Below, piece by piece: positions 1 through 64,000 of a stretch of 64,000 bases of DNA. The stretch is from IMG/VR virus record IMGVR_UViG_3300045988_151707, positions 1 to 64,000 of that record; one strand, written 5' to 3'. A model generated the notes under the pieces. That model saw only the letters and a program-made list of their open reading frames with translations, searched no databases and was not told where the DNA came from. The translations under genes were made by a program, and so were the position numbers. Within the stretch, counting starts at the first letter, position 1. Each line of letters opens with the position of its first letter. The stretch comes from a virus.

Positions 1-150
1 CCAGCGGACACCAGCGGACACCAGCGGACACCAGCGGACACCAGCGGACACCAGCAGCCACCAGCAGCCACCAGCGGACACCAGCGGACAGCAGCAGCCA
101 CCAGCGGACACCAGCGGCCACCAGCAGCCACCAGCGGACACCAGCGGACG
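1..150. repeat. Tandem array of 15 x 10-bp units (consensus CCAGCGGACA; variants CCAGCAGCCA, GCAGCAGCCA, CCAGCGGCCA, CCAGCGGACG), truncated by the window edge
   Basis: Read directly from bases 1-150. About 70% GC next to AT-rich DNA. No spacers, so not a CRISPR array. Confidence 0.95.
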
Positions 151-307
151 CGGCCACCGCCCGGGCATATATCACAGCCGGACGGGGTCCCAGGGGGACA
201 CGTCCCACGTAGCGAGGCGCGGGGTTTTCATCGCGAATCGGGCAAAAATCTTTTGTTTCAACTCCAAATTATCAGATTGTTATTCAGTTTTGAAGGGAAT
301 ACAAAAA

Positions 308-334
308 AGGCAACCGGATTCCGTCCGATTGCCT
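308..334. terminator. Hairpin with flanking A-run and T-rich tract (bidirectional terminator candidate)
   Basis: AGGCAACCGGA-TTCCG-TCCGATTGCCT (10 of 11 bp pair). A6 lies upstream and TTTATAT downstream. Sits just 3' of the minus-strand gene ending at 403. Confidence 0.6.
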
Positions 335-402
335 TTATATACTTTATGTATTGTCCTTTCTACATACGTTTCCTTTTACTATCTTTGCTAAAAATAAAAA
401 AT

Positions 403-864
403 CTATGAAGAAAAGAAAATTGATTTGCACCATTGTAGGAATAATTTTAGGAGCTCCTTTAGGTTTGGTGATAGGGTATATATTAAGGAAGTACATACTG
501 CTGTTACTGCAATAGTCAGTATGGTATGACTGTCTTTTATTATTGAAAGGATTTTTGATATGACTTCAAGTCTTTTCATCTTAATGTCTAACCGTTGGTT
601 AGAGTGTATCTTTCTGATATAGTTACTTATTCCTAAATTTATAGCTACCTCACCATTGGAAGACAAGCATATCCATGATTTTGAGCGATAAATAAGCTTA
701 TAGTCTTCTATCATTCGGCTTATCACAAAAGTACTTTCTAATTGATTGAAAGAATTATCTACACTCTCAAGTTTATCAAGAAGGTCACTTTCCCTTATAT
801 GTCCATTTGATTCTTTTAATACTAAAAGTATTTTTTCTGCTATGATGTTTTGCTTCTCATTCAT
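403..864 (-). CDS. Hypothetical protein (AT-rich accessory gene, hydrophobic C-terminal segment)
   Basis: 153-aa ORF on the dominant coding strand. C-terminal TILTIAVTAVCTSLIYTL looks membrane-spanning. No recognisable catalytic motif. Confidence 0.5.
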   Translation of the reverse strand: MNEKQNIIAEKILLVLKESNGHIRESDLLDKLESVDNSFNQLESTFVISRMIEDYKLIYRSKSWICLSSNGEVAINLGISNYIRKIHSNQRLDIKMKRLEVISKILSIIKDSHTILTIAVTAVCTSLIYTLSPNLKELLKLFLQWCKSIFFSS

Positions 865-877
865 ATCTTAAAAAAAA

Positions 878-953
878 TCACATCTTCATGCCGTGCGCCC
901 ACAGAGAACCACTCTGAATCCGATTTTACGGATTACACGGCATGAAGATGTGA
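878..953. repeat. Perfect 18-bp inverted repeat (TCACATCTTCATGCCGTG / CACGGCATGAAGATGTGA) enclosing a second small hairpin
   Basis: Arms at 878-895 and 936-953. Inner AATCCG/CGGATT hairpin at 917-934. Intergenic between two minus-strand genes. Confidence 0.85.
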
Positions 954-1029
954 CTTATAGTTCTTTATGGGCATTACAAATATACAATTTCTTTTTTATG
1001 ATAATCTGTTTTGTGTGAAATTTAATTTT

Positions 1030-1542
1030 TCACAGAGTTAATTCAATAGATAGAAGCTTGTTCCCTATTTCAATGAGTGAAAGATTTATCATATTGATGT
1101 CTTCCTGTTTAAATGATGCTTTTGTAGAATTTTTTCGCATCCTGTTAAGGTACCATGAGGTGCTTTTCTTCATCTTGCCAATATATATATAGGGCATTGA
1201 AACCATATCTGATACAGACTGAATCTGCCCAATTATTTCCTGCCTTACTGAAAGTGAATCTTTATTCTCTACCGTTGGGATATAAATCCTTGTACTGACA
1301 AGCTTTTTCCCCATTTCATTAAACAATTCGTTTAATGTATTCACATCGGATTGATTAAATCCTTTTGATGTAGTTATTATCTTGTCACTATTTAATTTAG
1401 TATATATCCATCCGCTTGATTTTCCCAGTGCGTCGGTTACATACTTTAGCTTCACCATTTCTGCTATCATAGGTAAAGCTTGCTTTACGGGTACTTTGAT
1501 TTTTTCTGTTTCCATTGCGCTATCTTTCTTTTTCCAATGCAA
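1030..1542 (-). CDS. Hypothetical protein with an internal two-fold repeat
   Basis: SSGWIYTKLNS..FNQSDVNTLNELFNEMGKKL parallels STSWYLNRMRKN..FKQEDINMINLSLIEIGNKL. Likely true start at the internal Met (METEKIK, ~1515). Confidence 0.5.
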   Translation of the reverse strand: MHWKKKDSAMETEKIKVPVKQALPMIAEMVKLKYVTDALGKSSGWIYTKLNSDKIITTSKGFNQSDVNTLNELFNEMGKKLVSTRIYIPTVENKDSLSVRQEIIGQIQSVSDMVSMPYIYIGKMKKSTSWYLNRMRKNSTKASFKQEDINMINLSLIEIGNKLLSIELTL

Positions 1543-1641
1543 AAGTACATAATATTCTTTATTTACACAAGCATTTTCACAAAAAAAAGAGGCACCCTCA
1601 CGGACACCCCTCTCTCAACAAAAAAAGAAGACTGAAAGATT

Positions 1642-2124
1642 TTATGTAAATCCGCCACCTCCCTCGTCAGGGTCTGTTCCTCCCTGCTCGGTTCCTCCAC
1701 CCGGTTCAGGTTCCTGTCCGGCTGTCTCCTCTTCGTCGTAATCTTCCATCGTAGTGACAGACATTCCTTCAAGCATCTGCTTGAAACGCTTTCCGGGATA
1801 GAAAAGGATTTTCTTTCGGGTGACGTTTTCGGCAGTCACATCGTCGGCAGTGGCTCCCGTCTTTGAGTTGAAGGTAGGCTTGAAAGAACCGAAGTCGCCC
1901 AGCTTTACGGGCATGCCGTAGTTCATGAACACAATCATACGGTCGATAAGCGCTTCGAGCACCGCTTTTGTCTGCGAACGGTTCACACCGCATGAGTTAC
2001 TCACTTCATTAAGAAGGTCGTCGAAAGTGACGGGTTGCTGACGTACCGGCTTGATGCGGTAAACCTCCGGCTTGTCTTTCTTGAAGCCGAGGGTGATTTT
2101 CTGTTTTTCGTAAACGATTGCCAT
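1642..2124 (-). CDS. HU/IHF-family DNA-binding protein (Bacteroidota long form) with acidic Gly-rich tail ending GGGGFT
   Basis: Core ..SQTKAVLEALIDRMIVFMNYGMPVKLGDFGSFKPTF..ILFYPGKRFK matches the HU fold pattern. Paralogue at 19348-19800. Confidence 0.8.
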   Translation of the reverse strand: MAIVYEKQKITLGFKKDKPEVYRIKPVRQQPVTFDDLLNEVSNSCGVNRSQTKAVLEALIDRMIVFMNYGMPVKLGDFGSFKPTFNSKTGATADDVTAENVTRKKILFYPGKRFKQMLEGMSVTTMEDYDEEETAGQEPEPGGGTEQGGTDPDEGGGGFT

Positions 2125-2171
2125 AGTTTAATCGTGTTTTTAAGGTTTGTACTACTTGTCTTTCGACAACT

Positions 2172-2213
2172 CTAAATTACCTCCCAGACCGACCGTTTTT
2201 GAAGGACAAAAAA
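2172..2213 (-). promoter_or_regulatory. Late-type promoter module (T-run, GTCCTTCA, N20, TAATTTAG) upstream of HU gene 1
   Basis: Minus strand reads TTTTTTGTCCTTCA-N20-TAATTTAG, ~50 nt upstream of the ATG at 2124. One of eight copies. Confidence 0.6.
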
Positions 2214-2241
2214 CACTTCTGAAACTGGCTTTTGAATCGTG

Positions 2242-2357
2242 CGCCAGCAACCTCTAAAGTGGTTTGCGGCAAACCTCTCGAGCGATATGCAGCAAACCTC
2301 TCAAGTGGTTTGCTGCATTTGTTTTGACAGGCCCTACAGACTATTGTGGAGGGGGTG
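2242..2357. repeat. 116-bp repeated element, copy 1 (second copy 43718-43833, same orientation)
   Basis: Identical to copy 2 except for 2 point differences and an exactly inverted 8-nt hairpin loop (2299-2306). Contains GCAAACC-N8-GGTTTGC dyads. Confidence 0.9.
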
Positions 2358-2648
2358 CGCAGAAACGTAGTTTCCCATCATCATAAGAAGGGTTTTCTGG
2401 CCGCTCGTGTCGGACGAAAGGAAGTCCACAATCTCCTTGAAAAGTGAGCGCGAGCACTCACGTTTCACACTGACCAGATAACCGCTGCCGAGCAGGCTTT
2501 CCAGCTCACGGCGCACGGTGTGTTCGGGCATAAAATCCTCGTATTCCACATAGGCCAGCACACCATGGCGTGTGACGGTAAACATAATGCTGTGTCTTAT
2601 TTTCCCGAAATAGCCGTTTATGGCCTTTCTTGCTTCGCGCTTGTTCAT
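2334..2648 (-). CDS. Hypothetical protein, paralogue of 5845-6138
   Basis: Shares ..YVEYEDFMPEHTV..LESLLGSGYLVSVKRECSRSLFKEI with ..YIEYEDYLSEHHV..LLRLLGTSVLLSIKRNCSERLFQEI. Confidence 0.55.
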   Translation of the reverse strand: MNKREARKAINGYFGKIRHSIMFTVTRHGVLAYVEYEDFMPEHTVRRELESLLGSGYLVSVKRECSRSLFKEIVDFLSSDTSGQKTLLMMMGNYVSAHPLHNSL

Positions 2649-3724
2649 AGGTAACCTCCTTTCTGCATGATGATGCGTGAAAAGAACTCATAACCTTCGC
2701 GTGTGATGTAAGGTGTGTAGTATTTCACTCCGGAACCCGTGGCGCTGGAGTGTGCGGCCAGTATCAGTCCGCGCTTTGTGCTTTCTTCGGAAGGAGCGTT
2801 GTAACATTCGGGTGTGGAAAGCAGCCATCCTTCACGGCGAAGGAAGTCGAAAAGGCGTGCCGTGCGTACCACTATCCCGTTTTCACGGCTCATGGTGCGG
2901 GCCATCTGACGCACAAGCATGGCATCGCGGAAGCGGGTGCGTATTTCACTGACGGTGTAGCATGGGATGTCTTTTTTTGCGTAGAACGGATGTGTGGTAG
3001 TTTCGGGATTCTTGTTTACAGGCGTGACGGAACCGCTGTCGCCTGAAAGATAATTCTGTATCATCTGTTCAAGCCTTGATATGCGCTGCTCAAACTGGCT
3101 TTTTGCAGTTCCTGCCGACAAGGTTTCTTCACGTTCAAGCCGGTATTTAAGGTAAGAAATACGGTCTTTCTTGTGCTGAAGCATGGAAATGGATTCGGAA
3201 AGCTCTTCTTCTATTTCTGTGAGGAGTCCGGAAAGATTGTCTACACTTCCATGAGTGTTTTCAGTGCATGTGTAGTCGGTTTGCGTGTTTCCCGTGCTGA
3301 CGGTTCCTTTCATCAGCAGTTCTTTAATACGGTCGTTGCACCAGATTGCAAATGCAGGACTTAGCCAGCGTGCAAATTCAAGGGCTACATCTTCGTGCAT
3401 CCAAGTGCCACCGTTATTCCCGTATGTAACTTTCACTAAATCAGACGAGAGGATTTTCTTCACCTCGCTAAGTGCTTCTATAAAACGTTTGGATTGTTCT
3501 GTTTTAAGAAAGTCTTTAGGAGATTTGTTAAATGGTTTTGCCATTTGTGTAGCATTTACCATAAGATTGTCGCCTTTGTGGAACGAAATGGGATTCCCAT
3601 GGTACTGAAAAATTTGATTTGCTGTCATATATAACGATTTTGACATTATAGAACAGAAAAACGGCTGTTCATGGCCCGCCGTTACACATACCAAAGGCAG
3701 TTGGGAGTGCATTAACATCTCCAC
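2645..3724 (-). CDS. KilA-N domain / phage antirepressor (Ant-type C-terminal domain)
   Basis: KilA-N signature ..NGGTWMHEDVALEFARWLSPAFAIWCNDRIKEL. C-terminal ..ARLFDFLRREGWL.. resembles Ant/KilAC. True start probably Met at 3646 or 3628. Confidence 0.8.
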   Translation of the reverse strand: MEMLMHSQLPLVCVTAGHEQPFFCSIMSKSLYMTANQIFQYHGNPISFHKGDNLMVNATQMAKPFNKSPKDFLKTEQSKRFIEALSEVKKILSSDLVKVTYGNNGGTWMHEDVALEFARWLSPAFAIWCNDRIKELLMKGTVSTGNTQTDYTCTENTHGSVDNLSGLLTEIEEELSESISMLQHKKDRISYLKYRLEREETLSAGTAKSQFEQRISRLEQMIQNYLSGDSGSVTPVNKNPETTTHPFYAKKDIPCYTVSEIRTRFRDAMLVRQMARTMSRENGIVVRTARLFDFLRREGWLLSTPECYNAPSEESTKRGLILAAHSSATGSGVKYYTPYITREGYEFFSRIIMQKGGYL

Positions 3725-3907
3725 ACGGGATTAAACAGCCGCTATATTTTAATGTATAGCTATATAAGCAAACACAAAAAATGCCTGCTATTTGCAGACA
3801 TCCGTCTGCCTTTGATTATGTGTAACATTGCAAATATACAACAAATATCACAAAAGCAAGCGGAAAGGGAGAAATAATCATCCCTCCCTTTTAATTTCTT
3901 GGCAAAT

Positions 3908-3945
3908 GTAACAATTTTAATTTGATAATCGCATTAAAATCGTAC
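3908..3945. promoter_or_regulatory. Operator/promoter repeat, copy 1 (GTAACAATTTTAATTTGATAATCGCATTAAAATCGTAC)
   Basis: 33 of 36 identity with 32530-32568. Minus strand carries TACATTTG (a perfect TAnnTTTG -7 box) at 3903-3910. Lies upstream of the antirepressor gene. Confidence 0.6.
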
Positions 3946-3973
3946 TTTTTCATAATCTATTATATTAACATCC

Positions 3974-4855
3974 TTATTCAGTAGCTAAATCTTCATCAGA
4001 AAAAATATCTTCAAAAGTAGTCATGCCTGGCTCTGAACGTAAAACATCGTATGCTAAAAGTACAGCTTTAATACCTTGTTTTTCGGAATACGATAAGTTT
4101 CTTAAATCTCCATATTCACCTAACAGTTGCATTTTTACTTTTTTCCCATCTGCCATTTTCCTCAAAAATGAAAGAAGTTCTTTATTCATAGGAATATCAA
4201 TCCATTCCCAAACTCCATAGCCATCATTATCGGAATGTTTCTCTTTGTATTCGTCAAAATCTATGAATTTAGTGTTACCGTCATAAGATAAATAAGCAGA
4301 TTTAAAGAATATCCAATTTTCTCCTGCGTATGACATTTTCAGTCTAAGCCATACGGCAGAAGAAGATTTTCCCATATAAATTGAAGTTCCACTTACATTA
4401 TCATAATGCGTGAAATAGGGGTTATAATACCACGTTATTCCCTGTACGTCATCTACCCTTTTCTTTAATTTGGAAACGGCAGCCATCCGCTTCTTCTTTT
4501 CTTCTTCGGCCTTTTTTTGAACTGCAATTCTTATTTCAGAAATGACTTTTTCGACGGTTTTAATTTGGTCTGATTCCGGATGATACTTCTTCAGTTTTTT
4601 TAGAATATCAGATAATTTTATCGTATCATTTTTTGATTGAAGTTCCTCAATACCTGCACATAACTTTTCAGGAGAAAGTTTATATCCTTCCAGTTCTATA
4701 TTTGCTGATTTTAAATTTTCTTTTAAATAGCTAATGGAATCCTGAAGAGTTTTGTTTGTTTCTGTGAGTTGCTTCAAACGGCTTTCCATATTCTTATCCT
4801 TGCATGATGGTATCAGAATAAAAATTCCAATAAACAGCAATACATACTTTTTCAT
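3974..4855 (-). CDS. Lipoprotein with coiled-coil region (AT-rich accessory gene)
   Basis: Signal peptide plus lipobox MKKYVLLFIGIFILIPSC. Heptad-rich N-terminal half. Low GC relative to structural genes. Confidence 0.7.
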   Translation of the reverse strand: MKKYVLLFIGIFILIPSCKDKNMESRLKQLTETNKTLQDSISYLKENLKSANIELEGYKLSPEKLCAGIEELQSKNDTIKLSDILKKLKKYHPESDQIKTVEKVISEIRIAVQKKAEEEKKKRMAAVSKLKKRVDDVQGITWYYNPYFTHYDNVSGTSIYMGKSSSAVWLRLKMSYAGENWIFFKSAYLSYDGNTKFIDFDEYKEKHSDNDGYGVWEWIDIPMNKELLSFLRKMADGKKVKMQLLGEYGDLRNLSYSEKQGIKAVLLAYDVLRSEPGMTTFEDIFSDEDLATE

Positions 4856-4906
4856 TTTGCTTTAGAATCTAAATTTATTGTACATCAGTGTTTTCATGCT
4901 GCTTAC

Positions 4907-5740
4907 TCATTCTAAACTCCGGAGCATTTCCATCAGTTCCTCTTCATGGATAATTCTTACTTCTGGCATTTGTGCCAGCTTTTCCATTTTGCTTGGGCCT
5001 GCTCCTTCTCCTACTATTGCCCATTCTGTAGATTTGGTTATACTTTTCAGATTGATTGCGCCAAACAGTTGCAATTTCTTTAAAAGCGCATTTCTGTTAT
5101 TGGGGTATGACCGAAATTCTCCTGTCGTAATGATGTGCTTGTGATAGAATGGAGTGTCTGTTCTTTGCAGCTTTTCGTCCGGAAGAAGTTCGTAAAGGCT
5201 TGAATCTTTTTTCTGATAACCCATAGCACTTACCGCATCAGGGTTTGGCTTTACTATTTCTCCACCCTGTACTTTCATATAAAGTTCTGCGCACGCACGT
5301 GCATCCTCCAGCGCGTTGTGGTGCTTTTTAAGTTCTATCCCAGCCGTTTTGCAAGATTCTTCCAGGCTTTTTCCTGTGGAATTGTACGTGTCGATAAATG
5401 AAGGTTTATACAATGTGCTGTCTGTTTTCCCGTAATAACGGCAAGCCTTTTCAAGTACGCTCTTTTCTGTTACGTGATTGTGCGATACAATTTCACATCC
5501 TTCTGTAAACCATTCCATAAAGGGGAGAAGTTCTGCAAATGTAGGAGCATTGGCACACATTTCCTCAGTTATCCCATGCACATGGGTGTTTAGCGTTTTT
5601 CTTTCATCCGGGGCAGGCTTTATAAGTGAATAAAATTCCTGCACGATAACCTGATTGATTACCTTTACCATTCCAACCGCGCACGCAGTTTCATGATTTG
5701 GAGTCAGGTGCTCAAAATCAATAGTAACAAATTTATCCAT
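4907..5740 (-). CDS. DEDDh 3'-5' exonuclease (DnaQ/epsilon-like) with C-terminal BRCT-like domain
   Basis: Exo motifs VTIDFEH.., ..SHNHVTEKSVL.., ..HHNALEDARACAELY. C-terminal ..TGEF....R..L.KLQLFGA......T.WAIVGEG is BRCT-like. Confidence 0.8.
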   Translation of the reverse strand: MDKFVTIDFEHLTPNHETACAVGMVKVINQVIVQEFYSLIKPAPDERKTLNTHVHGITEEMCANAPTFAELLPFMEWFTEGCEIVSHNHVTEKSVLEKACRYYGKTDSTLYKPSFIDTYNSTGKSLEESCKTAGIELKKHHNALEDARACAELYMKVQGGEIVKPNPDAVSAMGYQKKDSSLYELLPDEKLQRTDTPFYHKHIITTGEFRSYPNNRNALLKKLQLFGAINLKSITKSTEWAIVGEGAGPSKMEKLAQMPEVRIIHEEELMEMLRSLE

Positions 5741-5844
5741 AACTGTTAAGTTTAAAGTTCACGGCGAAAATAACTTTATTTTTCATTTTTGACAAATAAA
5801 TACAAAAAATCCCCTTCGCAAAACCATGCGGAGGGGAGTAAACG

Positions 5845-6138
5845 TCAGGCTTCGTATTCAGACATCACAGCGCAGAGCTCAAGCTGGCTCATGAATAGGC
5901 CGTAACGCTGCTGTATTTCCTGGAATAGCCGCTCGGAACAGTTTCGCTTGATACTGAGAAGAACGCTGGTGCCCAATAATCGTAGAAGGGCTTCCGTTAC
6001 ATGGTGTTCGCTCAGATAATCTTCGTATTCAATGTAAATTAATGTATTGCCATGAACGCTGAATGTGCGGATGCTGTGTGGCACGCTTTCAAAGTACAAG
6101 TCTATCACATGCTTGTACGTTTTAGTTTGAGGTTTCAT
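5845..6138 (-). CDS. Hypothetical protein, paralogue of 2334-2648
   Basis: See 2334-2648. An AAGGAGG-like sequence precedes the ATG. Confidence 0.55.
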   Translation of the reverse strand: MKPQTKTYKHVIDLYFESVPHSIRTFSVHGNTLIYIEYEDYLSEHHVTEALLRLLGTSVLLSIKRNCSERLFQEIQQRYGLFMSQLELCAVMSEYEA

Positions 6139-6238
6139 TTTTATCCTCCTTTTTTGTTTTAAATAGTTGATTTATTTGTGTTCTTCCTTCGTGCGTATAA
6201 ATGCAGAGCGGCTGCATTTGCAAATTTATCAAATTTAA

Positions 6239-6274
6239 ACAGATGTGCCCGACTTCGCAGCCGGGCACATCTGT
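6239..6274 (-). terminator. 13-bp perfect stem hairpin downstream of gene 6305-6736
   Basis: ACAGATGTGCCCG / CGGGCACATCTGT with a 10-nt loop. A second smaller hairpin (AAATGCAG..CTGCATTT) follows. Confidence 0.6.
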
Positions 6275-6304
6275 CAATGCTTAAAAGCATACATTCCTGA
6301 AAAC

Positions 6305-6736
6305 TCACTTCTTACCTTGTTCGTACACGTCGTAAACCACGGTGCCCGACTGGCAGAATCCTACCAGCCACGGTATGTATTCCACCCGGGGCTCGTCGTA
6401 AAACTCTTCATTCTCCAGGTCGAAGCGTATCTCACGGCGGAAGTTCACGCAGAAGTTGATGCGCTCTTCCGGCTGAAGCACGGGGAGGTCCATATATCCG
6501 CGATGATAGTTGATGAAAGCGCGGAGGGTGTCGAAGAATGCGGCATACTTCCGGTCGTCGTCCTTGTAGAGCAGATGCACGGAGAGGTCGAGGGCCACGT
6601 AACACTCTTTCACGTCTATCCCAATCAGTTTCTCACGTATCATTTTATCTATGGTGTCAAACCGTGACAGGTATATGGCTGCGGCATTTTTCTTCTTCCT
6701 GCTGAAAAGTGCCTTGATAAGTCTGCGCATTTTCAT
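6305..6736 (-). CDS. Hypothetical protein
   Basis: 143-aa ORF on the coding strand. TATTTTTG -7 box ~40 nt upstream on the minus strand. Confidence 0.5.
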   Translation of the reverse strand: MKMRRLIKALFSRKKKNAAAIYLSRFDTIDKMIREKLIGIDVKECYVALDLSVHLLYKDDDRKYAAFFDTLRAFINYHRGYMDLPVLQPEERINFCVNFRREIRFDLENEEFYDEPRVEYIPWLVGFCQSGTVVYDVYEQGKK

Positions 6737-6915
6737 GGCTGTAATATATTAAAATTGTTGCATTACACGCAAAAATAGCTAAAATTCGGTGGAAAATATA
6801 AAATCAATGACAATTATAAATTATTTTTCCTTATATTTGCATTGTGTTTTAAAACTCTCACTTCACCCCTGTCCGTCTTCCCTGAAGCGGGCGGGGGTCA
6901 TCGTTTCTATCAGGG

Positions 6916-7356
6916 CTATTCTTCTTCGCCCCATTCGTCTTCTTCATCGTCGCCATCGTCTGCCGGACGCTCCATCATGCGGCGGGCTATGAGGGCTTTC
7001 ATGCTCACCAGTCCGGTGCGCACTTCGGCTTCTTTGTCGTGCGTTTCTTCGGCAGTGCAGATTTCCTCGTCCACATGCCAGCGGACGCAGAACAGGGCGG
7101 GATGTCCGTCGTAGGCCGTCTGCATGGCGAATCCCCTGCGCTCCAGTTCCACCAGATACGGCGGAAGCGGGTCGGGCATCTTCGGAATGGGCCATGCCTG
7201 GAAGTATTCACGGATGCGGCGCACGGTAAACACTTCGTCGGCATATTCCTCGCGCTCCACCGGCTTGTAAGTGTCGGTAAAGGCATCCACCAGCTGCATC
7301 AGCGCCTTGGGCGGCTGCATCGCCTGGTCCTGATATTTCAGCGTCTTCTTACTCAT
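6916..7356 (-). CDS. Hypothetical protein with acidic C-terminus
   Basis: 146-aa ORF immediately downstream of the terminase gene. Ends ..DDGDDEEDEWGEEE. Confidence 0.55.
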   Translation of the reverse strand: MSKKTLKYQDQAMQPPKALMQLVDAFTDTYKPVEREEYADEVFTVRRIREYFQAWPIPKMPDPLPPYLVELERRGFAMQTAYDGHPALFCVRWHVDEEICTAEETHDKEAEVRTGLVSMKALIARRMMERPADDGDDEEDEWGEEE

Positions 7357-7390
7357 TACTCATTCTTAATTCTTCATTCTTAATTCTTCA

Positions 7391-9217
7391 TTAAGCCGAC
7401 ATCGGCATACCCACACCTATCATGCGGCCCGATCCGTAATAACGCACACCGATTACCAGCGTGTCGAATGCGTCGCTCAGGTCGGTACGGATACTTAAAG
7501 CGGTTTCAGGATCAGCCATTTCATCTGCCGTCAACCGTTTCTTTTCATCTCCCTTCTGTTTCTCAAAACCGTTACGTCCTTCCTTTACACGTGCGTTCTC
7601 CATGGAGGCAATGAGATACTCGTTGTTCTCCTTGTTGATGCGAAGGAACGGGCGCTGCGTGCCGGCAAAGCATCCGTTCAGGAACTCGTACTTCTTGTTG
7701 TGGCTCATGGGCCGTCCCATGGGTACTTCGATGACGTTCCATCCGTGACTGCGAAGCACTTTCTTCACAATGTTGTAGAAACGGGTTTCTTCGTGGCGCT
7801 CGCTGGCGTAGGCGGCTCCCTGCTTGGCGGTGTCGTCGTAGTAGAAAATCACGTCGCGGCAGGTCAGGCGGTGCGGCTCGTAATACTTGCAGAACATCTT
7901 GCAAAGTCCCTCGATACGGGTGTTCTTTACGTTGGTCATGCTGTTGAGTATGCGCAGCACGCCGGTGTTGCTCCGGCTGTCGGTCTGCCCAATCACCAGA
8001 CAGTTGATGTGGGCATTATAATCGAAAGCGATGCGCAGCGGTTCGCCGGGCTTTATGTCGGTGTCCAGACAGCAGTCCTGCGCCTTGGAAAGCTCGTTCA
8101 GGTCGATGCTTTCCGACTCCACACGAAGGGTACGACCGCCTTCGTAGATCTGTGTAATGGTGCGTTTATTGTATTTCTGTGCGGCTTCCAGCTGCTCTTC
8201 GTCGTTACTGAGGTAGCAGTGTACGTCGGGGTCGAAGTTGGCATAATATCCGTCGTTGATTTCTTCCTTCTCGACGTTGCGGATGGAGATGTCGAACATC
8301 GTGGGGGTAAGTTCCTTCTGCATGGTGCGGATGAACTGTTCGCCCAGAATGTCGATGTTTTCTATGCTGGAAAAGGAGAAGTAGATGCTGGCCTGGCAGC
8401 GCAGCTTGTTCAGCTCACGCTGGTATTTGGGAGCCTGCACGATTTCCGGGCAGATCTGTGCCTCACGTATCATTTCGGCAATCTTCCGGTTTATTTCCGG
8501 TGTCTGCTCGTCGCGGCGCTTGCGAAGCCATGCCTGCCGCTTGGTGAGCGGGGCATCGCTTACAAACATAATGCTCTTGTAGAACGGATTCATGTTTTCG
8601 TCGAATCCGGGATGGCTGGTGTTGATACCACGCAAACAGGGAAGTATCTCACCCTTTACCAATGCTTCCGGTTGGAATCTCGCTTCATCGGAGTCAACTG
8701 TGCAGGCATCCATACCGTTACTGGCTGCCTTCACTCCGGTGGAAATCATGTAGTACACAAATCCGTTCCAGAAGTGGATGCAGTTTTCCCATACCTTCGG
8801 CCTTACGATAGGCTCCTTGAAGTTGCATTTTTTTGGCGCATGACCACGGAAAAAATGGACTCCCTCCTTCAGTCCCATTCGTTCGATGGCAGCCATTGTC
8901 TTTGGAACGGTTTTTGTAAAAAGCTGCTTGATACTGTTACCTAAGAAAAGACCTGTTCCGCGCGGCATTGATTGGACGCATCCCAACATGTGAGGTGCAA
9001 TCAGTCCGTCGGTCTTACCGGTACCACGGCCGGCTTCCACGGTGGTGCTCCTGCATCGGTAGTTGTACACCGCACGCTGGGCCGGATTCATATAGATATA
9101 GTTGACCGCAGCTTCCTGCTCCTCAGTTTCCTGCACGCCCGACAATTCCGAGGCGTGCTGTTGTGCCCGTCGGAGTGATTCCTCTCGGGCTGATTCATAA
9201 TCGTTTCGTCGTGCCAT
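7391..9217 (-). CDS. terL: Terminase large subunit
   Basis: Walker A EAGRGTGKTDG, Walker B-like ..CTVDSDEARF, and a C-terminal nuclease-sized domain. 608 aa. Confidence 0.85.
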   Translation of the reverse strand: MARRNDYESAREESLRRAQQHASELSGVQETEEQEAAVNYIYMNPAQRAVYNYRCRSTTVEAGRGTGKTDGLIAPHMLGCVQSMPRGTGLFLGNSIKQLFTKTVPKTMAAIERMGLKEGVHFFRGHAPKKCNFKEPIVRPKVWENCIHFWNGFVYYMISTGVKAASNGMDACTVDSDEARFQPEALVKGEILPCLRGINTSHPGFDENMNPFYKSIMFVSDAPLTKRQAWLRKRRDEQTPEINRKIAEMIREAQICPEIVQAPKYQRELNKLRCQASIYFSFSSIENIDILGEQFIRTMQKELTPTMFDISIRNVEKEEINDGYYANFDPDVHCYLSNDEEQLEAAQKYNKRTITQIYEGGRTLRVESESIDLNELSKAQDCCLDTDIKPGEPLRIAFDYNAHINCLVIGQTDSRSNTGVLRILNSMTNVKNTRIEGLCKMFCKYYEPHRLTCRDVIFYYDDTAKQGAAYASERHEETRFYNIVKKVLRSHGWNVIEVPMGRPMSHNKKYEFLNGCFAGTQRPFLRINKENNEYLIASMENARVKEGRNGFEKQKGDEKKRLTADEMADPETALSIRTDLSDAFDTLVIGVRYYGSGRMIGVGMPMSA

Positions 9218-9220
9218 GTT

Positions 9221-9883
9221 TTATTTCTCCTCTCCCGGCTGTGTAAAATCGTCCCGGATTGATTCTTCTTCCTCATTCAAAGGATTATCTACACTTACAT
9301 ATACTCCGTCTTCTCCTTCTTTCATTTCTATCATACTCTGCCACGGGTCTTGTTTTGCTCCGTATTTATTTCTAATACGTCGCATCTCTTCATTGTCGTG
9401 CGAAGTCTTTTTAGGGAATTTCTTCTGCACATCCGAGGTAACTACCAGTGGCATGTGTATCAGTTCGTCGCCCAGTTCCTCCGGCGTTTCCGGCTGATCC
9501 AGACGTTCAACTTTTGCCAGCAGACTTGCACCGTTGTACACCGCTTTCATGTCGCCCGTATCGGCTCCGTTGCGCATCATCAGGTCGGCGGCGTGGCGCA
9601 CCTTCATTGAGGAAATGTTTCGTTGTCCCTTGGCGTAGAATGACGAAATAAAGTCTATCACCTTCAGGTCGCCTCCCAACTGGCTGTACGTGCGTTTCCA
9701 CCGGTTGATGATGTACTGCCGCAGGTTCATGAACGGGTCCTCCTCAAAGCGCTTGTACGCATCCAGGCAGACTTCCACCCGTTTTTTCTGCTCATCGGTA
9801 AAGGCCATGTTCTGCCACGGCACACCCGTTTCAAAGTGCTTCCGCAGCAGGTCGTAGAATCGTTGTGCTATTTCGCTTGCCAT
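9221..9883 (-). CDS. Hypothetical protein (small-terminase candidate by position only)
   Basis: 220-aa ORF ending 4 nt before terL. No motif recognised. Confidence 0.4.
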   Translation of the reverse strand: MASEIAQRFYDLLRKHFETGVPWQNMAFTDEQKKRVEVCLDAYKRFEEDPFMNLRQYIINRWKRTYSQLGGDLKVIDFISSFYAKGQRNISSMKVRHAADLMMRNGADTGDMKAVYNGASLLAKVERLDQPETPEELGDELIHMPLVVTSDVQKKFPKKTSHDNEEMRRIRNKYGAKQDPWQSMIEMKEGEDGVYVSVDNPLNEEEESIRDDFTQPGEEK

Positions 9884-9911
9884 AGTTTGTGTTTCCGTGT
9901 TTGTGCTTATA

Positions 9912-9946
9912 AATCAGGGGAAATGTTTAACTGATTTCCCCTGATT
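9912..9946. terminator. 13-bp perfect stem intercistronic hairpin
   Basis: AATCAGGGGAAAT-GTTTAACTG-ATTTCCCCTGATT between genes 9960-10667 and 9221-9883. No clear T-tail on the minus strand. Confidence 0.45.
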
Positions 9947-9959
9947 CTTTAGATTTGTA

Positions 9960-10667
9960 TCATTGCAAAATCTCCCAGTCTTCTGCGAATACATCCGCTA
10001 TGGAAGGATTCCATGAGTCAGCACGACCGGTATTTTCATTGTAAATAAGGCACTGGCACGTGTAATCAATAAATCCTTTTCCTTTCAGGATGATTTCTTT
10101 GGCGGATTGTGGGAGTGATTGCATTTTCGGTATTACATCGTTTCCAATGTGTGAAGGAACCTGCTTGACGACAAACATACCTTTACCATTCCATCCTTTT
10201 CTGCGGATACAAAGGCCAAACTTTAAAGCTTCTATTGCTTCACCAAAACTGTATAAGGTATTACACTTCGTTTTGCTACCGTTTGCATATTCAATACGGT
10301 TATGTAAAGTCCCAAGATAGCTTCCCATAGCTTCTCTTTGAAGGTGCATAAGGAAAGCTGGATAATCTTCTTTGATTACCTCACGGAATTTTTCTGAATC
10401 TACGAATGAGCTACACTTTTCATACTTTTCTGATAGCTCTTCGTCTTCAATCATCATTCTGTCAATGAAAGTTTCAACACATTTGTACCTTTCCTCAAAT
10501 TCTGCTTTTGGAATAAAACTTACGCATCCATTGGAATCTACCACCTTGTATCCTTCCACTCTCGGTTCCATGGTTTTGGGGGTTGCATCCGTAGGAAGGT
10601 AAATATTACCACCTTTCAGAATTGCTTCTGTAGCCTGTACTTCTTCTGTTCTAATAAATTTCTTCAT
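9960..10667 (-). CDS. Two-domain protein with C-terminal DUF2829 (Tad2-like, anti-Thoeris family) domain
   Basis: C-terminal ~100 aa FGEAIEALKFGLCIRRKGWNGKGMFV...WNPSIADVFAEDWEIL match the DUF2829 hallmark (RKGW..G......W.P...D..A.DW.I). N-terminal ~135 aa unassigned. Confidence 0.7.
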   Translation of the reverse strand: MKKFIRTEEVQATEAILKGGNIYLPTDATPKTMEPRVEGYKVVDSNGCVSFIPKAEFEERYKCVETFIDRMMIEDEELSEKYEKCSSFVDSEKFREVIKEDYPAFLMHLQREAMGSYLGTLHNRIEYANGSKTKCNTLYSFGEAIEALKFGLCIRRKGWNGKGMFVVKQVPSHIGNDVIPKMQSLPQSAKEIILKGKGFIDYTCQCLIYNENTGRADSWNPSIADVFAEDWEILQ

Positions 10668-10798
10668 AATCTTCTTAATTTAATATTGTATTAATCTGAA
10701 AAACAACTATTTAACTTTTAATGTAAAAATAAGCACATCGAAACATGCTTATTTTTACATTTGGCTACGAAACCATTTTCGTGACCATACGGAAATGG

Positions 10799-11371
10799 TT
10801 ACTGCTTGAATATGCTTTTCGTATGCTCCTTCATCCGAAACATCTCCGCCACATTCTCATACTCTTCCGGCGAAGTGGTAAGTGTGAACATCTGCATGGC
10901 GTTACTGCGCTGGGTGTTCAGGCTTCCCTGGATAACCAGGCTGTGCGATTTGCTTTTCACCGTGACGCAGCGGAAACCCACATTGTCCTCACAAACCACC
11001 AGCCGGCCCGACTGTATAAACTCGCCCAACTGCGTGCGAATCTCCTGTCGCTGGTTGAAGGTGGCTCCTGTGGATGCAGGCTGCGAAATGAGTATCATTT
11101 TGCTGACATCAGCAATATGGTCCGACGGATTTGTAGGATCGGGCTTCACACGCGAAAGAATGCGACGGATGGTTTGAATGAGCTTTACATCGAGCCGCAC
11201 CATGACAATGCCCATTTCACCTCCGGAACAGTAGCCGGACAGCGTGCCCAGCAGGTCGCACATATCCCAGTCAGAAAAACTGAAGAAGTTGGCAGCCGTG
11301 TGCTTTTTGCTGCACTCGTCAATCATGCCTTCCAGCTGCTTGTGGTAGCAGCAGGGTTCAATTATTCTCAT
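10799..11371 (-). CDS. Hypothetical protein
   Basis: 190-aa ORF; its start overlaps the stop of the upstream gene by 4 nt. Confidence 0.5.
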   Translation of the reverse strand: MRIIEPCCYHKQLEGMIDECSKKHTAANFFSFSDWDMCDLLGTLSGYCSGGEMGIVMVRLDVKLIQTIRRILSRVKPDPTNPSDHIADVSKMILISQPASTGATFNQRQEIRTQLGEFIQSGRLVVCEDNVGFRCVTVKSKSHSLVIQGSLNTQRSNAMQMFTLTTSPEEYENVAEMFRMKEHTKSIFKQ

Positions 11372-12570
11372 AACGCACCTCCTTTCATCTGTCCTTCGGT
11401 CACACTCTCAGTAGGGTCTACTTTCTTGCGCGGAGTTTCTGTAGCTTTTTTCGGTTCTTCTGCCGATTTTTGGCGGTTTTCCGTGGATTCGGCACGTTTT
11501 TCCTCATTTACGGTAGTATTTTCGGCCTTTTCGGATTTCTTTTCTGATTTTACTTCCGTTTCTTTCGGTTCCGCTTTATCGGTGGAAGCTGGCTTTTCTT
11601 CTGTATGTACGGATGCAACCGGAGCGTTTACACCGGGAATGGAGATACCGGCTGCAGTAGCTACTTCTGCCGTTTTCTTAGGCAGGTTTTCTCCCCATTC
11701 CATCAGCTCCTCGATACGAAGGCGAAGCTGTTCCTTGTACTCCTCGGTAATCTTCACGTCGCTGCGGTTGATGTATTTCTTGTTTCCTTCCACGCGGGCC
11801 TTGCGGCATACTTCCTGCTGGCGTACATCCTTCATGGCTTCTATCTCGGCACGGGTAAAGTCGCCAGGACGTTTCATGCTGTCGGCTGTGGAAGTTTCCT
11901 GCTCGGTGTAGGTACCGTTCAGTGCTGCATCCACATTGGTCCAGAACGCGCGGATTTTCTGCTCGGATGCGATGGCTTTCTTGGCCATGTCCGCGCGTGC
12001 TTCGTCGCTTACGTTGGGATTTTCGGCCATTACTTCCAGCGTGCCGCGATACTCGGCCAGTTCCAGGTACATGGTGGAAAGTTCTTTTTCTCCCTTGTCG
12101 CGGAGAGATTTCGGCAGCTTATCTTTATAGAGGGCAAATTCTTTCGGTCTGCGACCGTCCACTTCCTGCTCTTCGTACTGGCGTGCGGTCATGTTTCCTT
12201 CTTCATCGGGCGCACCATCATCCGGAACAATCGCTTTGTAACGAACGGTTCCAACCGGACCGCGAGTGGCTTTCTTGGCCAGTCCGGATTTCTTCCGTAC
12301 TTCCTGCAGGAACAGGTTCATCTTGTTGAGTGCACGGCGGGCTTCATAGCGCTGTACGTCGCGAAGGAAATCCTTTGCCCGCACAATGGCCGACACCAGA
12401 CGGCATCCTTCGTCGAAATCCTTCACAGGCACCTTCATCCAGCATTCGGCCAGCGCCAGCAGTTCCGGAAAAGTTTCGTCCGTCCATCGTTTCACCCGGT
12501 CCAGATAATCTTTCTTTTCTTCCTCGTTCATGGTTCTGTAGTCTTTTAAGTATTCTTTTTCTGTAATCAT
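11368..12570 (-). CDS. Hypothetical highly charged protein (Lys/Glu-rich C-terminus)
   Basis: 400-aa ORF, first gene after a late-type promoter. Low-complexity KE-rich tail. Confidence 0.6.
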   Translation of the reverse strand: MITEKEYLKDYRTMNEEEKKDYLDRVKRWTDETFPELLALAECWMKVPVKDFDEGCRLVSAIVRAKDFLRDVQRYEARRALNKMNLFLQEVRKKSGLAKKATRGPVGTVRYKAIVPDDGAPDEEGNMTARQYEEQEVDGRRPKEFALYKDKLPKSLRDKGEKELSTMYLELAEYRGTLEVMAENPNVSDEARADMAKKAIASEQKIRAFWTNVDAALNGTYTEQETSTADSMKRPGDFTRAEIEAMKDVRQQEVCRKARVEGNKKYINRSDVKITEEYKEQLRLRIEELMEWGENLPKKTAEVATAAGISIPGVNAPVASVHTEEKPASTDKAEPKETEVKSEKKSEKAENTTVNEEKRAESTENRQKSAEEPKKATETPRKKVDPTESVTEGQMKGGAL

Positions 12571-12597
12571 AACCTTTGTTTTTCAATTACTTTACCC

Positions 12598-12640
12598 CAA
12601 AAGTAGGGAAAACCTATATGTCGTTGAAGGACATAAAAAA
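12598..12640 (-). promoter_or_regulatory. Late-type promoter module (GTCCTTCA-N19-TACTTTTG)
   Basis: Minus strand reads TTTTTATGTCCTTCA-N19-TACTTTTG, ~25 nt upstream of the ATG at 12570. Confidence 0.65.
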
Positions 12641-12670
12641 GTCCGGCACCGATTAGCAAGTGCCGGACTT
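12640..12670 (-). terminator. Rho-independent terminator feeding directly into the promoter module
   Basis: AGTCCGGCAC-loop-GTGCCGGACT followed on the minus strand by TTTTT. Confidence 0.7.
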
Positions 12671-12711
12671 TCATCCACTTTTTCGTTTGTTAGAATATGC
12701 AAATCAAACGG

Positions 12712-13269
12712 TTATCCTCCATCTTCTGAACTTGCCTCTGGTTTCAGCGTCAATGTACCCGACCAGGTAGTCAGGGAGTAGCGGTTCGGGTTGCTGGTCA
12801 CTGTTACCGCATGACCGCTGTCAGAATCCGGAGTGGTACCGCTATCGTAGTTGTTGTTCACTTCCGTACCAAAAGTAGGATCGTACACTACGTAATAACC
12901 TCCTGCAGGGTTTTCCGCAAAGAAAATAGCGTCACCACGGTTCTTCAGGATACGGAGCACATGGGCTGCGTTCTCCACGTCCTTGTCGATGGTAAACATC
13001 AGCTGTACGTTATAGCCCTTTGCACCTTCGTTACCAGTTGAAGAAATCTGACCGCTCTGTTTCTTGATACGGAACTTCCACGCTCCCTTACCAGGAGAAA
13101 AAGCAAAAGAAGCTTCAGTAAATGCAGCTTTAGATGCTTCATATACAGGCTTTGCCGTAAGGTCTTCCGGATAAGCGACATAAATCTGATTACCGATACC
13201 GGCAAACTGTTCATCGCAACCGGCAGCAGCCTGACCAATATCCATTAAGTCACATGATAATTCTGCCAT
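12712..13269 (-). CDS. Virion-associated protein, tandem paralogue 1 (function unknown; decoration or tail-tube candidate)
   Basis: 185 aa and >85% identical to 13300-13842. Second gene downstream of the capsid gene, after paralogue 2. Confidence 0.6.
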   Translation of the reverse strand: MAELSCDLMDIGQAAAGCDEQFAGIGNQIYVAYPEDLTAKPVYEASKAAFTEASFAFSPGKGAWKFRIKKQSGQISSTGNEGAKGYNVQLMFTIDKDVENAAHVLRILKNRGDAIFFAENPAGGYYVVYDPTFGTEVNNNYDSGTTPDSDSGHAVTVTSNPNRYSLTTWSGTLTLKPEASSEDGG

Positions 13270-13299
13270 AATTGTCTTATTTTGAAGTTTGTATAATCG

Positions 13300-13842
13300 T
13301 TATCCCAGTCCCGATTTGATAGTCAGAGTTCCGTCCCAGGTAGTCAGGGAGTATCTGTTCGGGTTGCTGGTAACAGTTACTGCATGACCGCTATCAGAAT
13401 CCGGAGTAGTACCACTGTCGTAGTTGTTGTTAACTTCCGTACCGAAAGTAGGGTCGTACACTACGTAATAACCTCCTGACGGGTTTTCTGCAAAGAAAAT
13501 AGCGTCACCACGGTTTTTCAGGATGCGGAGCACATGAGCTGCGTTTTCCACGTCCTTGTCTATGGTAAACATCAGCTGTACGTTGTATCCTTTTGCCCCT
13601 TCGTTACCAGTTGAAGAAATCTGTCCGCTCTGTTTCTTAATACGGAACTTCCAGGCTCCTTTACTGGCCTTGAAAGTAAATGCTCCTGAAGCAAAAGCCG
13701 CTTTTCTCTCATCGTATGTGGGAGGTGCTTTCAAATCTTCCGGATAGGCTACATATATCTGATTACCGATACCGGCAAACTGTTCTTCGCAACCGGCAGC
13801 AGCCTGACCAATATCCATTAAGTCGCATGATAATTCTGCCAT
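13300..13842 (-). CDS. Virion-associated protein, tandem paralogue 2
   Basis: 180 aa. Identical N-terminus MAELSCDLMDIGQAAAGC. Divergence is concentrated at residues ~38-60 and the last ~10 residues. Confidence 0.6.
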   Translation of the reverse strand: MAELSCDLMDIGQAAAGCEEQFAGIGNQIYVAYPEDLKAPPTYDERKAAFASGAFTFKASKGAWKFRIKKQSGQISSTGNEGAKGYNVQLMFTIDKDVENAAHVLRILKNRGDAIFFAENPSGGYYVVYDPTFGTEVNNNYDSGTTPDSDSGHAVTVTSNPNRYSLTTWDGTLTIKSGLG

Positions 13843-13879
13843 AATTGTCTGGTTTTAAAAGTTTGTGTTTGTGTTGTGA

Positions 13880-13901
13880 AGGCTGCCGTTTCCGGCAGCC
13901 T
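13880..13901. terminator. GC-rich hairpin between the capsid gene and the tandem paralogues (attenuator or terminator candidate)
   Basis: AGGCTGCCG-TTTC-CGGCAGCCT. The T-rich tail is only on the plus strand, so its role on the minus-strand transcript is uncertain. Confidence 0.45.
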
Positions 13902-13921
13902 GTTTTATCTCAGCGGGCGGG

Positions 13922-15178
13922 TTACTCTTCGTCGTCCGGTTCGAAGATGGCCTGAAGGTAAGTCGGGGATCCGTCGTAAACGATGTCACGCGGAGAGATT
14001 GTTGCACCGTCGCTCCATGCCTTGAACTTGTATCCAGATTCAGCAGCAGGAGTCAGTTTCACGGTTTCGTCCTTCGTATATACATCCTTTTGCGGTGAAA
14101 GCGTTACCTTACCCCATTCTTCGTTGTTGGAAGTAACGGTCAGGGTATTCTTCTGGTAGTCACCGTTCAGCTGTTCAATCTGTTCGATAGTACCGTCGCT
14201 CACACAGAACTTGGATGGTGCGATGTCCAGAATACGTGCGCCTACGGTAGACTGTACCTGGAAAATCAGCACGTTCAAGTCGTTCGGGTCGTGACTCATC
14301 ATCACCGCGTTCCAGTCGCTTGCACGGTCAAGACCGAACTGCAGGTTTTCAGGGAGAGTAGCAATCATACGATTACCCTTACCAATAATACCGTCGGTTA
14401 CAATCTTGATGTTTTCCATTCCCACAAATGAGAATCCTTCACCGCCTGCACTTGTAGTCTGCAATCCGGTAAACTTACGCATGTAGCTGTGGGTAATGAG
14501 TCGCTTCTGCTTCGGAGACATGTAAACGATTACTTCCTGAGCGTTACGCAACAGCGGATGCCATCCTTCCACCCATTCTACAAATGCGTCGAAGTGTTCT
14601 CCATCCTGAGTTTCAGGACCGTCGTTAATCGGGTCGCAAGCCACAAGGTTTCCTTCCTTGGAAGAAATCTTACCCTGATTAATAAGGTTGTTAATGATAG
14701 TCCAGTAACCGTTGTACAGACTGAGCGGGTCGTCTTCTCCCAATTCAATGTTACCGAAGAAAAGGTTGCTCAGGTTATCGCCGGCAAACTGCTTACCAAT
14801 CTGACGAAGGATAAATTCTGTAACCGGTGCATTGTAGGTTCCGTTTGAACCCAGGATGCTGAACGGCTGTTTTTCGCGGAAGTTCTGAAGGTTTTCGAAG
14901 TAACGTGACCAAATCTGGTTCATCACCAGTTTGCTTTCGTCCATGAAACCAAGGGTTGACTTCAGCGTAGAACCTTCCTTGTAACGGCGGGCTTCACCAC
15001 CCTTACGACGGAAAATGATTTGAGTCTGTGCGTATTCAATATCTTCGATAACCTTGATGCGAAGTTTGTTAAACACTGCCATGTTATCGAGAACCGGGCT
15101 TTCGATGATGTCCGGAGCAAGAATGTCTTTTACGTGCGAAACATTCTCTTCACTGAGTGCGTATAACTTTGTAGCCAT
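13922..15178 (-). CDS. Major capsid protein candidate with C-terminal Listeria/Bacteroides-repeat (Flg_new-like) domain
   Basis: 418 aa, immediately downstream of the protease-scaffold gene. C-terminal ..VKLTPAAESGYKFKAWSDG.. resembles the GY.F.GW repeat. Confidence 0.65.
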   Translation of the reverse strand: MATKLYALSEENVSHVKDILAPDIIESPVLDNMAVFNKLRIKVIEDIEYAQTQIIFRRKGGEARRYKEGSTLKSTLGFMDESKLVMNQIWSRYFENLQNFREKQPFSILGSNGTYNAPVTEFILRQIGKQFAGDNLSNLFFGNIELGEDDPLSLYNGYWTIINNLINQGKISSKEGNLVACDPINDGPETQDGEHFDAFVEWVEGWHPLLRNAQEVIVYMSPKQKRLITHSYMRKFTGLQTTSAGGEGFSFVGMENIKIVTDGIIGKGNRMIATLPENLQFGLDRASDWNAVMMSHDPNDLNVLIFQVQSTVGARILDIAPSKFCVSDGTIEQIEQLNGDYQKNTLTVTSNNEEWGKVTLSPQKDVYTKDETVKLTPAAESGYKFKAWSDGATISPRDIVYDGSPTYLQAIFEPDDEE

Positions 15179-15221
15179 ATTGTTTGTGTCTGGTTTAGTT
15201 TTTGTGTCGTGTTCTTATCTC

Positions 15222-16796
15222 TTATCGTGCTTTGCTGATTTCAGCATCACGCTTGCGGCGGGCTTCAGCTTTTTCGGCCCAGCTCATGTTTTCACCGCAT
15301 ACGCTCTGCACATGGAACTGTCCGCTTTCCTGACCTCCATTGTTGTCTTTCGGAGGGTCCTGCGGAGTAGGTTCCAGCTGTGCCGTTTCGCTCAGCTCCT
15401 TGATTTCCGCATCCTTTTGTTCGATGCTCTTCTGAGCTTCATTCAGCTTCGCTGTCAGGTCTTCCGATTCCTTCTTATGAGCGTCCTTCAATGAAGAAAC
15501 CTCTTTTTCGTGTTCCGCTTTCAGGTTTGCCAGCGCTTCCGCATGGTCTTTCTTCATCTTTTCAATGGTTGCGTTAAGCTGTTCTACTTCCGTGAGTTTT
15601 GCAGCCAGCGTAGATTCCGTCTGTTTAGCTTTCATGACGAACGCTTCTACATTGTCCGCCATGGTTTCCACCATGTAGAAACCGCCGTTTTCTTCGACTA
15701 CCAGAGAGTTTACCTGTGCAGCCGACTGAATAAAGGGATAGCTTTTTGCCATAGTTGCTTGTTTTTGAGTTTGTGATTCTGTTTTATATGATGCCGGCTG
15801 CTCCACAGAAGCCTGTTCCTGTGTTCCCGGCTGCTTTTCTTCCTTGATTCCTGCCGATTTGCTTTCTTCGCGTGAGGCTCCGGACGAATTTCCTTTCTGA
15901 CTCTGACTCACTCCGGCCAGCTGCTGCACGCGGTTCACGCAAAACTTGAAGTCACCCTGACCGTCGACCATGGTACCCACCACATCGCCCGCATCGAAAG
16001 TTTTTCCGGTCAGCTGGTCGTCCGTCACTCTGGGACGGCGCTCGCGTACCATCTGCTGAAAGTCGGCACAAAGCCGGTTCAGCTCTTCCTTGATGCCTTC
16101 GTAGTTTCCCTCGGCCGCGTCGCGGTACTCCTTGTTCTTATAAGGAGATCCGTCGGCGTAAATCTCGGCGTAGCGCTCCTGGGTCACGGTGTTCACATCG
16201 CCGTCCTTGTTAGTGAGCATCGCGCACATGGTACCGATACATCCCACCGTGTCGTGCGGATTGGTGAAATACACTTCGTCGCACAGGGCCATCAGCGCAT
16301 AACCGGCACTGCAGGCCATCCCGTCGATGTGACCGACAATCTTCTTTCCTTTTGATCGTGCGTAGTTGAGGGCCATCTCATAGTCGTATTTCGCCATGCT
16401 GCTACCGCCCGGGCTGTCCATCTCGATAATAAATCCGATGGTATGCGCATCGTCAGAAGCACGCATGATGATGTCCTTGTGTTCCTTGCTTCCGTAGGAG
16501 CACAGGTCGCCATTACGAAGAATGGGGCCCTGTACGTCGATAACCGAAATGATGCGGTCGTCTTCTTCCAAATCGTACCAGTAGGTTATGCGGTCGTAAT
16601 TACCCACGTAGGTTTTCTCCGTAAACCCGTCGCGCGAAGAAAGGAAGTAAGGTCGGTCGGTCCGCTCGTCCGGCTTCTCGTAAGGACGGTGTGAGGCAAT
16701 GTTGTCAAGAATCGTTCTCCGGTAAGCATGCAGAGACTCCGGGTAAAAGTCCCAGAATCGCGTAGACATAATTTCGTGAAATGCTCTTGTTGCCAT
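15222..16796 (-). CDS. S49 (SppA/ClpP-fold) prohead protease fused to a coiled-coil scaffold domain
   Basis: ..IIEMDSPGGSS...IDGMACSAGYALMALCDEVYFT..VGCIGTM. C-terminal heptad-rich ..KLTEVEQLNATIEKMKKDHAEALANLKAEHEKE.. Confidence 0.85.
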   Translation of the reverse strand: MATRAFHEIMSTRFWDFYPESLHAYRRTILDNIASHRPYEKPDERTDRPYFLSSRDGFTEKTYVGNYDRITYWYDLEEDDRIISVIDVQGPILRNGDLCSYGSKEHKDIIMRASDDAHTIGFIIEMDSPGGSSMAKYDYEMALNYARSKGKKIVGHIDGMACSAGYALMALCDEVYFTNPHDTVGCIGTMCAMLTNKDGDVNTVTQERYAEIYADGSPYKNKEYRDAAEGNYEGIKEELNRLCADFQQMVRERRPRVTDDQLTGKTFDAGDVVGTMVDGQGDFKFCVNRVQQLAGVSQSQKGNSSGASREESKSAGIKEEKQPGTQEQASVEQPASYKTESQTQKQATMAKSYPFIQSAAQVNSLVVEENGGFYMVETMADNVEAFVMKAKQTESTLAAKLTEVEQLNATIEKMKKDHAEALANLKAEHEKEVSSLKDAHKKESEDLTAKLNEAQKSIEQKDAEIKELSETAQLEPTPQDPPKDNNGGQESGQFHVQSVCGENMSWAEKAEARRKRDAEISKAR

Positions 16797-16825
16797 TTTC
16801 GTTTGATAATTAATTGATTACATCA

Positions 16826-16868
16826 CGAAATTACGCACGCGAAATGCGGTAATGAAGGACACAAAAAA
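16826..16868 (-). promoter_or_regulatory. Late-type promoter module (GTCCTTCA-N19-TAATTTCG)
   Basis: Minus strand reads TTTTTTGTGTCCTTCA-N19-TAATTTCG, ~30 nt upstream of the ATG at 16796. Confidence 0.6.
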
Positions 16869-17170
16869 TGACTAAATGCGTGAATTACAGAAATATGCGG
16901 ATGCTCAAACGGATTTTCTCTGCAAATAAAAACCTGCTAAGAATGAGCATGTTGTAAAACACACGGAGTTTGTGTGAAAAAAAGAAATTTGCGGCGGACG
17001 CAAAGAAATTGAAGAATGCCACAAAGAAGATAATGAAGATTTACCTGCAGGACGAAAGAAAAACGCGCACAAAAAGAAAGGCCCAAAGAAAAAATGCCGC
17101 CCCACACACGTATGCAGGAACGGCATTCCAACGGAAAGAAAAAAGCAATATATATAATAAGGTGTAGATG

Positions 17171-17611
17171 TCAGACCACACGCTGTGCGCCGGTCACGTT
17201 GCGGATGGTGAGTGTGCACGAAATCACGCCGTCGCCTTCCTCATACTGAAATTCATAACCGTCGCTCACGGCACGCACAAACATTTCACCGTCGCAAAAT
17301 GTTCTTACAATCAAATGGTTAGTGCTGTTTTTCAGCGTTTCAAGCTGCAAATAGGTTTCCTGCGTCACCATCTCTACCTCCCAACTCACCGTCACTTCGT
17401 AAGAATCTCCGGCCACGCTGGTTTCCGCGCTCTCCTTCAGGCTCCCCGATTTCGGTTTCATCTGAATGGAAATCTTACGGTCGCCCGACACAGAAAAATC
17501 AGGTTTGTCACTTTTCTTCTCAATATTGAACGGGCGGGAAAACGTAACCGCGTCGTCCGGATAAGCTTCAATGCTGCCTATCAACTCGTAATAATTCTCG
17601 CTGCAATTCAT
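17171..17611 (-). CDS. Hypothetical protein
   Basis: 146-aa ORF on the coding strand. TAACTTTG box ~45 nt upstream. Confidence 0.5.
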   Translation of the reverse strand: MNCSENYYELIGSIEAYPDDAVTFSRPFNIEKKSDKPDFSVSGDRKISIQMKPKSGSLKESAETSVAGDSYEVTVSWEVEMVTQETYLQLETLKNSTNHLIVRTFCDGEMFVRAVSDGYEFQYEEGDGVISCTLTIRNVTGAQRVV

Positions 17612-17721
17612 GATTTATGTGTTGTTTTGTGGTTGAAAATGGCGACTGACAAAGTTACTGACAAATCGCACCAACTTTCTTCGTTTCTTTAACTTTTATT
17701 TATTGCTATTCATGTATAAAT

Positions 17722-18384
17722 TTATGGCGTGTATATACAGATTCTTCCGGTTCTCGACTCAAGCTCTTCTTTTCTCACTTTGATGTCAGACTTCATTCTG
17801 GATTTGATTCTCCACCAATATCGCATCATGCTCTCAAATCTTTTCATGTCTATATCGTACAAAACAATGAAATCAGACATGACATCTTCGGAAGTAACAT
17901 GTTCGCCCATTCTATTTGCCCGGAAAATACAGTCATCATGAAATCTGGCGAAATCATACCAGAACTCACGTTTCAATTCATTCCTTATCTTCTTACTTCC
18001 GTTGATATTCAGGTGAAAAAACTTATCCACTTTCACCTCACCGCTAAATTTGCAGACGCTTTCAGGCATTTCCAACTCCAGGTAATCTTCTTTCTCTTTT
18101 TCAGTCAACATTTTAAACTGAGCGGTAAATAATGATTTCTGAGGTTTCAAATGAAAGGCTACTTCATTATAGGAAAAATCTGTTATACCCGAAAAATCTG
18201 CATCTCTGAACAAGTGAGTCTTCATATATACACCCAGAAGGCTGTTCTGAGGAAACCTGACCGGAGTTCCATACTTTATTTCGAAGTATTTCTTATAATA
18301 ATCACTCACTTTAAGGAAGCATGAGTGACGCTGCTCATTCATTGAATTTTTTGGCATAGTAGTAAGATAAAGTCTGTAAATCAA
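17722..18384 (-). CDS. Hypothetical protein
   Basis: 220-aa AT-rich ORF. Start possibly at the internal Met (MPKNSMNEQ, ~18357). Confidence 0.5.
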   Translation of the reverse strand: MIYRLYLTTMPKNSMNEQRHSCFLKVSDYYKKYFEIKYGTPVRFPQNSLLGVYMKTHLFRDADFSGITDFSYNEVAFHLKPQKSLFTAQFKMLTEKEKEDYLELEMPESVCKFSGEVKVDKFFHLNINGSKKIRNELKREFWYDFARFHDDCIFRANRMGEHVTSEDVMSDFIVLYDIDMKRFESMMRYWWRIKSRMKSDIKVRKEELESRTGRICIYTP

Positions 18385-18724
18385 TTAATCAACAGCAAGT
18401 TACGGACGATTCAACACCAATCGGAATTTCATTCAACAAAAAAAGGTTAAGCGACTGGGGCCTTATTTTGCGTGTTTTTCACGATTTTGCAAAGCTGTGC
18501 AATTTTCTTGCAAAACACTTCTCAATACTTATTTATTTAATTATCAATCATTTATAGTGTATAATAAATAATAAATAAAGAGTTATTGCCGATTGTTCAT
18601 TGATTTTGAAGTGAAGAAAACGTATTTTTTCGGTAAAGAACAGATTTCAGGCTGTACGGCTTTTTCTTTTATGTCCATTGCGTAGCTCTCTCTGTTACAC
18701 GGTGAAGTTGGATATAAAGGAAGT

Positions 18725-18794
18725 AGAACGAAAGGGGAAAGGCGTGCTTTGTCGTCCCGCGTTCCGCAGGCCGACCTTTCCCTCCTTTCGTTCT
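18725..18794. other. Long imperfect GC-rich hairpin inside a gene-free region
   Basis: AGAACGAAAGG-GGAAAGG pairs with CCTTTCC-CT-CCTTTCGTTCT (11 + 7 bp stems, 2-nt bulge, 32-nt loop). Confidence 0.7.
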
Positions 18795-19347
18795 TTCAGG
18801 TTTCCATTCGGATTCCTTCCCCATTCGGACGCTCACAGGAAGAAATGATTCGACTGATGTACGCCCTTCTCTACCCTACGAAAAATTTTTATTTTAAAGA
18901 TTTTGTAAACTCGTTTTTCGTGAAAAATCGGCAAAATATCAAAAAGTACAATACTTTTAATTGATTATCAGATAGTTATTCATTGCAAAAATTTAGCCAA
19001 CGCTTCGCAAGCTTTGCAAAATTGCTTACAAATGATACTTAACTAACTGATTATCAAATTGCAAAATGTTTTGCAAAGGGTGTGTAAAACTTGTAATATT
19101 TGATACTGAATTGATTTTCTAAGCGATTTTCTCTTTGTGTCGGAATGATTTTCCTGAAAGTCTCGTGCCTACTCCACTCAAATGGCGTAACTACGCGACA
19201 AAAGTGTCTATTAAGCGCGGCCGCAGTGGCGATACTATGCCAGTTTGGAATTTATGTGACGAAATACGGCTTTTGTTGACAGAAAAAAGGCGTAAAAGTG
19301 CTATTACATACACTTCTACGCCTCCTTAAAAATGAATCAGAAAGTGA

Positions 19348-19800
19348 TTAATTGAAACCTCCTCCTCCCTGGTCCTCTCCTTCCTCACCCGGCTCGGTTG
19401 TTCCTGGTGTGCTGTTTCCTTCTTCATACATCCTGTTGAGCGACATCTTGTCTATCTGTGCCTTGAAATCCTTACTCGGCTGGAACAGCACTCTTTTACG
19501 GATAATCTTTTCTTCTCCGCTTACCTCGGAACTCTTACAGGTAATGGCTGGCTTCAGGTATCCCATGTTTCCCAGGCTTACACCATGACCTTCGAGCATC
19601 CAGGTACAAGCCGATTCCACCATGGTCTCTACCACGGCGCGGCAGGTTGCCTTACTGATTCCGGAACGGAGGGAAATCTGTTCGATTACTTTTTCAAAAC
19701 TTACGGTTCCACCACGAACCGCTTCGGCCACATACTTTTCTGTGCCATCCTTGTCAAATCCAAAGGTCTTCTTTACGACCTTATAGTTCAAGCCTCCCAT
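19348..19800 (-). CDS. HU/IHF-family DNA-binding protein, second paralogue, tail ending GGGGFN
   Basis: ..SKATCRAVVETMVESACTWMLEGHGVSLGNMGYLKP..VLFQPSKDFK. The start at 19800 (MGGLNYKV) mirrors paralogue 1; the ORF track extends to 19854. Confidence 0.8.
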   Translation of the reverse strand: MGGLNYKVVKKTFGFDKDGTEKYVAEAVRGGTVSFEKVIEQISLRSGISKATCRAVVETMVESACTWMLEGHGVSLGNMGYLKPAITCKSSEVSGEEKIIRKRVLFQPSKDFKAQIDKMSLNRMYEEGNSTPGTTEPGEEGEDQGGGGFN

Positions 19801-19861
19801 AGTTGTATTTGTATTTAAAAATTCGACGGATAGAAGCGCTTCGTGCGATTCCACCCGTCGA

Positions 19862-19902
19862 TAAATCTAATTTTGCAACCCTCGTTTATGAAGGACTAAA
19901 AA
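19862..19902 (-). promoter_or_regulatory. Late-type promoter module (GTCCTTCA-N19-TAGATTTA)
   Basis: Minus strand reads TTTTTAGTCCTTCA-N19-TAGATTTA, upstream of HU gene 2. Confidence 0.55.
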
Positions 19903-20298
19903 TCATCCTTCTTTCGTGTCTCCTTTCTTCTGGTTATGTTCTTTGTTCAGGAAGTCTTCATAAAGCTTTTTCTCCGCTTCCTCCATGCGATGCTTCATCT
20001 CCTTCAATACGGTAGCTTGTACCAGCTGACGGTTTCTCTTTACCAACTCAGCCATTTCGTATTTTTCTTCTTTTACAAACTGTTCGATTAGCCTGTTCTG
20101 CACGTCGATGTAAACGGAGTCAATGGTGTGCGTGCTGTATTTTATGTAGTCGTCAATTTTGAGAACGGCGTGCTCCAGGTTGTCTATTTTCTTCTCGTTT
20201 CGTGTCATCCATCGCGAGATTGCCCGGTAGATCAGGAATAGCGCGGTGGAGTTAATGCAAACAAAAACGATGCTGATTATTAAGTCTGCGGTATTCAT
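19903..20298 (-). CDS. Hypothetical membrane-anchored coiled-coil protein
   Basis: N-terminal TM helix LIISIVFVCINSTALFLIY followed by a helical, charged region. Confidence 0.5.
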   Translation of the reverse strand: MNTADLIISIVFVCINSTALFLIYRAISRWMTRNEKKIDNLEHAVLKIDDYIKYSTHTIDSVYIDVQNRLIEQFVKEEKYEMAELVKRNRQLVQATVLKEMKHRMEEAEKKLYEDFLNKEHNQKKGDTKEG

Positions 20299-20300
20299 AA

Positions 20301-20894
20301 TTAAAATTTGTTGTTCCCGTGCATGCGTGGACGGGTGCGGTTATACTTCATTTTTTGTTCGATGTGCCAGAGGAGATCGAATCCTTTGATTTTGGAAATG
20401 CAATATATATCATTTAAAATATCTGCTAATAGTACGCCTATCGGGAAATTAGACGAACTGTATCTTCCAGTCAAAACTATCACATCATAGCAAAGTTTGG
20501 TAAAGGTTATTTTACTTAATTCTTTTATATGCTTTTCATTTATCGCATACGGAAGTGACACTTTTGAAAAATCTACTCCTCTTAATCCTGCCAGGTCAAA
20601 TATACGGATGCAGACATCGGCCAGTTCATCTTCCACACTGTCTTTTATGCCGTGCGCAAAAGCATATTTAAACTCTTCGTCGGATCTCTCTCGCAAACTC
20701 ATGTAATTTTCAAATTGAATCCGATCTGCGTGTTTCCCTTTTCTTTCGGCCTGCACAGCTTCCATCAGCTCGCTAATGACCAGACAAAGGAAATGCTCGG
20801 TACTTAAATCCTCGTCGTGCCAGCCGTGTTCTACGGCGTTCTGGTAGGCTTCATCTCTCAGTTTGTTCAGGTTTATCGCTTCAATTGTTTCCAT
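20301..20894 (-). CDS. MazG-like all-alpha nucleotide pyrophosphohydrolase
   Basis: ..AVEHGWHDE......LVISELMEAVQAERKG.....EDELADVCIRIFDLAG matches the MazG/NTP-PPase pattern (E..E and E..D metal ligands). Confidence 0.65.
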   Translation of the reverse strand: METIEAINLNKLRDEAYQNAVEHGWHDEDLSTEHFLCLVISELMEAVQAERKGKHADRIQFENYMSLRERSDEEFKYAFAHGIKDSVEDELADVCIRIFDLAGLRGVDFSKVSLPYAINEKHIKELSKITFTKLCYDVIVLTGRYSSSNFPIGVLLADILNDIYCISKIKGFDLLWHIEQKMKYNRTRPRMHGNNKF

Positions 20895-21057
20895 CTATTA
20901 CGTCTCCTTTCTTTAGTTTTCTTGCTTCTTTTTCATTTCTATAATACAGCGTGATAACACATGGCCGGCCATTCTTTTCGGCCACAGCCTGCACCTCGTA
21001 TTTATTGGTGCGTGCCCGGTAAAGTACGCTCACTATTCGCTTGATTGTGGTTGGCAT
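20881..21057 (-). CDS. Small hypothetical protein (58 aa, below the ORF-track cutoff)
   Basis: Hand-translated MPTTIKRIVSVLYRARTNKYEVQAVAEKNGRPCVITLYYRNEKEARKLKKGDVIDGNN. Its stop overlaps the next gene's start region and it fills an otherwise empty gap. Confidence 0.35.
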   Translation of the reverse strand: MPTTIKRIVSVLYRARTNKYEVQAVAEKNGRPCVITLYYRNEKEARKLKKGDVIDGNN

Positions 21058-21174
21058 AGGCTATTCTCTCCGTTAATTATTTTAATTGCTTCCTCTAAAG
21101 TAATTTTACCAAAAATGTAATCCATTCTTACTTCTTTTAATTTCTCCTCTAATGTCTTTTCGTAGGTTATACAT

Positions 21175-21480
21175 TTATTTTTTTTCTATATCTGTTACCT
21201 CCCCAGATATTACTCTGGCTTTATGCAATAAGTAATTCTCCGATTCTAACCGTTGAAGTTCTGTTTCTTTATCGGAAAGGAACTTTTCTTCCACCATCCG
21301 GATGGCTGAAATCGCATCCTCCAGGGTGACGTATGCTGTATGGTCTTCGCGCCTGTGCAGCCGGTCTTGGTCGTCCGTGAAATCTCCACTGGGGAGAAGG
21401 TAAAGATTTTCTCTCTCCCATCTTACCCGGCTTCTGCACCATACTTTCATGCGTCCCTTTAAAAATCGTATTGCGTCCAT
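21175..21480 (-). CDS. Hypothetical protein
   Basis: 101-aa ORF in the tightly packed early-gene array. Confidence 0.45.
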   Translation of the reverse strand: MDAIRFLKGRMKVWCRSRVRWERENLYLLPSGDFTDDQDRLHRREDHTAYVTLEDAISAIRMVEEKFLSDKETELQRLESENYLLHKARVISGEVTDIEKK

Positions 21481-21510
21481 TTTACTCTTTCACTATTAGT
21501 TCTACTTCTC

Positions 21511-21777
21511 CTACAGCCATTTATCCAAACCTTTTATTAATCGACCAGAGTTATGATCTATAAAGGCCTTTATACTCGGTTCTTCATGAGTAGGAATATT
21601 AATACTATCACCTAATCGTTTTTCTAATTCTTCGTCAGAAATAAATGTTTCTCTTTTAACTTTAGCACGAGCAGTTTTCCGATTTTTCTTTATAACGAAA
21701 GAATCCATCGACACCTCATTTTCACCTGAAAAACATTTAGAAAGCGATATAGTTACTAATTCTGTTTCTCCTTCCAT
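21511..21777 (-). CDS. Hypothetical protein
   Basis: 88-aa ORF in the early-gene array. Confidence 0.45.
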   Translation of the reverse strand: MEGETELVTISLSKCFSGENEVSMDSFVIKKNRKTARAKVKRETFISDEELEKRLGDSINIPTHEEPSIKAFIDHNSGRLIKGLDKWL

Positions 21778-21782
21778 AAACT

Positions 21783-22265
21783 TTACTTTTTAGACTTCCA
21801 ATCATTGCATAAATAATGGCTGTACGCTGTGTCAGAATAGAGCCTGCATTCACCCGCTTCTGAATCCTCCGATGGAAGGAAATGAAGGCACGTGAGGCAT
21901 TCTCGCTCTTCCTTTTTGTAGTCCTTGCACCCGGGAAGGAAGAAACCTGTATCTTCCCCATTGTATCCATTCCCTACCCTGAACCTGAGAGGACGGACAA
22001 ATTCGCAAAGCTGACTGTTTGGTTTTTGCTTCTCCCCTTCTTTCAGCGGGCGGGAATGGATGCAGTCGTTGCAGAAATTCACGGTGCGTAGTTTTTCTTC
22101 CCTCGCAATGGGTTTCTTCCGGTTGAGCCAGTTGCTTGTGTCGTTCAACGGGCAGGCTCCGCAGTAGTAATCGTCTTTGTAGTAAAGACAATATCCTTCA
22201 CAGAACACTCCTTTGATTTCTTTCAGCAGACTGGCCTTTATCTTTTCGACGTTCGCATTTGGCAT
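21783..22265 (-). CDS. Cysteine-rich (putative zinc-binding) protein
   Basis: Multiple CxxC pairs: CEGYC, CGAC, CNDC, CLTC. Confidence 0.5.
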   Translation of the reverse strand: MPNANVEKIKASLLKEIKGVFCEGYCLYYKDDYYCGACPLNDTSNWLNRKKPIAREEKLRTVNFCNDCIHSRPLKEGEKQKPNSQLCEFVRPLRFRVGNGYNGEDTGFFLPGCKDYKKEERECLTCLHFLPSEDSEAGECRLYSDTAYSHYLCNDWKSKK

Positions 22266-22588
22266 GATTCTATCAGGTATTTGTCTATTTCAAACCGGAG
22301 ATAAAAGAATACGGTCCAACCCAAACGGTCTATATGCTCGGAGTATTTTACATCCTGGAATCCTTTTATATTCAGGTATCTTTTGAATATCTTGAATCCA
22401 GCTGACATTTCCTTGTATTCTATATTATAGTCATCCGGGCGCCATGGTGCGCACTGTTGCAGTAATATAACGCAATCTTCTTTCGGACATTTCTTTATCT
22501 CTCTTATGGTTCCTTCCAGCAGGCGTTTTGCCACGATGTTGGTCTTTTTAATGCGAATAGATTTGAAATCTTCTGGTATGAATATCAT
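22238..22588 (-). CDS. Hypothetical protein
   Basis: 116-aa ORF overlapping both neighbours. Confidence 0.45.
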   Translation of the reverse strand: MIFIPEDFKSIRIKKTNIVAKRLLEGTIREIKKCPKEDCVILLQQCAPWRPDDYNIEYKEMSAGFKIFKRYLNIKGFQDVKYSEHIDRLGWTVFFYLRFEIDKYLIESCQMRTSKR

Positions 22589-23010
22589 GGCTCTTCCTCC
22601 TTTTTGCTGAAATGTTCAATTAGTTCCTGAACGGTGGCTTTGTGTGTATTGAGATAAAGACAGTCGTAAAAAAACATATCCTCAATTTTATCTTCATTGA
22701 AGATAAACCATTCATATACACGAAAGCTTTCTATTACAGCGTCCATGCTATCATATATAAACCATTGTCCTTTATCTGTATCGTCACGTAATGATGCTAT
22801 TGCCAGAAACAGGTCTTCGTTAGTACCGCAGTCAATGTCGTTCGGATAAAGATGCTGAAATCCATCTTGCACGGAAATATACATTCCGTAATTGGCCGCC
22901 AACCATTCTCCCTTAAAATCGTCAAGAGTATTGGCTCTTTGCCCCAGTTCCTGAAGCTTTTTCCGCAGTTCCGGTGTGTTCTTCCGGATAAAACAAGGTT
23001 GTGTAAACAT
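22585..23010 (-). CDS. Hypothetical protein
   Basis: 141-aa ORF with a 4-nt overlap to the next gene. Confidence 0.5.
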   Translation of the reverse strand: MFTQPCFIRKNTPELRKKLQELGQRANTLDDFKGEWLAANYGMYISVQDGFQHLYPNDIDCGTNEDLFLAIASLRDDTDKGQWFIYDSMDAVIESFRVYEWFIFNEDKIEDMFFYDCLYLNTHKATVQELIEHFSKKEEEP

Positions 23011-23020
23011 AAGCTGATTC

Positions 23021-23425
23021 TTATAAGTAAGTTAATGACTCTTTTATTCCGTCGTTCAAAGCTTTCTCGAATGTGTCGGTATATCCGTCCATCTGCGATA
23101 TGAGAGACAGATCCTCCATGTCGTACAGGCGGTAGTACCAGCCGTGTTTGTTGAGGTCGACAACGATGTGGATCTTTCCTTTTGTGCGGACCCATTTTTG
23201 CGCGGCGTATAGCGTGGGAGCCAGGTATTCACCCTGGTATCTTGTATATCTTAACAGATGACGGAACTTCCTCACGTGGAACGTTAATACGCTTAGCACC
23301 GACCGTCCTGTTTCATCCGTTATGTAACTGGCACGACAGTCTTCTCTATATCCTTTGTCCTGAAGAAGCTTTGCTACTTCAAAAGTGACAAAGTTTTCAT
23401 TTTTCATATTTCGTTCTGTTGACAT
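23021..23425 (-). CDS. Hypothetical protein
   Basis: 134-aa ORF in the early-gene array. Confidence 0.5.
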   Translation of the reverse strand: MSTERNMKNENFVTFEVAKLLQDKGYREDCRASYITDETGRSVLSVLTFHVRKFRHLLRYTRYQGEYLAPTLYAAQKWVRTKGKIHIVVDLNKHGWYYRLYDMEDLSLISQMDGYTDTFEKALNDGIKESLTYL

Positions 23426-23429
23426 GGTG

Positions 23430-23765
23430 CTATGCTTTTGATGGTTTTAAAAAGTTTCTTGCAAATCCTAAATCCAGTCCTCTATCGTGGTAAAACTTCA
23501 ATACTGCATCGTAGCTGTGCCGGGTATAGAAACCTATATCGTCAAGAGAATTGATTATTCCCAAAGCTGTGTATCTCCGGTAATCTTCAATCGTGAAGTA
23601 AGTGTTTGGAGAGTATTTGGAGCCACCGGAAAACTTAAAGTGAAGGATACCTTCATGCTCCTGTATCTGAACTACAGGCCAACGGTAACTGTCCTTAAAT
23701 TTAGGAATATCCTTCCATTTAAGTTTTGACTTCCGGCTTTCGTGGATTCTAATTTTATTTTCCAA
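23430..23765 (-). CDS. Hypothetical protein
   Basis: 111-aa ORF in the early-gene array. Confidence 0.45.
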   Translation of the reverse strand: MENKIRIHESRKSKLKWKDIPKFKDSYRWPVVQIQEHEGILHFKFSGGSKYSPNTYFTIEDYRRYTALGIINSLDDIGFYTRHSYDAVLKFYHDRGLDLGFARNFLKPSKA

Positions 23766-24021
23766 GACAAGTTATATTAAAATTGTTACCATTTGAACAA
23801 TAACTGCACATTGATGTGAACGGAGAATAAACCCTTCCGCACTTTGGACATATCCAACCTTGCTGTCCAAATATCCCCGAATTTAATTTTGTTGAATTTT
23901 CCTTTTCCTCCCTTGCCATTTCTACAGCTTTTAAGGCAGTTTCTTCCGATACAATGTAACAAAGTTGTCCTCCAGGATAATCTTCACGTCTTTTTGATTT
24001 TATGTATTCTTCCGGTGTCAT
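23755..24021 (-). CDS. Zinc-ribbon protein
   Basis: CPKCGRVYSPFTSMCSYC. Confidence 0.5.
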   Translation of the reverse strand: MTPEEYIKSKRREDYPGGQLCYIVSEETALKAVEMAREEKENSTKLNSGIFGQQGWICPKCGRVYSPFTSMCSYCSNGNNFNITCLGK

Positions 24022-24023
24022 AA

Positions 24024-24500
24024 TTATTGTATGTTAAGTAAAACCCATATTAAGCAGACAAACATAATGAAGGCGACAATCCCTGCACAAATGGCCGGGG
24101 TTAGCATTCTCTTCCACAATATATCTGCCTTGTGGCATCGTTCGTTGATATAATTGATTTTTGAAATGTGCTCACCAAACTGAAGCTCCATCATGTGACG
24201 TGCCCAGCCAGTAAGCATCTTATCAAATCTTTGTCTGGCTTCTTCTTTGATAGTGAACATCCCTGAAGGGTTTAGCAGGTATGAATGTGTCCTGAACTCA
24301 AATTCTTCTGAATCCAGAATGTCACGTCCACCGCTACTTCGTATCTCCATGGAGACTTTAAGCCATGGAATTGCTTTTGTTTCCCACATTTCGAGGGCAC
24401 GTTTCTCTATTTCTTCTGCGTTGGCGTTGGCCAGCTCTTTCATCTTTTCGTACTCGTCTTTCGGTACGAATACGACTGCTTTTTTATCGTTGATATACAT
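24024..24500 (-). CDS. Hypothetical protein with C-terminal TM helix
   Basis: C-terminal ICAGIVAFIMFVCLIWVLL. Confidence 0.5.
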   Translation of the reverse strand: MYINDKKAVVFVPKDEYEKMKELANANAEEIEKRALEMWETKAIPWLKVSMEIRSSGGRDILDSEEFEFRTHSYLLNPSGMFTIKEEARQRFDKMLTGWARHMMELQFGEHISKINYINERCHKADILWKRMLTPAICAGIVAFIMFVCLIWVLLNIQ

Positions 24501-24516
24501 AGTTCCTGATTTTAGA

Positions 24517-25146
24517 TTATTCTTTACTTTCCTGACTTTCTTCGATCATCCTTTTCACTTCCTGAATGTCGCAGGTGAATTTGTTATAAAAACTATCGTA
24601 CTGGGAACATTCTTCGTCGACATACTCTATCCATGCCGTTTTGGTTTCAAGGTTGATAATTATCATCGGCCTGTTGCAGGAATCGTCTTTCCCTTGTACC
24701 CTGCACCTTATCTGCTGAATATGATATTCGGAAAGAATATGAGGTATTTTCCCGTTGTATAAATCGTCTATTGGTCCGGTGTAGATAATGTTTTTCGTTT
24801 TCATACCTGGGTATTTAAGTTCAATCATTGGTTTATGGTATAATATCGGCCGTTTTATTTCGCTCCATGCGATTGGCCTTACATTGTAGGCCCATGTCCC
24901 GTCTGACATGATGAAGGAATTGGTGTATCTTCCGTCTCCCAGCATGACGTTCACGCATTGTCCTTTCGGAGGGAGTGAAGCTTGTACGCTTTTCCATTGT
25001 GAAAAAACCGACGCATCCCACGCTTGCCACATTGCTTCGGTTATATCGCCGATGTAGAAATGTACGTTTTCATTGCTGACTGAGTCCTTATTACGGTCGT
25101 TAAACAGCTGCGTGACGTATTGGTGTATATATTCTTCCTTATCCAT
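24517..25146 (-). CDS. Hypothetical protein
   Basis: 209-aa ORF in the early-gene array. Confidence 0.5.
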   Translation of the reverse strand: MDKEEYIHQYVTQLFNDRNKDSVSNENVHFYIGDITEAMWQAWDASVFSQWKSVQASLPPKGQCVNVMLGDGRYTNSFIMSDGTWAYNVRPIAWSEIKRPILYHKPMIELKYPGMKTKNIIYTGPIDDLYNGKIPHILSEYHIQQIRCRVQGKDDSCNRPMIIINLETKTAWIEYVDEECSQYDSFYNKFTCDIQEVKRMIEESQESKE

Positions 25147-25158
25147 GGTTTATTTTAT

Positions 25159-25581
25159 TTATTCATTTAGCACATTTCCAAGAGACTTCATTCTCTGTAC
25201 TAGATGTAGGCAAAGGGTCATATATTCTTCTACCTTTTCGCCTGTCGGAAGTCCCCAATCATATTGACTTATACTTAAAAGCGTATCACACCCGCTGCAT
25301 GAGCCATAATAATTATCAAATATCCAATAGTCCCCACAACTAGGTTGATAACATTCTCTATGAATCAAGAATATCTGAGTTCCTTGATAATCTCCATGGT
25401 CTGAAATATCTATATCTGTAGAAATCCTATCGACTGATTTCACATCGTAGTTAAGAGCATTTTCTATAAGTGCAATCACTAAATCTTCATAACTACCATA
25501 TTCTTTCTGTTCGTGGGACTTTAGCCAGTTTCTTAGGTTTTCCTTCCCTTTTTCCCATCTTTCAATAATATCTTTTTCCAT
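25159..25581 (-). CDS. Hypothetical protein
   Basis: 140-aa ORF in the early-gene array. Confidence 0.5.
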   Translation of the reverse strand: MEKDIIERWEKGKENLRNWLKSHEQKEYGSYEDLVIALIENALNYDVKSVDRISTDIDISDHGDYQGTQIFLIHRECYQPSCGDYWIFDNYYGSCSGCDTLLSISQYDWGLPTGEKVEEYMTLCLHLVQRMKSLGNVLNE

Positions 25582-25589
25582 ATCATTTA

Positions 25590-25979
25590 TTAATTATTTT
25601 TTCCATTTAGTTTAGGTTTCGGGAACCAGTAGTCACATTCATAATCTCCGTAGTCCTCAAAATGAAAATCGGGAGAAGTTGCTACTTTATATTTCCCGTC
25701 TTCCTGGTAGATGTATCCGCTTACGAATGCTCCGTTTGACACCATACGGCAGACAACCTCCTCGTTCGGGTCAGGTTGCCGTTCTTTTACGTTTGTCAGA
25801 AGGCCGCCGAGCATGGCATCCCATCCGTCCAGATATGCCTGTTCAACATAGTATATATCAAAATCGGACATTCGTTTTGCTCGTTCCATCCCGTATTTCT
25901 CCACATAATACGATTTAACTGAGTTCATAAGCCCATCGGCGTATTCTCTTGCTTTTTCTTCTTTCTCCATTTCGTTCAT
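25590..25979 (-). CDS. Hypothetical protein
   Basis: 129-aa ORF in the early-gene array. Confidence 0.5.
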   Translation of the reverse strand: MNEMEKEEKAREYADGLMNSVKSYYVEKYGMERAKRMSDFDIYYVEQAYLDGWDAMLGGLLTNVKERQPDPNEEVVCRMVSNGAFVSGYIYQEDGKYKVATSPDFHFEDYGDYECDYWFPKPKLNGKNN

Positions 25980-26203
25980 GCTTTTTTCTTCTTTGTTTTG
26001 AGTTTTGTGTACTCGGTCATTTCTTTGTCGAAGACAGACAGAAGTTCGGGCTTCTTTTCTTCCGGGATGTAGCCAGTATCAATCAGCTGCTGAATCAGTC
26101 TATCTGTTACCTCTCTGCTCTTCCTGACAGTCTTTTGAAGGCTTGATAGCGCCACTACCGACGAGGACGGGTGCATCTGGTCCGCTCTGTATAGCTTAAT
26201 CAT
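25976..26203 (-). CDS. Hypothetical protein
   Basis: 75-aa ORF with a 4-nt overlap to the next gene. Confidence 0.4.
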   Translation of the reverse strand: MIKLYRADQMHPSSSVVALSSLQKTVRKSREVTDRLIQQLIDTGYIPEEKKPELLSVFDKEMTEYTKLKTKKKKA

Positions 26204-26208
26204 ACTGA

Positions 26209-26595
26209 TTACCTATATTTTATGTTACGTACATCTTCAATCGCTTCTACTTTACCTGACTTCAAATATGGCATATATGTTTTTACCATTACCTCTACTA
26301 AGAGAGTCAGTCTGCCATCCTTTCGTTCCATCCAGACTTCACTCGGAACATTTTGTCCGTATATGCAGCGCATTTCTTCGTGCTCCAATAGCAAAACCAG
26401 GTCTTCTCCTACATCCTGTTCCACTTCCTTTGCAAGTTCATGACCGATAATCTCTCCACAAATAGGGCATTTCACATTTTCATGACCTGTAAAGACGTTA
26501 GTTCTAATATCTTCATGTCCGTATCTAAGTAGAGACTTACATTTAGGACACTCGACTTCCCATTCTTTTATTTCACCTTCTCTTACGACTCTCAT
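26209..26595 (-). CDS. Zinc-ribbon protein
   Basis: CPKC...17 aa...CPIC. Confidence 0.5.
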   Translation of the reverse strand: MRVVREGEIKEWEVECPKCKSLLRYGHEDIRTNVFTGHENVKCPICGEIIGHELAKEVEQDVGEDLVLLLEHEEMRCIYGQNVPSEVWMERKDGRLTLLVEVMVKTYMPYLKSGKVEAIEDVRNIKYR

Positions 26596-26620
26596 GACTC
26601 ATATCTTTCAATTATAATTA

Positions 26621-27109
26621 TTAGCTTTTTGGTATTTTCATAAAACACATCCAGATAGTCGTACCGTTATTCTTTGTAGTATGGCCAAACAAAGGTTTGT
26701 AATCCGTAATAGCATTGATTACTTCCTTTACTTTTATCTGGTCCTGATTCCACTTGAAGATAAGTACGCCGTAATCATCCAGCACTCGCATACATTCATG
26801 TATGGAGTCATTAATAAAGCTTTTCCAGTCTTTTGGAAGTTTCCCATACTTTTTGGCCAACCAACTGTTTTCACCGGCTCTTACCAGATGTGGAGGGTCA
26901 AACACAACCAACTTAAACGTGTTATCAGCAAATGAAAGGTTTGTGCAATCCTCAATTTTATCAGGTTTCACAGAAATTTTCCGCCCATCACAAAGTGTGT
27001 CTTCAAAATCTCGTATGTCAGTAAATAAAGCAAGCGGATTCTGTTTGTCAAACCAGAACATCCGGCTTCCACAACATACATCAAGTATTGGTTCATTTTG
27101 CTTTTCCAT
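26621..27109 (-). CDS. SAM-dependent (probably DNA) methyltransferase
   Basis: Motif I ILDVCCGS and motif IV VVFDPPH. 162 aa. Confidence 0.6.
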   Translation of the reverse strand: MEKQNEPILDVCCGSRMFWFDKQNPLALFTDIRDFEDTLCDGRKISVKPDKIEDCTNLSFADNTFKLVVFDPPHLVRAGENSWLAKKYGKLPKDWKSFINDSIHECMRVLDDYGVLIFKWNQDQIKVKEVINAITDYKPLFGHTTKNNGTTIWMCFMKIPKS

Positions 27110-27175
27110 CCTTCTTCAATTTCTTCACTTCCTTAACCATCAGCAATGCTTCTTCCATGATTATAGGAACTTCCA

Positions 27176-27571
27176 TTATTGCCACTCCTCCTTTCCTAAC
27201 CTCTTACTCTCCTCTTTCAAAGCCTGAATCTTCGCAAAAAGTCCGTTTGTTTTAGTTTTCTTTTCTTTGGAAGTAATTTTCTTGTACGCCATACCGATGG
27301 CAATCATTGAAATACCTGTTTTTATCTGCTGGATGTCGCCATCCATAGTTTCTAAATCTTGAAGCGTATCTTCATTGATAACCACATTGTCGAGCTCGTT
27401 CATAGCTTCTTCAGCGTCCTTCATACTGATTCCTGAAACAAGCATCACGGCTTTGATAAATTCTTTTTCCACTTCAAAAGTGATACTCACTTTTTCATTC
27501 TGATTGTTTCCCATATCTCCCACTATTTTAAATTCCTTCATAAATCGGCATCGGAACAGAAGTGTCCACAA
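27176..27571 (-). CDS. Hypothetical protein
   Basis: ORF overlaps the upstream gene. True start probably internal (MKEFKIV or MGNNQNEK). Confidence 0.45.
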   Translation of the reverse strand: MWTLLFRCRFMKEFKIVGDMGNNQNEKVSITFEVEKEFIKAVMLVSGISMKDAEEAMNELDNVVINEDTLQDLETMDGDIQQIKTGISMIAIGMAYKKITSKEKKTKTNGLFAKIQALKEESKRLGKEEWQ

Positions 27572-27824
27572 ACAAATGCCCTACAAACGAACCGTTGAAA
27601 AGTATAAAAGTCCCTATATACATCATGTAAGGCTCAAGGTTTATCTCTTCACCGGTCATTACCATACGGAACTTTACTCCCCGTTTTGGCTTTGATTCAT
27701 CTTCCAATGCCCAGATATATGTTTTCTCGTTTACAACTGCGAGTTTCAGCAGCTTGCTTCCCTCATAAAGCGGGAGCGTAAACTCAGACGCTGCCGGGAT
27801 TTCATGTTTTAAAATTCTTGCCAT
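27528..27824 (-). CDS. Hypothetical protein
   Basis: 98-aa ORF directly downstream of the primase-helicase gene. Confidence 0.45.
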   Translation of the reverse strand: MARILKHEIPAASEFTLPLYEGSKLLKLAVVNEKTYIWALEDESKPKRGVKFRMVMTGEEINLEPYMMYIGTFILFNGSFVGHLFVDTSVPMPIYEGI

Positions 27825-27845
27825 ATTCTTTTCTTTTTAAGGTTA

Positions 27846-30800
27846 TTAATCATCTTCAAAGCGCTTCTTTTCCTCCCACTCTTCGTCGGTTTCCGGGCAG
27901 GAAAGTATCTCCTTGGAGTCTTTGGGTTCCTCACCCAGCTTGTAGAAAAAGCACACACGGGTAAATTTACGGGTGCGTTCCTCACGACGGATCGTGTCGT
28001 TCATAAACTCCTGCTCCCAGGCGTAGTGACGGGGATATTTGGAGCCTTTGTCCGAGCGGTAGACGATGGAAGGGTTCATGGTGTACTGCATATTGAAGCA
28101 GTAAGCCTGCATCTTTTCTATCATTTCGTTCTTCACGGATTTCACGCTCTGCATCGTCACCGCATCGCCCCGGTGTTCCAGGTAGCTGATGGCCATTTCA
28201 CTGATAGATACCGGACGGCACCAGTGACACTGGTTCGCAAAGAAATGATTGGCCCAGTCAATGAATACCTGGTCCTTGATGGCGGAGTAAAGGATTCGCA
28301 TCTGTCCGTCCTGCGACATGGGCGGTATCAGGCTTTCCTGCAGGCCGAGGTAGAACTGACAGCTTTGCAGCATCATGTACACCGCTTCGTCACGTTCTTC
28401 TTCGGTGGCTTCCAGGAATATGTCTTTCCCGAACTTAGTCTGCGGCGTGCGTTTCTTGAACTGGCCGGCGTAGTCCTCGTCGTGGTAGTAATCGCTCTGC
28501 ATGGCCAGGAAGATACGGCGTGAGGTGCTTCCTTCGGTCATGTCGAACGGCATCTTGTTCATGGTAATGAATATCTTCGGGGTTGCCTCGCGCGGCAGTG
28601 TCATTTCATCGTGATACAGGGTCTTTACCGTAATGTTGTCCGTAATGTTGTAGAACTCGCTTCCCATCATGTCGGGGCGAAGGTCGTCTATCAGACACAT
28701 GCTGTCTACGGTATAATGGAACTTGTCGAAGTTCTTGGCCATGTTCTCTTTCTTCTTCAAGGTCTGACCGGGTATGTAGCACACCTTCCGCACCAGCTCG
28801 AAGAAGGAACGGAAGAAACTTTTTCCGGTACCTCCGCTGTTCTTTCCTTCGTCGGCCACGGTGTATTCCGTCACGACTCCCATCTTCTGCATGGTGCCTG
28901 TACGATAGCGCGAAAGCATGTAGCCCATGAGCGCTACCTTGCAAATGAAGTGCATGTCCTGTCGCTGCTTTTCCAGCTCGGTAAGCGGATAGCCTTCGGC
29001 TTCCTTTCGCCAGTGTATGCGGCTGGTGTCGTACAGCCACTGCACGCAGACAGGCATCTGGTCAATGTCTTTCGGCATTTTCAGCAGGAAACGGTACAGA
29101 CGCTGGTAGGCGATGAACTCTGCATCCTCACGGCGGCGCTCGTTCTCGTTCATCCGCTTGTCGGCCATTCTCTGATCGTTCAGCTCCTTACGTGCGGCAT
29201 ATTCCGGATTCTCCTCGATAGTGAAAAGCGAAGACTTCATCGGATGGTAATCGGCGTCAATAATCGCCTTCCGGTTGACATGGAAAGGCAGGTCCACGTA
29301 GTCCACCGGCTCAATGCTGTCGGCCGTCACCTTCACGGCGCAGTTGCGGAAGAAGAAATAATCGAAATCCTTCCCCCACGACATGAAGTTCAGGTCTACT
29401 TTCTTGATTCCGGACATGGTGTCGCGTCCGATTTTCTTCTGGGTACTGATGGCGTTGCTCAGTTCCTCGGAGTAATACTGTGAGTTGTATATCAGAAAGT
29501 CTTTCATGATTTCCTTGGCTTCGCTCAGTGCCTGGCTCTCTTCCACCACATCGACAATGTTGTTGCTGATGTGCACAAACTTGGTGGTATCCGCTTCGTC
29601 GGTGTATTTGTAGAATCCGTTGGCCGAAAGGAACTGGGCCATATTATCGAAGTTCAGGGTATATTTCCGGACCACTACCTTGCTTTCGTCTTCCTGCTTT
29701 TTGGTCTGGTACTGCACATCCCAGAACCGCATCCGGCGGGCGGTCTTTAGCAGGTCGTCGAAGTAGCGGTTTACGTTGGTGTGCATGAGCTTTTCATTGC
29801 GGCGCATCACTGCCGGGTAGAAATTGAAGAACTCTTCGGCATCCTTGCATGCTTTCCCGCTGCGGGGATTGTACTGGGTGGAGAGGTCTTCGGGCAGGTA
29901 GAGCACTTTCAGTTCCACGTGTTTCAGGGCCAGCCGGTTCATGGCGCGTATGCCGGTGCGGTCAATGTCATACAGCACAAACACTTCCATGGAGATGTTC
30001 AGCAGGCGACGGATGGTTTCCGACGAAATCTCCACACTCTCGGAGTGGGGAAACACCACATGAGCGTCGCTATGGAAGTACACATTGATGGCATCGCGCG
30101 GGCCGGAACAGATCACAATCCGGCGGAACACGTCGGCAAAAGCACGGGTACGCCGTCCCTGCTCGTCCATCCGGGTTTTCTCTATATTGATAATGGGATG
30201 CCCTTCCTTGTCGGAGGTTTCCACACGTCCGGTCTGCAGGGCACGCATCACGTCAGCGTCGCCGTAGATTTCCTTGTAGAATCCTTCCGGACGGCTTCCT
30301 CCCTGGTACCACCAGGTAAACTTGTAGTTGGGCTGGCGGCGGCCGTCCGCATCGGTTGTCTCGCGGAAATAAGGCTCATATTTTCGTGCCCACCATCCGT
30401 TTTCGTCTTCGTAACGAAAAAGAAAAATCGGGTAAGAAGGTGTGGACTTCACTTCGTAGCTGGTCAGTACGCCGTCAGCATCGGCCTTTTCGGGGGTAAC
30501 GTAGCTTTCCAGCGGATAAAGATTGAACATGGTGCGGAGCTGGATGCTGTCGAAGGGAGCGGGCATGTCGCCACGGTAAAAATCGGGATTGAACGAACAG
30601 CGCAACAGGTTGTTTCCGTCGGCATCGGTCACGGCTGTCTGCTCGGGGCCTTCGCTTGTGTTTTTCCCGGTGCGGAACACGGGGAGCACCTGGCAGCCCA
30701 GCGCACGGAGCTCAGCGGGTGTAAACTCGCCCTCACGGATGCGGAAATCCACTTCCGGCTGCGGGGCGGTCTTGCGTGCCCGGTGGAAGAATCCGTTCTT

Positions 30801-31145
30801 GTAATCTCCTTCAATAATCAGGTTGAAGTCTTTGGCCAGCCGGTTCACCGCATCCGGAAAGTCGTGTTTCTCTCCTGCGCGTTCTAAGAGACGCTGCTGC
30901 AGCATGATGGCCCCTACCCCCTTGCTCCGGTTCTGCTCGCCGCATACGAAGCAATTGAAGGCTGCATAGCGTTCGCCCTTTGGCGGGAACTTGCTCACAC
31001 AGAAACTTCCGTTCTTCTCTTCGTGAAACGGGCAGCGGTAGAATACGCTGCGTGCGGTCTGCGATGCGGGAAGGTATCCGTTGTTGCGCATCACGTCGGG
31101 AAGCGGAAGCGCATTGAGTTTATCAACTGTTTTGTCAGAAATCAT
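27846..31145 (-). CDS. Primase-helicase fusion (CHC2 zinc finger, Toprim, D5/P4-type P-loop NTPase)
   Basis: Zinc finger CPFHEEKNGSF...FNCFVCGE. Toprim ..VICSGPRDAINV...VLYDIDRTGI. Walker A NSGGTGKS. 1099 aa. Confidence 0.85.
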   Translation of the reverse strand: MISDKTVDKLNALPLPDVMRNNGYLPASQTARSVFYRCPFHEEKNGSFCVSKFPPKGERYAAFNCFVCGEQNRSKGVGAIMLQQRLLERAGEKHDFPDAVNRLAKDFNLIIEGDYKNGFFHRARKTAPQPEVDFRIREGEFTPAELRALGCQVLPVFRTGKNTSEGPEQTAVTDADGNNLLRCSFNPDFYRGDMPAPFDSIQLRTMFNLYPLESYVTPEKADADGVLTSYEVKSTPSYPIFLFRYEDENGWWARKYEPYFRETTDADGRRQPNYKFTWWYQGGSRPEGFYKEIYGDADVMRALQTGRVETSDKEGHPIINIEKTRMDEQGRRTRAFADVFRRIVICSGPRDAINVYFHSDAHVVFPHSESVEISSETIRRLLNISMEVFVLYDIDRTGIRAMNRLALKHVELKVLYLPEDLSTQYNPRSGKACKDAEEFFNFYPAVMRRNEKLMHTNVNRYFDDLLKTARRMRFWDVQYQTKKQEDESKVVVRKYTLNFDNMAQFLSANGFYKYTDEADTTKFVHISNNIVDVVEESQALSEAKEIMKDFLIYNSQYYSEELSNAISTQKKIGRDTMSGIKKVDLNFMSWGKDFDYFFFRNCAVKVTADSIEPVDYVDLPFHVNRKAIIDADYHPMKSSLFTIEENPEYAARKELNDQRMADKRMNENERRREDAEFIAYQRLYRFLLKMPKDIDQMPVCVQWLYDTSRIHWRKEAEGYPLTELEKQRQDMHFICKVALMGYMLSRYRTGTMQKMGVVTEYTVADEGKNSGGTGKSFFRSFFELVRKVCYIPGQTLKKKENMAKNFDKFHYTVDSMCLIDDLRPDMMGSEFYNITDNITVKTLYHDEMTLPREATPKIFITMNKMPFDMTEGSTSRRIFLAMQSDYYHDEDYAGQFKKRTPQTKFGKDIFLEATEEERDEAVYMMLQSCQFYLGLQESLIPPMSQDGQMRILYSAIKDQVFIDWANHFFANQCHWCRPVSISEMAISYLEHRGDAVTMQSVKSVKNEMIEKMQAYCFNMQYTMNPSIVYRSDKGSKYPRHYAWEQEFMNDTIRREERTRKFTRVCFFYKLGEEPKDSKEILSCPETDEEWEEKKRFEDD

Positions 31146-31156
31146 TTCAGGGAATT

Positions 31157-31450
31157 TTAAGAGAGGAATTTCACCTCGTAGTTCATGCTTTCCATTTTGG
31201 CTTGTATCATTTCTTTCAGGCTATCGGGCAGGCACATCATAGGGTCTGGCTCATGCAGGTAAATCGTATCTTCCTGCACGCTTCCTGTGGCAGAATATCC
31301 GTCGTACACCAGCTCGTTCATGAGCTTCTGCATGCACGACTTCGACAGGTTGCCGCAAGCTATGCTCACGCTACCTTCCGGATAGCCTATCGCTATTTCC
31401 GTGTGACGCACATGGAAACGCTGTTCATATACCGCTCTGTTTCGTTTCAT
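31157..31450 (-). CDS. Hypothetical protein
   Basis: 97-aa ORF with a 4-nt overlap to the upstream gene. Confidence 0.45.
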   Translation of the reverse strand: MKRNRAVYEQRFHVRHTEIAIGYPEGSVSIACGNLSKSCMQKLMNELVYDGYSATGSVQEDTIYLHEPDPMMCLPDSLKEMIQAKMESMNYEVKFLS

Positions 31451-32082
31451 ACCAGCCGCTTTCCTTTTAGTGTCAACATAAGCTCAGGACGTGTAGCCAC
31501 ACCCAACTTCGCAAAAATACGTTTCCGCATGTTGTCTATATTGGAATAGCTGCATCCCATTTCGTCGGCAATCTCTTCGTAGGTGAGCGAAGTATTTACC
31601 AGCATGTTCGCCACAGCAGCCTGAGTGGGAGTCAGCCCGCACTCGTACACCGGATTGCAGCACACCTCCTTTTTATCCTTGAAGGCGGGGTTGAATCCGT
31701 TGAACGGACAGTTATATCGCATAGGGCAGTGCGTGTTCTCGGTATTGAAGTCTTCCGGACCTTCATGGTCGGGAATATCGTCCTCGCGTCCGAAACAACA
31801 GTTCAGGCTTACCAGCGCAAGCTCTGACAGATAGCGGCTGCGAAGGTTCCGTATGGTCTTATAAGAACGTCCAAGTCGAATCTGCAGAAGCTGGTCGGCT
31901 GCCACCAGGTGTGAAGGATAGTTTTTCTTCATCTCGTCGAGGTATTCCTCTACGAAGTCAATTCCCGTCTTTCCGTCGTTCTTTACCGTGATTTCCTCTC
32001 CGTCTTCAAAAACAATTCTTGAGAATCCGTCCTGAATGCGTGTGTGCGCTTCCCATTGTCTTTCCAGCATGTATCCCATCAC
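31447..32082 (-). CDS. LuxR/GerE-type (sigma region 4-like) HTH regulator with Cys-rich central segment
   Basis: C-terminal LTPTQAAVANMLVNTSLTYEEIADEMGCSYSNIDNMRKRIFAKLGV. Central HCPMRYNCP...CCNPVYEC. Confidence 0.7.
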   Translation of the reverse strand: MMGYMLERQWEAHTRIQDGFSRIVFEDGEEITVKNDGKTGIDFVEEYLDEMKKNYPSHLVAADQLLQIRLGRSYKTIRNLRSRYLSELALVSLNCCFGREDDIPDHEGPEDFNTENTHCPMRYNCPFNGFNPAFKDKKEVCCNPVYECGLTPTQAAVANMLVNTSLTYEEIADEMGCSYSNIDNMRKRIFAKLGVATRPELMLTLKGKRLV

Positions 32083-32459
32083 ATTTCCTCCATTTGTTTC
32101 TTGTACTCCTTATAAATAGATTCCAGCCCGCGAAGCTCTACTTCCGTGAAATCGAAGTTACGGAAATGCGCACGCAGCGCATGTTCGCCCATACCTCGTT
32201 CTTTCATGAACTCGATAAATTCTCCCTTCTTTCTCACACCGGAAAAGAAGTCTTTCAGTTCCCCTTCGTAGTCAGGATCAAAATCTCTCAGGCATTTTTC
32301 CACGCCTTCCGCCTCCCACCGGCGCACGCGGTTCAACCTGATCTTCTGGTACGCCGTGCTCATGCTCATTCCGTAATGTTCCACCAGGTAGCGGCTAAAT
32401 CCCAGCCGCATGGGGCTCAACTTTTTTTCGGATAATGCTTCAATGATGCTCATTTTCAT
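32079..32459 (-). CDS. Hypothetical protein, first gene of the leftward early operon
   Basis: 126-aa ORF divergent from the plus-strand repressor-like gene. Confidence 0.5.
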   Translation of the reverse strand: MKMSIIEALSEKKLSPMRLGFSRYLVEHYGMSMSTAYQKIRLNRVRRWEAEGVEKCLRDFDPDYEGELKDFFSGVRKKGEFIEFMKERGMGEHALRAHFRNFDFTEVELRGLESIYKEYKKQMEEM

Positions 32460-32529
32460 ACTTCTGATATATATTGTCGTTTCTCGCTTTTGCGGTTTCG
32501 GTCGTTTTTTGTTATTTTTACCCTACAAA

Positions 32530-32568
32530 GTAACAATTTTAATTTGACAATCGCATTATAATTGTTAC
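32530..32568. promoter_or_regulatory. Operator/promoter repeat, copy 2: GTAACAATT-N21-AATTGTTAC, with a third TAACAATT half-site at 32574-32581
   Basis: Perfect 9-bp inverted half-sites. 33 of 36 identity with 3908-3945. Lies in the divergent intergenic region 32460-32596. Confidence 0.65.
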
Positions 32569-32596
32569 GGAAATAACAATTTTAAACTGATTTTTT

Positions 32597-33886
32597 ATGT
32601 ACTATTTCAATTCTTTCCTGTTCAATAATCTTCCCAAGCTCTTCGGTCTGAGCGAAAAAGGCGTGTCGGAGAAGGTGTACGGAAAATCATACATGTATAA
32701 AAGAAAGGTTGATAATCAAGACAATATACTCGTGCATGACATCGTAATGGTGTGCAACACATTCCACATAAGCCTGTCAAACTTCATTATGTCGGCTCCT
32801 CCTGAAAATTTACTCGGAAATCGCTTCAAATATGTCATACCGGATGAAGATTTTAAAGAGGTAAGATTCATACCCGAAAACTTGCGCTGGCTCTACGGTC
32901 CGCAGGGACTTACCAAAATTCCTTCGCTTGCTGAATTTTCGCGTCAGAGCGGAATATCAGTCACCAGTATCGTAAGGTGGCAGAATCCGAAGATAGGAGG
33001 GTGTACGGTTAACTGGCTTATCGGAATATGCAACCGTTTCGGAATCGACATAGACGTGTTCATGGAAGACGAGAATGAGAAGCTTGAAAAGTACGCGGCC
33101 ACCGAGACGGAAATATCGCCGCGCGTGTGGCAGGAAATTTCGGAACTCAAAGAGGCTATAAGGCAATACCGGCAGGAACGAATCTCACTTCTGGATGAAA
33201 ACCGCAAGCTGAAAGCAAGAATCAAGGAAACGGAGCTTGTGGCAGAAGAAAGCACCGAATATACCTACGCAGACAGGAAAGTCAGGGAATGGAAGGCTAA
33301 CTGGGGACTGCTGGAGAACTTTCATATCGTCGTGGGAGTGTCCAGACGAAAAGTGATTCAGGATGCCGGCATGCAGAATTTCAGCGAACTCTTTATTGAA
33401 GGAAACATGCTGATTACCTCGCTGGTGAAACTTTGCAACAAATACCATATCAGCACAAGACACATATTCTATCGGGATAACGGCATTGTTCCGGAAGTAA
33501 ATGTGTACGACTATTACCGGTCGGACAACTGGAAGACGGTAGTTTTCCATCCGGAATATGTGAATGATTTTTTCGGGAAGGAGAGCGTGACGGGTATAAA
33601 CCGCTCGGAACTGCTGTCACGCATGGAAGTGGGCGAATGGAAACTTCGTGCATGGCGAAAAGAAAACAGCACCATGCGCATAAAAGACATGCTGGAGATA
33701 TGCAACCGGCTGGAAGTAAGTCCTTACTACCTTATTTCTGACCACAACCGGATGGACCTTTCCAGCGGGATGACCAGTGCGGAAATCCTGCTGGAAGAGA
33801 ACCGTATGCTCCGCCAGCAGGTTATCCGGTTGAAAGAAAAACTACAGAAGAAAAACGGAGAAGGATTCCTTCCGTTAGACGAATGA
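32597..33886 (+). CDS. Multi-HTH repressor-like protein (four degenerate HTH modules plus two coiled coils)
   Basis: Repeated modules ..IVMVCNTFHISLSNFI, ..LIGICNRFGIDIDVFM, ..LVKLCNKYHISTRHIF, ..MLEICNRLEVSPYYLI. One of the very few plus-strand genes, and divergent from the early operon. Confidence 0.6.
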   Translation: MYYFNSFLFNNLPKLFGLSEKGVSEKVYGKSYMYKRKVDNQDNILVHDIVMVCNTFHISLSNFIMSAPPENLLGNRFKYVIPDEDFKEVRFIPENLRWLYGPQGLTKIPSLAEFSRQSGISVTSIVRWQNPKIGGCTVNWLIGICNRFGIDIDVFMEDENEKLEKYAATETEISPRVWQEISELKEAIRQYRQERISLLDENRKLKARIKETELVAEESTEYTYADRKVREWKANWGLLENFHIVVGVSRRKVIQDAGMQNFSELFIEGNMLITSLVKLCNKYHISTRHIFYRDNGIVPEVNVYDYYRSDNWKTVVFHPEYVNDFFGKESVTGINRSELLSRMEVGEWKLRAWRKENSTMRIKDMLEICNRLEVSPYYLISDHNRMDLSSGMTSAEILLEENRMLRQQVIRLKEKLQKKNGEGFLPLDE

Positions 33887-34996
33887 GTTCATAGTACTTC
33901 CTGAGAATCCATACCGCACACTGAAATTCACGGACAGCATACCGGGTTTAGCGCGGTCATAAAGTTCGTTCGTCTCTTCGGGTATGATAGTGACGGGTAT
34001 GTATGTGCCGTTATCGTACATCCATGCCTTTCGCGTCACCACAAATTCCGTGAGCCACCACTCGGCCCACTCCCTGTTTACGAATCCGCTGCTCATGGAA
34101 AAAGTTCCTGAAGGTGCCTGTGCATAGCTGGCAGTGCGCGTGGTAGCACGGTAGGAAATGTCAGCAGGCAGCGTGTAGAGTTCACTCTGTATGTCATATT
34201 CCAGCGCATCTCTTGTAAAAGCGACTACGCTTTCCATCAGCCCGAATCCGTTAAGGAATATGAAGTGACGCATGAGCGGGTTTGTCTTTACCGCATAGCG
34301 CTTCTTCCCGGTTTCAAATCCGGTGTTCACTGTAAGCTCACCTTCTTTCAGGAGTAACGTACTTATGACAAGCGAATCGGGAACCAGCGCACCACGGGTA
34401 TAATCGGAATATTCTTTCGATTCTTCTCCCTGCACTACGCTGTAGGTAATGGTATCCGATCGGGTACTTACCGCAGGAATACACAGTATCCATCCCAATG
34501 GAACAATATCTCCCTCCGGTTTACGGCTCAAGATACGTCCCTCACCTAAAATCTCTGTGGTATCTACATTGGATGTAGTAAGGCGTTCAAACTCCGTGAG
34601 CCTTCCGGGTATGGCATTGTACTGCTCAGAAGTGGTTTCACCTTCTTCTATCTCTACCATCCCGTCAAGATACGATTCCTTGTAGGTAATGGTGTATCGT
34701 GCAGCATATATCATCTGTGAAAGGGTCTGCGTTCCGTTCACATCAAACGTCATCTTTCGTGACAGCGCAGTTTTTATGGTTTCTCCAATATTGAAAACGG
34801 CTATCCCGTCAGATCCTACCTCAAATGAGTAACTTTCTGAATAAGGGAACTCTTCAGATCCGGCAAATGCGGTGGCATTGACCGTAATCTTTATGCGGAG
34901 AAAAGTTTTTCCGCTCAGCGTGGTTTTTGCCTTAACCACTATGGGGTCGCCTGCAAATGCTATCTGTGGCGGCTGCTGTAATACCTGTATTGCCAT
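33875..34996 (-). CDS. Tail or baseplate structural protein (by position)
   Basis: 373-aa ORF, second gene downstream of the tape measure. Confidence 0.45.
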   Translation of the reverse strand: MAIQVLQQPPQIAFAGDPIVVKAKTTLSGKTFLRIKITVNATAFAGSEEFPYSESYSFEVGSDGIAVFNIGETIKTALSRKMTFDVNGTQTLSQMIYAARYTITYKESYLDGMVEIEEGETTSEQYNAIPGRLTEFERLTTSNVDTTEILGEGRILSRKPEGDIVPLGWILCIPAVSTRSDTITYSVVQGEESKEYSDYTRGALVPDSLVISTLLLKEGELTVNTGFETGKKRYAVKTNPLMRHFIFLNGFGLMESVVAFTRDALEYDIQSELYTLPADISYRATTRTASYAQAPSGTFSMSSGFVNREWAEWWLTEFVVTRKAWMYDNGTYIPVTIIPEETNELYDRAKPGMLSVNFSVRYGFSGSTMNSFV

Positions 34997-35010
34997 GTTT
35001 TATTTCTTCA

Positions 35011-37143
35011 TTAAATGGTATATAGTTCGATTGTCACCTCCGTAATCCCGCTACGGTCAATGCTGTAGGATAACTTATTGATGAATCCCACATAGTTACC
35101 TATCTGGTAGCGCTTGAGCATATCCAGTCCTGCAATCTGCGATATGGTCATTCTTACTGTCAGTATCACGGTCTTCCGGTTGTAAAGGAAGTAAAGATAC
35201 TCCGAAAGGAATTTTGACACCAGCCCACGGTCCTGGTATGCCTGAGAAGCGGGATACTTGTCTTTCCCGGCCACCAGCTTGAGCGAGAATCGTCCGGACT
35301 GGTCTACTCCACCCTGCTCAGTGCCGTTGTAATCAAAGAACCGTCCAAAGTTATCGCAGCTGTCGGCTGTAAAAGCACTGTTGGCTACCGTCTGCACCCA
35401 CGAATCGTTCCCCTCGCCGTCGTAGTTTTCGGTGTAGTCTATCCCTGATTCGCTACCGGGTCCTCGCATGATTCCAAGACAATAGCCGGCATCGTAAGTA
35501 CGCATAGGTGATTCTTCTGCCGATTCTGTGTCATAGTTTTCATCAGAAAGATAACTCAGCGTTATCTCATGCTTGTATCGAAGCATTTTTGAATAATCCA
35601 AGAATCCTGTTATAAATGGTATAAGGCTTTTTTCTACCTTTCTTTCCGACAAAAGTTCCTGATCGGCAAATACTGCGAGAATCTGTTCGCCCTGTTTGCC
35701 TGAAAATGCTTCCTCAACAACAGTTGATCCGTTAACGTCATTAATCATTACAGGAGAAAAATTAATGGATATTTCATCCTCATCTTCTTCTGTTGAAGTC
35801 CCACCAATTAAATAATCCCTAAATCCTCCGACTTCAAACAAAGAAGGATTACCACCCGTATTCTTATCTACTTTAATGCGATATGAGTTTCCAGTAAGTT
35901 TATCCTGATAGCATGTGGTGTCATTGGAAGCCTGACCCTGTTGAAGAATTTCCAAATAATTATTCTTTTCCTTCACATTAGAATAATTATCGTAATTGAA
36001 TGTGGTATCATCTTCCTGCCCGTATGTAAGACGTCTGGTCTTTTCTTTTGATTTTTTCAACTGCATTCCCACTATTTCCACATCAAGAATGGATATTTCA
36101 TTCGATTTCAAAATATCTTTTATATATATGACATCCATCGTATTTTTTGCACTGTCGTACAAGAATCTCACACCAAAAGCGTTCTGAAGATCATCTATCA
36201 AATCTTCCATTGATACATCAGGAATATTCTCATTTGTAGCATATACGTTTCTTGCTTTGTAAGAGAAATTCTGAGTTAGGAATGTCGCAATTGTTCTGTA
36301 TGAATTAAGGCCTGGAATTTTCTGATACTTTAAATCATAGTGAAGGGAGAATGAAGAGCCCATAAAGTTATTCATCATAATATCATTCCAAGAAACAGAA
36401 AACTCCTCACCTTTTGCTTCTGTATGACACTGAGTGCTAAAAAAGGCAAGTCTGCACATATCTTCCATGGTAGATAAATCATTCTTTTGAACTGCAATAT
36501 TCAGATACTTGAAAAAGCAGTCAAGAATATACATTACATAAAAGCATACTCCACTGTAAGGCCTTCTCGGCTCTAAAATATTATAATTGCCTGCGTCGTT
36601 TGGAGTACAAACACGCGCATTGCAGTAGGGTTTTATTGGATACGGGTCTGATTCATTGCTTTCCGTATAATTCATAATCCCATCTCCTAGGTATATAGTT
36701 ATAAACATATTATTGTTCTGATTCTGATACGTTACACCAGCAGACTCTACCCTATACCCCAGCTTTATCTCCCTGTCGAGCGGAATATCCCTTGCATTCA
36801 TTCCTTCTATACGGTCCATGAAATCACTGTTACCGGAAATGAATGTGACCGGAAGTGTATCTTCAAACTCCACTTCATCGTCTGTTTCTATCACACCACG
36901 GTATATCATTATGCCGTCCACCCAAAGCTCTGCGGTCATACGGTCAATGTCCTTCAGGTTAATGTCTCCCCAAGGATCGGCAATGTTCTTGAAAATTTCG
37001 CGGTTGGGTTCCAGCGGAATTTCGAAAGGGAACGAGAATGTTCCCTGGTCATTGAAAAGCGGGTTCGACTGCTCCAGTGTAATGGAAAAATCTTCCGACA
37101 GCTTTACCCACTGGCTGTTAATCTTTATCTGTAGTCCTTTCAT
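35011..37143 (-). CDS. Tail tip or baseplate structural protein (by position)
   Basis: 710-aa ORF starting 8 nt after the tape-measure stop. Confidence 0.5.
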   Translation of the reverse strand: MKGLQIKINSQWVKLSEDFSITLEQSNPLFNDQGTFSFPFEIPLEPNREIFKNIADPWGDINLKDIDRMTAELWVDGIMIYRGVIETDDEVEFEDTLPVTFISGNSDFMDRIEGMNARDIPLDREIKLGYRVESAGVTYQNQNNNMFITIYLGDGIMNYTESNESDPYPIKPYCNARVCTPNDAGNYNILEPRRPYSGVCFYVMYILDCFFKYLNIAVQKNDLSTMEDMCRLAFFSTQCHTEAKGEEFSVSWNDIMMNNFMGSSFSLHYDLKYQKIPGLNSYRTIATFLTQNFSYKARNVYATNENIPDVSMEDLIDDLQNAFGVRFLYDSAKNTMDVIYIKDILKSNEISILDVEIVGMQLKKSKEKTRRLTYGQEDDTTFNYDNYSNVKEKNNYLEILQQGQASNDTTCYQDKLTGNSYRIKVDKNTGGNPSLFEVGGFRDYLIGGTSTEEDEDEISINFSPVMINDVNGSTVVEEAFSGKQGEQILAVFADQELLSERKVEKSLIPFITGFLDYSKMLRYKHEITLSYLSDENYDTESAEESPMRTYDAGYCLGIMRGPGSESGIDYTENYDGEGNDSWVQTVANSAFTADSCDNFGRFFDYNGTEQGGVDQSGRFSLKLVAGKDKYPASQAYQDRGLVSKFLSEYLYFLYNRKTVILTVRMTISQIAGLDMLKRYQIGNYVGFINKLSYSIDRSGITEVTIELYTI

Positions 37144-37150
37144 CGTGTCA

Positions 37151-40100
37151 TTATTTTATCAGTCCGCGTTTGGTCATAAAATTGCTGGCTTTGTTCAACT
37201 GGTTTACCGCACCCTTGCTCCCGTATGGGTCTACAGCGGCTCTAATCGGCTTGCTCAGACGCTCGTTCAGTGTGGAAAGCGCTTCGGCCACACTCCCGAG
37301 CATTTGTGTCATCTGCTCGTTCTGCATGGTCATATCCGTAGCTCCGGATGCTACCTGTGTAATCTGTGCCGGCATGGAAGGATAGTTCCCGCTGGCAAAT
37401 GTAGGCATGGCGGCCGATTTGAGCTGCCCGTGCCGCGCAATGGTAAGAATACTGTCGTAGATGTGCGGATAGTTCAGAATAAGCTTCTGTGTAGTATCGC
37501 CGTCCACAATCATTTCAGGCTTCTTTTCAGAGAAAATACCGAAATGCGCACCTCCGCCGTACACGCCCGTCTTCAGTTCCTTCTGGTAGCGTGCGTTGTA
37601 TATCTGTCCGTCGTTCCCAAGTACCGGATAGTCACCCTCTGCGTAGGTAAGCATTCCGGCTGCTACACGGCCCTTGCTGCTGCTTACTCCGGTGGCAGCT
37701 GCCACATCCTGCTTTGCCTTGTTTAGCTTACCCATGGCAAGGCCCATCAGAGCGGAAAGTGCCGCACTGATAACTGCAATCAATGGGATACCCCACCATC
37801 CTAGGTCTCCGATTGTTTTTGCTGATCCCCTCGCAATACCAGAAGTTACATCTCCTGTAGTCTTTGCCCCTTCTACTGTCATATCCGTAATGGCCTGCGA
37901 CCCATGAATAGCTGTAACAGTAGCACTTGTAGCCGCTTCCTGTGTTACTTCCTGGTCTCCAAGAGTCTTCTTCATCAACAACTCGGTTATTTTTTGCATA
38001 ATCAAGTCTTTGGTGAGTTTCATCGCTGTTTGGAGTAACATTTTTGCAGCTTGCTTACGGTCGTCCACTTCGGCAAATGCAGCTTCTCCCATCTGCTCAC
38101 TGAAATCTACTACTGCATCGGTGTAGTTTTTCAATGTGCCCAACTTGCTTTCTGTTATTTCCAGTTCCTTGGAAGATTGTTCCTCCCTTGCGGCTATGTA
38201 GTTGTCGTAAGCCTCCTTTTGCGCCATGAGGAAAGATTCTTCTGCCTGCTGTTGCGTAGCGCCGGAAGCAATGGCCTGCTGTATCAGTTCTTTCTTACGG
38301 CTTTCAAACTGCTCATAATACTGCGCTGCCGCTTCCAATTTTATTCGCAGCGCTTCCAGTTCGGCATTGTCCGTGTCGGAAGTACCAAGGAAGGAACTTT
38401 GAGTAGATGCCAGTCCCAGATTACCGGCTGCACCCATCAGCTCACTCTGATCGTCAGCACCTTTTATCCGGTCCTCCCAAAGTTTCTGGTTTCCGCTGGT
38501 TTCCCACTGCACGTCTATCATTTCCTTTATGTCCTTTGCATACTTCTCGGCAGCGGCCTTGGAATCCTGATAGAAATCACGCAGCTTTTTCAGCATGAGC
38601 GACATCTGCTCCGGGCTCATGCTTTCGGCCCATACCGCGTCAATGTTGCTAAGATAAGTGCGCAACTCGTCTTCGTTCAGGCTGTAAGCATCTTCCGACA
38701 GAGAAACAAGGGCATTAATTCTTTCCTTCACTGCACTCTCGTCAATCACTCCGCTAAATCCCAGACTCATACGGAACTCTTTCTCCGCATCGGTATTCAG
38801 CAGACGAAGTTTGTCGAGCGACTCCTCAAACTGGTTGACAAGGCTTTCAAACGGGTTGTATTTAAGCAGCTCCTTCTCGATAGTCTGACGGTATTTCACT
38901 GCCATGTTCTGTACTTCGAGCAGGTCTTTTTCAAGGTTCTTACGTAAGCCGTCGGTCTGACGTTCGCCCAGCTTCTTAATCAATGCAGCGGTAGATTCCA
39001 GGTTCTTACCTTCCATCCCGTATAAATTCTGATTGAAGGTGTTCTCCTCGCCCAACAGCTTTTTACGAAGCTCCACACGTGCCAGCAGATGTTCTTCCTC
39101 GGTCGCGTCAATCTGACGGTTCATCTCCTCAGTAGTTATCTGTTCATCGAGATATGCCTGACGGATAGCCTGCTGACGGCGGAGGAAGTAAGCTTCGAGC
39201 GCAGACATGGCCGCACTGATTTCATCATTCATTTCCTTCTGCTCACCACGTGTGCCTGACTTACGTACTTTTAGCCAGTTACCGCTTGTGTCGCGTCCCC
39301 ATTTCTCAGCCAGCACCTTGGCCACATCCTGCTCCATCTTTTTCAGCGCCTCGTATTCTTCCTTAGCCGACTTGAATCCACGGGCAGCGAAGGTGTCTGC
39401 ATAGTCCTTGTCCTCATTAATGCTCTTCATCATGGCCTCCAGCTTTTTGTAGGTAGCTACCAGCTTGTCTACTCCGGCTGTTTCCAGCGATACCCCCTGC
39501 CCCCATACAGACTCCAGTCCGATGGCCTTAATACGTTTTTCCACCTGACTGATGTTATTCTGATACACACCAAGCTGACGGTTCTTTTCAGCAAGTTCGG
39601 CTGTTTCTGCCTTGGTGAGCTTCTCTCCTTTCTCACGCTTCGCGTTCAATTCGTCCACATCTTCACGAAGACGCTGTACGTAAGTAGTGGCCTGCTGCAG
39701 ATAGGTATTCAGTTCAGGCAGGTCGGACGAAGAAAGAATGCCCTGGTTGGACTTACGGAGGTCTTGCAACATAAGCTCTTCGGTCTTGCTCTCGGCAGCA
39801 CGCTGCGTACTTTCAAGGAAAGTCTGAGTCTGTCCGGCTTCCTTCCGGATGTTTTTCAGGATGTTCATCAGTTTTAAAGCGTCGGAACTGAATGGGAGCT
39901 GCTTTATGTTCTTGTCATATTTCTCCATAAAGCCATCCAGCGCGTCGTACAGATTACCTCCTTCCTCCACTACCTTATTCATCCCGTCCATGATACGGGC
40001 CATGGCATCGCCGGCGTTGGTCTCTCCGACGTTTTCCATTTTGTTCAGCGAAGCAATAATCTTCGACTGTAGTTCCTGAATCTGGTCGGTGTATTTGTCG

Positions 40101-43100
40101 GCAATGTTTTCCATCATCTTGTCGCGCATCTTCAGCGCCAGCGTTTCACGAAGGCGGGCATTAATCAGGCTGTAAATGTATTCCTGCTTCTCGGCATAGT
40201 TGTTTTCAGTGACCATAAATCCCAGATAGGCCCCATACTTGTCATTCAGCTGCTTAATCAGTGCCGCACGCTCTCCGTTCGATACATTTGCCTTGTCAAT
40301 CGCATATTTCAGGTTGGAAAGTTCAAATGTTTCCTTCTGTATGGCTGCTTCAAATTCCGACTGTGCCTTTGTTGCTTCGTCTACTGATTTCTTGAAATAA
40401 GTAACGGCAGAGGTCAGCGCAGTAAATCCTAATACAACCCATCCTAATGGATTTGACATCATAGCCTTTGAAAGCGACTGCCAGGCTATTTTGAATATGT
40501 TCACAGAGGCTGTGCCACTTTTCACCATCTTCGTAAACAGCACAATGTTTGCACTCGCTTTCTGCACAGCAGAAGACGTGGCAATCATCACTCCTACCAG
40601 CACCTGAAGAGCTACTGCGGTCAGACGGATTGAAGTCTCTCCGCGTTCAAACCGGTTGGGAATGCTCGAAATATAGCGAAGCACATCAGTTAGCCATTCC
40701 ACAAATCCGCTGTTGATAAACGATTCCTTGATGGCGTTCCCCATACGCTGCATGATGGCCATTGCGTTTTCGTTCTTGATGTTGTATTCATCCGTCACGC
40801 TGGTAGCCTCCTTAAACGCACGGGAAGAAGTGAATACCTGCGCCTTCAGCTCGTCTACGCCGGAAGAAAGGGTAACGAGCACCTGCTTGATACGCTTGCC
40901 ATCGCTACCGAGGTCTTTCATAATCGGAGCCAGCACATCCAGTCCGCCCATAGCATTCATTTTCTCGAATACAGCGATTACGGCCTGAATGGTTTTACCC
41001 TGTTCAATCAAGTTTTTCAAGTAATCATCGCTCAGTCCCACAGCCTGCGCCACCTCGGTGGTGTTACTGGTAAGTGTAGAGATAAAGGTGTTCAAAGCCG
41101 TACCACCCATTTCGGCGTGCTGACCAAGCGCGTCGAGTGTGCCGGCCAGCGCAATCAGGTCGGACATGGAAAGTCCTGCCGCTTCTCCGATAGCTCCGAT
41201 ACGGTTTACTACATCGACAATCGGACCGGCAGAAGCACGGCTGGTCTGAGATATTTCGTTGATAGCAGAACCGGTGGCGAGCAAGGCTTTTTCCACTCCG
41301 AGCTTCTGTGTCTCACCCAGAATGGCATTCACCTTCATCAGCTGACGTACCGCTTCAGCTCCTCCTAAATCTTCTCCCAATGCTACGAGCAACTGATTAC
41401 CTGCCTTCACGAATCCCAACACATCTTCTTTGGCAGAAATTCCTAACTTACCGGCTTCGTATGCCAGGTCGTGAAGTTCCTGCTGTGCGGTACGGGTGTC
41501 GATACTGTCAATTTCACGGCTTAGCTCGGCTACTGACTCAGTGGAAAGCCCGGTGGTCTTCTCGATGTCGGCCAGACTGTCGCTCAGCTGCAAGTTAGCC
41601 TGATACAACTGCTTGATACGTCCTACCACCTCATTGAATCCGGCATATACCAGCACATAACTTGTCAAACGCTTGATGGTAGCTACAATCTGGTTATCGT
41701 GTTCCTGCCAGCTTCGCTTCACTTCATTAATCTGCTCGTTTACCCGACGCAGATTCATTGAAGCTTCCATGTATTCGCGCGTGTCACGCTCAGCTTCCGA
41801 AAGTTCTTGCTGAAGCTGCGCCGCAGCCTTTTGCAAATCTTCCAGTGGAGCGGTTTTAAGTGTAAGAATCACTTTGTTAAGTTCTTCTGCACTTAATACG
41901 GAACTTTTCTGTTTCTTCTCAATCGTGCTCAGCGCATCTTCAATTTTTTTCAAGCCTTTTGTATCGCTTACTTCAAGCTTCTTTTTATACTCTTCGAGCG
42001 ATTTTTTCAGCTTCTCAAGGTCTTCGTATGTACCGTCGAACGTACCTTGACCAACCGTTTCAGCTTTATCAAGCGCATCTTCCAGTGAAGTAAATTCGGC
42101 AGATGATTGTTTCAGTTTCTCATTAAGTGAATTGATGGCCGATTCTACCTCCTTTACTCCCTTTGTGTCGCTTGTCTTTAGCTGCTGCTTGTATTGTTCA
42201 AGCAACTTGATGGCTTCTTTTGTCTGGGCTATTGTGCCATCGAATGTGCCGGTCTGTACTTTCCCTAGTGTGGTTTGAGCACGATTGGAAATGCGGTTCT
42301 GCTCTTCCTTGATAACCGCTTCCAAATTTTGCTGGTATTGCTGTAGTTTCTGTGAAGAAAGTTCTGCCCCATCCACCTGCTCCTGCCAGAACTTTTTCAG
42401 TTCAGCCAGTGAGGATGTGCTGGCATTCCCAATATTCTTCATGCGCTCTGCAATAGCCGCATTTTTACTTGTATTCTCAAAATCAGAAAGATACTTCTTA
42501 GCTCGCTCAATGTACTGATTATATATATCCCATTGCTTTGAACCAAGTTCTGTCGCATCACGAAGTTGGGTTGTTGCCTTAATTGCATCCTGAATCTCAG
42601 TAAGGCTACTTCCACTTAAATTACTGAATACACTGACTGCGCTTTTAGCCGAGCGTTTCTTCTCTTCATCCAAAACCTGTTTAAGCTTTGATTCGTATTC
42701 AGCAAGTTCCTGACTTCCACGCTGCGCACCGTTTACCTGCTCCTGCCAGTATTTTTTCAGCTCGGCCAGGGATGATTCACTGGCTTTCCCCAATTCTTTC
42801 ATCCTATCGGACATGGCAATCTGCTTTGTCAGGCTGTTGAAATCCGACAAATACTTCTGCGCACGCTGTATTTCATCATTGTAAATCTCCCACTCCTGTC
42901 CGCCAAGCTTCTGAACATCACGAAGCTTTGTTGTCACATTAATGGCTTCCTGGATTTCCGCGACACTGCTGCCATCCAGATTACCCATTACACGACCAGC
43001 CTTTGAACTGATACGACGTTGTTCCTCGTCCTCCACCTTTTTCAGCTGTTCACGGTAGGTCTGAATCTCTTTTGTATTTTTCTGAGTGGTAGAAATAAGT

Positions 43101-43615
43101 TCCTGCAATCGCTGTTTGGCCATGCCAAGCGACTTGTCGCTCACATTGCCTATGTCGCCTATTATGTCGGAAAACTCTACAAGGTTCCCTTTCCGGCGCT
43201 GTGCTTCATCGGCTATCTGTTTGATGTAATCGCGAACTGTATTAAGCGTTTGAAGGTCTTTCGGGTTTACCCCAAGCAACATCTGTTTCAAGCCATTCTG
43301 AGCGTTATTAAGATTACGTAGAGTCTGTCCGGAAATATCTGTAAGGTATTTCTGCACAGTATTAATATTCCGTTCAGATTCAGTTATTGACTTCTGAAGT
43401 TGTTTTTGCTGCTTTAAAGCATCTTCATATATCTTTTTATTCTTGTCGTAAGCAACCGTATCCACAGTAGCCTGCATGTTTTTCTGGGCTTCCTGTGCCT
43501 GTTTACCAAGCTTCTTCCATTCTTCACGCATCTGTTCAACCTGCTTACGGGCCTGTTCCGCTCCGCCTATAAGCACGTCGATTCTAGCCAGTCTGGTACC
43601 TAAACTATTTGCCAT
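37151..43615 (-). CDS. Tape measure protein (~2154 aa)
   Basis: Very long, mostly helical, with a hydrophobic central block (..LTAVALQVLVGVMIATSS.., ..NPLGWVVLGFTALTS..) and internal repeats. Start set at MANSLGT (43615); the ORF-track extension to 43771 runs through a terminator, a promoter and the 116-bp repeat. Confidence 0.85.
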   Translation of the reverse strand: MANSLGTRLARIDVLIGGAEQARKQVEQMREEWKKLGKQAQEAQKNMQATVDTVAYDKNKKIYEDALKQQKQLQKSITESERNINTVQKYLTDISGQTLRNLNNAQNGLKQMLLGVNPKDLQTLNTVRDYIKQIADEAQRRKGNLVEFSDIIGDIGNVSDKSLGMAKQRLQELISTTQKNTKEIQTYREQLKKVEDEEQRRISSKAGRVMGNLDGSSVAEIQEAINVTTKLRDVQKLGGQEWEIYNDEIQRAQKYLSDFNSLTKQIAMSDRMKELGKASESSLAELKKYWQEQVNGAQRGSQELAEYESKLKQVLDEEKKRSAKSAVSVFSNLSGSSLTEIQDAIKATTQLRDATELGSKQWDIYNQYIERAKKYLSDFENTSKNAAIAERMKNIGNASTSSLAELKKFWQEQVDGAELSSQKLQQYQQNLEAVIKEEQNRISNRAQTTLGKVQTGTFDGTIAQTKEAIKLLEQYKQQLKTSDTKGVKEVESAINSLNEKLKQSSAEFTSLEDALDKAETVGQGTFDGTYEDLEKLKKSLEEYKKKLEVSDTKGLKKIEDALSTIEKKQKSSVLSAEELNKVILTLKTAPLEDLQKAAAQLQQELSEAERDTREYMEASMNLRRVNEQINEVKRSWQEHDNQIVATIKRLTSYVLVYAGFNEVVGRIKQLYQANLQLSDSLADIEKTTGLSTESVAELSREIDSIDTRTAQQELHDLAYEAGKLGISAKEDVLGFVKAGNQLLVALGEDLGGAEAVRQLMKVNAILGETQKLGVEKALLATGSAINEISQTSRASAGPIVDVVNRIGAIGEAAGLSMSDLIALAGTLDALGQHAEMGGTALNTFISTLTSNTTEVAQAVGLSDDYLKNLIEQGKTIQAVIAVFEKMNAMGGLDVLAPIMKDLGSDGKRIKQVLVTLSSGVDELKAQVFTSSRAFKEATSVTDEYNIKNENAMAIMQRMGNAIKESFINSGFVEWLTDVLRYISSIPNRFERGETSIRLTAVALQVLVGVMIATSSAVQKASANIVLFTKMVKSGTASVNIFKIAWQSLSKAMMSNPLGWVVLGFTALTSAVTYFKKSVDEATKAQSEFEAAIQKETFELSNLKYAIDKANVSNGERAALIKQLNDKYGAYLGFMVTENNYAEKQEYIYSLINARLRETLALKMRDKMMENIADKYTDQIQELQSKIIASLNKMENVGETNAGDAMARIMDGMNKVVEEGGNLYDALDGFMEKYDKNIKQLPFSSDALKLMNILKNIRKEAGQTQTFLESTQRAAESKTEELMLQDLRKSNQGILSSSDLPELNTYLQQATTYVQRLREDVDELNAKREKGEKLTKAETAELAEKNRQLGVYQNNISQVEKRIKAIGLESVWGQGVSLETAGVDKLVATYKKLEAMMKSINEDKDYADTFAARGFKSAKEEYEALKKMEQDVAKVLAEKWGRDTSGNWLKVRKSGTRGEQKEMNDEISAAMSALEAYFLRRQQAIRQAYLDEQITTEEMNRQIDATEEEHLLARVELRKKLLGEENTFNQNLYGMEGKNLESTAALIKKLGERQTDGLRKNLEKDLLEVQNMAVKYRQTIEKELLKYNPFESLVNQFEESLDKLRLLNTDAEKEFRMSLGFSGVIDESAVKERINALVSLSEDAYSLNEDELRTYLSNIDAVWAESMSPEQMSLMLKKLRDFYQDSKAAAEKYAKDIKEMIDVQWETSGNQKLWEDRIKGADDQSELMGAAGNLGLASTQSSFLGTSDTDNAELEALRIKLEAAAQYYEQFESRKKELIQQAIASGATQQQAEESFLMAQKEAYDNYIAAREEQSSKELEITESKLGTLKNYTDAVVDFSEQMGEAAFAEVDDRKQAAKMLLQTAMKLTKDLIMQKITELLMKKTLGDQEVTQEAATSATVTAIHGSQAITDMTVEGAKTTGDVTSGIARGSAKTIGDLGWWGIPLIAVISAALSALMGLAMGKLNKAKQDVAAATGVSSSKGRVAAGMLTYAEGDYPVLGNDGQIYNARYQKELKTGVYGGGAHFGIFSEKKPEMIVDGDTTQKLILNYPHIYDSILTIARHGQLKSAAMPTFASGNYPSMPAQITQVASGATDMTMQNEQMTQMLGSVAEALSTLNERLSKPIRAAVDPYGSKGAVNQLNKASNFMTKRGLIK

Positions 43616-43635
43616 GTCTTTGTGTTTGTTTCCCT

Positions 43636-43677
43636 CAAAGTTAGGCACCCGAAATGTGGAAATGAAGGACAAAAAAA
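43636..43677 (-). promoter_or_regulatory. Late-type promoter module (GTCCTTCA-N19-TAACTTTG)
   Basis: Minus strand reads TTTTTTTGTCCTTCA-N19-TAACTTTG, 20 nt upstream of the tape-measure ATG. Confidence 0.7.
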
Positions 43678-43705
43678 CGGTGTCCGTCAGTTCAACGGAC
43701 ACCGT
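43677..43705 (-). terminator. Rho-independent terminator (11-bp stem plus T7)
   Basis: ACGGTGTCCGT-loop-ACGGACACCGT followed on the minus strand by TTTTTTT. Confidence 0.75.
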
Positions 43706-43717
43706 TTTAAAACTATT

Positions 43718-43833
43718 CGCCAGCAACCTCTCAAGTGGTTTGCGGCAAACCTCTCGAGCGATATGCAGCAAACCACTTGAGAGGTTTGCTGCATTTGTTT
43801 TGACAGGCCCTACAGGCTATTGTGGAGGGGGTG
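43718..43833. repeat. 116-bp repeated element, copy 2
   Basis: See 2242-2357. Hairpin ATGCAGCAAACC-ACTTGAGA-GGTTTGCTGCAT at 43763-43794 carries the loop in the opposite orientation. Confidence 0.9.
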
Positions 43834-43864
43834 GTAAGTGGCGAAAGGGAAGAATGTTCGTATA

Positions 43865-44374
43865 TTACAATAATCCATTAACCATCACTTCCGCATACAC
43901 CATCCCGAACGCTATCACCTCCGCCCAGAACAGCGGTTTGCACAACACGAAGCTATACCATAAATCGCCATTCCATACTTGTTTCAAGCGTACACCGACA
44001 TATAATGCCCACGCAATCCACACAAGCAGAAGACACGGACAGGTAAGTGCTATCCATATCTGACTGTTGAGCGCAGCTATCGTGGTAGCGACGATGTGTA
44101 CAGGCCGGTCCATCCCGGCTTTGAAATTGGGTGCCGCACCCACGAATAGTAACGCTCCGCACATCAGAAATGCGGTGAACTGATAATTTTCGGGGGTAGC
44201 AGATAGGAGGGTGGGCATGAGCAGTAGGGATGTTGCGGTCATGGTGAAGCCGAACCACAGCTTATGTTTCAACGAATAGTATGTGTCGCTGATGGAATAT
44301 GGTATTCCGTTGCGTTTCACCATCACCCCCACGTATGTGAGGATGACAGCTATTGATAAGAGTATGAGTATCAT
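43865..44374 (-). CDS. Polytopic membrane protein
   Basis: About 5-6 hydrophobic helices across 169 aa. Confidence 0.6.
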   Translation of the reverse strand: MILILLSIAVILTYVGVMVKRNGIPYSISDTYYSLKHKLWFGFTMTATSLLLMPTLLSATPENYQFTAFLMCGALLFVGAAPNFKAGMDRPVHIVATTIAALNSQIWIALTCPCLLLVWIAWALYVGVRLKQVWNGDLWYSFVLCKPLFWAEVIAFGMVYAEVMVNGLL

Positions 44375-44895
44375 TTTGTGTTCAGATTAAGTTTTTCAGG
44401 ATATCCGGTTGTGTGGTCGTAGGCTTCCACTTCTTTCACGCTTTGCAGGGCTTCCACATTCGCCTTGTGTTGTGCCGTTACGTTGTAGCACTGCAGGGCG
44501 TACAGTTCGAGGGCGGAGAGCATCTGTATAGCTGTGTCGCACTCGATGGTGTAGCTTTTGTCTCCGAACCAGAGTGTAGTGGTGAGCATCGAGGCTGCCT
44601 TCTGTATCTGGGTGGAGTTCATCAGTCCTACGCGGGTGTTCTTGTCGAGCCAAACGGATTCGCCGTCGAGAGTGAAGCTGTTTACCGCGTCGCTCGTGTC
44701 GTAGCTTTCTATCTCGAATATCTTTGCGGCTTTTTCGGCTCCCAGTTCGTCGGTGGGCAGTTCGCTTACTTCTTTGAACATTTCCTCCATGTCGGAAGGA
44801 AGGCGGTTTGCACGCTTGAAATAGATGTTTGTTCCGATACGATTTATGTACAGACCTTCTGTACTGTAAATCTCTTTTTCTGTAAATTTTATCAT
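44371..44895 (-). CDS. DUF4376-like protein (family often linked to tail fibres)
   Basis: ..FTLDGESVWLDKNTRVGL.....TTLWFGD......AIQMLSALELYALQCYNVTAQH...YD.TTGYPEKL resembles DUF4376 from memory. Confidence 0.5.
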   Translation of the reverse strand: MIKFTEKEIYSTEGLYINRIGTNIYFKRANRLPSDMEEMFKEVSELPTDELGAEKAAKIFEIESYDTSDAVNSFTLDGESVWLDKNTRVGLMNSTQIQKAASMLTTTLWFGDKSYTIECDTAIQMLSALELYALQCYNVTAQHKANVEALQSVKEVEAYDHTTGYPEKLNLNTK

Positions 44896-45266
44896 AATGT
44901 CACGATTGAGATTGATGGTTTGTTTTTCAGTGCTGACTGGATTTCTTCGTCTTCAATGATTGAGGCATAGTCTTTTGCCGGAAGTGTGAGTGGGATAACG
45001 GAGTTGCTGTCTGTATTCTCGATAAAGAACAGCAGTGCCTCGCGGCTTATGCCGGGTTCTTCGGTTATCGTTCCCCATTCCTGCACTATGCAGGTTTCGT
45101 ATTCGCGATTGATGAAGAAGTCTGCTCCTTCGGGTTTCTCTGTTTCGCAGTATGGCTTGTAGCCTTGTGCGATGATTTCTTCTTCAGCAAGTTTTCCGCC
45201 TACTTCCTGTCCTTTCTCTACTTCTTTGACGAGTAGCTGGTCATTTTCGATTTTTGCGTACTTCAT
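44892..45266 (-). CDS. Hypothetical protein
   Basis: Start placed at MKYAKIENDQLL (45266). The longer ORF-track version would overlap the RT 3' end. Confidence 0.45.
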   Translation of the reverse strand: MKYAKIENDQLLVKEVEKGQEVGGKLAEEEIIAQGYKPYCETEKPEGADFFINREYETCIVQEWGTITEEPGISREALLFFIENTDSNSVIPLTLPAKDYASIIEDEEIQSALKNKPSISIVTL

Positions 45267-45303
45267 GTTATCAATGTTTTTAAATGTTGCTATCAGTTGT
45301 CCG

Positions 45304-46776
45304 TTATGCTCGCATATATGCAGGTTCGCGGAGCTGTAGGGGGAGCCTCCTTTTCGGATAGTACCTTTCCGGCGGTCTGAATATGGAAGCATAGTCGTTC
45401 AGGTTTAGATATGATGTCTTGTTTGGTTTGTATTTGCTTTTCAGCACACAGACGAAGCTGCCGTTCTTGTTGCGGAAATACAGCCATTCGGAAAATGTTT
45501 CCAAAGCTTTCTTTGCTATGCGCTTTTTGATGTTGAAGGATGCTGTTCCTTTCATCAGACCGAAATAGCTGTTTATGCTTTGCATGACGTGTACGGCGTT
45601 ATCGTACGACGGCATCCGGCTGTATTCTTCTATCGCTGTATGAAGGGCGTGTACTGTGCGGTTGGATATGTAGATACGGTTCAGCTTTACTACTTTTCCG
45701 CAGAACTTTACTCCGTGTGAGGCCGGCTGTATGTAGAATTTATCGGGATGGACTTTTAGTTTCAGCCGTCCGGTCGCTTTTATGAATACTTTCCGGGCAT
45801 GGATTATTTCGGCTGCTGTTTCTGCCACCACGCATATATCATCTACAAACCGTGTGTATCTCACTCCGGCTTTTATCATTTCCGCATCAGCTTCCGCCAT
45901 GACGAGGTTTGCGAGGAGTTGGGAATAGAAGTTTCCTATCGGGAGTCCTTTATCGGGTGGAAGTCCGAAAAGGCTTTTGTTGGGCGGAACTTTATCCCAC
46001 ATTTTTATATCGGAGCGTCGCTCGCAGTCTGTGGCCGGATTGTGCTGTATCAGGGTGTGAAGCAGGGAGAGTTTTTCTTCCTTATCGGGTTTATCGTAAT
46101 ACATATCGGCGTATTTCCGAAAGATGCGGTATGCTGTTTCCTTGTCTATCGACATAAAGAAGCCTGATATATCCATTGTGGCCACAAAGGCTTTCTTTGT
46201 GTAACCGTCCGTTACATCACGAATATTCCGCTGTATCTGCTCGATGGCTGTAGATGCGGAATGCCCGATACGGTTGCCGTGGCTTACATCACCATTGGCT
46301 TCGTGGACTTTCTCGCATATCTCGCCAAGCATCGGAGCGACGTAGTGGTGCACGATACGGTCGGTGTAGTTAGCTGCAAACACTTCTCTATATACAGGAT
46401 AGTCGAGGACAAAACAGATGCTTGTCTGTGGCTGGTAGCCGTTGTCTATTCTGTTTATCAATTCATAAATACGCGACAGGTTGAAATGAAACGATGCTGC
46501 TTCGAGCGATGCGTGCTTGTTTTTGTAACAGTCACTTTCGGCAGCTATCCAGGCGGGCACTTTTTCTGATAAATCGGAGGCCGGCACCACGCTATAGGTG
46601 TTGTTCGTGTTGTTGTTGTTCAAGTTGCCATTTCCCATGTTCACATACCAGGCGTTGTTGCCATTGTTGCGGACACAGCTCCAGACGTTGCCGCCCAGGA
46701 CTTCTGCCCTGTTAATCGAAATAGCTTGCTCACCGCAAGCACAGGGACCTTTATCATTAAACAGTTCTGCCGACAT
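45304..46776 (-). CDS. DGR reverse transcriptase (the ORF as drawn also contains the TR; true start uncertain)
   Basis: YxDD box as RYTRFVDDICVV. DGR-typical LPIGNFYSQLLANL (SQ motif). N-terminal ..FHFNL...YQPQ....FAANYTDRIVHH. No in-frame ATG between 46776 and the conserved RT N-terminus; a GTG lies at 46560. Confidence 0.9.
   Translation of the reverse strand: MSAELFNDKGPCACGEQAISINRAEVLGGNVWSCVRNNGNNAWYVNMGNGNLNNNNTNNTYSVVPASDLSEKVPAWIAAESDCYKNKHASLEAASFHFNLSRIYELINRIDNGYQPQTSICFVLDYPVYREVFAANYTDRIVHHYVAPMLGEICEKVHEANGDVSHGNRIGHSASTAIEQIQRNIRDVTDGYTKKAFVATMDISGFFMSIDKETAYRIFRKYADMYYDKPDKEEKLSLLHTLIQHNPATDCERRSDIKMWDKVPPNKSLFGLPPDKGLPIGNFYSQLLANLVMAEADAEMIKAGVRYTRFVDDICVVAETAAEIIHARKVFIKATGRLKLKVHPDKFYIQPASHGVKFCGKVVKLNRIYISNRTVHALHTAIEEYSRMPSYDNAVHVMQSINSYFGLMKGTASFNIKKRIAKKALETFSEWLYFRNKNGSFVCVLKSKYKPNKTSYLNLNDYASIFRPPERYYPKRRLPLQLREPAYMRA
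46575..46701 (-). repeat. DGR template repeat (TR), 127 bp
   Basis: Aligns without gaps to 47219-47345. 15 mismatches, every one a T in TR on the plus strand (an A on the coding strand). Rich in AAC codons (NNGNN..NLNNNNTNNT). Confidence 0.93.
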
Positions 46777-46779
46777 AGT

Positions 46780-47133
46780 TCAAGACTTTTCGGATCTGAC
46801 ATTCTTTATCCTCGCAAGCGAAGATAAAATATTATCGCACAAAACGTCTATTACAGACGCTTTCTCTTTGCTGCATCCTCCAAGAGCCACTATCAAGTAT
46901 ATCCCGAACTGCAACTCGTATGTCAGTTCTGTAGCTCTTTTATAATAGTCCATTCCACGGACCTGGCGCATAGCGTAGATGAAGAGTAATGCGCCTTGCT
47001 TCAGCATAGGATCTATATATGTTCTGCTTATGACCTTATAAGCTTTGCTGTTGATTTCTATGAGACAATTATTCAGGCGTATCACATCCTGAATAATCGG
47101 TGCGTCCAAATGTTTCCTCCCGGATCTGTTCAT
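46780..47133 (-). CDS. avd: Accessory variability determinant (Avd-like four-helix-bundle protein)
   Basis: 117 aa, helical and basic. Sits between the target gene and the TR, as in the Bordetella phage BPP-1 cassette. Confidence 0.75.
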   Translation of the reverse strand: MNRSGRKHLDAPIIQDVIRLNNCLIEINSKAYKVISRTYIDPMLKQGALLFIYAMRQVRGMDYYKRATELTYELQFGIYLIVALGGCSKEKASVIDVLCDNILSSLARIKNVRSEKS

Positions 47134-47183
47134 TTCTATTGTCGCGTATTAAATGTTAATATATTTTAATGCAAAAGTTAATG

Positions 47184-47202
47184 AGCCGTGCTCCGCACGG
47201 CT
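47184..47202 (-). other. GC-rich hairpin just 3' of the VR (8-bp stem, 3-nt loop)
   Basis: AGCCGTGC-TCC-GCACGGCT, 9 nt past the target-gene stop codon. Confidence 0.8.
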
Positions 47203-47210
47203 GAGATAAA

Positions 47211-48629
47211 TCAAAAAGCGGAGGCCGGCACCACGCTACAGGTGCCGTACGCGTTGCCGTAGTACAAGGTGCCATTACCCATGTGCACATACCAGGCGTA
47301 GTTGCCACTGTAGCGGACACAGCTCCAGACGTTGCCGCCCAGGACGCCAGGTATGCCCCATTTTTCATAACTGTTAAGATAGTTTATCAATCCTGAAATT
47401 ATGCTTTTGTTTGTCCAGTATGGATATAATTCTTTCTCTCCTGCCATATACTTCCCTTCAAGTGTTTTGATGTAATACACAGCATGAGAGTCCGCCATAT
47501 TCCATTCGTAATTTGTACTGGAATTTCCCGGTCTGCTTATGTATGGGGTAATGATATACCAATAACCGTCAACGGTTATGGCTTCCGCTCCTTTTGCGCC
47601 CGGAGAAAGAAGAGGTCGTTCGGCGGAGTTTACTCCGGTGTCGTTCATGTTTACACCGTTTGTTTTCTGCTGTTCGTACAGCCATTCAGCGTATTCAGGT
47701 TTAAAATAATATGCGTTGTTTACTGAATACTTATTATTTGTATTGTACATTGCTTTCAAACCTGTGTTCTGGCCGTTTACGAAGAAAAACATATCTTCAC
47801 CTAACTGAGCCTGTACGCCTGATGAATTTAGGATTTCCACATCGGTTATTGTGCCTTCTGCTTCAGAAGATGTTATGCCGCTACAGATGGCAAACCTGTG
47901 GCGAAGCCATTCATTCTGTACATACATGGATTCAAGACGTTCGGCGTAATTATCCGCTATCATAGCATTTACATTACCGCAATTCTTTTCCATTATCCAG
48001 CGTTGCTTGGTATTACCGCTATAAAGTTCAAGCTTGTCGTCTTCCGTTACGGTTACGCTCCAGTCGGCTGCGAAGTGACTTCCTGCAGCATGGGTGCCAA
48101 GGTTCTCATCTATGGTTCCATGATAGTCTGTTCCTTCTCCTGTTCCGGTTCTCTGATCGTATTCATAAACGGAATGCTGCATTGCGTTTGATGCTTTGCT
48201 TGTAGTACCGGACGTGGCGTAATATTCTCCCTGCCACGGCCAATACAATATCGTTCTTATCCCGTTGCACTCCAAAGAGAATCCTACCGGAGGAGCAATG
48301 AGTTCGTTGTCGAAGCCGTTGGCCACGCTGCGCTCGTTCCATTCTTTTACCGTGTAATGCTTCAGGTCTGCATCTACAATCTTGATATGGTCGTTTGTAG
48401 CTACGGCTTCCGTCTTGCCTTCTTTTGTTGTGATGGCAGTGGAGCGTACCGGCAGTATCAGCATTTGCGATTCAAAGGCGTATTCATCCCCTGTCGGAAT
48501 GGCTGCTATTTTAGCCGGATATTCGGAAAGGATTTCTCCTACATTTTCTACACCCTTTGCTTCAATGGCTGCCTTTATGGCGGCTTTGCTTTCTTTTAAC
48601 TTGTTTAGTTTGTCTGCTGTCGTTCCCAT
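47211..48629 (-). CDS. DGR target protein (tail-fibre / receptor-binding candidate) with C-terminal variable region
   Basis: 472 aa. The last 42 codons (VLGGNVWSCVRYSGNYAWYVHMGNGTLYYGNAYGTCSVVPASAF) form the VR. N-terminus is fibre-like and helical (MGTTADKLNKLKESKAAIKAAIEAKG). Confidence 0.9.
   Translation of the reverse strand: MGTTADKLNKLKESKAAIKAAIEAKGVENVGEILSEYPAKIAAIPTGDEYAFESQMLILPVRSTAITTKEGKTEAVATNDHIKIVDADLKHYTVKEWNERSVANGFDNELIAPPVGFSLECNGIRTILYWPWQGEYYATSGTTSKASNAMQHSVYEYDQRTGTGEGTDYHGTIDENLGTHAAGSHFAADWSVTVTEDDKLELYSGNTKQRWIMEKNCGNVNAMIADNYAERLESMYVQNEWLRHRFAICSGITSSEAEGTITDVEILNSSGVQAQLGEDMFFFVNGQNTGLKAMYNTNNKYSVNNAYYFKPEYAEWLYEQQKTNGVNMNDTGVNSAERPLLSPGAKGAEAITVDGYWYIITPYISRPGNSSTNYEWNMADSHAVYYIKTLEGKYMAGEKELYPYWTNKSIISGLINYLNSYEKWGIPGVLGGNVWSCVRYSGNYAWYVHMGNGTLYYGNAYGTCSVVPASAF
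47219..47345 (-). repeat. DGR variable repeat (VR), 127 bp
   Basis: See TR. The shared GC-rich 3' end GGTGCCGGCCTCCG (coding sense) is followed by a 7-nt segment present only in the VR copy. Confidence 0.93.
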
Positions 48630-48880
48630 TATATCACCTCCCCGTTTATTTCATCAAGTACTGTGTTTATATCTCCTATAGCATTGCTTAAATCCTGAGA
48701 GGTGGCGTACCCTTTCTGCGCAAGAGTTTCTTCTGTTACATATCCTTCAGGAACTTGCTTTAAAGAAGAATTTACTCCATCAACGAGTTCGTCTATCTTC
48801 TTCGTTATAGCGTTCATTTCATCAGACTGCAACACCTGCTCTCTGGTGAATGTTTTATTTAATTTCTGAATATCTGCCAT
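48629..48880 (-). CDS. Small coiled-coil fibre-associated protein
   Basis: 83 aa. Its stop overlaps the start of the DGR target gene. Confidence 0.5.
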   Translation of the reverse strand: MADIQKLNKTFTREQVLQSDEMNAITKKIDELVDGVNSSLKQVPEGYVTEETLAQKGYATSQDLSNAIGDINTVLDEINGEVI

Positions 48881-48886
48881 GGCATA

Positions 48887-49027
48887 TTATTTTAATTTGT
48901 TTACATCGAGCTTTCCTTTGTCGAGTACGAGGTATTTTTCTTCAGGAGGAGATATATGCTTTTTCTTCTTAATCTCACAGAATCTATACGTCAAAAGCTT
49001 AAACGTATTTAGCTTAATAGGTTTCAT
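48887..49027 (-). CDS. Small hypothetical protein (46 aa, hand-called)
   Basis: MKPIKLNTFKLLTYRFCEIKKKKHISPPEEKYLVLDKGKLDVNKLK. ATGA overlap with the upstream stop. Fills the 48881-49023 gap. Confidence 0.3.
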   Translation of the reverse strand: MKPIKLNTFKLLTYRFCEIKKKKHISPPEEKYLVLDKGKLDVNKLK

Positions 49028-49323
49028 GATCCTGCCTCCCTTATGGTTGCTTTTGTAACTTTACTTGATACAACAATTTTAATATACTTAGGATAGACCG
49101 CATGACAAAAATCTGCATCTATTACGTCCCCCCACTTTAGTTCAATATATGAACGCCTATACTTTCCTTCATCACTTCCCCTTTGATAAATCTCCAATGT
49201 TCCTCCACTCTCCATTTCGATATGAAGATTATAGTCTGAGTTTACTTTTGTTTCTGATACAAATGATTTGCCTTCCTCATTAAATAATAATTCTCTCTGT
49301 TCCATGATATTTGTTTTTAGCAA
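49024..49323 (-). CDS. Hypothetical protein, first gene after a late-type promoter
   Basis: 99-aa ORF. Confidence 0.5.
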   Translation of the reverse strand: MLKTNIMEQRELLFNEEGKSFVSETKVNSDYNLHIEMESGGTLEIYQRGSDEGKYRRSYIELKWGDVIDADFCHAVYPKYIKIVVSSKVTKATIREAGS

Positions 49324-49362
49324 AAATAAGTAACATACACAAAAATAAGAAGGACAAAAAAA
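49321..49362 (-). promoter_or_regulatory. Late-type promoter module (GTCCTTCT-N19-TATTTTTG)
   Basis: Minus strand reads TTTTTTTGTCCTTCT-N19-TATTTTTG. The -7 box abuts the ATG region of 49323. Confidence 0.55.
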
Positions 49363-49533
49363 CAGCTGTATATATATCGGATAAGACTACTTTTTTAAAA
49401 GGGAATCTAATTAAAATTGTCTCACATTTTATATTTTACACCGTTTTTCAGCACTTTTTCCATTTAATCAGAAATTGTGAAACTCAAACACAACCAAATC
49501 AATATTTTTGCAATAAACAAACTACTTATCATT

Positions 49534-50208
49534 ATGAAAAAAAACTTATTTTTTACATTGACTTTAATTTTAATTATGTGCTTGTTTACTTCTTGCGGAA
49601 GTACATATATGGCTGTTTACGATTTAGGTCTTTCTTCTGTTGAAAGCCCTTCATACTCAAAAGATCCATTTGGTAATTCGGAAATAGTAAAGATTTCTGA
49701 TGAAGTCCCTTCAAAAAATAAAAAGGCTCAGATTGTAAACAAATACAGATACACGGATAAATACATTGACATTGTGTGGTGGTACTCTACCACTCAGTTT
49801 GAATTTGAGCTGAAAAATGTTTCAGAAAAAACACTGAAAATAAATTGGGATGATGTAACCTTTATGGACTATACAGGTAATATAAGCCGGATTATGCACA
49901 AAGGAGTAAAATACATAGACAAAGATAAAAGTCAGGGAAGCATAAGCATACCCAAAAACGGAAAGCTAAACGATATTATAGTCCCTACGTCAAATGTATA
50001 TTTCAGTCAGGGGTTTGGCGTTTATGTTCCTTCTGAATGGAAACAAAAATCAATCATTCCATGTTTCTACAAGAGTAAGAAAGAAATGCAGAATGATATT
50101 GACAATAAAATTTGGATAGGTAAAAAAGTACAAATACTTTTCCCGATAGAGATTGAAGGAAAGAAAAATGACTACAATTTTGAGTTTACAGTTAACGGTA
50201 CATACTGA
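49534..50208 (+). CDS. Lipoprotein (AT-rich plus-strand moron)
   Basis: MKKNLFFTLTLILIMCLFTSC lipobox. TATTTTTG -7 box at 49503-49510. Opposite strand to all neighbours. Confidence 0.7.
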   Translation: MKKNLFFTLTLILIMCLFTSCGSTYMAVYDLGLSSVESPSYSKDPFGNSEIVKISDEVPSKNKKAQIVNKYRYTDKYIDIVWWYSTTQFEFELKNVSEKTLKINWDDVTFMDYTGNISRIMHKGVKYIDKDKSQGSISIPKNGKLNDIIVPTSNVYFSQGFGVYVPSEWKQKSIIPCFYKSKKEMQNDIDNKIWIGKKVQILFPIEIEGKKNDYNFEFTVNGTY

Positions 50209-50220
50209 TAATAAAAAAAC

Positions 50221-50259
50221 AATGCAGCCGGGGAAGAAACGACAAAACCCGGCTGCATT
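50221..50259. terminator. Bidirectional terminator (12-bp stem)
   Basis: AATGCAGCCGGG-15 nt-CCCGGCTGCATT flanked by A7 and T-rich tracts. Confidence 0.7.
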
Positions 50260-50415
50260 TTCATTCATATAGGGTGGAAAGACAAACTACATCATCTTTT
50301 TCTCATAATTATATCGCCCACCACATTTGCCAGCACATTAGAGCCAAATCCTCTTATCCCGTCAAGTTGAGCTACCATACGTATAAGGAGGTCCAGCTTT
50401 TCTTCTATGCGGCTG

Positions 50416-50964
50416 TTACATGGCTGCCGGCTCTCCGTACATGCGCTTCTTGAAGTAACGGCGCACCTGAAAGTTCATATCTTTGTCCTTAAGATAGGAA
50501 ACGGCCTTTTTGTAACATGAAAGAGCCATCTTTTCATTCGGTACTTCCGATGGCTTCTTGAAGCCCATATCCTCTGCAATACTGTAAGCCATGTCGCTGT
50601 AAATCATGTTTGCTGTAACACAGAGCGCATACGAATTGTAGAACGGTTTTTCTTCAGGAATACCTCCTAGCTGCTTCACCGCAGAAACAAATGTGTCGTG
50701 ACCCCAGTGGAATCCCTGAACACCGTCTTCATTTATCATTGTTTTCCCAATGTTTACGGCTTCACTTTCGTCCAGGTAATTATTCCACTCTGTTGCTTCG
50801 AGGTGCGCCAGCCAGTTTCTTGCCATCTCCGGATGCACCTTTGCCAACTCGCGGAACATGTATTTTTCGGCTTCCCCGAAAATCTTCATATTTTTCACAT
50901 CCTTGCTTTCTTTCATCAAGGCGTACAGATAATTGTATCTGTCTATCATTTGTTCGGTTGTCAT
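50416..50964 (-). CDS. Hypothetical protein
   Basis: Start placed at MTTEQMIDRY. The ORF track extends to 51027. Confidence 0.5.
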   Translation of the reverse strand: MTTEQMIDRYNYLYALMKESKDVKNMKIFGEAEKYMFRELAKVHPEMARNWLAHLEATEWNNYLDESEAVNIGKTMINEDGVQGFHWGHDTFVSAVKQLGGIPEEKPFYNSYALCVTANMIYSDMAYSIAEDMGFKKPSEVPNEKMALSCYKKAVSYLKDKDMNFQVRRYFKKRMYGEPAAM

Positions 50965-51111
50965 GTCTATTTGTTTTAAATTAGTTTCTCCAAAACTTCC
51001 CGCCCTCGCGGACGGGAAGCCACTCAAACATTTTTCCTTTTCCTTCGCTTTTTTACGGGTTCATCGGCGGATGCCAGACTGAAAGCGCTAAACGCGGCTG
51101 CCTGAACTTCG

Positions 51112-51528
51112 TTAAGCGGGAAAGGTAGCAGTAATCGTGACCGGGACTGCAATCAGTGCGCCGCAAGCAGAGCAACCGCAACCGTTCTCATTGTAAGAGA
51201 ATACCTGCGGAACTAAAGCTGTAGCTACCACACTGGTAGGGGCTGTATTTGCCGCACCGATGAAGGTTACTGTAAACTGTTCGGTCCACTGAATAGTCTT
51301 TGCTGCACATCCGTTTTTCGGAGTGTAGGTCAGAGTTACAGCTGCGTTGATAAGCGCAATGTTCTGCGTGTTGTTGTTTGTGACGCTTGCTACACTGAAT
51401 ACGACGGTAGCAGTAGGTTGAACGCCGTTGTTCACGCAATAAGCCTGACGCAGTTTCTTAGTGATGTTTACCGTCAGTGGCTGAGCGGTAGCTGTCGGAA
51501 CTCCAGACAAAGTAATTGACTGAATCAT
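51112..51528 (-). CDS. Hypothetical beta-rich protein (virion protein candidate)
   Basis: 138 aa, T/V/A-rich, with C-terminal NGCGCSACG. Confidence 0.45.
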   Translation of the reverse strand: MIQSITLSGVPTATAQPLTVNITKKLRQAYCVNNGVQPTATVVFSVASVTNNNTQNIALINAAVTLTYTPKNGCAAKTIQWTEQFTVTFIGAANTAPTSVVATALVPQVFSYNENGCGCSACGALIAVPVTITATFPA

Positions 51529-51589
51529 AGTTGTGTTGTGTTTGTGTTATATATCTTTTACAGGACACCAGGCCGCCTGTATTCGGCAC

Positions 51590-52087
51590 TTATTTCTCTT
51601 CTTTTTCTCGTGTTTCATTCTTTGGTGCAGGCTGCGGTTGTGGGTGCGACGGCTGTGCGGGCTGCTGCGGAACCTTCACCACATATTCCTCGGGTTTCTG
51701 ATACGGAAGGTTGCAGTCCAGGTATTTCTTCAGTTCCACCAGGTCATCGCGGTCAAAAGTGAAGAATCCGTCGATAACAGATAGCTTCCCCTGCTGGATG
51801 GCAGAATCTACATAACCATGAGCCAGTTCCGGGATCATGTCGTCCGGAATGCGGGACACAAATCGTTCAAGGAACGGACGGATCATTTTTGTCCCTCCTA
51901 AAGATGCCAGCGAATTGATTTCATTGGAAATCTGCCATCCGGGGCCTGCGAGTCCGATTGACTTGAATAACTTCTCCACCGGAAGCATACCGGCAGAAAT
52001 ACCGTTGAGCGTATTGCCCATCATAACCGGAATGACCGGCTCACCCCATTTCAGGATGACAGCGGTCAGAATCTGTGCGTTTGTCAT
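51590..52087 (-). CDS. Hypothetical protein with Pro/Gln-rich tail
   Basis: 165-aa ORF. Confidence 0.5.
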   Translation of the reverse strand: MTNAQILTAVILKWGEPVIPVMMGNTLNGISAGMLPVEKLFKSIGLAGPGWQISNEINSLASLGGTKMIRPFLERFVSRIPDDMIPELAHGYVDSAIQQGKLSVIDGFFTFDRDDLVELKKYLDCNLPYQKPEEYVVKVPQQPAQPSHPQPQPAPKNETREKEEK

Positions 52088-52176
52088 TGTGCTGCGTGTT
52101 TGAGTTTTTTCTACAGTGCTTGAAAATCAAAAGGAAGGGGAAGACCGGACGGTCCTCCCCCGGGGCCAGTTTGGGG

Positions 52177-52689
52177 TTACTGGGCAGACGGACATCCGCA
52201 GCATCCATCCTGACATACGTTGCTTGACGGAATGTATGTCTTAGTGATAGCCTGCAAAGCGGCGATGCTGTTCTGCATGCACTGCAGAGCAGCGGTGTTG
52301 GTACCGTTGTAAACGGCCTGCTGCATGTTGACAGCTGTCTGAGCGTCTTTGTTGGAACGAACTTCCACTGCAAGTTCCTTGATCTGACCCTGCAAGTCTT
52401 TGTAGGCTTCCACAATCTTCTGATCAGTGTACTTGTCAGCCTTCAGCAAAGCGATTTCTGAATCCTTTGCATTCAGTTGTTCCACCATGTTCAACTCATA
52501 ACGGCTTACGGGCATGTTGTCTGAGCATACGCCTTCTGCGTTCCATCCCCAGCCATTGCGACCCAGGATGTTACCACCGTTGATACCCAAAAATGATGCG
52601 ATGCCTGCTGCTGCACCCACAGTGTTGAAATTACCTTGTCCCTGGCCGGTTACGTTGTAACTCTGGCCATCCATACCTTTGATTGTCAT
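52177..52689 (-). CDS. Hypothetical Gly-rich / coiled-coil protein with C-terminal Cys cluster
   Basis: Start placed at MTIKGMDGQ. Ends ..CQDGCCGCPSAQ. Confidence 0.5.
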   Translation of the reverse strand: MTIKGMDGQSYNVTGQGQGNFNTVGAAAGIASFLGINGGNILGRNGWGWNAEGVCSDNMPVSRYELNMVEQLNAKDSEIALLKADKYTDQKIVEAYKDLQGQIKELAVEVRSNKDAQTAVNMQQAVYNGTNTAALQCMQNSIAALQAITKTYIPSSNVCQDGCCGCPSAQ

Positions 52690-52753
52690 ACTGTTTTTTG
52701 TTTGTGTTGTGCCGTGAACTATTTCCCGACATGACAAAGGTACGGACGAAGCA

Positions 52754-53059
52754 TTACTCTGGGAATGAGTTATTTCCTAACCTCTTCCTGATTCTTTCGC
52801 AACTTATTCTGAATATTTTCTGTGTGCTGAGACGCTGGTCGAAATTGGTATGAATCTGGTTGACGGCACGCTCCGTCTTTCCGATTCTTGCAGCGATATA
52901 CGACGGATTCAATCCGCTCTGAAAAAGGAAATGCACCAGCAGATAGCGTGCATCTACCGTCTCTGTGTCCTTCCTTCCGGAAAGAATCTGTGCGGACGGT
53001 ATTTCCGTTTCCTCCGATACCATGCGGAGGATGGTGTTAAAAATCTCACTCTTGCTCAT
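52754..53059 (-). CDS. DnaA C-terminal-domain-like HTH protein
   Basis: ..ILSGRKDTETVDARYLLVHFLFQSGLNPSYIAARIGKTERAVNQ resembles the Bac_DnaA_C helix-turn-helix. Confidence 0.55.
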   Translation of the reverse strand: MSKSEIFNTILRMVSEETEIPSAQILSGRKDTETVDARYLLVHFLFQSGLNPSYIAARIGKTERAVNQIHTNFDQRLSTQKIFRISCERIRKRLGNNSFPE

Positions 53060-53115
53060 CGTTTCTTTGTTTATCTGGACACGTCTGCCCTGTGTTTTCT
53101 CTTGTGTTTAACGAA

Positions 53116-53146
53116 ACAACCTGCCGCTACCATTGCAGCAGGTTGT
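53116..53146 (-). terminator. Hairpin overlapping the stop codon of the last lysis-cassette gene
   Basis: ACAACCTGC-loop-GCAGGTTGT followed by TTTCGTT on the minus strand. Confidence 0.5.
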
Positions 53147-53681
53147 AATTAAGCGTAACGCCCAGAAACGGTTCTGTCTTCCCTGAAAGCCCTATCCCGC
53201 ATCCGGCGCTCAGTCCTATCCCCCACCTCTTTTTTTTCGGTGCCGGTGCATTTACCACCCCCGTCTGTGTGCGGCGGTAAAACTCTGCCGACACCAGTTG
53301 CGGGCGGTACCCTGAAATGACTATCCGGTAGTCGTCCGTGCGGTATTCCTTCTCTGTGAGAGGAATAATCACGTCCACGTTGTCTTTCCCTGTAGAAAGC
53401 GAATCAGAAACAACCGTAACCGTATCCGCTATGCTGTCCGGGATGGAAGCTGGTCCGGACGGTTTCTGCGGACGATATACCGGAAGGCGTGCGGTGTCTG
53501 TTCCTGCGGGACGCTCTGACACGGGAGGAGCAACTGCCGTGTCGCGTATCGTATCTACCCTGACGGGAAGCCATACGGTATCACCCTGCCCAGACTGCGG
53601 CGACGCGCATCCACGGAAGAAAAGCGAAAAGAGGAGCGCGGCCGACAGCAAGCCTACCAGTATCCACGGGAGCTGTTTCAT
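53127..53681 (-). CDS. Lipoprotein in the lysis cassette (spanin candidate)
   Basis: Signal peptide plus lipobox ..LLFSLFFRGC. Overlaps the amidase stop. Confidence 0.5.
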   Translation of the reverse strand: MKQLPWILVGLLSAALLFSLFFRGCASPQSGQGDTVWLPVRVDTIRDTAVAPPVSERPAGTDTARLPVYRPQKPSGPASIPDSIADTVTVVSDSLSTGKDNVDVIIPLTEKEYRTDDYRIVISGYRPQLVSAEFYRRTQTGVVNAPAPKKKRWGIGLSAGCGIGLSGKTEPFLGVTLNYNLLQW

Positions 53682-54250
53682 ACGCCAAGGTATTTACAGA
53701 TTCCCTGCACATGCAGCGTGACAATCTTCTGTCGGCCTTCATCCGACAGAAGGAAGTCCACATCTTCGCGATTGTCCTGGAAAAGGTTTTCCGTCAGCAC
53801 AGCCGGGCAAATGGTATGCTTCAGAATGCAGAAACCGCTTTCCTTGTCGCTGTCGCCGTCGGCGGTGTCCTTACGAATCTTCATTCCTTTCAGCACCTGC
53901 TCTGCACTCTGATACAGACATTCGGCCAGTTTGTCGGCCTTGGTCTGACCTACGCTGGTCCATGCCTCCCATCCGCGTGCGGTCATCCACTGCGTGCCGC
54001 TTCCGGCAGCGTTGCAATGGACGGATACCAGGATGCTGTCTTTCACCCGGTTGGCGCGTGCGCACCGTTCCTGAAGCGAAATGTCTTCCTCTTCCGGAAC
54101 GAGCAGCTGCGCGTCCAGCCCTTTCTTCTTTAGCGCATCTACCACGCGGCGTGCAATGTCGCGTGCATAGGCATATTCGCGCAACCGTCCGTCGGGCGAC
54201 TGCTTCCCTTTGGTGTCTGCACCATGACCGTTATCAATCCAGATTTTCAT
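53678..54250 (-). CDS. N-acetylmuramoyl-L-alanine amidase (Amidase_3-type endolysin)
   Basis: MKIWIDNGHG..., ..ISLQERCARAN......LVSVHCNA.., ..PAVLTENLFQDN. Confidence 0.85.
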   Translation of the reverse strand: MKIWIDNGHGADTKGKQSPDGRLREYAYARDIARRVVDALKKKGLDAQLLVPEEEDISLQERCARANRVKDSILVSVHCNAAGSGTQWMTARGWEAWTSVGQTKADKLAECLYQSAEQVLKGMKIRKDTADGDSDKESGFCILKHTICPAVLTENLFQDNREDVDFLLSDEGRQKIVTLHVQGICKYLGV

Positions 54251-54286
54251 GTCGTGTCTAGTTTAGTTTTTGTGTTGTGACTGTGG

Positions 54287-54862
54287 TTATGCAGAAGCTA
54301 GAACCCCGGCCTTTTCAAGCTCGTCAATCAGCTTGTTCAGTACGGTATGTGCATCTGCCGAACCTGTAGCATCTGTTACATGGGCACCCTGTTTTACCAA
54401 ACCTGGTGTTCCTGATGCGGCATTTGTATAAGTTGTATCAGTCCAGTTTACTGTTACATAGGCTTTCCCGCTGCCATCTACTTTTACAGCATAATTCTTG
54501 CTGTTTTCAGAATAGCCGGTCTGGATTCCTCCCAAAGCAGAGTCGCTGGCTTTCGGGAGCACATAGCTTTCACCTCCGCCGCCACCACCGGCTGCTGCGG
54601 AATCCTTGATAACCAATGCCTTGACTTTTTTCACCTCCACATCGCTCAGAAGCCGTACCTTCATGCCGGCAGGTACATTGATTTCAATTACTGAATTTGT
54701 GAAATTCACCGTATCCATTGCGACGGGTTCCATGGTGTCAATAAACTGGTAGATTGAAAGCCTTCCGCTTTTCACACCCTGAATCTGCACCATTGTACGT
54801 CCTTCGGAAGTATATTCGGCCACATAGCCTTCAGCTCCCTTCTTAAAACTGATTTCGTCCAT
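54287..54862 (-). CDS. Fibre-like protein with Gly6 linker
   Basis: ..YVLPKASDSALGGIQTGY.. resembles the LP.A....LGG.K motif common in phage fibre proteins. Confidence 0.45.
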   Translation of the reverse strand: MDEISFKKGAEGYVAEYTSEGRTMVQIQGVKSGRLSIYQFIDTMEPVAMDTVNFTNSVIEINVPAGMKVRLLSDVEVKKVKALVIKDSAAAGGGGGGESYVLPKASDSALGGIQTGYSENSKNYAVKVDGSGKAYVTVNWTDTTYTNAASGTPGLVKQGAHVTDATGSADAHTVLNKLIDELEKAGVLASA

Positions 54863-54891
54863 TGTTTGTGTTGTGTTTTTGGTTTGTAACT

Positions 54892-55524
54892 CTATTTATA
54901 GGGATTCTCCCGGTATTCCGGAAGAATGAACTGTATGTTCACCGCTGCATCGTGCAGCACCTTATGGGCTTGTTCCTCACTTACCTCCATTTCGTCGGTA
55001 AACTCGCAGAAGATGTTTCCTACCCAGTCGGAAGCGCTGTTCAGCCTCTTTATGGCTACGCCGCGACAGCCATTGGTTATAAACAGGGATTTGGCCATCT
55101 TGTCCTTCACTTGAGAGTCTATATCCGTATAGCAGAGAAAAAGGTTTTCGGCCAGCCCTCTGCTGAATACTGCCATTTCGCTCATAGGGAGCCGCTGCAC
55201 GTTGTCCTTCATGCCCGACACCCCCTTGCGTTTCACTTCGAAATAGATGGAAAGGAAGGCTGCGTTACCCAGCGGGTGCGGCTGTACGATGTACACCCTG
55301 TCGGCCTTTGTCTCGTAGAGCACCTTCCACAGTTCGCCGAATACCTTTGCCGTGTTCTCGCTTCGCTTGAAGCTAAGACGTTCGGTTTCCTGCTTGTACC
55401 GTTCCAACTTCATATCGTTCATCTTGTCACGATACTTCTGCGTCATTTTGTTGTACTGAGTAAAAATCAAGGTACCCACGGAAACTACAGCTGCGCTTAT
55501 GGCCGTCACCATTTCTGCGTCCAT
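54892..55524 (-). CDS. Hypothetical protein with N-terminal TM helix
   Basis: MVTAISAAVVSVGTLIF followed by a 190-aa soluble domain. Confidence 0.5.
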   Translation of the reverse strand: MDAEMVTAISAAVVSVGTLIFTQYNKMTQKYRDKMNDMKLERYKQETERLSFKRSENTAKVFGELWKVLYETKADRVYIVQPHPLGNAAFLSIYFEVKRKGVSGMKDNVQRLPMSEMAVFSRGLAENLFLCYTDIDSQVKDKMAKSLFITNGCRGVAIKRLNSASDWVGNIFCEFTDEMEVSEEQAHKVLHDAAVNIQFILPEYRENPYK

Positions 55525-55548
55525 TCCGTGCCTCCTTCCGATTTCCCA

Positions 55549-55947
55549 TTATTCCATTTCAGGCGTATTTTTTTCAAAAAGAGCGGCAATAGCTTTTACC
55601 ACATCGTAGAAACCGCATCCACTAAGGCCGGCAGCCAGTCCGTAAATAAGCGTTCCCCACCATTGGTATCCTTCGAGCAGAGGAGTAAGCTGAAGCGCCC
55701 ATGCCAGCACGCAAACCACCATACCTACCGCCACGCTCACACCGATTTTTGCGAGCTTGCTTCCTGAAATGGCAGGAATTACTTTCAGGATTTGCGTCAC
55801 GATAGCCGAGATAAGTGCTACGATTCCGGTAAACGTGCCTAGGTCGATTACGAATCCGGCAGTAGAAGGTTCAGAGGTTACAACGCCCTGTGCGAAAACG
55901 GTCACTGCAGAGATCAGCATTGCAAACATTAAAATCATCTTTTTCAT
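55549..55947 (-). CDS. Holin candidate (small protein with multiple TM helices)
   Basis: 132 aa with 3-4 hydrophobic helices. First gene of the operon that contains the amidase. Confidence 0.5.
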   Translation of the reverse strand: MKKMILMFAMLISAVTVFAQGVVTSEPSTAGFVIDLGTFTGIVALISAIVTQILKVIPAISGSKLAKIGVSVAVGMVVCVLAWALQLTPLLEGYQWWGTLIYGLAAGLSGCGFYDVVKAIAALFEKNTPEME

Positions 55948-55990
55948 TTTGTCGTCGTTTTTAGTTAAACATTTGGTTTTTGATGCAATA

Positions 55991-56032
55991 CAAAGTTACG
56001 AAGAGCACATTGGAGAATGAAGGACAAAAAAA
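55991..56032 (-). promoter_or_regulatory. Late-type promoter module (GTCCTTCA-N19-TAACTTTG)
   Basis: Minus strand reads TTTTTTTGTCCTTCA-N19-TAACTTTG, ~45 nt upstream of the ATG at 55947. Confidence 0.7.
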
Positions 56033-56060
56033 CGACGGTTTCTCGGAGGACAAAAACAAA

Positions 56061-56086
56061 AAAGGAGACAATCGCTTGTCTCCTTT
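56061..56086 (-). terminator. Rho-independent terminator preceding the promoter module
   Basis: AAAGGAGACA-ATCGCT-TGTCTCCTTT followed on the minus strand by TTGTTTTTG. Confidence 0.65.
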
Positions 56087-56383
56087 CTGTGTGTGTTGAT
56101 AAAACTCTCATCGAAGAAGGGAATCCCTGTTTTCCCTATCACGCCGCTAAATTACAAAAAATATTTATATCCGAATAAAACGGATATGTTTTTTTGACAA
56201 TTGAATGCTTATTTGCACTTTAAAACAATAAAAAGGGGAATATACCTCTCTTGGAAATATCCCCCTTTATGCATCTAATAATTCATTAAGAATTATAGCT
56301 GCAAATATAGCTTTTTATTATGATTGACATCTTGTTTATGCTTAATTTTTAATATATTTATAGTGTATCTAATAATAATCATT

Positions 56384-57528
56384 ATGAATAAAATTAAGTA
56401 TGAGCTTGTAACGCATCGTGTACACGGAGGAATGCTAGCTGTTTTTGTGAAATGTTCACAGTATGGTTCTGTAATAGAACTAGATACTAATGTCAGAGTG
56501 TTTAATGACGAATGGAGCAAAGAATTCGGACTTATTTCTAAAAATCCAAATGCCGCTAATCTTAACCTGCTAATCAGAAAACTTGTGTATAACCTGGAAG
56601 AGATTGAACTAACTTATTCTGGAGAAATTACATTGTCTAAATTGCATGACATCTATTCAAAACGTGGAGCTTCTGCAGACTGGTATGTAATGTGGGAAAA
56701 ATCCATGAATGAAAGAGGGTTAAAACCTCGTACTATAGAAATACATGAAAATGTTTTGAAGACTATAAAAAAATTCAGAGATTCTTGTCCTGTCACATCA
56801 TTGACAGAGGATTTCTTCCGCGGATTCATGGGATTTTTAATTAATTCCGGACTTAAATATTCAACCGTATGTAAGGAAATGCATGTTGTTAAGGCATATT
56901 ATAATATCGCACGTAAATTGTATGGGAATAAGGTTCCATCGGATGCATTCGCTTTTTACCATGATCCAAAAGACCTGAACAATACTTATAAACTGAAGTC
57001 GTTAAGTGATGATGATATACGTAAGATTGAGAATTATGTAGCATCTGGGACGTTATCAGAAAGTAAAAAGCTAACTATCAATCAATTCTTATTCATGAGC
57101 TATTCTGGAACTAGGATAAGTGATTTTGCTTCTCTCAACGAAAAAAACTTCAAGTTGGAAGATGGTCGGATTTGGCTTGAATATAATTCCGTAAAAACAA
57201 ATACACATGTCAGAATACCTCTTTTTGCTCTGTTTGATGGAAGAGGTGAGCAAATATATAGCCAGTATCAGAATAGACTTTCAGAGTTTTTTATGTGGGG
57301 AACAATTGCAGGTTCAATTCAAGGTTGTCTTCCGCTCTTAAAGGAAGTGGCCTTAACAAGCATGTAACCGCTCACGTTGCAAGACATACTTGCGCAAGCA
57401 GATTAATTAATAGGAATGTTCCTATAACTACAATACAGCAAGTAATCGGTCATAGACAAATAAAGACTACGATGATATATGCAAAGATTGACGACAATTC
57501 GTTTGTAAGACAATTGAAAGGATTATAA
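56384..57528 (+). pseudogene. Tyrosine recombinase (integrase/invertase family) split by a 1-nt frameshift near 57277-57300
   Basis: ORFs 56324-57367 and 57295-57528 together carry R (SGTRISD), K (SVKTN), HxxR (HVARHT), H (GHRQ) and Y (MIYAKI). The frames switch at or near the T6 run 57287-57292. Confidence 0.8.
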
Positions 57529-57551
57529 AAAGCCTCTTTACGAGGCTTTTT
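57527..57551. terminator. Bidirectional terminator after the recombinase gene
   Basis: AAAAAGCCTC-TTTAC-GAGGCTTTTT. Confidence 0.7.
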
Positions 57552-57555
57552 ACAA

Positions 57556-57572
57556 GTTCTGGCGGAACTGAT
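57556..57572. repeat. Candidate recombination site L (GTTCTGGCGGAACTGAT; palindromic arms AGTTC/GAACT around TGGCG)
   Basis: 14 of 17 match to the reverse complement of 58052-58068. Lies exactly where homology between the two knob cassettes begins. Confidence 0.5.
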
Positions 57573-57825
57573 GGGTGGATTTATAAGGAGAAGCCCAGTT
57601 TCAGAATCTTTCGACTCCTGTATAAATCAGGGCGTTTATAATATCAATAAGACCACTTATCCATCCGCAGTAAACTATCCTCCAAGTATTGTCTATGGGC
57701 TTCTATTTGTATTCAGTTCATCGAATGGATGGGTTTCACAATTATCTCATAATTTGGAAAATAATACAATACACACAAGAATAAGAAATGAAAATGGTAT
57801 TTGGAATGAGTGGAAACAGTTATAA
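57571..57825 (+). CDS. Alternative tail-fibre knob cassette (silent or stand-alone C-terminal domain)
   Basis: 84 aa ending ..NGIWNEWKQL, homologous to the C-terminus of 57820-58404 (..NGEWTEWKEL). The in-frame homology (VLAEL vs VLAGL) starts upstream of its ATG. Confidence 0.55.
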   Translation: MGGFIRRSPVSESFDSCINQGVYNINKTTYPSAVNYPPSIVYGLLFVFSSSNGWVSQLSHNLENNTIHTRIRNENGIWNEWKQL

Positions 57826-58404
57826 TTCTTTCCATTCAGTCCATTCTCCATTACTTATTTTTGCCCTTTGATAAGTCGTTCCAGTAAATATCTCTACTAG
57901 TATCTGAAATGCACTTTGATCAGATTTCGCAGAAAGCAGAAAACCAAAATATCCATTTGTGTTTGTTGAGCCATTCTCTGCATAATAATATCCATCTTCA
58001 ATGTTGTTCGCGTCAACCACTTTGCGTCCACGATAGGCGAAGGGGAATTGTATTAGTCCCGCCAGGACTGATGAAAACTGTTCTTTGCCAATATATATAG
58101 GATTCCCATTAGAGTCAATTCCTCTTATAAAAGGAATATCTTCTGAAGGCTCATTCAATTTCTCTGATTTTGAAATTTCTCTAGATGCATCTCCTATACT
58201 GATTATTCCAGTTTCCATATCGCTCGGATTTGAAACTATAAAATTTTTAGGAGAATTTATTTGTAAAAATGATGACATTAATTCAGAGATTACTTTTTTC
58301 ATGGAATCTTTTGACATCTTTTGTACATCCCCATTACTCTTTACACCAAGAAAATAATCAAAATCTTCAACGGATGTAACGTCTGATAATTTTTTATCTG
58401 CCAT
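57820..58404 (-). CDS. Tail-fibre tip protein with C-terminal knob domain
   Basis: 194 aa. Converges on the plus-strand cassette, sharing the palindromic TTATAA stop region. Confidence 0.6.
   Translation of the reverse strand: MADKKLSDVTSVEDFDYFLGVKSNGDVQKMSKDSMKKVISELMSSFLQINSPKNFIVSNPSDMETGIISIGDASREISKSEKLNEPSEDIPFIRGIDSNGNPIYIGKEQFSSVLAGLIQFPFAYRGRKVVDANNIEDGYYYAENGSTNTNGYFGFLLSAKSDQSAFQILVEIFTGTTYQRAKISNGEWTEWKEL
58052..58068. repeat. Candidate recombination site R (plus strand ATTAGTCCCGCCAGGAC; arms AGTCC/GGACT around the inverted spacer)
   Basis: Inverted partner of 57556-57572. Lies inside codons V113-L117 of the fibre-tip gene. Confidence 0.5.
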
Positions 58405-58447
58405 AATTATATGTTTTAATCGTTTGTGTTTTGTTATATAATACTCA

Positions 58448-58969
58448 TTAAACAGTTTCCTTATTATCCGGAAGAACCGGTCTGTAATAAATTACTTTTT
58501 CAGATTCATCAGGAGAAAGTGAAAGAAGCATAGGATTCTGGTCTGGCATAGTATCCTCTGATAAAGTATGTGGAGTCACTACCTCAAGAAGCACATCATC
58601 AAAATTAAACTTAAAACCAGAAGGAGCTTCTGTGCCGATTACCTCATTAAAACTTGGATATAAACGCTTTAGTTCCAATGCCTGATTGTTTGTAAGGCTA
58701 ATGTTATTAATATCTGATGATACTTTTCCCAATAAAGATACGAGCTTGTTAAGAAAATTATAATCCAGATTATCCGGATAGAACAGATTTCCTTCTTCAA
58801 TCATAGAATCTTTTTCTGATTCTGGTATTTCTTTCCACAATGCCGCTTCTTCCATGGATGAAACAATCATTGATTTTTCAAAACGTCTTTCACTAATTGG
58901 AACTTCCTCACTCTGAGTAAGAAGACATCCGTTACTTGCTTGTAGTATCATTTTTCCTTGCTTTTTCAA
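58448..58969 (-). CDS. Hypothetical protein
   Basis: 173-aa ORF. Start uncertain because it overlaps the upstream gene. Confidence 0.45.
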   Translation of the reverse strand: MKKQGKMILQASNGCLLTQSEEVPISERRFEKSMIVSSMEEAALWKEIPESEKDSMIEEGNLFYPDNLDYNFLNKLVSLLGKVSSDINNISLTNNQALELKRLYPSFNEVIGTEAPSGFKFNFDDVLLEVVTPHTLSEDTMPDQNPMLLSLSPDESEKVIYYRPVLPDNKETV

Positions 58970-59219
58970 TCATGTTGTCAATAGCATCAATAAAACGTGG
59001 GTTCCCGAACCTGGAATATTCCTTAATCAGTTCCACTTCTTTCTCATCATATTCTTCTTCACCATCTGAATTGTATATCTTACGGCACAATTCAAGCGAA
59101 GCAACTCCCCTGCCCGATGCGTAGATAGCATCGGCAAACATTTCTCTTACATCTTCCACTGCTTCCGTGACGCGTGAAAGACCGTTGAAAACGTGTAATT
59201 CCTTAAAATTCAGTTTCAT
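58932..59219 (-). CDS. Hypothetical protein
   Basis: 95-aa ORF directly after the 1019-aa fibre gene. Confidence 0.45.
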   Translation of the reverse strand: MKLNFKELHVFNGLSRVTEAVEDVREMFADAIYASGRGVASLELCRKIYNSDGEEEYDEKEVELIKEYSRFGNPRFIDAIDNMIEKARKNDTTSK

Positions 59220-59221
59220 TA

Positions 59222-62200
59222 TTATCCTATTTTATAACAAATTCCATTTTTAAAATAAAGGGTTTTTGAATACCCGTTTGGGGGCACATATTCTGCGGTA
59301 CCTGTAAATCCAGTAACTGAATTACCTCCTTCTGTCATTGATATTTGAGTAGGATTTATAATCATACTAGAATCTCCCATCTTTAATCTTATATCTCCGT
59401 TTGTTATCTGAGTGCTCTTGTCACCGCTGTTCATTCTTATGTCAAACGGGTATAGGTAAAGCGTTTCCCCTTCAATATTTTTCAATGATATTGCAGCTGA
59501 TTCATATCCTGAATTGTCGTAGAAAAACCAGCTAGAAAGCACATTCCCTGTACTTGAAACTAAAGCCATTTGTCTTGAATCAGGGTCTAATATAATTCTG
59601 TTTCCATCTGAATTAGTAACAACACCTCCAGTGAAAGTACCTGTAGCAGATTTCAACTCACCGGAAAAAGATCCGCTCGTAGCTACGACTTCACCTTGTA
59701 TATGTGCTTTTGTAGCATACATCTCACCAGATTCCGTCACACGGAAGGGAGCAGAAGCACGGTTCTCGTAAGTGCTTCCTGCAAAAATACGCACAAGGCT
59801 GCCTGAATTGCTTCCTGTCATACCTGCAGTAACAGTACCATCATCTTTCTGTATAAGCAGGTCGTTTCCCTGAAACAACTGTATTTTTGCATTCTTGGCT
59901 ATAATCAGTGATGTAAAAATAGAACCTACATTCGCGCCAAACCTTTTCCAAAATTCAGTGTTTGCGTATGTAATGCTGCTGCTCGATACATGCGTTTTCA
60001 AACACTGGTATGCGTCCCATCCGGTTTCAACAGCATTGTTTCTTACCAATACTACATCTATATAACGAACAGGAAGGCTTCCGTCTTTCACATCGCTGTC
60101 ATTACGGTATTCCGTGTTCAATGCCCATTCAGAATCGCGGATTACACATCCCTGAAGACCGTCTGCCCCTTTCTCGCCAAGCTGTGCAAATACAGCAGGA
60201 GTAGAGAATAACCCCCATTCTCCATCTGTTGATTTCCTTCTTTTAGAGACCCATTCGTATGGATAAGAAACAGAAATACCTGAAGGTGAGCGTGTCCATC
60301 CACTTGGTATGTAATCATCTATCTGTGCTGTTGTTGGAGTTGAAGGGGTTGAATTTATTGTTGTTCGTGTGTAAATTTCTTCAGTATAAGGTCCGTCTTC
60401 GCCTTTTTGAGCAATTATTTCGTATTCTAAAGAGTTTTGTTCTCCCGTTAGTATATATCCTCCATCTTCAAATATAAATCTATTCCCATCATTATCTGTC
60501 CAACACCATAAAGGAGGATTGTTAGTTGCATTTTTTGCAGAAAATGAAGAACCACACATTGTTACAACACCCATTTCAGGAACTTCCATGCCAGACTCCC
60601 ACCTTCCAATATAAGTTAACCCAGCTCCATCTTCACCCTTATCTACTTGTAGAAGCCAATCAGCATTTTCCTTGGAAGGTTCTGTATCTGTCCCGTCTTC
60701 TGCTACGCATAGCCACAATATACCATCATGGCTTACACGGTCATAAAATTCATATTTTGTGCCACTTTCCCATTGACCTCTGTCATTTGCCACAAGAACC
60801 GGCGTTCCATCTGGTCTTACTTGATTTATTGTACCAGTAAAATACACAGAATTAAGGTACATGGAGTAACCAGACATGTTCAGCCCGAATATGTTCAAAT
60901 TCGTCAGGTCGCCATACTGCATGGCAATATTCCCAACCGTAAATTCCCAGTCATTCTGTTTCCAGAGAAGTCGGGTATATGATCGTGTTTCGTATGCGGA
61001 GCTTTGTCTTGCTTCATCAGTAAAGTTTCCGTAGCATGAAAAACTCATCTGTGGCTGTGGATGAATAGTATATCCGGGACGAAGTGCATAACGGAATGTC
61101 TCATTATTATCTCCCGACACCTCCGTCACGCGAAAATAGGTGGTTGCAAATCCGGAAAATTTGAAGTTACCTTTGCTGTCGTCAGAATCCTCGGTAGCAT
61201 CCCTTTCATCGCCAAAATGGAAGATACCAAGTGCAATGTCATCCTTAGATACCGCACCAAACTCTCCTTTTTCCAGCTTTAGTGTACAAGTTCCAGTTGT
61301 AAGCTGATTACCTTCCGAATCCGTATCAGGTGTGCATGACAGAATAATTCCAGCACCAGGTACACGCCATTTAATCCCCAGGAAAATCTCTACACGGTTG
61401 TACCGGAGTTCAGGAACCTCCAGAAATTCCCACAAGCGAAGTCCGCGCATTTCTCCGTATCCTTTTTTATCTATCTTTGCGCCAAAACCGGTTAAACCTT
61501 CGGCAAAACCTTTCTCTCCCACCACAATTCCTGCCATCATCGTAAGCAAGAATTTTGTGGAGTCTTCACGGTCTTTATTGATAAGGTATTGTCTGAGAAG
61601 GTCTAAATATTTTCCAGTAAGCAACTTGGTTGTGGGCACGGATTCGTCGCTTTGAAGGAATTCTCCCTCATCTCCCTGGCGTGCCACATCAGAAATCTGC
61701 TTGTCGTTGATAACCAGCTTGCCGATAATGGAAAGCGTGCCTTGAACTATGTAGGAAGTGAAGCGTTTCAGCGGACGGATAAGGTCATCGGCTGTCACTT
61801 CAAACAGTTCTTTCCATCCGGCTGTATCCTGCGTTTGTCCTTCAGGAGTAGAAAGCTTACCGTAGTCCAGTGTAATTTCACGGTCGAGGGTGGCAGCTTC
61901 CAGACTGTCGGTGGCGGTAATGCTTCCGATACGTATGTAATAGAAATCTTCGCTGGGATTCTCTCCGCCGATGCTTCCGTCAGTAGCATAGTCGTTCACG
62001 GAAAACAGCACCATGGCATCGTCAGAACCACGTTCCAGACGGGCATAGATGTAGTGTGCCTCCGTGCGGTTCAGACGGGTGTTGTATCCCGTCAGCGTCC
62101 AGCTTCGGTATTCTCCGTTGGGCAGATAATCTATGCCGTAGCTTTTCTGCGGAGCCACCATGATGGTACAGCCCGGAACCACCCCCACCTGAATCAGGTT

Positions 62201-62281
62201 GGGGTTTTCCAGTGCATTTTCTATCATGGACACGCCCTGGTAAGAAATTCGGTATGCGTTACTCTGGTAATCGGTTATCAT
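59222..62281 (-). CDS. Large tail-fibre / receptor-binding structural protein
   Basis: 1019 aa, beta-rich, and adjacent to the fibre-tip genes. Confidence 0.55.
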   Translation of the reverse strand: MITDYQSNAYRISYQGVSMIENALENPNLIQVGVVPGCTIMVAPQKSYGIDYLPNGEYRSWTLTGYNTRLNRTEAHYIYARLERGSDDAMVLFSVNDYATDGSIGGENPSEDFYYIRIGSITATDSLEAATLDREITLDYGKLSTPEGQTQDTAGWKELFEVTADDLIRPLKRFTSYIVQGTLSIIGKLVINDKQISDVARQGDEGEFLQSDESVPTTKLLTGKYLDLLRQYLINKDREDSTKFLLTMMAGIVVGEKGFAEGLTGFGAKIDKKGYGEMRGLRLWEFLEVPELRYNRVEIFLGIKWRVPGAGIILSCTPDTDSEGNQLTTGTCTLKLEKGEFGAVSKDDIALGIFHFGDERDATEDSDDSKGNFKFSGFATTYFRVTEVSGDNNETFRYALRPGYTIHPQPQMSFSCYGNFTDEARQSSAYETRSYTRLLWKQNDWEFTVGNIAMQYGDLTNLNIFGLNMSGYSMYLNSVYFTGTINQVRPDGTPVLVANDRGQWESGTKYEFYDRVSHDGILWLCVAEDGTDTEPSKENADWLLQVDKGEDGAGLTYIGRWESGMEVPEMGVVTMCGSSFSAKNATNNPPLWCWTDNDGNRFIFEDGGYILTGEQNSLEYEIIAQKGEDGPYTEEIYTRTTINSTPSTPTTAQIDDYIPSGWTRSPSGISVSYPYEWVSKRRKSTDGEWGLFSTPAVFAQLGEKGADGLQGCVIRDSEWALNTEYRNDSDVKDGSLPVRYIDVVLVRNNAVETGWDAYQCLKTHVSSSSITYANTEFWKRFGANVGSIFTSLIIAKNAKIQLFQGNDLLIQKDDGTVTAGMTGSNSGSLVRIFAGSTYENRASAPFRVTESGEMYATKAHIQGEVVATSGSFSGELKSATGTFTGGVVTNSDGNRIILDPDSRQMALVSSTGNVLSSWFFYDNSGYESAAISLKNIEGETLYLYPFDIRMNSGDKSTQITNGDIRLKMGDSSMIINPTQISMTEGGNSVTGFTGTAEYVPPNGYSKTLYFKNGICYKIG

Positions 62282-63279
62282 TTCCCTTTTCTGTATTTCT
62301 GATTCATTTTCTCAATTTCCTTGGCTTCCTTGGCCATGGCATTCATAATTCCCAGGATGCGGACCGCCTCGCTGTCGTACACTGCGTCGTAGTCACTGAA
62401 TCCCTGATACTTCATGATGTTGTTAATCATTTCCACCTCTATCTTGATGGGGTTCTGCCGTCCGTTCTTTTTCCCGTTAGGCGTGAACAGCTCCGGATAC
62501 ATGCGTGCGTAGGCTTCCTGCACGCTCTGAAAATACTGCACCATGACGGGGAACATGCGGGCTTCTACCATGCTAAACCAGCGGGCGTTTTTCTGTATCT
62601 GTCCGGAGTTGAACGACCACACGCGGCGCTTACACTTGCGCAGGTAGCGCCCTTCGCGTATCTCTCCCGTCTCGCGCACGGATTCGTTGAACAGCGTGGC
62701 CAAAAACCGGCAGCGTGCCTGCTTCATGCGGCGCAACTGCATCCGGATGGCGGCATGGGTCGATTTTCGCCTTACAAGCGTCTGTAGAACCTTCTGTGCG
62801 TCCCAGTACATGATAAGCAGATTCTGTGCGGACTGGTACTGCGCAAAGCTGACATCGGACATCACATCTTTCGGTGCTTTCAGACGAAGGGTCCCCATAC
62901 GAAGCCGGATAATTCCGTATGGAGTGACGGTGCGTGCAAAAGGATTGTCCAGAAAACCGAGCTTCTGGTCTATCCACTGGTCCACCTGCCATGCCCGCAT
63001 GGGAATGCGCTCAAACAGGTGTCGAATCCCTTTGCGCCGGAAGAGAAACACCGTCTCACCATTTTCATCGGTCACGGTGCGCCGCACGATTTTCAGTCCG
63101 AGAAAAAGCATGAAGCACTTCAGCTTGAAAAGTCGGTCGGCACGTTCCTCGTCGCCTGCCGCAGCCATAGCCTCCTTACGCTTGTAAAGTCTGTTCACCT
63201 CTTCCAGTTCTTCGGTCGACAGCCAGTTCCAGCTGTCGGGAAGTTCCGGAAGATGTATCTGGTAGTTTGTCGTATCCAT
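62278..63279 (-). CDS. Hypothetical protein, first gene after a late-type promoter
   Basis: 333-aa ORF with a 4-nt overlap to the fibre gene. Confidence 0.5.
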   Translation of the reverse strand: MDTTNYQIHLPELPDSWNWLSTEELEEVNRLYKRKEAMAAAGDEERADRLFKLKCFMLFLGLKIVRRTVTDENGETVFLFRRKGIRHLFERIPMRAWQVDQWIDQKLGFLDNPFARTVTPYGIIRLRMGTLRLKAPKDVMSDVSFAQYQSAQNLLIMYWDAQKVLQTLVRRKSTHAAIRMQLRRMKQARCRFLATLFNESVRETGEIREGRYLRKCKRRVWSFNSGQIQKNARWFSMVEARMFPVMVQYFQSVQEAYARMYPELFTPNGKKNGRQNPIKIEVEMINNIMKYQGFSDYDAVYDSEAVRILGIMNAMAKEAKEIEKMNQKYRKGK

Positions 63280-63298
63280 TTGTCGTTTCTTTATACTC

Positions 63299-63339
63299 CA
63301 AAGTTAGGTATATGACAACTGGGGATGAAGGACAAAAAA
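63299..63339 (-). promoter_or_regulatory. Late-type promoter module (GTCCTTCA-N19-TAACTTTG)
   Basis: Minus strand reads TTTTTTGTCCTTCA-N19-TAACTTTG, 19 nt upstream of the ATG at 63279. Confidence 0.7.
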
Positions 63340-63996
63340 TCAGTGCCGGGTAAAGGCTTGCGGACGCATGACGAAGATGGCGTTGTCCTGGTTGTCGTAA
63401 TCGAATATGGGCTGTTTGTCCGGTCCGGTTATTTCAGTGAGCGGCGGCACATACAGCGGAGAATCCTTGATAAACTCTCCGAAAGAATCCTGATGGTTGG
63501 AAATAAATTTGCGTGCCTTTGTCATGGAATAAGCTGCCTCGTTTTCGCTGTACTTTCGCTGTTTTTCCGGACGGCGCGACTCGATGTAGAGTGCCAGCGC
63601 CATGCGCAGACAGTCCACCGCCTTCTGCCACACCGCATTTATGGCATCCTTGTCTTCGCCCGTGAAAAGGTCAGACTTTAGCGAGCGCGTGCACCATTTC
63701 ACCAGCGCATCGGTCAGCTCCTCCCCTATCTCCGGCTCTATGTAGGCGCTCTGGCAATAGCGGATGTCAGGCAACATGGCGATGAACTTCTCCCGGCTTT
63801 CGTTAATATCCAGAAAACGGTTCATCTCGATGGCGGTAGTAAACAGCAAGTCGCCCTGAAGGTAGAAGTAACGGCTTTCGCGCCACAAATCGGCAAACAC
63901 GGGGGCCTGACTGCACGCATCCTCTTCCAGGAATACCAGCAGACGGTCTACTCCGCGACGTCCCTTGAAATACGCATCGCGTTCAAACCGGCTCAC
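63340..63996 (-). CDS. Hypothetical protein, probably 5'-truncated by the window edge
   Basis: The ORF starts on a GTG 5 nt from the window end, so it likely continues beyond 64000. Confidence 0.45.
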   Translation of the reverse strand: MSRFERDAYFKGRRGVDRLLVFLEEDACSQAPVFADLWRESRYFYLQGDLLFTTAIEMNRFLDINESREKFIAMLPDIRYCQSAYIEPEIGEELTDALVKWCTRSLKSDLFTGEDKDAINAVWQKAVDCLRMALALYIESRRPEKQRKYSENEAAYSMTKARKFISNHQDSFGEFIKDSPLYVPPLTEITGPDKQPIFDYDNQDNAIFVMRPQAFTRH

Positions 63997-64000
63997 GGAT

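What the first reader, a model, noticed from the sequence alone, without database searches (positions are those of the whole stretch)
43636..43677. Eight copies of a phage-specific promoter module: T-run, GTCCTTCA, N19, TAnnTTTG
On the minus strand the same architecture precedes eight transcription units. They are HU-1 (2172-2213, N20), the 12570 operon (12598-12640), protease/capsid (16826-16868) and HU-2 (19862-19902). The rest are the tape measure (43636-43677), the DGR-target operon (49321-49362, box GTCCTTCT), holin/lysis (55991-56032) and the fibre operon (63299-63339). Spacing is exactly 19 nt in seven of the eight. The -7 box matches the Bacteroides primary-sigma consensus. The position normally holding the -33 TTTG is replaced by the conserved GTCCTTCA. 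In three cases a terminator hairpin supplies the T-run, giving terminator-promoter cassettes. All controlled genes are structural, lysis or HU genes, so this looks like a late-promoter class. It would need a phage factor, by analogy with T4 MotA boxes replacing -35.
Basis: partly seen in the sequence, partly recalled or inferred. Interest (0 to 1): 0.65.

Follow-up and report, generated by a model that had tools for sequence, protein, structure and literature searches.

The report
Late-gene promoter class of gut phage
A 110-kb gut Bacteroidales phage starts its virion, packaging, lysis and HU operons with the same two-part promoter, a private T-run+GTCCTTCA box exactly 19 bp upstream of a normal host promoter box; related Bacteroidota phages share this design, which implies an unidentified phage-encoded switch for late genes.

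Summary
All eight sites exist as described. The complete 110,035-bp phage genome has ten, all on the minus strand and all just upstream of operon starts. Across this phage and seven relatives, the box-to--7 spacing is 19 nt in 31 of 31 exact cases. Relatives whose proteins are only 35-50% identical keep the box and the -7 element while the spacers are unrelated. The motif belongs to a wider class, TGTCC-N23-(TA)nnTTTG. That class also occurs in ~40-kb 'TGTCCCA' phages, Polaribacter phage Leef_1, Porphyromonas gingivalis prophages and 'Microcystis' phage Mea-Yong924-1, all of which share terminase, portal and capsid genes with this phage. Host genomes show only chance-level matches, and the phage has no sigma, MotA, AsiA, Mor/C, Ogr or ArpU homologue. 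The best reading is a late-promoter class that host sigma-A RNA polymerase uses together with an undescribed phage factor acting at the -33 position. The factor is not identified. A basic 220-aa protein (17722-18384) is found in every lineage just upstream of the head operon, and I consider it the better candidate. No transcript data could be obtained.

The parts
43636..43677 (-). Box promoter of the tape-measure/tail operon: TTTTTTT-GTCCTTCA-N19-TAACTTTG, 20-nt leader, ATG at 43615
   Evidence: Orthologous sites in relatives keep both boxes while the spacers differ.
43674..43708 (-). Intrinsic-terminator hairpin whose U-tract is the T-run of the tape-measure promoter
   Evidence: RNAfold -24.2 kcal/mol
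2172..2213 (-). Box promoter of HU-HIG gene 1 (1642-2124): TTTTTT-GTCCTTCA-N20-TAATTTAG
   Evidence: HU-HIG PF18291, E 1.7e-27.
12598..12640 (-). Box promoter of the operon 2334-12570, which holds a 400-aa protein, the large terminase (7391-9217) and others: TTTTTTAT-GTCCTTCA-N19-TACTTTTG
12637..12672 (-). Terminator hairpin abutting the T-run of the 12632 promoter
   Evidence: RNAfold -23.2 kcal/mol
16826..16868 (-). Box promoter of the head operon (S49-type protease 15222-16796, capsid 13922-15178): TTTTTTGT-GTCCTTCA-N19-TAATTTCG
   Evidence: The distant relative L167 has a perfect TAATTTTG at the same position.
19862..19902 (-). Box promoter of HU-HIG gene 2 (19348-19800): TTTTTA-GTCCTTCA-N19-TAGATTTA, with a 61-nt structured leader
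49321..49362 (-). Box promoter of the operon holding the DGR target gene: TTTTTTT-GTCCTTCT-N19-TATTTTTG
55991..56032 (-). Box promoter of the holin/lysis operon (holin 55549-55947): TTTTTTT-GTCCTTCA-N19-TAACTTTG
63299..63339 (-). Box promoter of the fibre operon (62278-63279, 59222-62281): TTTTTT-GTCCTTCA-N19-TAACTTTG
17722..18384 (-). Candidate reader or activator 1: a basic 220-aa protein with no known domain, present in every phage lineage that has a TGTCC box. It always lies just upstream of [~146-aa gene]-box-protease-capsid and is never behind a box itself.
   Evidence: No Pfam or PHROG match. Weak MarR-like hit, E 0.08.
31447..32082 (-).
   Evidence: Homologues in Leef_1 and Mea-Yong924-1. 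Its recognition helix is not conserved.

Best explanation
The sites are the late promoters of the phage. Host RNA polymerase with the primary Bacteroidota sigma (sigma-ABfr type) reads the TAnnTTTG -7 box. The usual -33 TTTG is replaced by a private element, a T5-7 run followed by GTCCTTCA, held exactly 19 bp from the -7 box. If transcription starts about 7 nt past the -7 box, this element spans roughly -34 to -47. A phage-encoded protein made from the early operons most likely binds this element. It would either recruit RNA polymerase or stand in for sigma region 4, which switches on the head, packaging, tail, fibre, DGR-target, lysis, portal and HU operons together. At three sites the T-run also serves as the U-tract of the previous operon's terminator, so each unit is insulated and restarted. 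Shown: the motif, its rigid spacing, its position in front of operons, its deep conservation, its absence from host genomes, and the absence of a phage sigma. Inferred: promoter activity, late timing, the need for a phage factor and that factor's identity. The best candidate is the 220-aa protein at 17722-18384. The weaker candidates are the LuxR-like protein at 31447-32082 and the 87-aa pre-portal protein at genome 74805-75068.
For: Motif statistics: 5 strict matches in the window against 0.03 expected, and ten copies in the genome, all on one strand and all 15-61 nt upstream of an ATG that opens a gene block. Spacing: 31 of 31 exact box/-7 pairs in eight genomes or loci sit at N19, and none at N10-18 or N20-30. 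Conservation: 30 of 30 related IMG/VR records have 1-8 copies, on a single strand in 28 of them (G004 and G006 each have one copy on the other strand), and the reversed-pattern control gives 0. Relatives with 35-50% protein identity (L167, L327, L330, L332) keep the T-run, GTCCTT[CT][AG] and N19-TAnnTTTG at orthologous genes with unrelated spacers. Wider class: in 703 kb of other phage loci, non-ascertained TGTCC-Nk-TAnnTTTG occurs 15 times at k=23 and 0-2 times at any other k from 12 to 35. G031 has 8 sites on one strand. The same boxes head late operons in Leef_1, a P. gingivalis phage and Mea-Yong924-1. Not a host signal: 56 scattered single hits in 596 Gb of prokaryote genomes, and 1-6 TGTCC-N23 hits per 2.7-6.1 Mb Bacteroidota genome against 0-5 for the control. 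No Sigma70_r2 in the phage at E<=1. Downstream genes are HU-HIG, S49 protease, holin, fibre, tape measure, adaptor and portal. The -7 consensus is that of sigma-ABfr (PMC7366714).
Against: Three of the ten -7 boxes are imperfect. The reader protein is unidentified. The LuxR-like candidate's recognition helix differs between lineages (NIDNMRKR, TVKKQREQ, TTEKLGSE) while the box stays the same. The 220-aa candidate is only 30% identical between G000 and the otherwise close relative G006 and has no recognised DNA-binding domain. In the related phage G034 one TGTCC site lies in front of the primase gene, so the class may not be strictly late. In Bacteroidota the -7 box alone may give some transcription (PMC7366714 notes that the -33 motif is not always detectable), so a factor may enhance expression without being required.
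Confidence: 0.7

Rival explanations
1. The sites are strong promoters read by host RNA polymerase alone. The T-run would act as an UP-like element and GTCCTTCA as a tolerated or extended -33 variant. No phage factor would be needed, and timing would be set by other means such as read-through or genome copy number.
For: The -7 boxes are good matches to the host consensus. The -33 element is weakly conserved in Bacteroidota (PMC7366714). T-runs upstream of promoters commonly stimulate transcription (general knowledge).
Against: If host polymerase favoured this element, host genomes should use it, yet matches there are at chance level. An invariant 8-9-nt word at a rigid 19-bp distance, kept across relatives at 35-50% protein identity, points to a sequence-specific reader. 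The flank upstream of TGTCC differs between lineages (T-run here, TTAACACGC in Mea-Yong924-1, none in TGTCCCA phages) while TGTCC stays.
Confidence: 0.12
2. The box is an operator for a phage repressor that keeps the late operons silent during the plasmid-like carrier state, as the asymmetric C1 operators of phage P1 do. It would not be an activator site.
For: It encodes a CI-type HTH protein at 32597-33886. The box is asymmetric and overlaps the -33 position, where a repressor would block polymerase.
Against: An operator needs overlap, not an exact 19-bp register in 31 of 31 cases. Without the box these promoters have no -33 element at all. A different 34-bp repeated operator at the early promoters was noted by another reader (e1-3781763, untested) and would suit the CI-type protein better. 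The box also heads late operons of relatives that have integrases and no plasmid module, such as Leef_1 and Mea-Yong924-1.
Confidence: 0.08
3. A divergent phage-encoded sigma-like factor, not recognisable by sequence, reads both boxes. These would then be promoters of a phage holoenzyme, as with phiEco32 gp36 or SPO1 gp28.
For: The two-box design with fixed spacing is what a sigma factor reads. Several conserved phage proteins have no known fold.
Against: No Sigma70_r2 match at E<=1. The only sigma-region-4-like protein has no region 2 in its model. The downstream box is the host's own -7 consensus, which argues for host sigma region 2.
Confidence: 0.07

Closest known systems
Bacteroidota primary-sigma (sigma-ABfr) promoters: -33 TTTG / -7 TAnnTTTG (PMC7366714 and its refs 6, 7)
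   Same: The -7 element is the same, with 7 of 10 sites exact. The roughly 19-bp distance to the upstream element is also the same, and genes follow within 15-61 nt.
   Different: The -33 TTTG is replaced by T-run+GTCCTTCA, with TTCA in its place. This element is absent from host genomes beyond chance.
Phage T4 middle promoters (MotA box at -30 plus the host -10; MotA/AsiA sigma appropriation)
   Same: The host downstream element is kept, and the upstream element is replaced by a phage-specific asymmetric ~9-bp box at a fixed distance. Many copies are spread through the genome.
   Different: No MotA (MotCF) or AsiA homologue. The host sigma and phylum differ, the genes controlled are late rather than middle, and the mechanism is untested.
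Phage Mu late promoters (Plys, PI, PP, Pmom) activated by C; P2/P4 late promoters activated by Ogr/Delta; P1 late promoters activated by Lpa
   Same: A handful of late operons are each headed by the same activator site overlapping or adjoining a poor -35, and all are switched on by one small phage protein made earlier.
   Different: Those sites are dyad-symmetric, whereas this one is asymmetric. No Mor/C or Ogr/Delta homologue was found. An Lpa homologue was not searched for.
RinA/ArpU/Ltr late activators of Gram-positive siphophages (PMC3152322)
   Same: The activator gene sits at the early/late junction, just upstream of the first late operon. The 220-aa gene at 17722-18384 occupies that position here.
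   Different: No ArpU-family match. Those systems usually have one late promoter, whereas this phage has ten.
TGTCC-box promoters noted by other agents of this scan in other Bacteroidota phages (e1-2836040, e1-3510224, e1-3507836, e1-4282935, e1-3381961; unpublished AI notes)
   Same: The core (TGTCC) and the geometry (23 nt to the -7 box) are the same. I reproduced this independently.
   Different: This lineage has its own extended word (T-run + GTCCTTCA), a genome of about 110 kb, and ten sites including two HU genes.

Membership tests
Bacteroidota sigma-ABfr-type promoter | -7 element TAnnTTTG | tested here: met
   7 of 10 sites are exact and 3 are one base off. The consensus is taken from PMC7366714.
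Bacteroidota sigma-ABfr-type promoter | -33 element TTTG about 19 bp upstream of the -7 box | tested here: not met
   That position holds TTCA, the last four bases of GTCCTTCA. The TTTG formed by the T-run plus G lies 26 nt from the -7 box.
Bacteroidota sigma-ABfr-type promoter | Transcription start a few nt downstream of the -7 box | not testable with these tools
T4-type middle promoter (sigma appropriation) | Host downstream element kept, and upstream element replaced by a phage box at fixed distance | tested here: met
   N19 in 31 of 31 cases.
T4-type middle promoter (sigma appropriation) | MotA and AsiA homologues encoded by the phage | tested here: not met
   PF09158 (MotCF) and PF09010 (AsiA) give no match at E<=1.
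Mu Mor/C- or P2 Ogr-dependent late promoters | Mor/C or Ogr/Delta family activator encoded | tested here: not met
   PF08765 and PF04606 give no match at E<=1.
Mu Mor/C- or P2 Ogr-dependent late promoters | Dyad-symmetric activator site upstream of or overlapping -35 | tested here: not met
   The conserved columns (tTTTTTGTCCTTCAt) form no dyad, and the sequence further upstream is not conserved.
Phage-sigma-dependent promoters | Phage-encoded sigma-70-family protein with region 2 | tested here: not met
   PF04542 gives no match at E<=1. In the 211-aa protein only the C-terminal HTH matches known folds.
ArpU/RinA (Ltr) late activation | ArpU-family protein at the early/late junction | tested here: not met
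   TIGR01637 gives no match at E<=1. The junction gene 17722-18384 has no family match.
TGTCC-N23 promoter class of Bacteroidota siphophages (working class, undescribed in papers) | TGTCC core 23 nt upstream of a (TA)nnTTTG box, several co-oriented copies in front of virion operons, and a phage sharing the terminase/portal/adaptor/capsid module | tested here: met
   TGTCCTTCA-N19 is the same as TGTCC-N23. The shared module is shown.

The most novel reading that the evidence does not exclude
TGTCC-N23-(-7 box) promoters are one ancient late-gene switch shared by a large lineage of Bacteroidota siphophages from gut, rumen, oral and marine habitats. They would be read by an undescribed family of basic 160-220-aa phage proteins (here 17722-18384) that takes over -33 recognition from the unusual Bacteroidota primary sigma. 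That would be a new kind of sigma-appropriating or class-II activator with no sequence relation to MotA, Mor/C, Ogr or ArpU.
Probability: 0.3. Interest if true: 0.8.

Novelty: new variant of a known kind. Interest (0 to 1): 0.6.

Why it matters
How phages of Bacteroidota, the dominant Gram-negative phylum of the human gut, time their gene expression is almost unknown outside the crAss-like phages. A conserved, easily recognised late-promoter signature gives three things. It is an annotation tool for operon starts and late modules in thousands of uncultured phage genomes. It defines a molecular question, namely which protein reads TGTCC and how it works with a sigma factor that lacks the classical -35 reading mode. 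That question can be tested in cultured relatives such as Polaribacter phage Leef_1 or in Bacteroides reporter strains. It also offers orthogonal, switchable promoter parts for Bacteroides genetic engineering. I found no description of this box in the searchable literature.

Tried and rejected
- blastn of the head region against the annotated phage collection gave no hit.
- Literature searches for GTCCTTCA, for TGTCC with TAnnTTTG, for Bacteroides phage late promoters and for sigma appropriation in Bacteroidota returned nothing relevant.
- LuxR-like protein as a sigma: rejected. The AlphaFold model (pLDDT 86) matches known structures only in its C-terminal GerE-type HTH.
- LuxR-like protein as the box reader: weakened. 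Its recognition helix varies while the box does not, and I did not find it in TGTCCCA or P. gingivalis phages.
- Small 87-aa pre-portal protein (the 'small basic protein' lead from note e1-2836040): I confirmed that it is shared across lineages (hhalign 86%, E 5e-6; reciprocal top HMM hits). Its model is a small beta-barrel with no informative PDB or BFVD match. The gene always lies behind a box and directly 5' of the portal gene, the position of lambda gpW, so a structural role is at least as likely.
- 69-aa Cys4 protein (genome 65636-65845): shared with only one other lineage.
- Host-regulon idea: rejected.
- The exact pattern TGTCC-N23-TAnnTTTG gives 0 hits in Leef_1 and P. gingivalis phage017a. 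Their boxes are evident only when imperfect -7 elements are allowed.
- The canonical TTTG-N18-20-TAnnTTTG pattern is rare in this genome, with 3 hits, so I could not define a clean 'early' contrast class.

Full report
**What is there.** On the minus strand, window 43677-43636 reads TTTTTTT-GTCCTTCA-TTTCCACATTTCGGGTGCC-TAACTTTG. A 20-nt leader follows, then the ATG of the 2,154-codon tape-measure gene. The strict pattern GTCCTTCW-N18-21-TAnnTTTG matches five times, against 0.03 expected from shuffles. The other three sites differ from TAnnTTTG by one base. The window's only eight minus-strand GTCCTTC words are these eight sites.

**Whole genome.** The window is bases 1-64000 of a 110,035-bp IMG/VR virus record with direct terminal repeats. 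The full genome has two more perfect copies, at 64418 and at 75121. The first precedes the 341-aa head-tail adaptor homologue. The second precedes an 87-aa gene and the portal gene. That gives ten copies, all on the minus strand. A weak variant, GTCCTTTC-N19-TATCTTTG, lies on the plus strand at 353-387.

**Downstream genes.**
- Two HU-HIG proteins.
- The operon containing the large terminase.
- An S49-type protease and the capsid protein.
- The tape measure and tail genes.
- The block holding the DGR target.
- The holin and lysis block.
- The fibre genes.
- The adaptor and the portal.

**More than chance, and functional.** I pooled this phage with three ~100-110-kb relatives fetched in full and four partial distant relatives. 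In that set, exact box/-7 pairs occur 31 times at a 19-nt spacing and never at any spacing from 10-18 or 20-30. The conserved columns are tTTTTTGTCCTTCAt ... TAacTTTG, and the spacer carries no information. Thirty related IMG/VR records each carry 1-8 copies, on a single strand in 28 of them (G004 and G006 each have one copy on the other strand). The reversed-pattern control finds none.

The most telling cases are distant relatives whose structural proteins are only 35-42% identical to this phage's (L167, L327, L330, L332). They keep the T-run, GTCCTT[CT][AG] and N19-TAnnTTTG in front of the orthologous protease, HU, 400-aa and pre-portal genes, with completely different spacers. In L167 the -7 boxes that are imperfect here are perfect. 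Both L327 sites read GTCCTTCG, and two of three L332 sites read GTCCTTTA. These look like small concerted changes, as expected if a co-evolving reader exists.

**Terminator-promoter cassettes.** Strong hairpins abut the T-run at 12632, 43670 and 75121 (-20 to -24 kcal/mol). The other seven sites have a T-run without such a hairpin. The T-run is therefore part of the promoter element itself, and at some sites it is additionally used as a terminator U-tract.

**A wider class.** Notes from other agents of this scan reported TGTCC boxes at fixed distances from TAnnTTTG in other Bacteroidota phages. I treated these as leads and tested them. All the reported forms reduce to TGTCC-N23-TAnnTTTG, which is also the geometry found here (TGTCCTTCA-N19).
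- I fetched 703 kb of viral loci using TGTCCCAAC-N19-TAnnTTTG. Among the additional, non-ascertained TGTCC-Nk-TAnnTTTG pairs, 15 occur at k=23 and 0-2 at every other k from 12 to 35.
- Individual ~40-kb phages carry 4-8 co-oriented sites.
- These phages share the large terminase, capsid, portal, adaptor, primase and tape-measure proteins with this phage at 22-34% identity. They are distant relatives.
- A tblastn search with the terminase also finds Polaribacter phage Leef_1, P. gingivalis prophages and 'Microcystis' phage Mea-Yong924-1.
- In all three, TGTCC boxes with lineage-specific flanks head the late operons. Leef_1 has six copies of TTTTTTTA-TGTCC-TTTTTT. Mea-Yong924-1 has five copies of TTAACACGC-TGTCC-TTTTT. 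The P. gingivalis phage has three copies of TGTCCTTT. The downstream boxes there are less perfect, nnnnTTTG.

**Not a host signal, and not a phage sigma.** The long pattern occurs only 56 times, singly and in all phyla, in 596 Gb of prokaryote genomes. TGTCC-N23-TAnnTTTG occurs 1-6 times per Bacteroidota genome, against 0-5 for the reversed control. By comparison, this phage has ten copies in 110 kb. The phage has no sigma-70 region 2. It also has no MotA C-terminal domain, AsiA, Mor/C, Ogr/Delta or ArpU homologue.

**Mechanism proposed.** The host primary-sigma holoenzyme reads the -7 box; the consensus is given in PMC7366714. A phage protein reads the T-run/GTCCTTCA element where -33 recognition would normally occur, in a fixed helical register. 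This works like T4 middle promoters or class-II activated late promoters. It is not a member of any of those families, because their defining proteins are absent. Promoter activity, late timing and dependence on a factor are inferences, since no RNA data could be accessed.

**Who reads the box? Three candidates.**

1. *The 220-aa basic protein at 17722-18384.* Iterated profile searches across six lineages found homologues in every lineage. Among the proteins shared widely across lineages, it is the one without an evident virion, packaging or replication role. In every lineage it lies just upstream of a ~146-aa gene, a box, the protease gene and the capsid gene, and it is never behind a box itself. 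That is the classic position of a late activator. It has no Pfam or PHROG match and only a weak MarR-like similarity (E 0.08). A caution: it is only 30% identical between this phage and the otherwise close relative G006.

Its confident model has a Cys-rich N-domain with no structural match and a GerE/LuxR HTH. Homologues sit upstream of the primase gene in Leef_1 and Mea-Yong924-1. However, its recognition helix is hypervariable among relatives whose box is invariant. I also could not find it in the TGTCCCA phages or the P. gingivalis phage. It may instead serve the early operators.

3. *The 87-aa basic protein at genome 74805-75068.* Another agent flagged this kind of protein. It is shared with Leef_1 and the TGTCCCA phages. 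It is a small beta-barrel with no informative structural neighbour. It always lies behind a box and directly 5' of the portal gene, the position of lambda gpW. It may therefore simply be a head-completion protein.

**Verdict.** The late-promoter interpretation is well supported by comparative evidence but remains untested by experiment. The named regulators are not supported as readers of the box. The design is a new variant of activator-dependent phage late promoters, in a phylum where nothing of the kind has been described in the papers I could search.

Noticed in passing
window 18385-19347: A ~960-bp AT-rich non-coding stretch lies between the HU-2 gene and the 220-aa gene. It holds at least eight TTTGCAA/TTGCAAA-type words in both orientations, which suggests an origin of replication or an operator array.
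   Followed up: no
window 19800-19861 (minus strand): The 61-nt leader of HU gene 2 contains a hairpin (CGACGGG...CCGTCG) followed by AATTTTT, between the -7 box and the ATG. The G019 orthologue keeps the hairpin with changed bases. This may be an attenuator or an autoregulatory leader.
   Followed up: no
window 353-387 (+), ATG at 406: A weak opposite-strand variant of the promoter (GTCCTTTC-N19-TATCTTTG) precedes a short membrane-like ORF (MKKRKLICTIVGIILGAPLGLVIGY...). That ORF overlaps the longer minus-strand ORF 403-864.
   Followed up: partly
L336 (MZ447863.1, Microcystis phage Mea-Yong924-1) 13088, 17597, 19632, 23769, 28689: A phage recorded as infecting Microcystis carries five TGTCC-box promoters with Bacteroidota-style nnnnTTTG downstream boxes. 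Its terminase is also the closest cultured match to this gut phage's (31% identity). The host assignment may deserve a second look.
   Followed up: no
L224 (Phocaeicola coprophilus DSM 18228, NZ_EQ973638.1) vs relative G006 90822-93888: A 3.1-kb stretch of a P. coprophilus scaffold is 98% identical to part of a close relative of this phage and includes one box promoter. This hints at the host genus or at exchanged cargo.
   Followed up: partly
genome 65636-65845 (+), beyond the window: A 69-aa acidic Cys4 (zinc-ribbon-like) protein has homologues placed directly upstream of the primase gene in the TGTCCCA phages G034 and G039.
   Followed up: partly
window 2645-3724 (-): A KilA-N plus ANT/KilAC anti-repressor-type protein is encoded inside the operon driven by the 12632 box promoter.
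   Followed up: no

What the first reader, a model, noticed from the sequence alone, without database searches (positions are those of the whole stretch)
57556..58068. Candidate invertible tail-fibre knob switch next to the tyrosine recombinase (shufflon-like)
Two homologous knob-domain coding segments face each other tail to tail and share the palindromic stop region TTATAA. They are 57820-58058 on the minus strand, which forms the C-terminus of a 194-aa fibre-tip protein, and 57571-57825 on the plus strand. Their protein homology starts at VLAGL/VLAEL. Exactly there lie inverted 17-bp sites (57556-57572 and 58052-58068, 14 of 17 matching). Each site is itself a small palindrome, AGTTC-TGGCG-GAACT and AGTCC-TGGCG-GGACT, with compensatory arm changes and an asymmetric spacer in opposite orientation. 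DNA identity away from the sites is low. Inversion of 57573-58051 would fuse the constant N-terminal 115 residues in frame to the alternative knob. The adjacent recombinase is of the tyrosine family, as is Rci of the R64 shufflon. Together with the DGR, this would give the phage two independent receptor-binding diversification systems.
Basis: partly seen in the sequence, partly recalled or inferred. Interest (0 to 1): 0.75.

Follow-up and report, generated by a model that had tools for sequence, protein, structure and literature searches.

The report
Invertible tail-fibre knob switch in gut phage
A roughly 110-kb human-gut phage carries a small flip-switch of DNA that can swap the receptor-binding tip of a tail-fibre protein; comparison with relatives shows the flip really happens, but this kind of switch is already known in other phages.

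Summary
The 11-mer CTGGCGGRACT occurs only twice in the window, at 57559-57569 (+) and 58055-58065 (-), with 0.00 expected by chance. The two copies bracket two tail-to-tail knob cassettes.

A 97-98% identical relative (L025) has exactly this segment inverted. Its expressed protein (P0079) is the constant N-terminus joined to the window's silent knob at SSVLAEL. A second pair (L004/L009) shows a clean 662-bp flip at 99.7% identity.

Across about 45 related loci, the outer arm of each site stays with the flank and the inner arm travels with the cassette. This places the crossover in the central CTGGCGG. Relatives carry 2 to at least 8 sites and draw on about 20 cassette types. A tyrosine recombinase gene is adjacent in two phage lineages.

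Both knobs model as pyocin/Mu-fibre-like knobs. In the window the recombinase is broken by a T7-to-T6 frameshift that recurs in independent assemblies, so this copy may be locked or flip rarely.

This is a new member of a known kind. Precedents are the Rin shufflon of bifidophages (2018) and the BV01-like Phocaeicola phage tail-fibre shufflon (2026 preprint). It works like the R64 shufflon, but relatedness of the recombinase to Rci was not shown. A DGR is also present.

The parts
58070..58404 (-). Constant N-terminal coding part (about residues 1-112) of the 194-aa fibre-tip protein. The whole gene is 57820-58404.
   Evidence: ORF list. This part is 95-97% conserved over residues 1 to 115-118 in relatives with unrelated C-termini (L011-L015, L018, L019; 91% in L007 and L017).
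58055..58069 (-). Recombination site at the expressed junction, AGTCC-TGGCG-GGACT. The conserved 11-mer CTGGCGGGACT is at 58055-58065. The site encodes S-V-L-A-G-L.
   Evidence: It is a breakpoint of the inversion relative to L025.
57820..58054 (-). Knob cassette 1 (IQFPFAYRGRK...NGEWTEWKEL), currently expressed.
   Evidence: Model pLDDT is 82-89, with top fold matches to R2 pyocin fibre, Mu tail fibre and phi812 baseplate.
57570..57825 (+). Knob cassette 2 (MGGFIRRSPVSESF...NGIWNEWKQL), currently silent and promoterless.
   Evidence: It is expressed as the C-terminus of P0079 in L025. The model matches R1/R2 pyocin fibre knobs.
57555..57569 (+). Recombination site at the silent junction, AGTTC-TGGCG-GAACT. 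The conserved 11-mer CTGGCGGAACT is at 57559-57569.
   Evidence: It is the second breakpoint of the inversion relative to L025.
57528..57552 (.). Hairpin AAAAAGCCTC-TTTAC-GAGGCTTTTT. It is probably a bidirectional terminator between the recombinase gene and the invertible segment, and it forms the conserved outer flank of the recombinase-side site.
   Evidence: Inverted repeat I7. Fold -18.4 kcal/mol, z = -3.65. Flank 'aggctttttaca' is conserved in all lineage-1 loci.
56384..57528 (+). Tyrosine recombinase gene (381 aa when intact). It is split here by a 1-nt deletion in a T-run: T6 at 57287-57292 against T7 in 9 relatives. The split separates the catalytic Arg region from HxxR, His and Tyr.
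   Evidence: Pfam PF13102 and PF00589. Intact copy in L025. Indel map. Alignment to XerA shows HVARH and IY after the frameshift. The T6 allele is on 8 contigs.

Best explanation
The locus is a site-specific DNA inversion switch: the one-segment form of a phage tail-fibre shufflon.

A small fibre-tip protein has a constant N-terminal part of about 115 aa that ends in ...SSVLA(G/E)L. Two alternative knob cassettes of about 80-88 aa lie tail to tail. Each begins with the 11-bp element CTGGCGGRACT, and the two copies are in inverted orientation.

The adjacent tyrosine recombinase is inferred to exchange strands within the central CTGGCGG. This flips the roughly 500-bp segment, so that one or the other knob is fused in frame to the constant part. 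The silent knob has no promoter and sits behind a terminator.

The knobs resemble R-pyocin and Mu fibre knobs, so the flip is inferred to change receptor specificity and host range.

Shown here:
- the sites and their positions;
- both orientations in near-identical genomes;
- hybrid arms that locate the crossover;
- the in-frame fusion product;
- an adjacent recombinase in two lineages.

Inferred:
- that this recombinase, and not one supplied in trans, catalyses the flip;
- that the knobs bind different receptors;
- that the window's own copy still flips, because its recombinase carries a T6 frameshift. It may be locked, or may be rescued at low level by slippage on the T-run.
For: - The 11-mer occurs exactly twice, in inverted orientation, with 0.00 expected.
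- L025 has flanks at 97-98% identity, collinear, and the segment 57555-58077 inverted. Its recombinase-side site is the hybrid AGTTC-TGGCG-GGACT.
- P0079 is the constant part plus the silent knob.
- L004 against L009 shows a 662-bp flip at 99.7% identity with collinear flanks.
- Across loci the outer arm tracks the flank: mid 19/19 AGCAC, int-side 14/14 AGTTC, end3 6/6 AGTCC. The inner arm tracks the cassette, for example IGIATLEK 17/17 GAACT and IDFPFKYR 7/7 GGACT.
- There are 2 to at least 8 sites per locus and about 20 cassette types, each found in both expressed and silent positions.
- Contigs L003 and L022 fold back through the segment into the constant gene, with 44/44 and 84/84 identical bases. 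Seven lineage-1 contigs stop within about 90 nt of the site; six run 6-88 nt past it and L019 ends 4 nt inside it. Both patterns are expected from mixed orientations in one assembly.
- A tyrosine recombinase is adjacent in lineage 1 (95-97% identical) and in lineage 2 (29% identical).
- Simulated inversion is in frame.
- Both knobs match pyocin and Mu fibre structures.
Against: - No raw reads were available, so flipping within one population is shown only indirectly, through fold-back contigs and contig breaks.
- The window's recombinase is frameshifted upstream of HxxR and the catalytic Tyr. This allele recurs in 8 contigs.
- All 7 contigs carrying this exact 194-aa protein are in the knob-1 orientation by construction.
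- The inverted segment of L025 is only 87% identical to the window, and its silent cassette has a 25-bp deletion. That pair has therefore diverged since the flip.
- One lineage-2 prophage (L026, Phocaeicola plebeius) has no adjacent recombinase.
- Knob structure matches have modest E-values (4e-3 to 6e-2), and the N-terminal parts of the models have low confidence.
Confidence: 0.85

Rival explanations
1. The pattern is static mosaicism. The conserved SVLAGL-coding linker is only a hotspot for homologous recombination between co-infecting phages. The opposite orientations seen in relatives are then rare historical rearrangements, not a programmed reversible switch.
For: Cassettes, and whole two-cassette segments, are shared at 94-96% DNA identity between phage lineages whose constant parts and recombinases are very different. 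Lateral exchange therefore does occur. No read-level data were available.
Against: An 11-15 bp repeat is too short for efficient homologous recombination. Flips are exact, site to site, and recur independently. Arm hybrids place the exchange inside a 7-bp core. Fold-back contigs and contig breaks at the site imply both junctions in one assembly. A tyrosine recombinase is syntenic in two lineages.
Confidence: 0.06
2. The switch is real at the family level, but in this genome it is a frozen relic. The T6 frameshift has inactivated the recombinase, the knob-1 orientation is fixed, and the plus-strand cassette is a decaying silent remnant.
For: The frameshift removes HxxR, His and Tyr. The allele is present in 8 contigs from at least two datasets. 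Four of 12 recombinase genes carry homopolymer indels. Silent cassettes do decay elsewhere: L025, L002 and L026.
Against: Both cassettes and both sites in the window are intact. By my own reading of the sequence, a -1 slip on the T-run after the second TTT codon, or transcriptional slippage, would restore exactly the wild-type protein. T6, T7 and T8 variants suggest a reversible tract. A recombinase could also be supplied in trans, as it must be in L026.
Confidence: 0.35
3. The plus-strand ORF 57571-57825 is an independently expressed small protein, for example a fibre chaperone, and not an alternative C-terminus.
For: It has its own ATG and an 84-codon open frame. Fibre genes in Mu and P1 are followed by small assembly genes (general knowledge).
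Against: It lies immediately after a strong hairpin and the site, with no room for a promoter. The ATG codon is I, V, T or N in other cassettes. The same sequence is found fused to the constant part in P0079. It models as a knob domain like cassette 1.
Confidence: 0.03

Closest known systems
Tail-fibre shufflon of BV01-like Phocaeicola vulgatus phages (Research Square preprint, Sept 2026, PMC13596623)
   Same: It is a phage of gut Bacteroidales. A recombinase-flanked region overlaps the distal end of a tail-fibre gene. Short directional motifs separate the cassettes, and each segment gives two alternative C-termini. The motif TGGGAGAACT resembles TGGCGGAACT here at 8 of 10 positions.
   Different: The core differs at 2 of 10 positions. 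The BV01 cassettes are described as non-homologous and the fibre as carbohydrate-binding, whereas here most cassettes are homologous pyocin-type knobs on a small 194-aa tip protein. The window has a single segment. The host phage here is about 110 kb and also has a DGR.
Rin shufflon of Bifidobacterium prophages (Mavrich et al. 2018, PMC6109161)
   Same: It has a phage-encoded tyrosine-family invertase next to variable RBP C-terminus cassettes. A constant N-terminal gene part lies on the other side. Short asymmetric crossover sites precede each cassette.
   Different: The site is different (rix TTCCCTAACCC). Rin lacks an N-terminal arm-type domain, whereas the recombinase here is 381 aa with SAM-like and weak arm-binding matches. 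The host phylum and the RBP fold are also different.
R64 / IncI plasmid shufflon (Rci recombinase, sfx sites, pilV)
   Same: Inversion is by a tyrosine recombinase between short repeats that have a conserved core plus one conserved arm and a variable other arm. Segments carry two tail-to-tail C-terminal cassettes. A constant N-terminus is fused in frame. Direct repeats are present but only inversions are observed. The R64 details are from my own knowledge and.
   Different: The target there is a pilus adhesin of a conjugative plasmid, not a phage fibre. The site sequence is unrelated. The recombinase here gave only sub-threshold Xer/integron-type NCBIfam matches. No Rci sequence was available for a direct comparison.
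Gin/Cin/Min invertible tail-fibre segments of Mu, P1 and p15B
   Same: The biological logic is the same. A single invertible segment (Mu G, P1 C) with two alternative fibre C-termini switches host range, and Min is the multi-segment version. The knob fold here matches the Mu tail fibre 8ju3.
   Different: Those systems use serine invertases with 26-bp sites and a Fis-dependent enhancer. Here the adjacent enzyme is a tyrosine recombinase.

Membership tests
Tyrosine-recombinase shufflon / programmed gene-altering inversion | Short repeats in inverted orientation bracket the invertible segment and are rare elsewhere in the genome. | tested here: met
   The 11-mer occurs twice, in inverted orientation, with 0.00 expected. 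The 15-mer occurs twice even with 2 mismatches allowed.
Tyrosine-recombinase shufflon / programmed gene-altering inversion | Both orientations exist in otherwise near-identical genomes, with breakpoints at the repeats. | tested here: met
   Window against L025. L004 against L009 and L008. Fold-back contigs L003 and L022.
Tyrosine-recombinase shufflon / programmed gene-altering inversion | Inversion fuses a constant N-terminal part in frame to alternative C-termini. | tested here: met
   Simulated inversion gives a 201-aa ORF. The natural product is P0079.
Tyrosine-recombinase shufflon / programmed gene-altering inversion | An adjacent tyrosine recombinase has the catalytic R...HxxR...H...Y residues. 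| tested here: inconclusive
   The family is met: PF00589 at E 3.9e-16, and the intact 381-aa homologue aligns to XerA through HVARH and IY. In the window itself the gene is frameshifted at the T6 run.
Tyrosine-recombinase shufflon / programmed gene-altering inversion | Multiple invertible segments are present (shufflon in the strict sense). | tested here: not met
   The window has one segment and two sites. Relatives have 4, 5 and at least 8 sites, so the family qualifies but this copy is the minimal form.
Tyrosine-recombinase shufflon / programmed gene-altering inversion | Reversible flipping occurs within one population, shown by read-level or experimental evidence. | not testable with these tools
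   There was no access to reads. The only evidence is indirect: assembly breaks and fold-back contigs.
R64-type shufflon (Rci / sfx) | The recombinase is an orthologue of Rci and the sites are sfx-like. | tested here: inconclusive
   No NCBIfam model was reached above its cut-off; the best matches were XerA, XerC and XerD far below threshold. The top plasmid hits are Bacteroidales 'site-specific integrase' at about 31% identity. The R64 record was not available for a direct comparison. The site sequence is unrelated to sfx (my own knowledge).
Gin/Cin/Min serine-invertase fibre switches | The enzyme is a serine recombinase (resolvase/invertase family). | tested here: not met
   The adjacent enzyme is a tyrosine recombinase. 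No serine recombinase was seen among the ORFs scanned.
BV01-like phage tail-fibre shufflon | A directional 10-bp motif TGGGAGAACT lies at the cassette boundaries, and the region is flanked by a recombinase. | tested here: inconclusive
   Recombinase flanking is met. The motif here is TGGCGGRACT, 8 of 10 identical. Protein homology to BV01 was not testable.
Pyocin-knob / tail-fibre tip domain | The C-terminal beta-sandwich knob is structurally similar to R-type pyocin fibre knobs. | tested here: met
   Both knob models (pLDDT 74-91) have top Foldseek hits 6cl6, 6cl5, 6ct8, 8ju3 and 9euf_5, with probability 0.99-1.00 but E-values of only 4e-3 to 0.13. NCBI names P0040 'pyocin knob domain-containing protein'. 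There was no Pfam, NCBIfam or PHROG hit.

The most novel reading that the evidence does not exclude
The CTGGCGGRACT-bounded segments could form a shared, integron-like pool of receptor-binding knob cassettes. On this reading, unrelated gut Bacteroidales phages, whose recombinases are only 29% identical, exchange the cassettes by intermolecular site-specific recombination. In addition, the invertase may itself be switched on and off, or throttled, by a hypermutable T-run (T6, T7 and T8 alleles; a -1 slip restores the protein). The phage would then alternate between a 'shuffling' state and a 'locked' state, on top of DGR mutagenesis of a second fibre gene.
Probability: 0.2. Interest if true: 0.7.

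Novelty: new member of a known kind. Interest (0 to 1): 0.5.

Why it matters
The locus shows that a large, uncultured human-gut phage of about 110 kb (relatives point to Phocaeicola/Bacteroides hosts) has two independent ways to vary its receptor-binding proteins. One is a DGR acting on one gene. The other is a recombinase-driven knob switch on a separate tip protein.

The comparative data give three things:
- a defined 11-bp site with the crossover mapped to a 7-bp core;
- a catalogue of about 20 interchangeable knobs;
- evidence that whole cassette segments move between phage lineages.

This is useful for predicting and engineering the host range of Bacteroidales phages. It also explains why assemblies of these phages break at this gene. 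It does not establish a new principle, because tyrosine-recombinase fibre shufflons are already described in bifidophages and in BV01-like phages.

Tried and rejected
- Deposited phage genomes gave nothing for the locus DNA (megablast) or for the tip protein (tblastn). The recombinase has only hits of about 30% identity or less.
- Pfam, NCBIfam and PHROGs give no family for the tip protein or either knob.
- The genome-contig scan returned one distant locus, in Phocaeicola plebeius. The host is therefore only suggested.
- The 17-mer metagenome scan was too permissive. Most of its 120 loci were chance matches in environmental data, and 21 genuine loci were kept after filtering.
- A second viral-contig scan with the junction 26-mer found only contigs already in hand.
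- My first site model, the 15-mer AGYNCTGGCGGRACT, missed half of the internal sites. Reading L020 showed head-to-head site pairs with divergent outer arms, and rescanning with the 11-mer fixed this.
- The sigma-70 promoter scan is uninformative for Bacteroidota, and the terminator scan missed the hairpin that RNA folding supports.
- The R64 record was not in the plasmid collection, so Rci could not be compared directly.
- The idea that the sites are attP was rejected. The locus is internal to phage genes on both sides, and in the P. plebeius prophage it is not next to bacterial DNA.
- The contig end of L167, 34 nt past the site, was considered as evidence of mixed orientation in a T6 strain. 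It is confounded by cassette SNPs.

Full report
**1. The observation**

- A 194-aa ORF lies on the minus strand (57820-58404). An 84-codon ORF lies on the plus strand (57571-57825). They meet tail to tail, with back-to-back stop codons TTATAA at 57820-57825.
- AGTTCTGGCGGAACT lies at 57555-57569 (+) and AGTCCTGGCGGGACT at 58055-58069 (-). These are the only two matches in the 64-kb window even with two mismatches allowed.
- The 11-mer CTGGCGGRACT, which proved to be the conserved element, also occurs only at these two places, against 0.00 expected in shuffles.
- In the fibre frame both sites read S-V-L-A-(G/E)-L.
- Simulating a crossover in the centre of the sites gives an in-frame 201-aa protein.

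**2. Are the two cassettes homologous knobs?**

Pairwise evidence is weak. BLASTP gives E 9e-5 over the last 19 residues. hhalign gives 78.7% probability and E 1.7e-5 over 28 columns.

Other evidence is stronger.
- Alignments of full-length relatives carrying five or more cassette types share invariant G, Q, R and a terminal W-x-x-W.
- AlphaFold models of the expressed protein and of the natural fusion with the other knob (P0079) both give a confident C-terminal beta domain, with pLDDT 74-91.
- The best PDB matches of both models are the same: R1/R2 pyocin fibres 6cl5, 6cl6 and 6ct8, Mu tail fibre 8ju3, and a phi812 baseplate protein. Foldseek probability is 0.99-1.0, but E-values are only 4e-3 to 0.13.
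- NCBI names a relative 'pyocin knob domain-containing protein'.
- Pfam, NCBIfam and PHROGs have no family for the protein.

**3. The decisive comparative evidence**

A protein search found many relatives that are 91-97% identical over about the first 115-126 residues and then switch to unrelated C-termini, always at SSVLA(G/E)L. One of them, P0079, carries the window's silent plus-strand knob.

The contig of P0079 (L025, ENA ERZ16268294, 107.6 kb) is collinear with the window at 97-98% identity on both sides. The segment 57555-58077 aligns in the opposite orientation. The recombinase-side site of L025 is AGTTC-TGGCG-GGACT. That is the outer arm of that flank joined to the inner arm of knob 1, as expected for an exchange inside the core.

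A second pair is cleaner. L004 and L009 differ by a 662-bp site-to-site inversion at 99.7% identity, with collinear flanks.

Assembly behaviour points the same way.
- Contigs L003 and L022 run through the segment and back into the constant gene on the other strand, with 44/44 and 84/84 identical bases.
- Seven lineage-1 contigs stop within about 90 nt of the site; six run 6-88 nt past it and L019 ends 4 nt inside it.
- This is the usual assembly signature of two orientations in one read set.

**4. Anatomy of the family**

I scanned 24 IMG/VR loci, 21 genuine metagenome loci and one genome locus.
- Each cassette begins with CTGGCGGRACT.
- Cassettes are paired tail to tail in segments of about 500-650 bp.
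- Adjacent segments are joined by two head-to-head sites, AGTYCCGCCAG-GCAGATTTAGCA-CTGGCGGRACT.
- Loci have 2, 4, 5 or at least 8 sites. The window has the minimal one-segment form.
- About 20 cassette types were seen. Each is found in both expressed and silent positions.
- Three cassette types lack the W-x-x-W signature and may have other folds.

The arms behave as follows.
- The outer arm follows the flank: 19/19 AGCAC at internal junctions, 14/14 AGTTC next to the recombinase, 6/6 AGTCC at a third kind of end.
- The inner arm G(G/A)ACT follows the cassette, for example 17/17, 17/18 and 7/7.
- The exchange point therefore lies between them, in CTGGCGG. This fits the 6-8 bp overlap region of tyrosine recombinases (established knowledge).

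**5. The recombinase**

The gene at 56384-57528 matches SAM-like and phage-integrase catalytic domains.
- The intact 381-aa homologue in L025 aligns to XerA through HVARH, GH and the catalytic IY.
- It is 95-97% conserved and always adjacent in lineage-1 loci.
- A second phage lineage has a different constant part (...KEQVAS|VLAGL) and includes a Phocaeicola protein. It has an adjacent tyrosine recombinase that is only 29% identical.
- A P. plebeius prophage has the two-site switch without an adjacent recombinase.

In the window the gene is broken by a T7-to-T6 change at 57287-57292, upstream of HxxR and Tyr.
- The allele is real. The exact truncated product is on 8 contigs, including an independent run.
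- The window is 100% identical to ENA ERZ28657847 scaffold_145, 109,934 bp.
- Another relative has T8, and two have a G3-to-G2 deletion.
- By my own reading of the sequence, a -1 slip after the second TTT codon would give exactly the intact protein. Low-level activity therefore cannot be excluded.

**6. Expression of the silent cassette**

The silent cassette follows directly after the recombinase stop codon, a strong hairpin (57528-57552; -18.4 kcal/mol, z = -3.65) and the site. Its ATG is not conserved among cassettes. Independent expression is therefore unlikely.

**7. Context**

- The tip gene follows a 1019-aa fibre-like protein and two small ORFs.
- The window also has a 2206-aa tape-measure-like protein and a reverse transcriptase.
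- A TR/VR pair (46571-46701 and 47215-47345) has every mismatch at a TR adenine. The DGR is therefore real and targets a different gene (47211-48629).
- The switch region has 34-37% GC, against 45-53% elsewhere.
- The whole two-cassette segment recurs at 94-96% DNA identity in lineage-2 phages. This suggests a laterally moving module.

**8. Comparison with what is known**

In function this is a shufflon. It works like R64 Rci/sfx and like Mu Gin, P1 Cin and p15B Min.
- It is not a member of the serine-invertase group.
- Relatedness to Rci was not shown.
- Phage-encoded tyrosine-invertase shufflons acting on receptor-binding proteins are already published. Rin of Bifidobacterium prophages (2018) was then called the first of its kind. 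A read-verified tail-fibre shufflon of BV01-like Phocaeicola vulgatus phages was described in a September 2026 preprint. Its motif TGGGAGAACT is 8/10 identical to the core here.
- A systematic survey also lists tail-fibre genes among the targets of programmed inversions.

**9. Verdict**

It is a new member of a known kind.
- The points of added interest are the shared cassette pool across lineages, the recurrent homopolymer breaks in the invertase, and coexistence with a DGR.
- Confidence that the locus is a recombinase-driven knob switch is 0.85.
- Whether this particular T6 copy still flips is open, at roughly even odds.

Noticed in passing
window 45304-48629: A complete DGR is present. The reverse transcriptase ORF is 45304-46776 (-). 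The template repeat is 46571-46701 and the variable repeat is 47215-47345, at the 3' end of ORF 47211-48629 (-). Every mismatch falls on an adenine of the template copy.
   Followed up: partly
window 57287-57292; L015, L008, L010 recombinase genes: The recombinase gene carries homopolymer indels in 4 of 12 loci: T6 (window), T8 (L015) against T7 in the rest, and G2 against G3 (L008, L010). The T6 allele is on 8 contigs from at least two datasets. A -1 slip on the T-run would restore the exact protein. This could be phase variation or throttling of the invertase.
   Followed up: partly
L020 4625-4670; L104 22-2291: Internal junctions of multi-segment relatives hold two head-to-head sites separated by 12 nt (AGTTCCGCCAG-GCAGATTTAGCA-CTGGCGGGACT). 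Only the 11-mer (core plus inner arm) is conserved. L104 has at least 8 sites.
   Followed up: yes
window 57559-58086 against L020 4118-4645, L104 45-551, L024 476-982: The window's entire two-cassette segment recurs at 94-96% DNA identity in a second phage lineage. That lineage has an unrelated constant part, and its recombinase is only 29% identical. This implies lateral movement of whole segments.
   Followed up: partly
L025 5553-5770; L002 4878; L026 5677: Silent cassettes decay. L025's knob 1 has a 25-bp deletion that frameshifts it. The IGIATLEK cassette is truncated to 28 codons in L002 and L026.
   Followed up: no
window 56000-60000: The recombinase, switch and tip-gene region has 34-37% GC, against 45-53% in most of the window. 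This is consistent with an acquired module.
   Followed up: no
window 58070-58404 (-), residues 1-120 of the tip protein: The constant part looks like two copies of a unit of about 35 aa (beta-hairpin plus helix): EDFDYFLGVKSNGDVQKMSKDSMKKVISEL and EDIPFIRGIDSNGNPIYIGKEQFSSVLAGL. The recombination site is embedded in the helix of the second copy. The models have low confidence in this part.
   Followed up: no
L003, L022; L007, L011-L014, L018, L019: Public assemblies of these phages break at the site or fold back through it. L003 and L022 are chimeric hairpin contigs. Seven contigs stop within about 90 nt of the site; six run 6-88 nt past it and L019 ends 4 nt inside it. This is an assembly artefact caused by the switch.
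   Followed up: yes
P0013, P0019/P0020, P0023; L010 4819, L005 5570, L017 4340: Three cassette types (VGVVLFSF..., IGINSTVT...LRKLIL, TVRKMELG...KINRA) lack the W-x-x-W knob signature and are longer (108-113 aa). They may be tip domains with a different fold that use the same sites.
   Followed up: no
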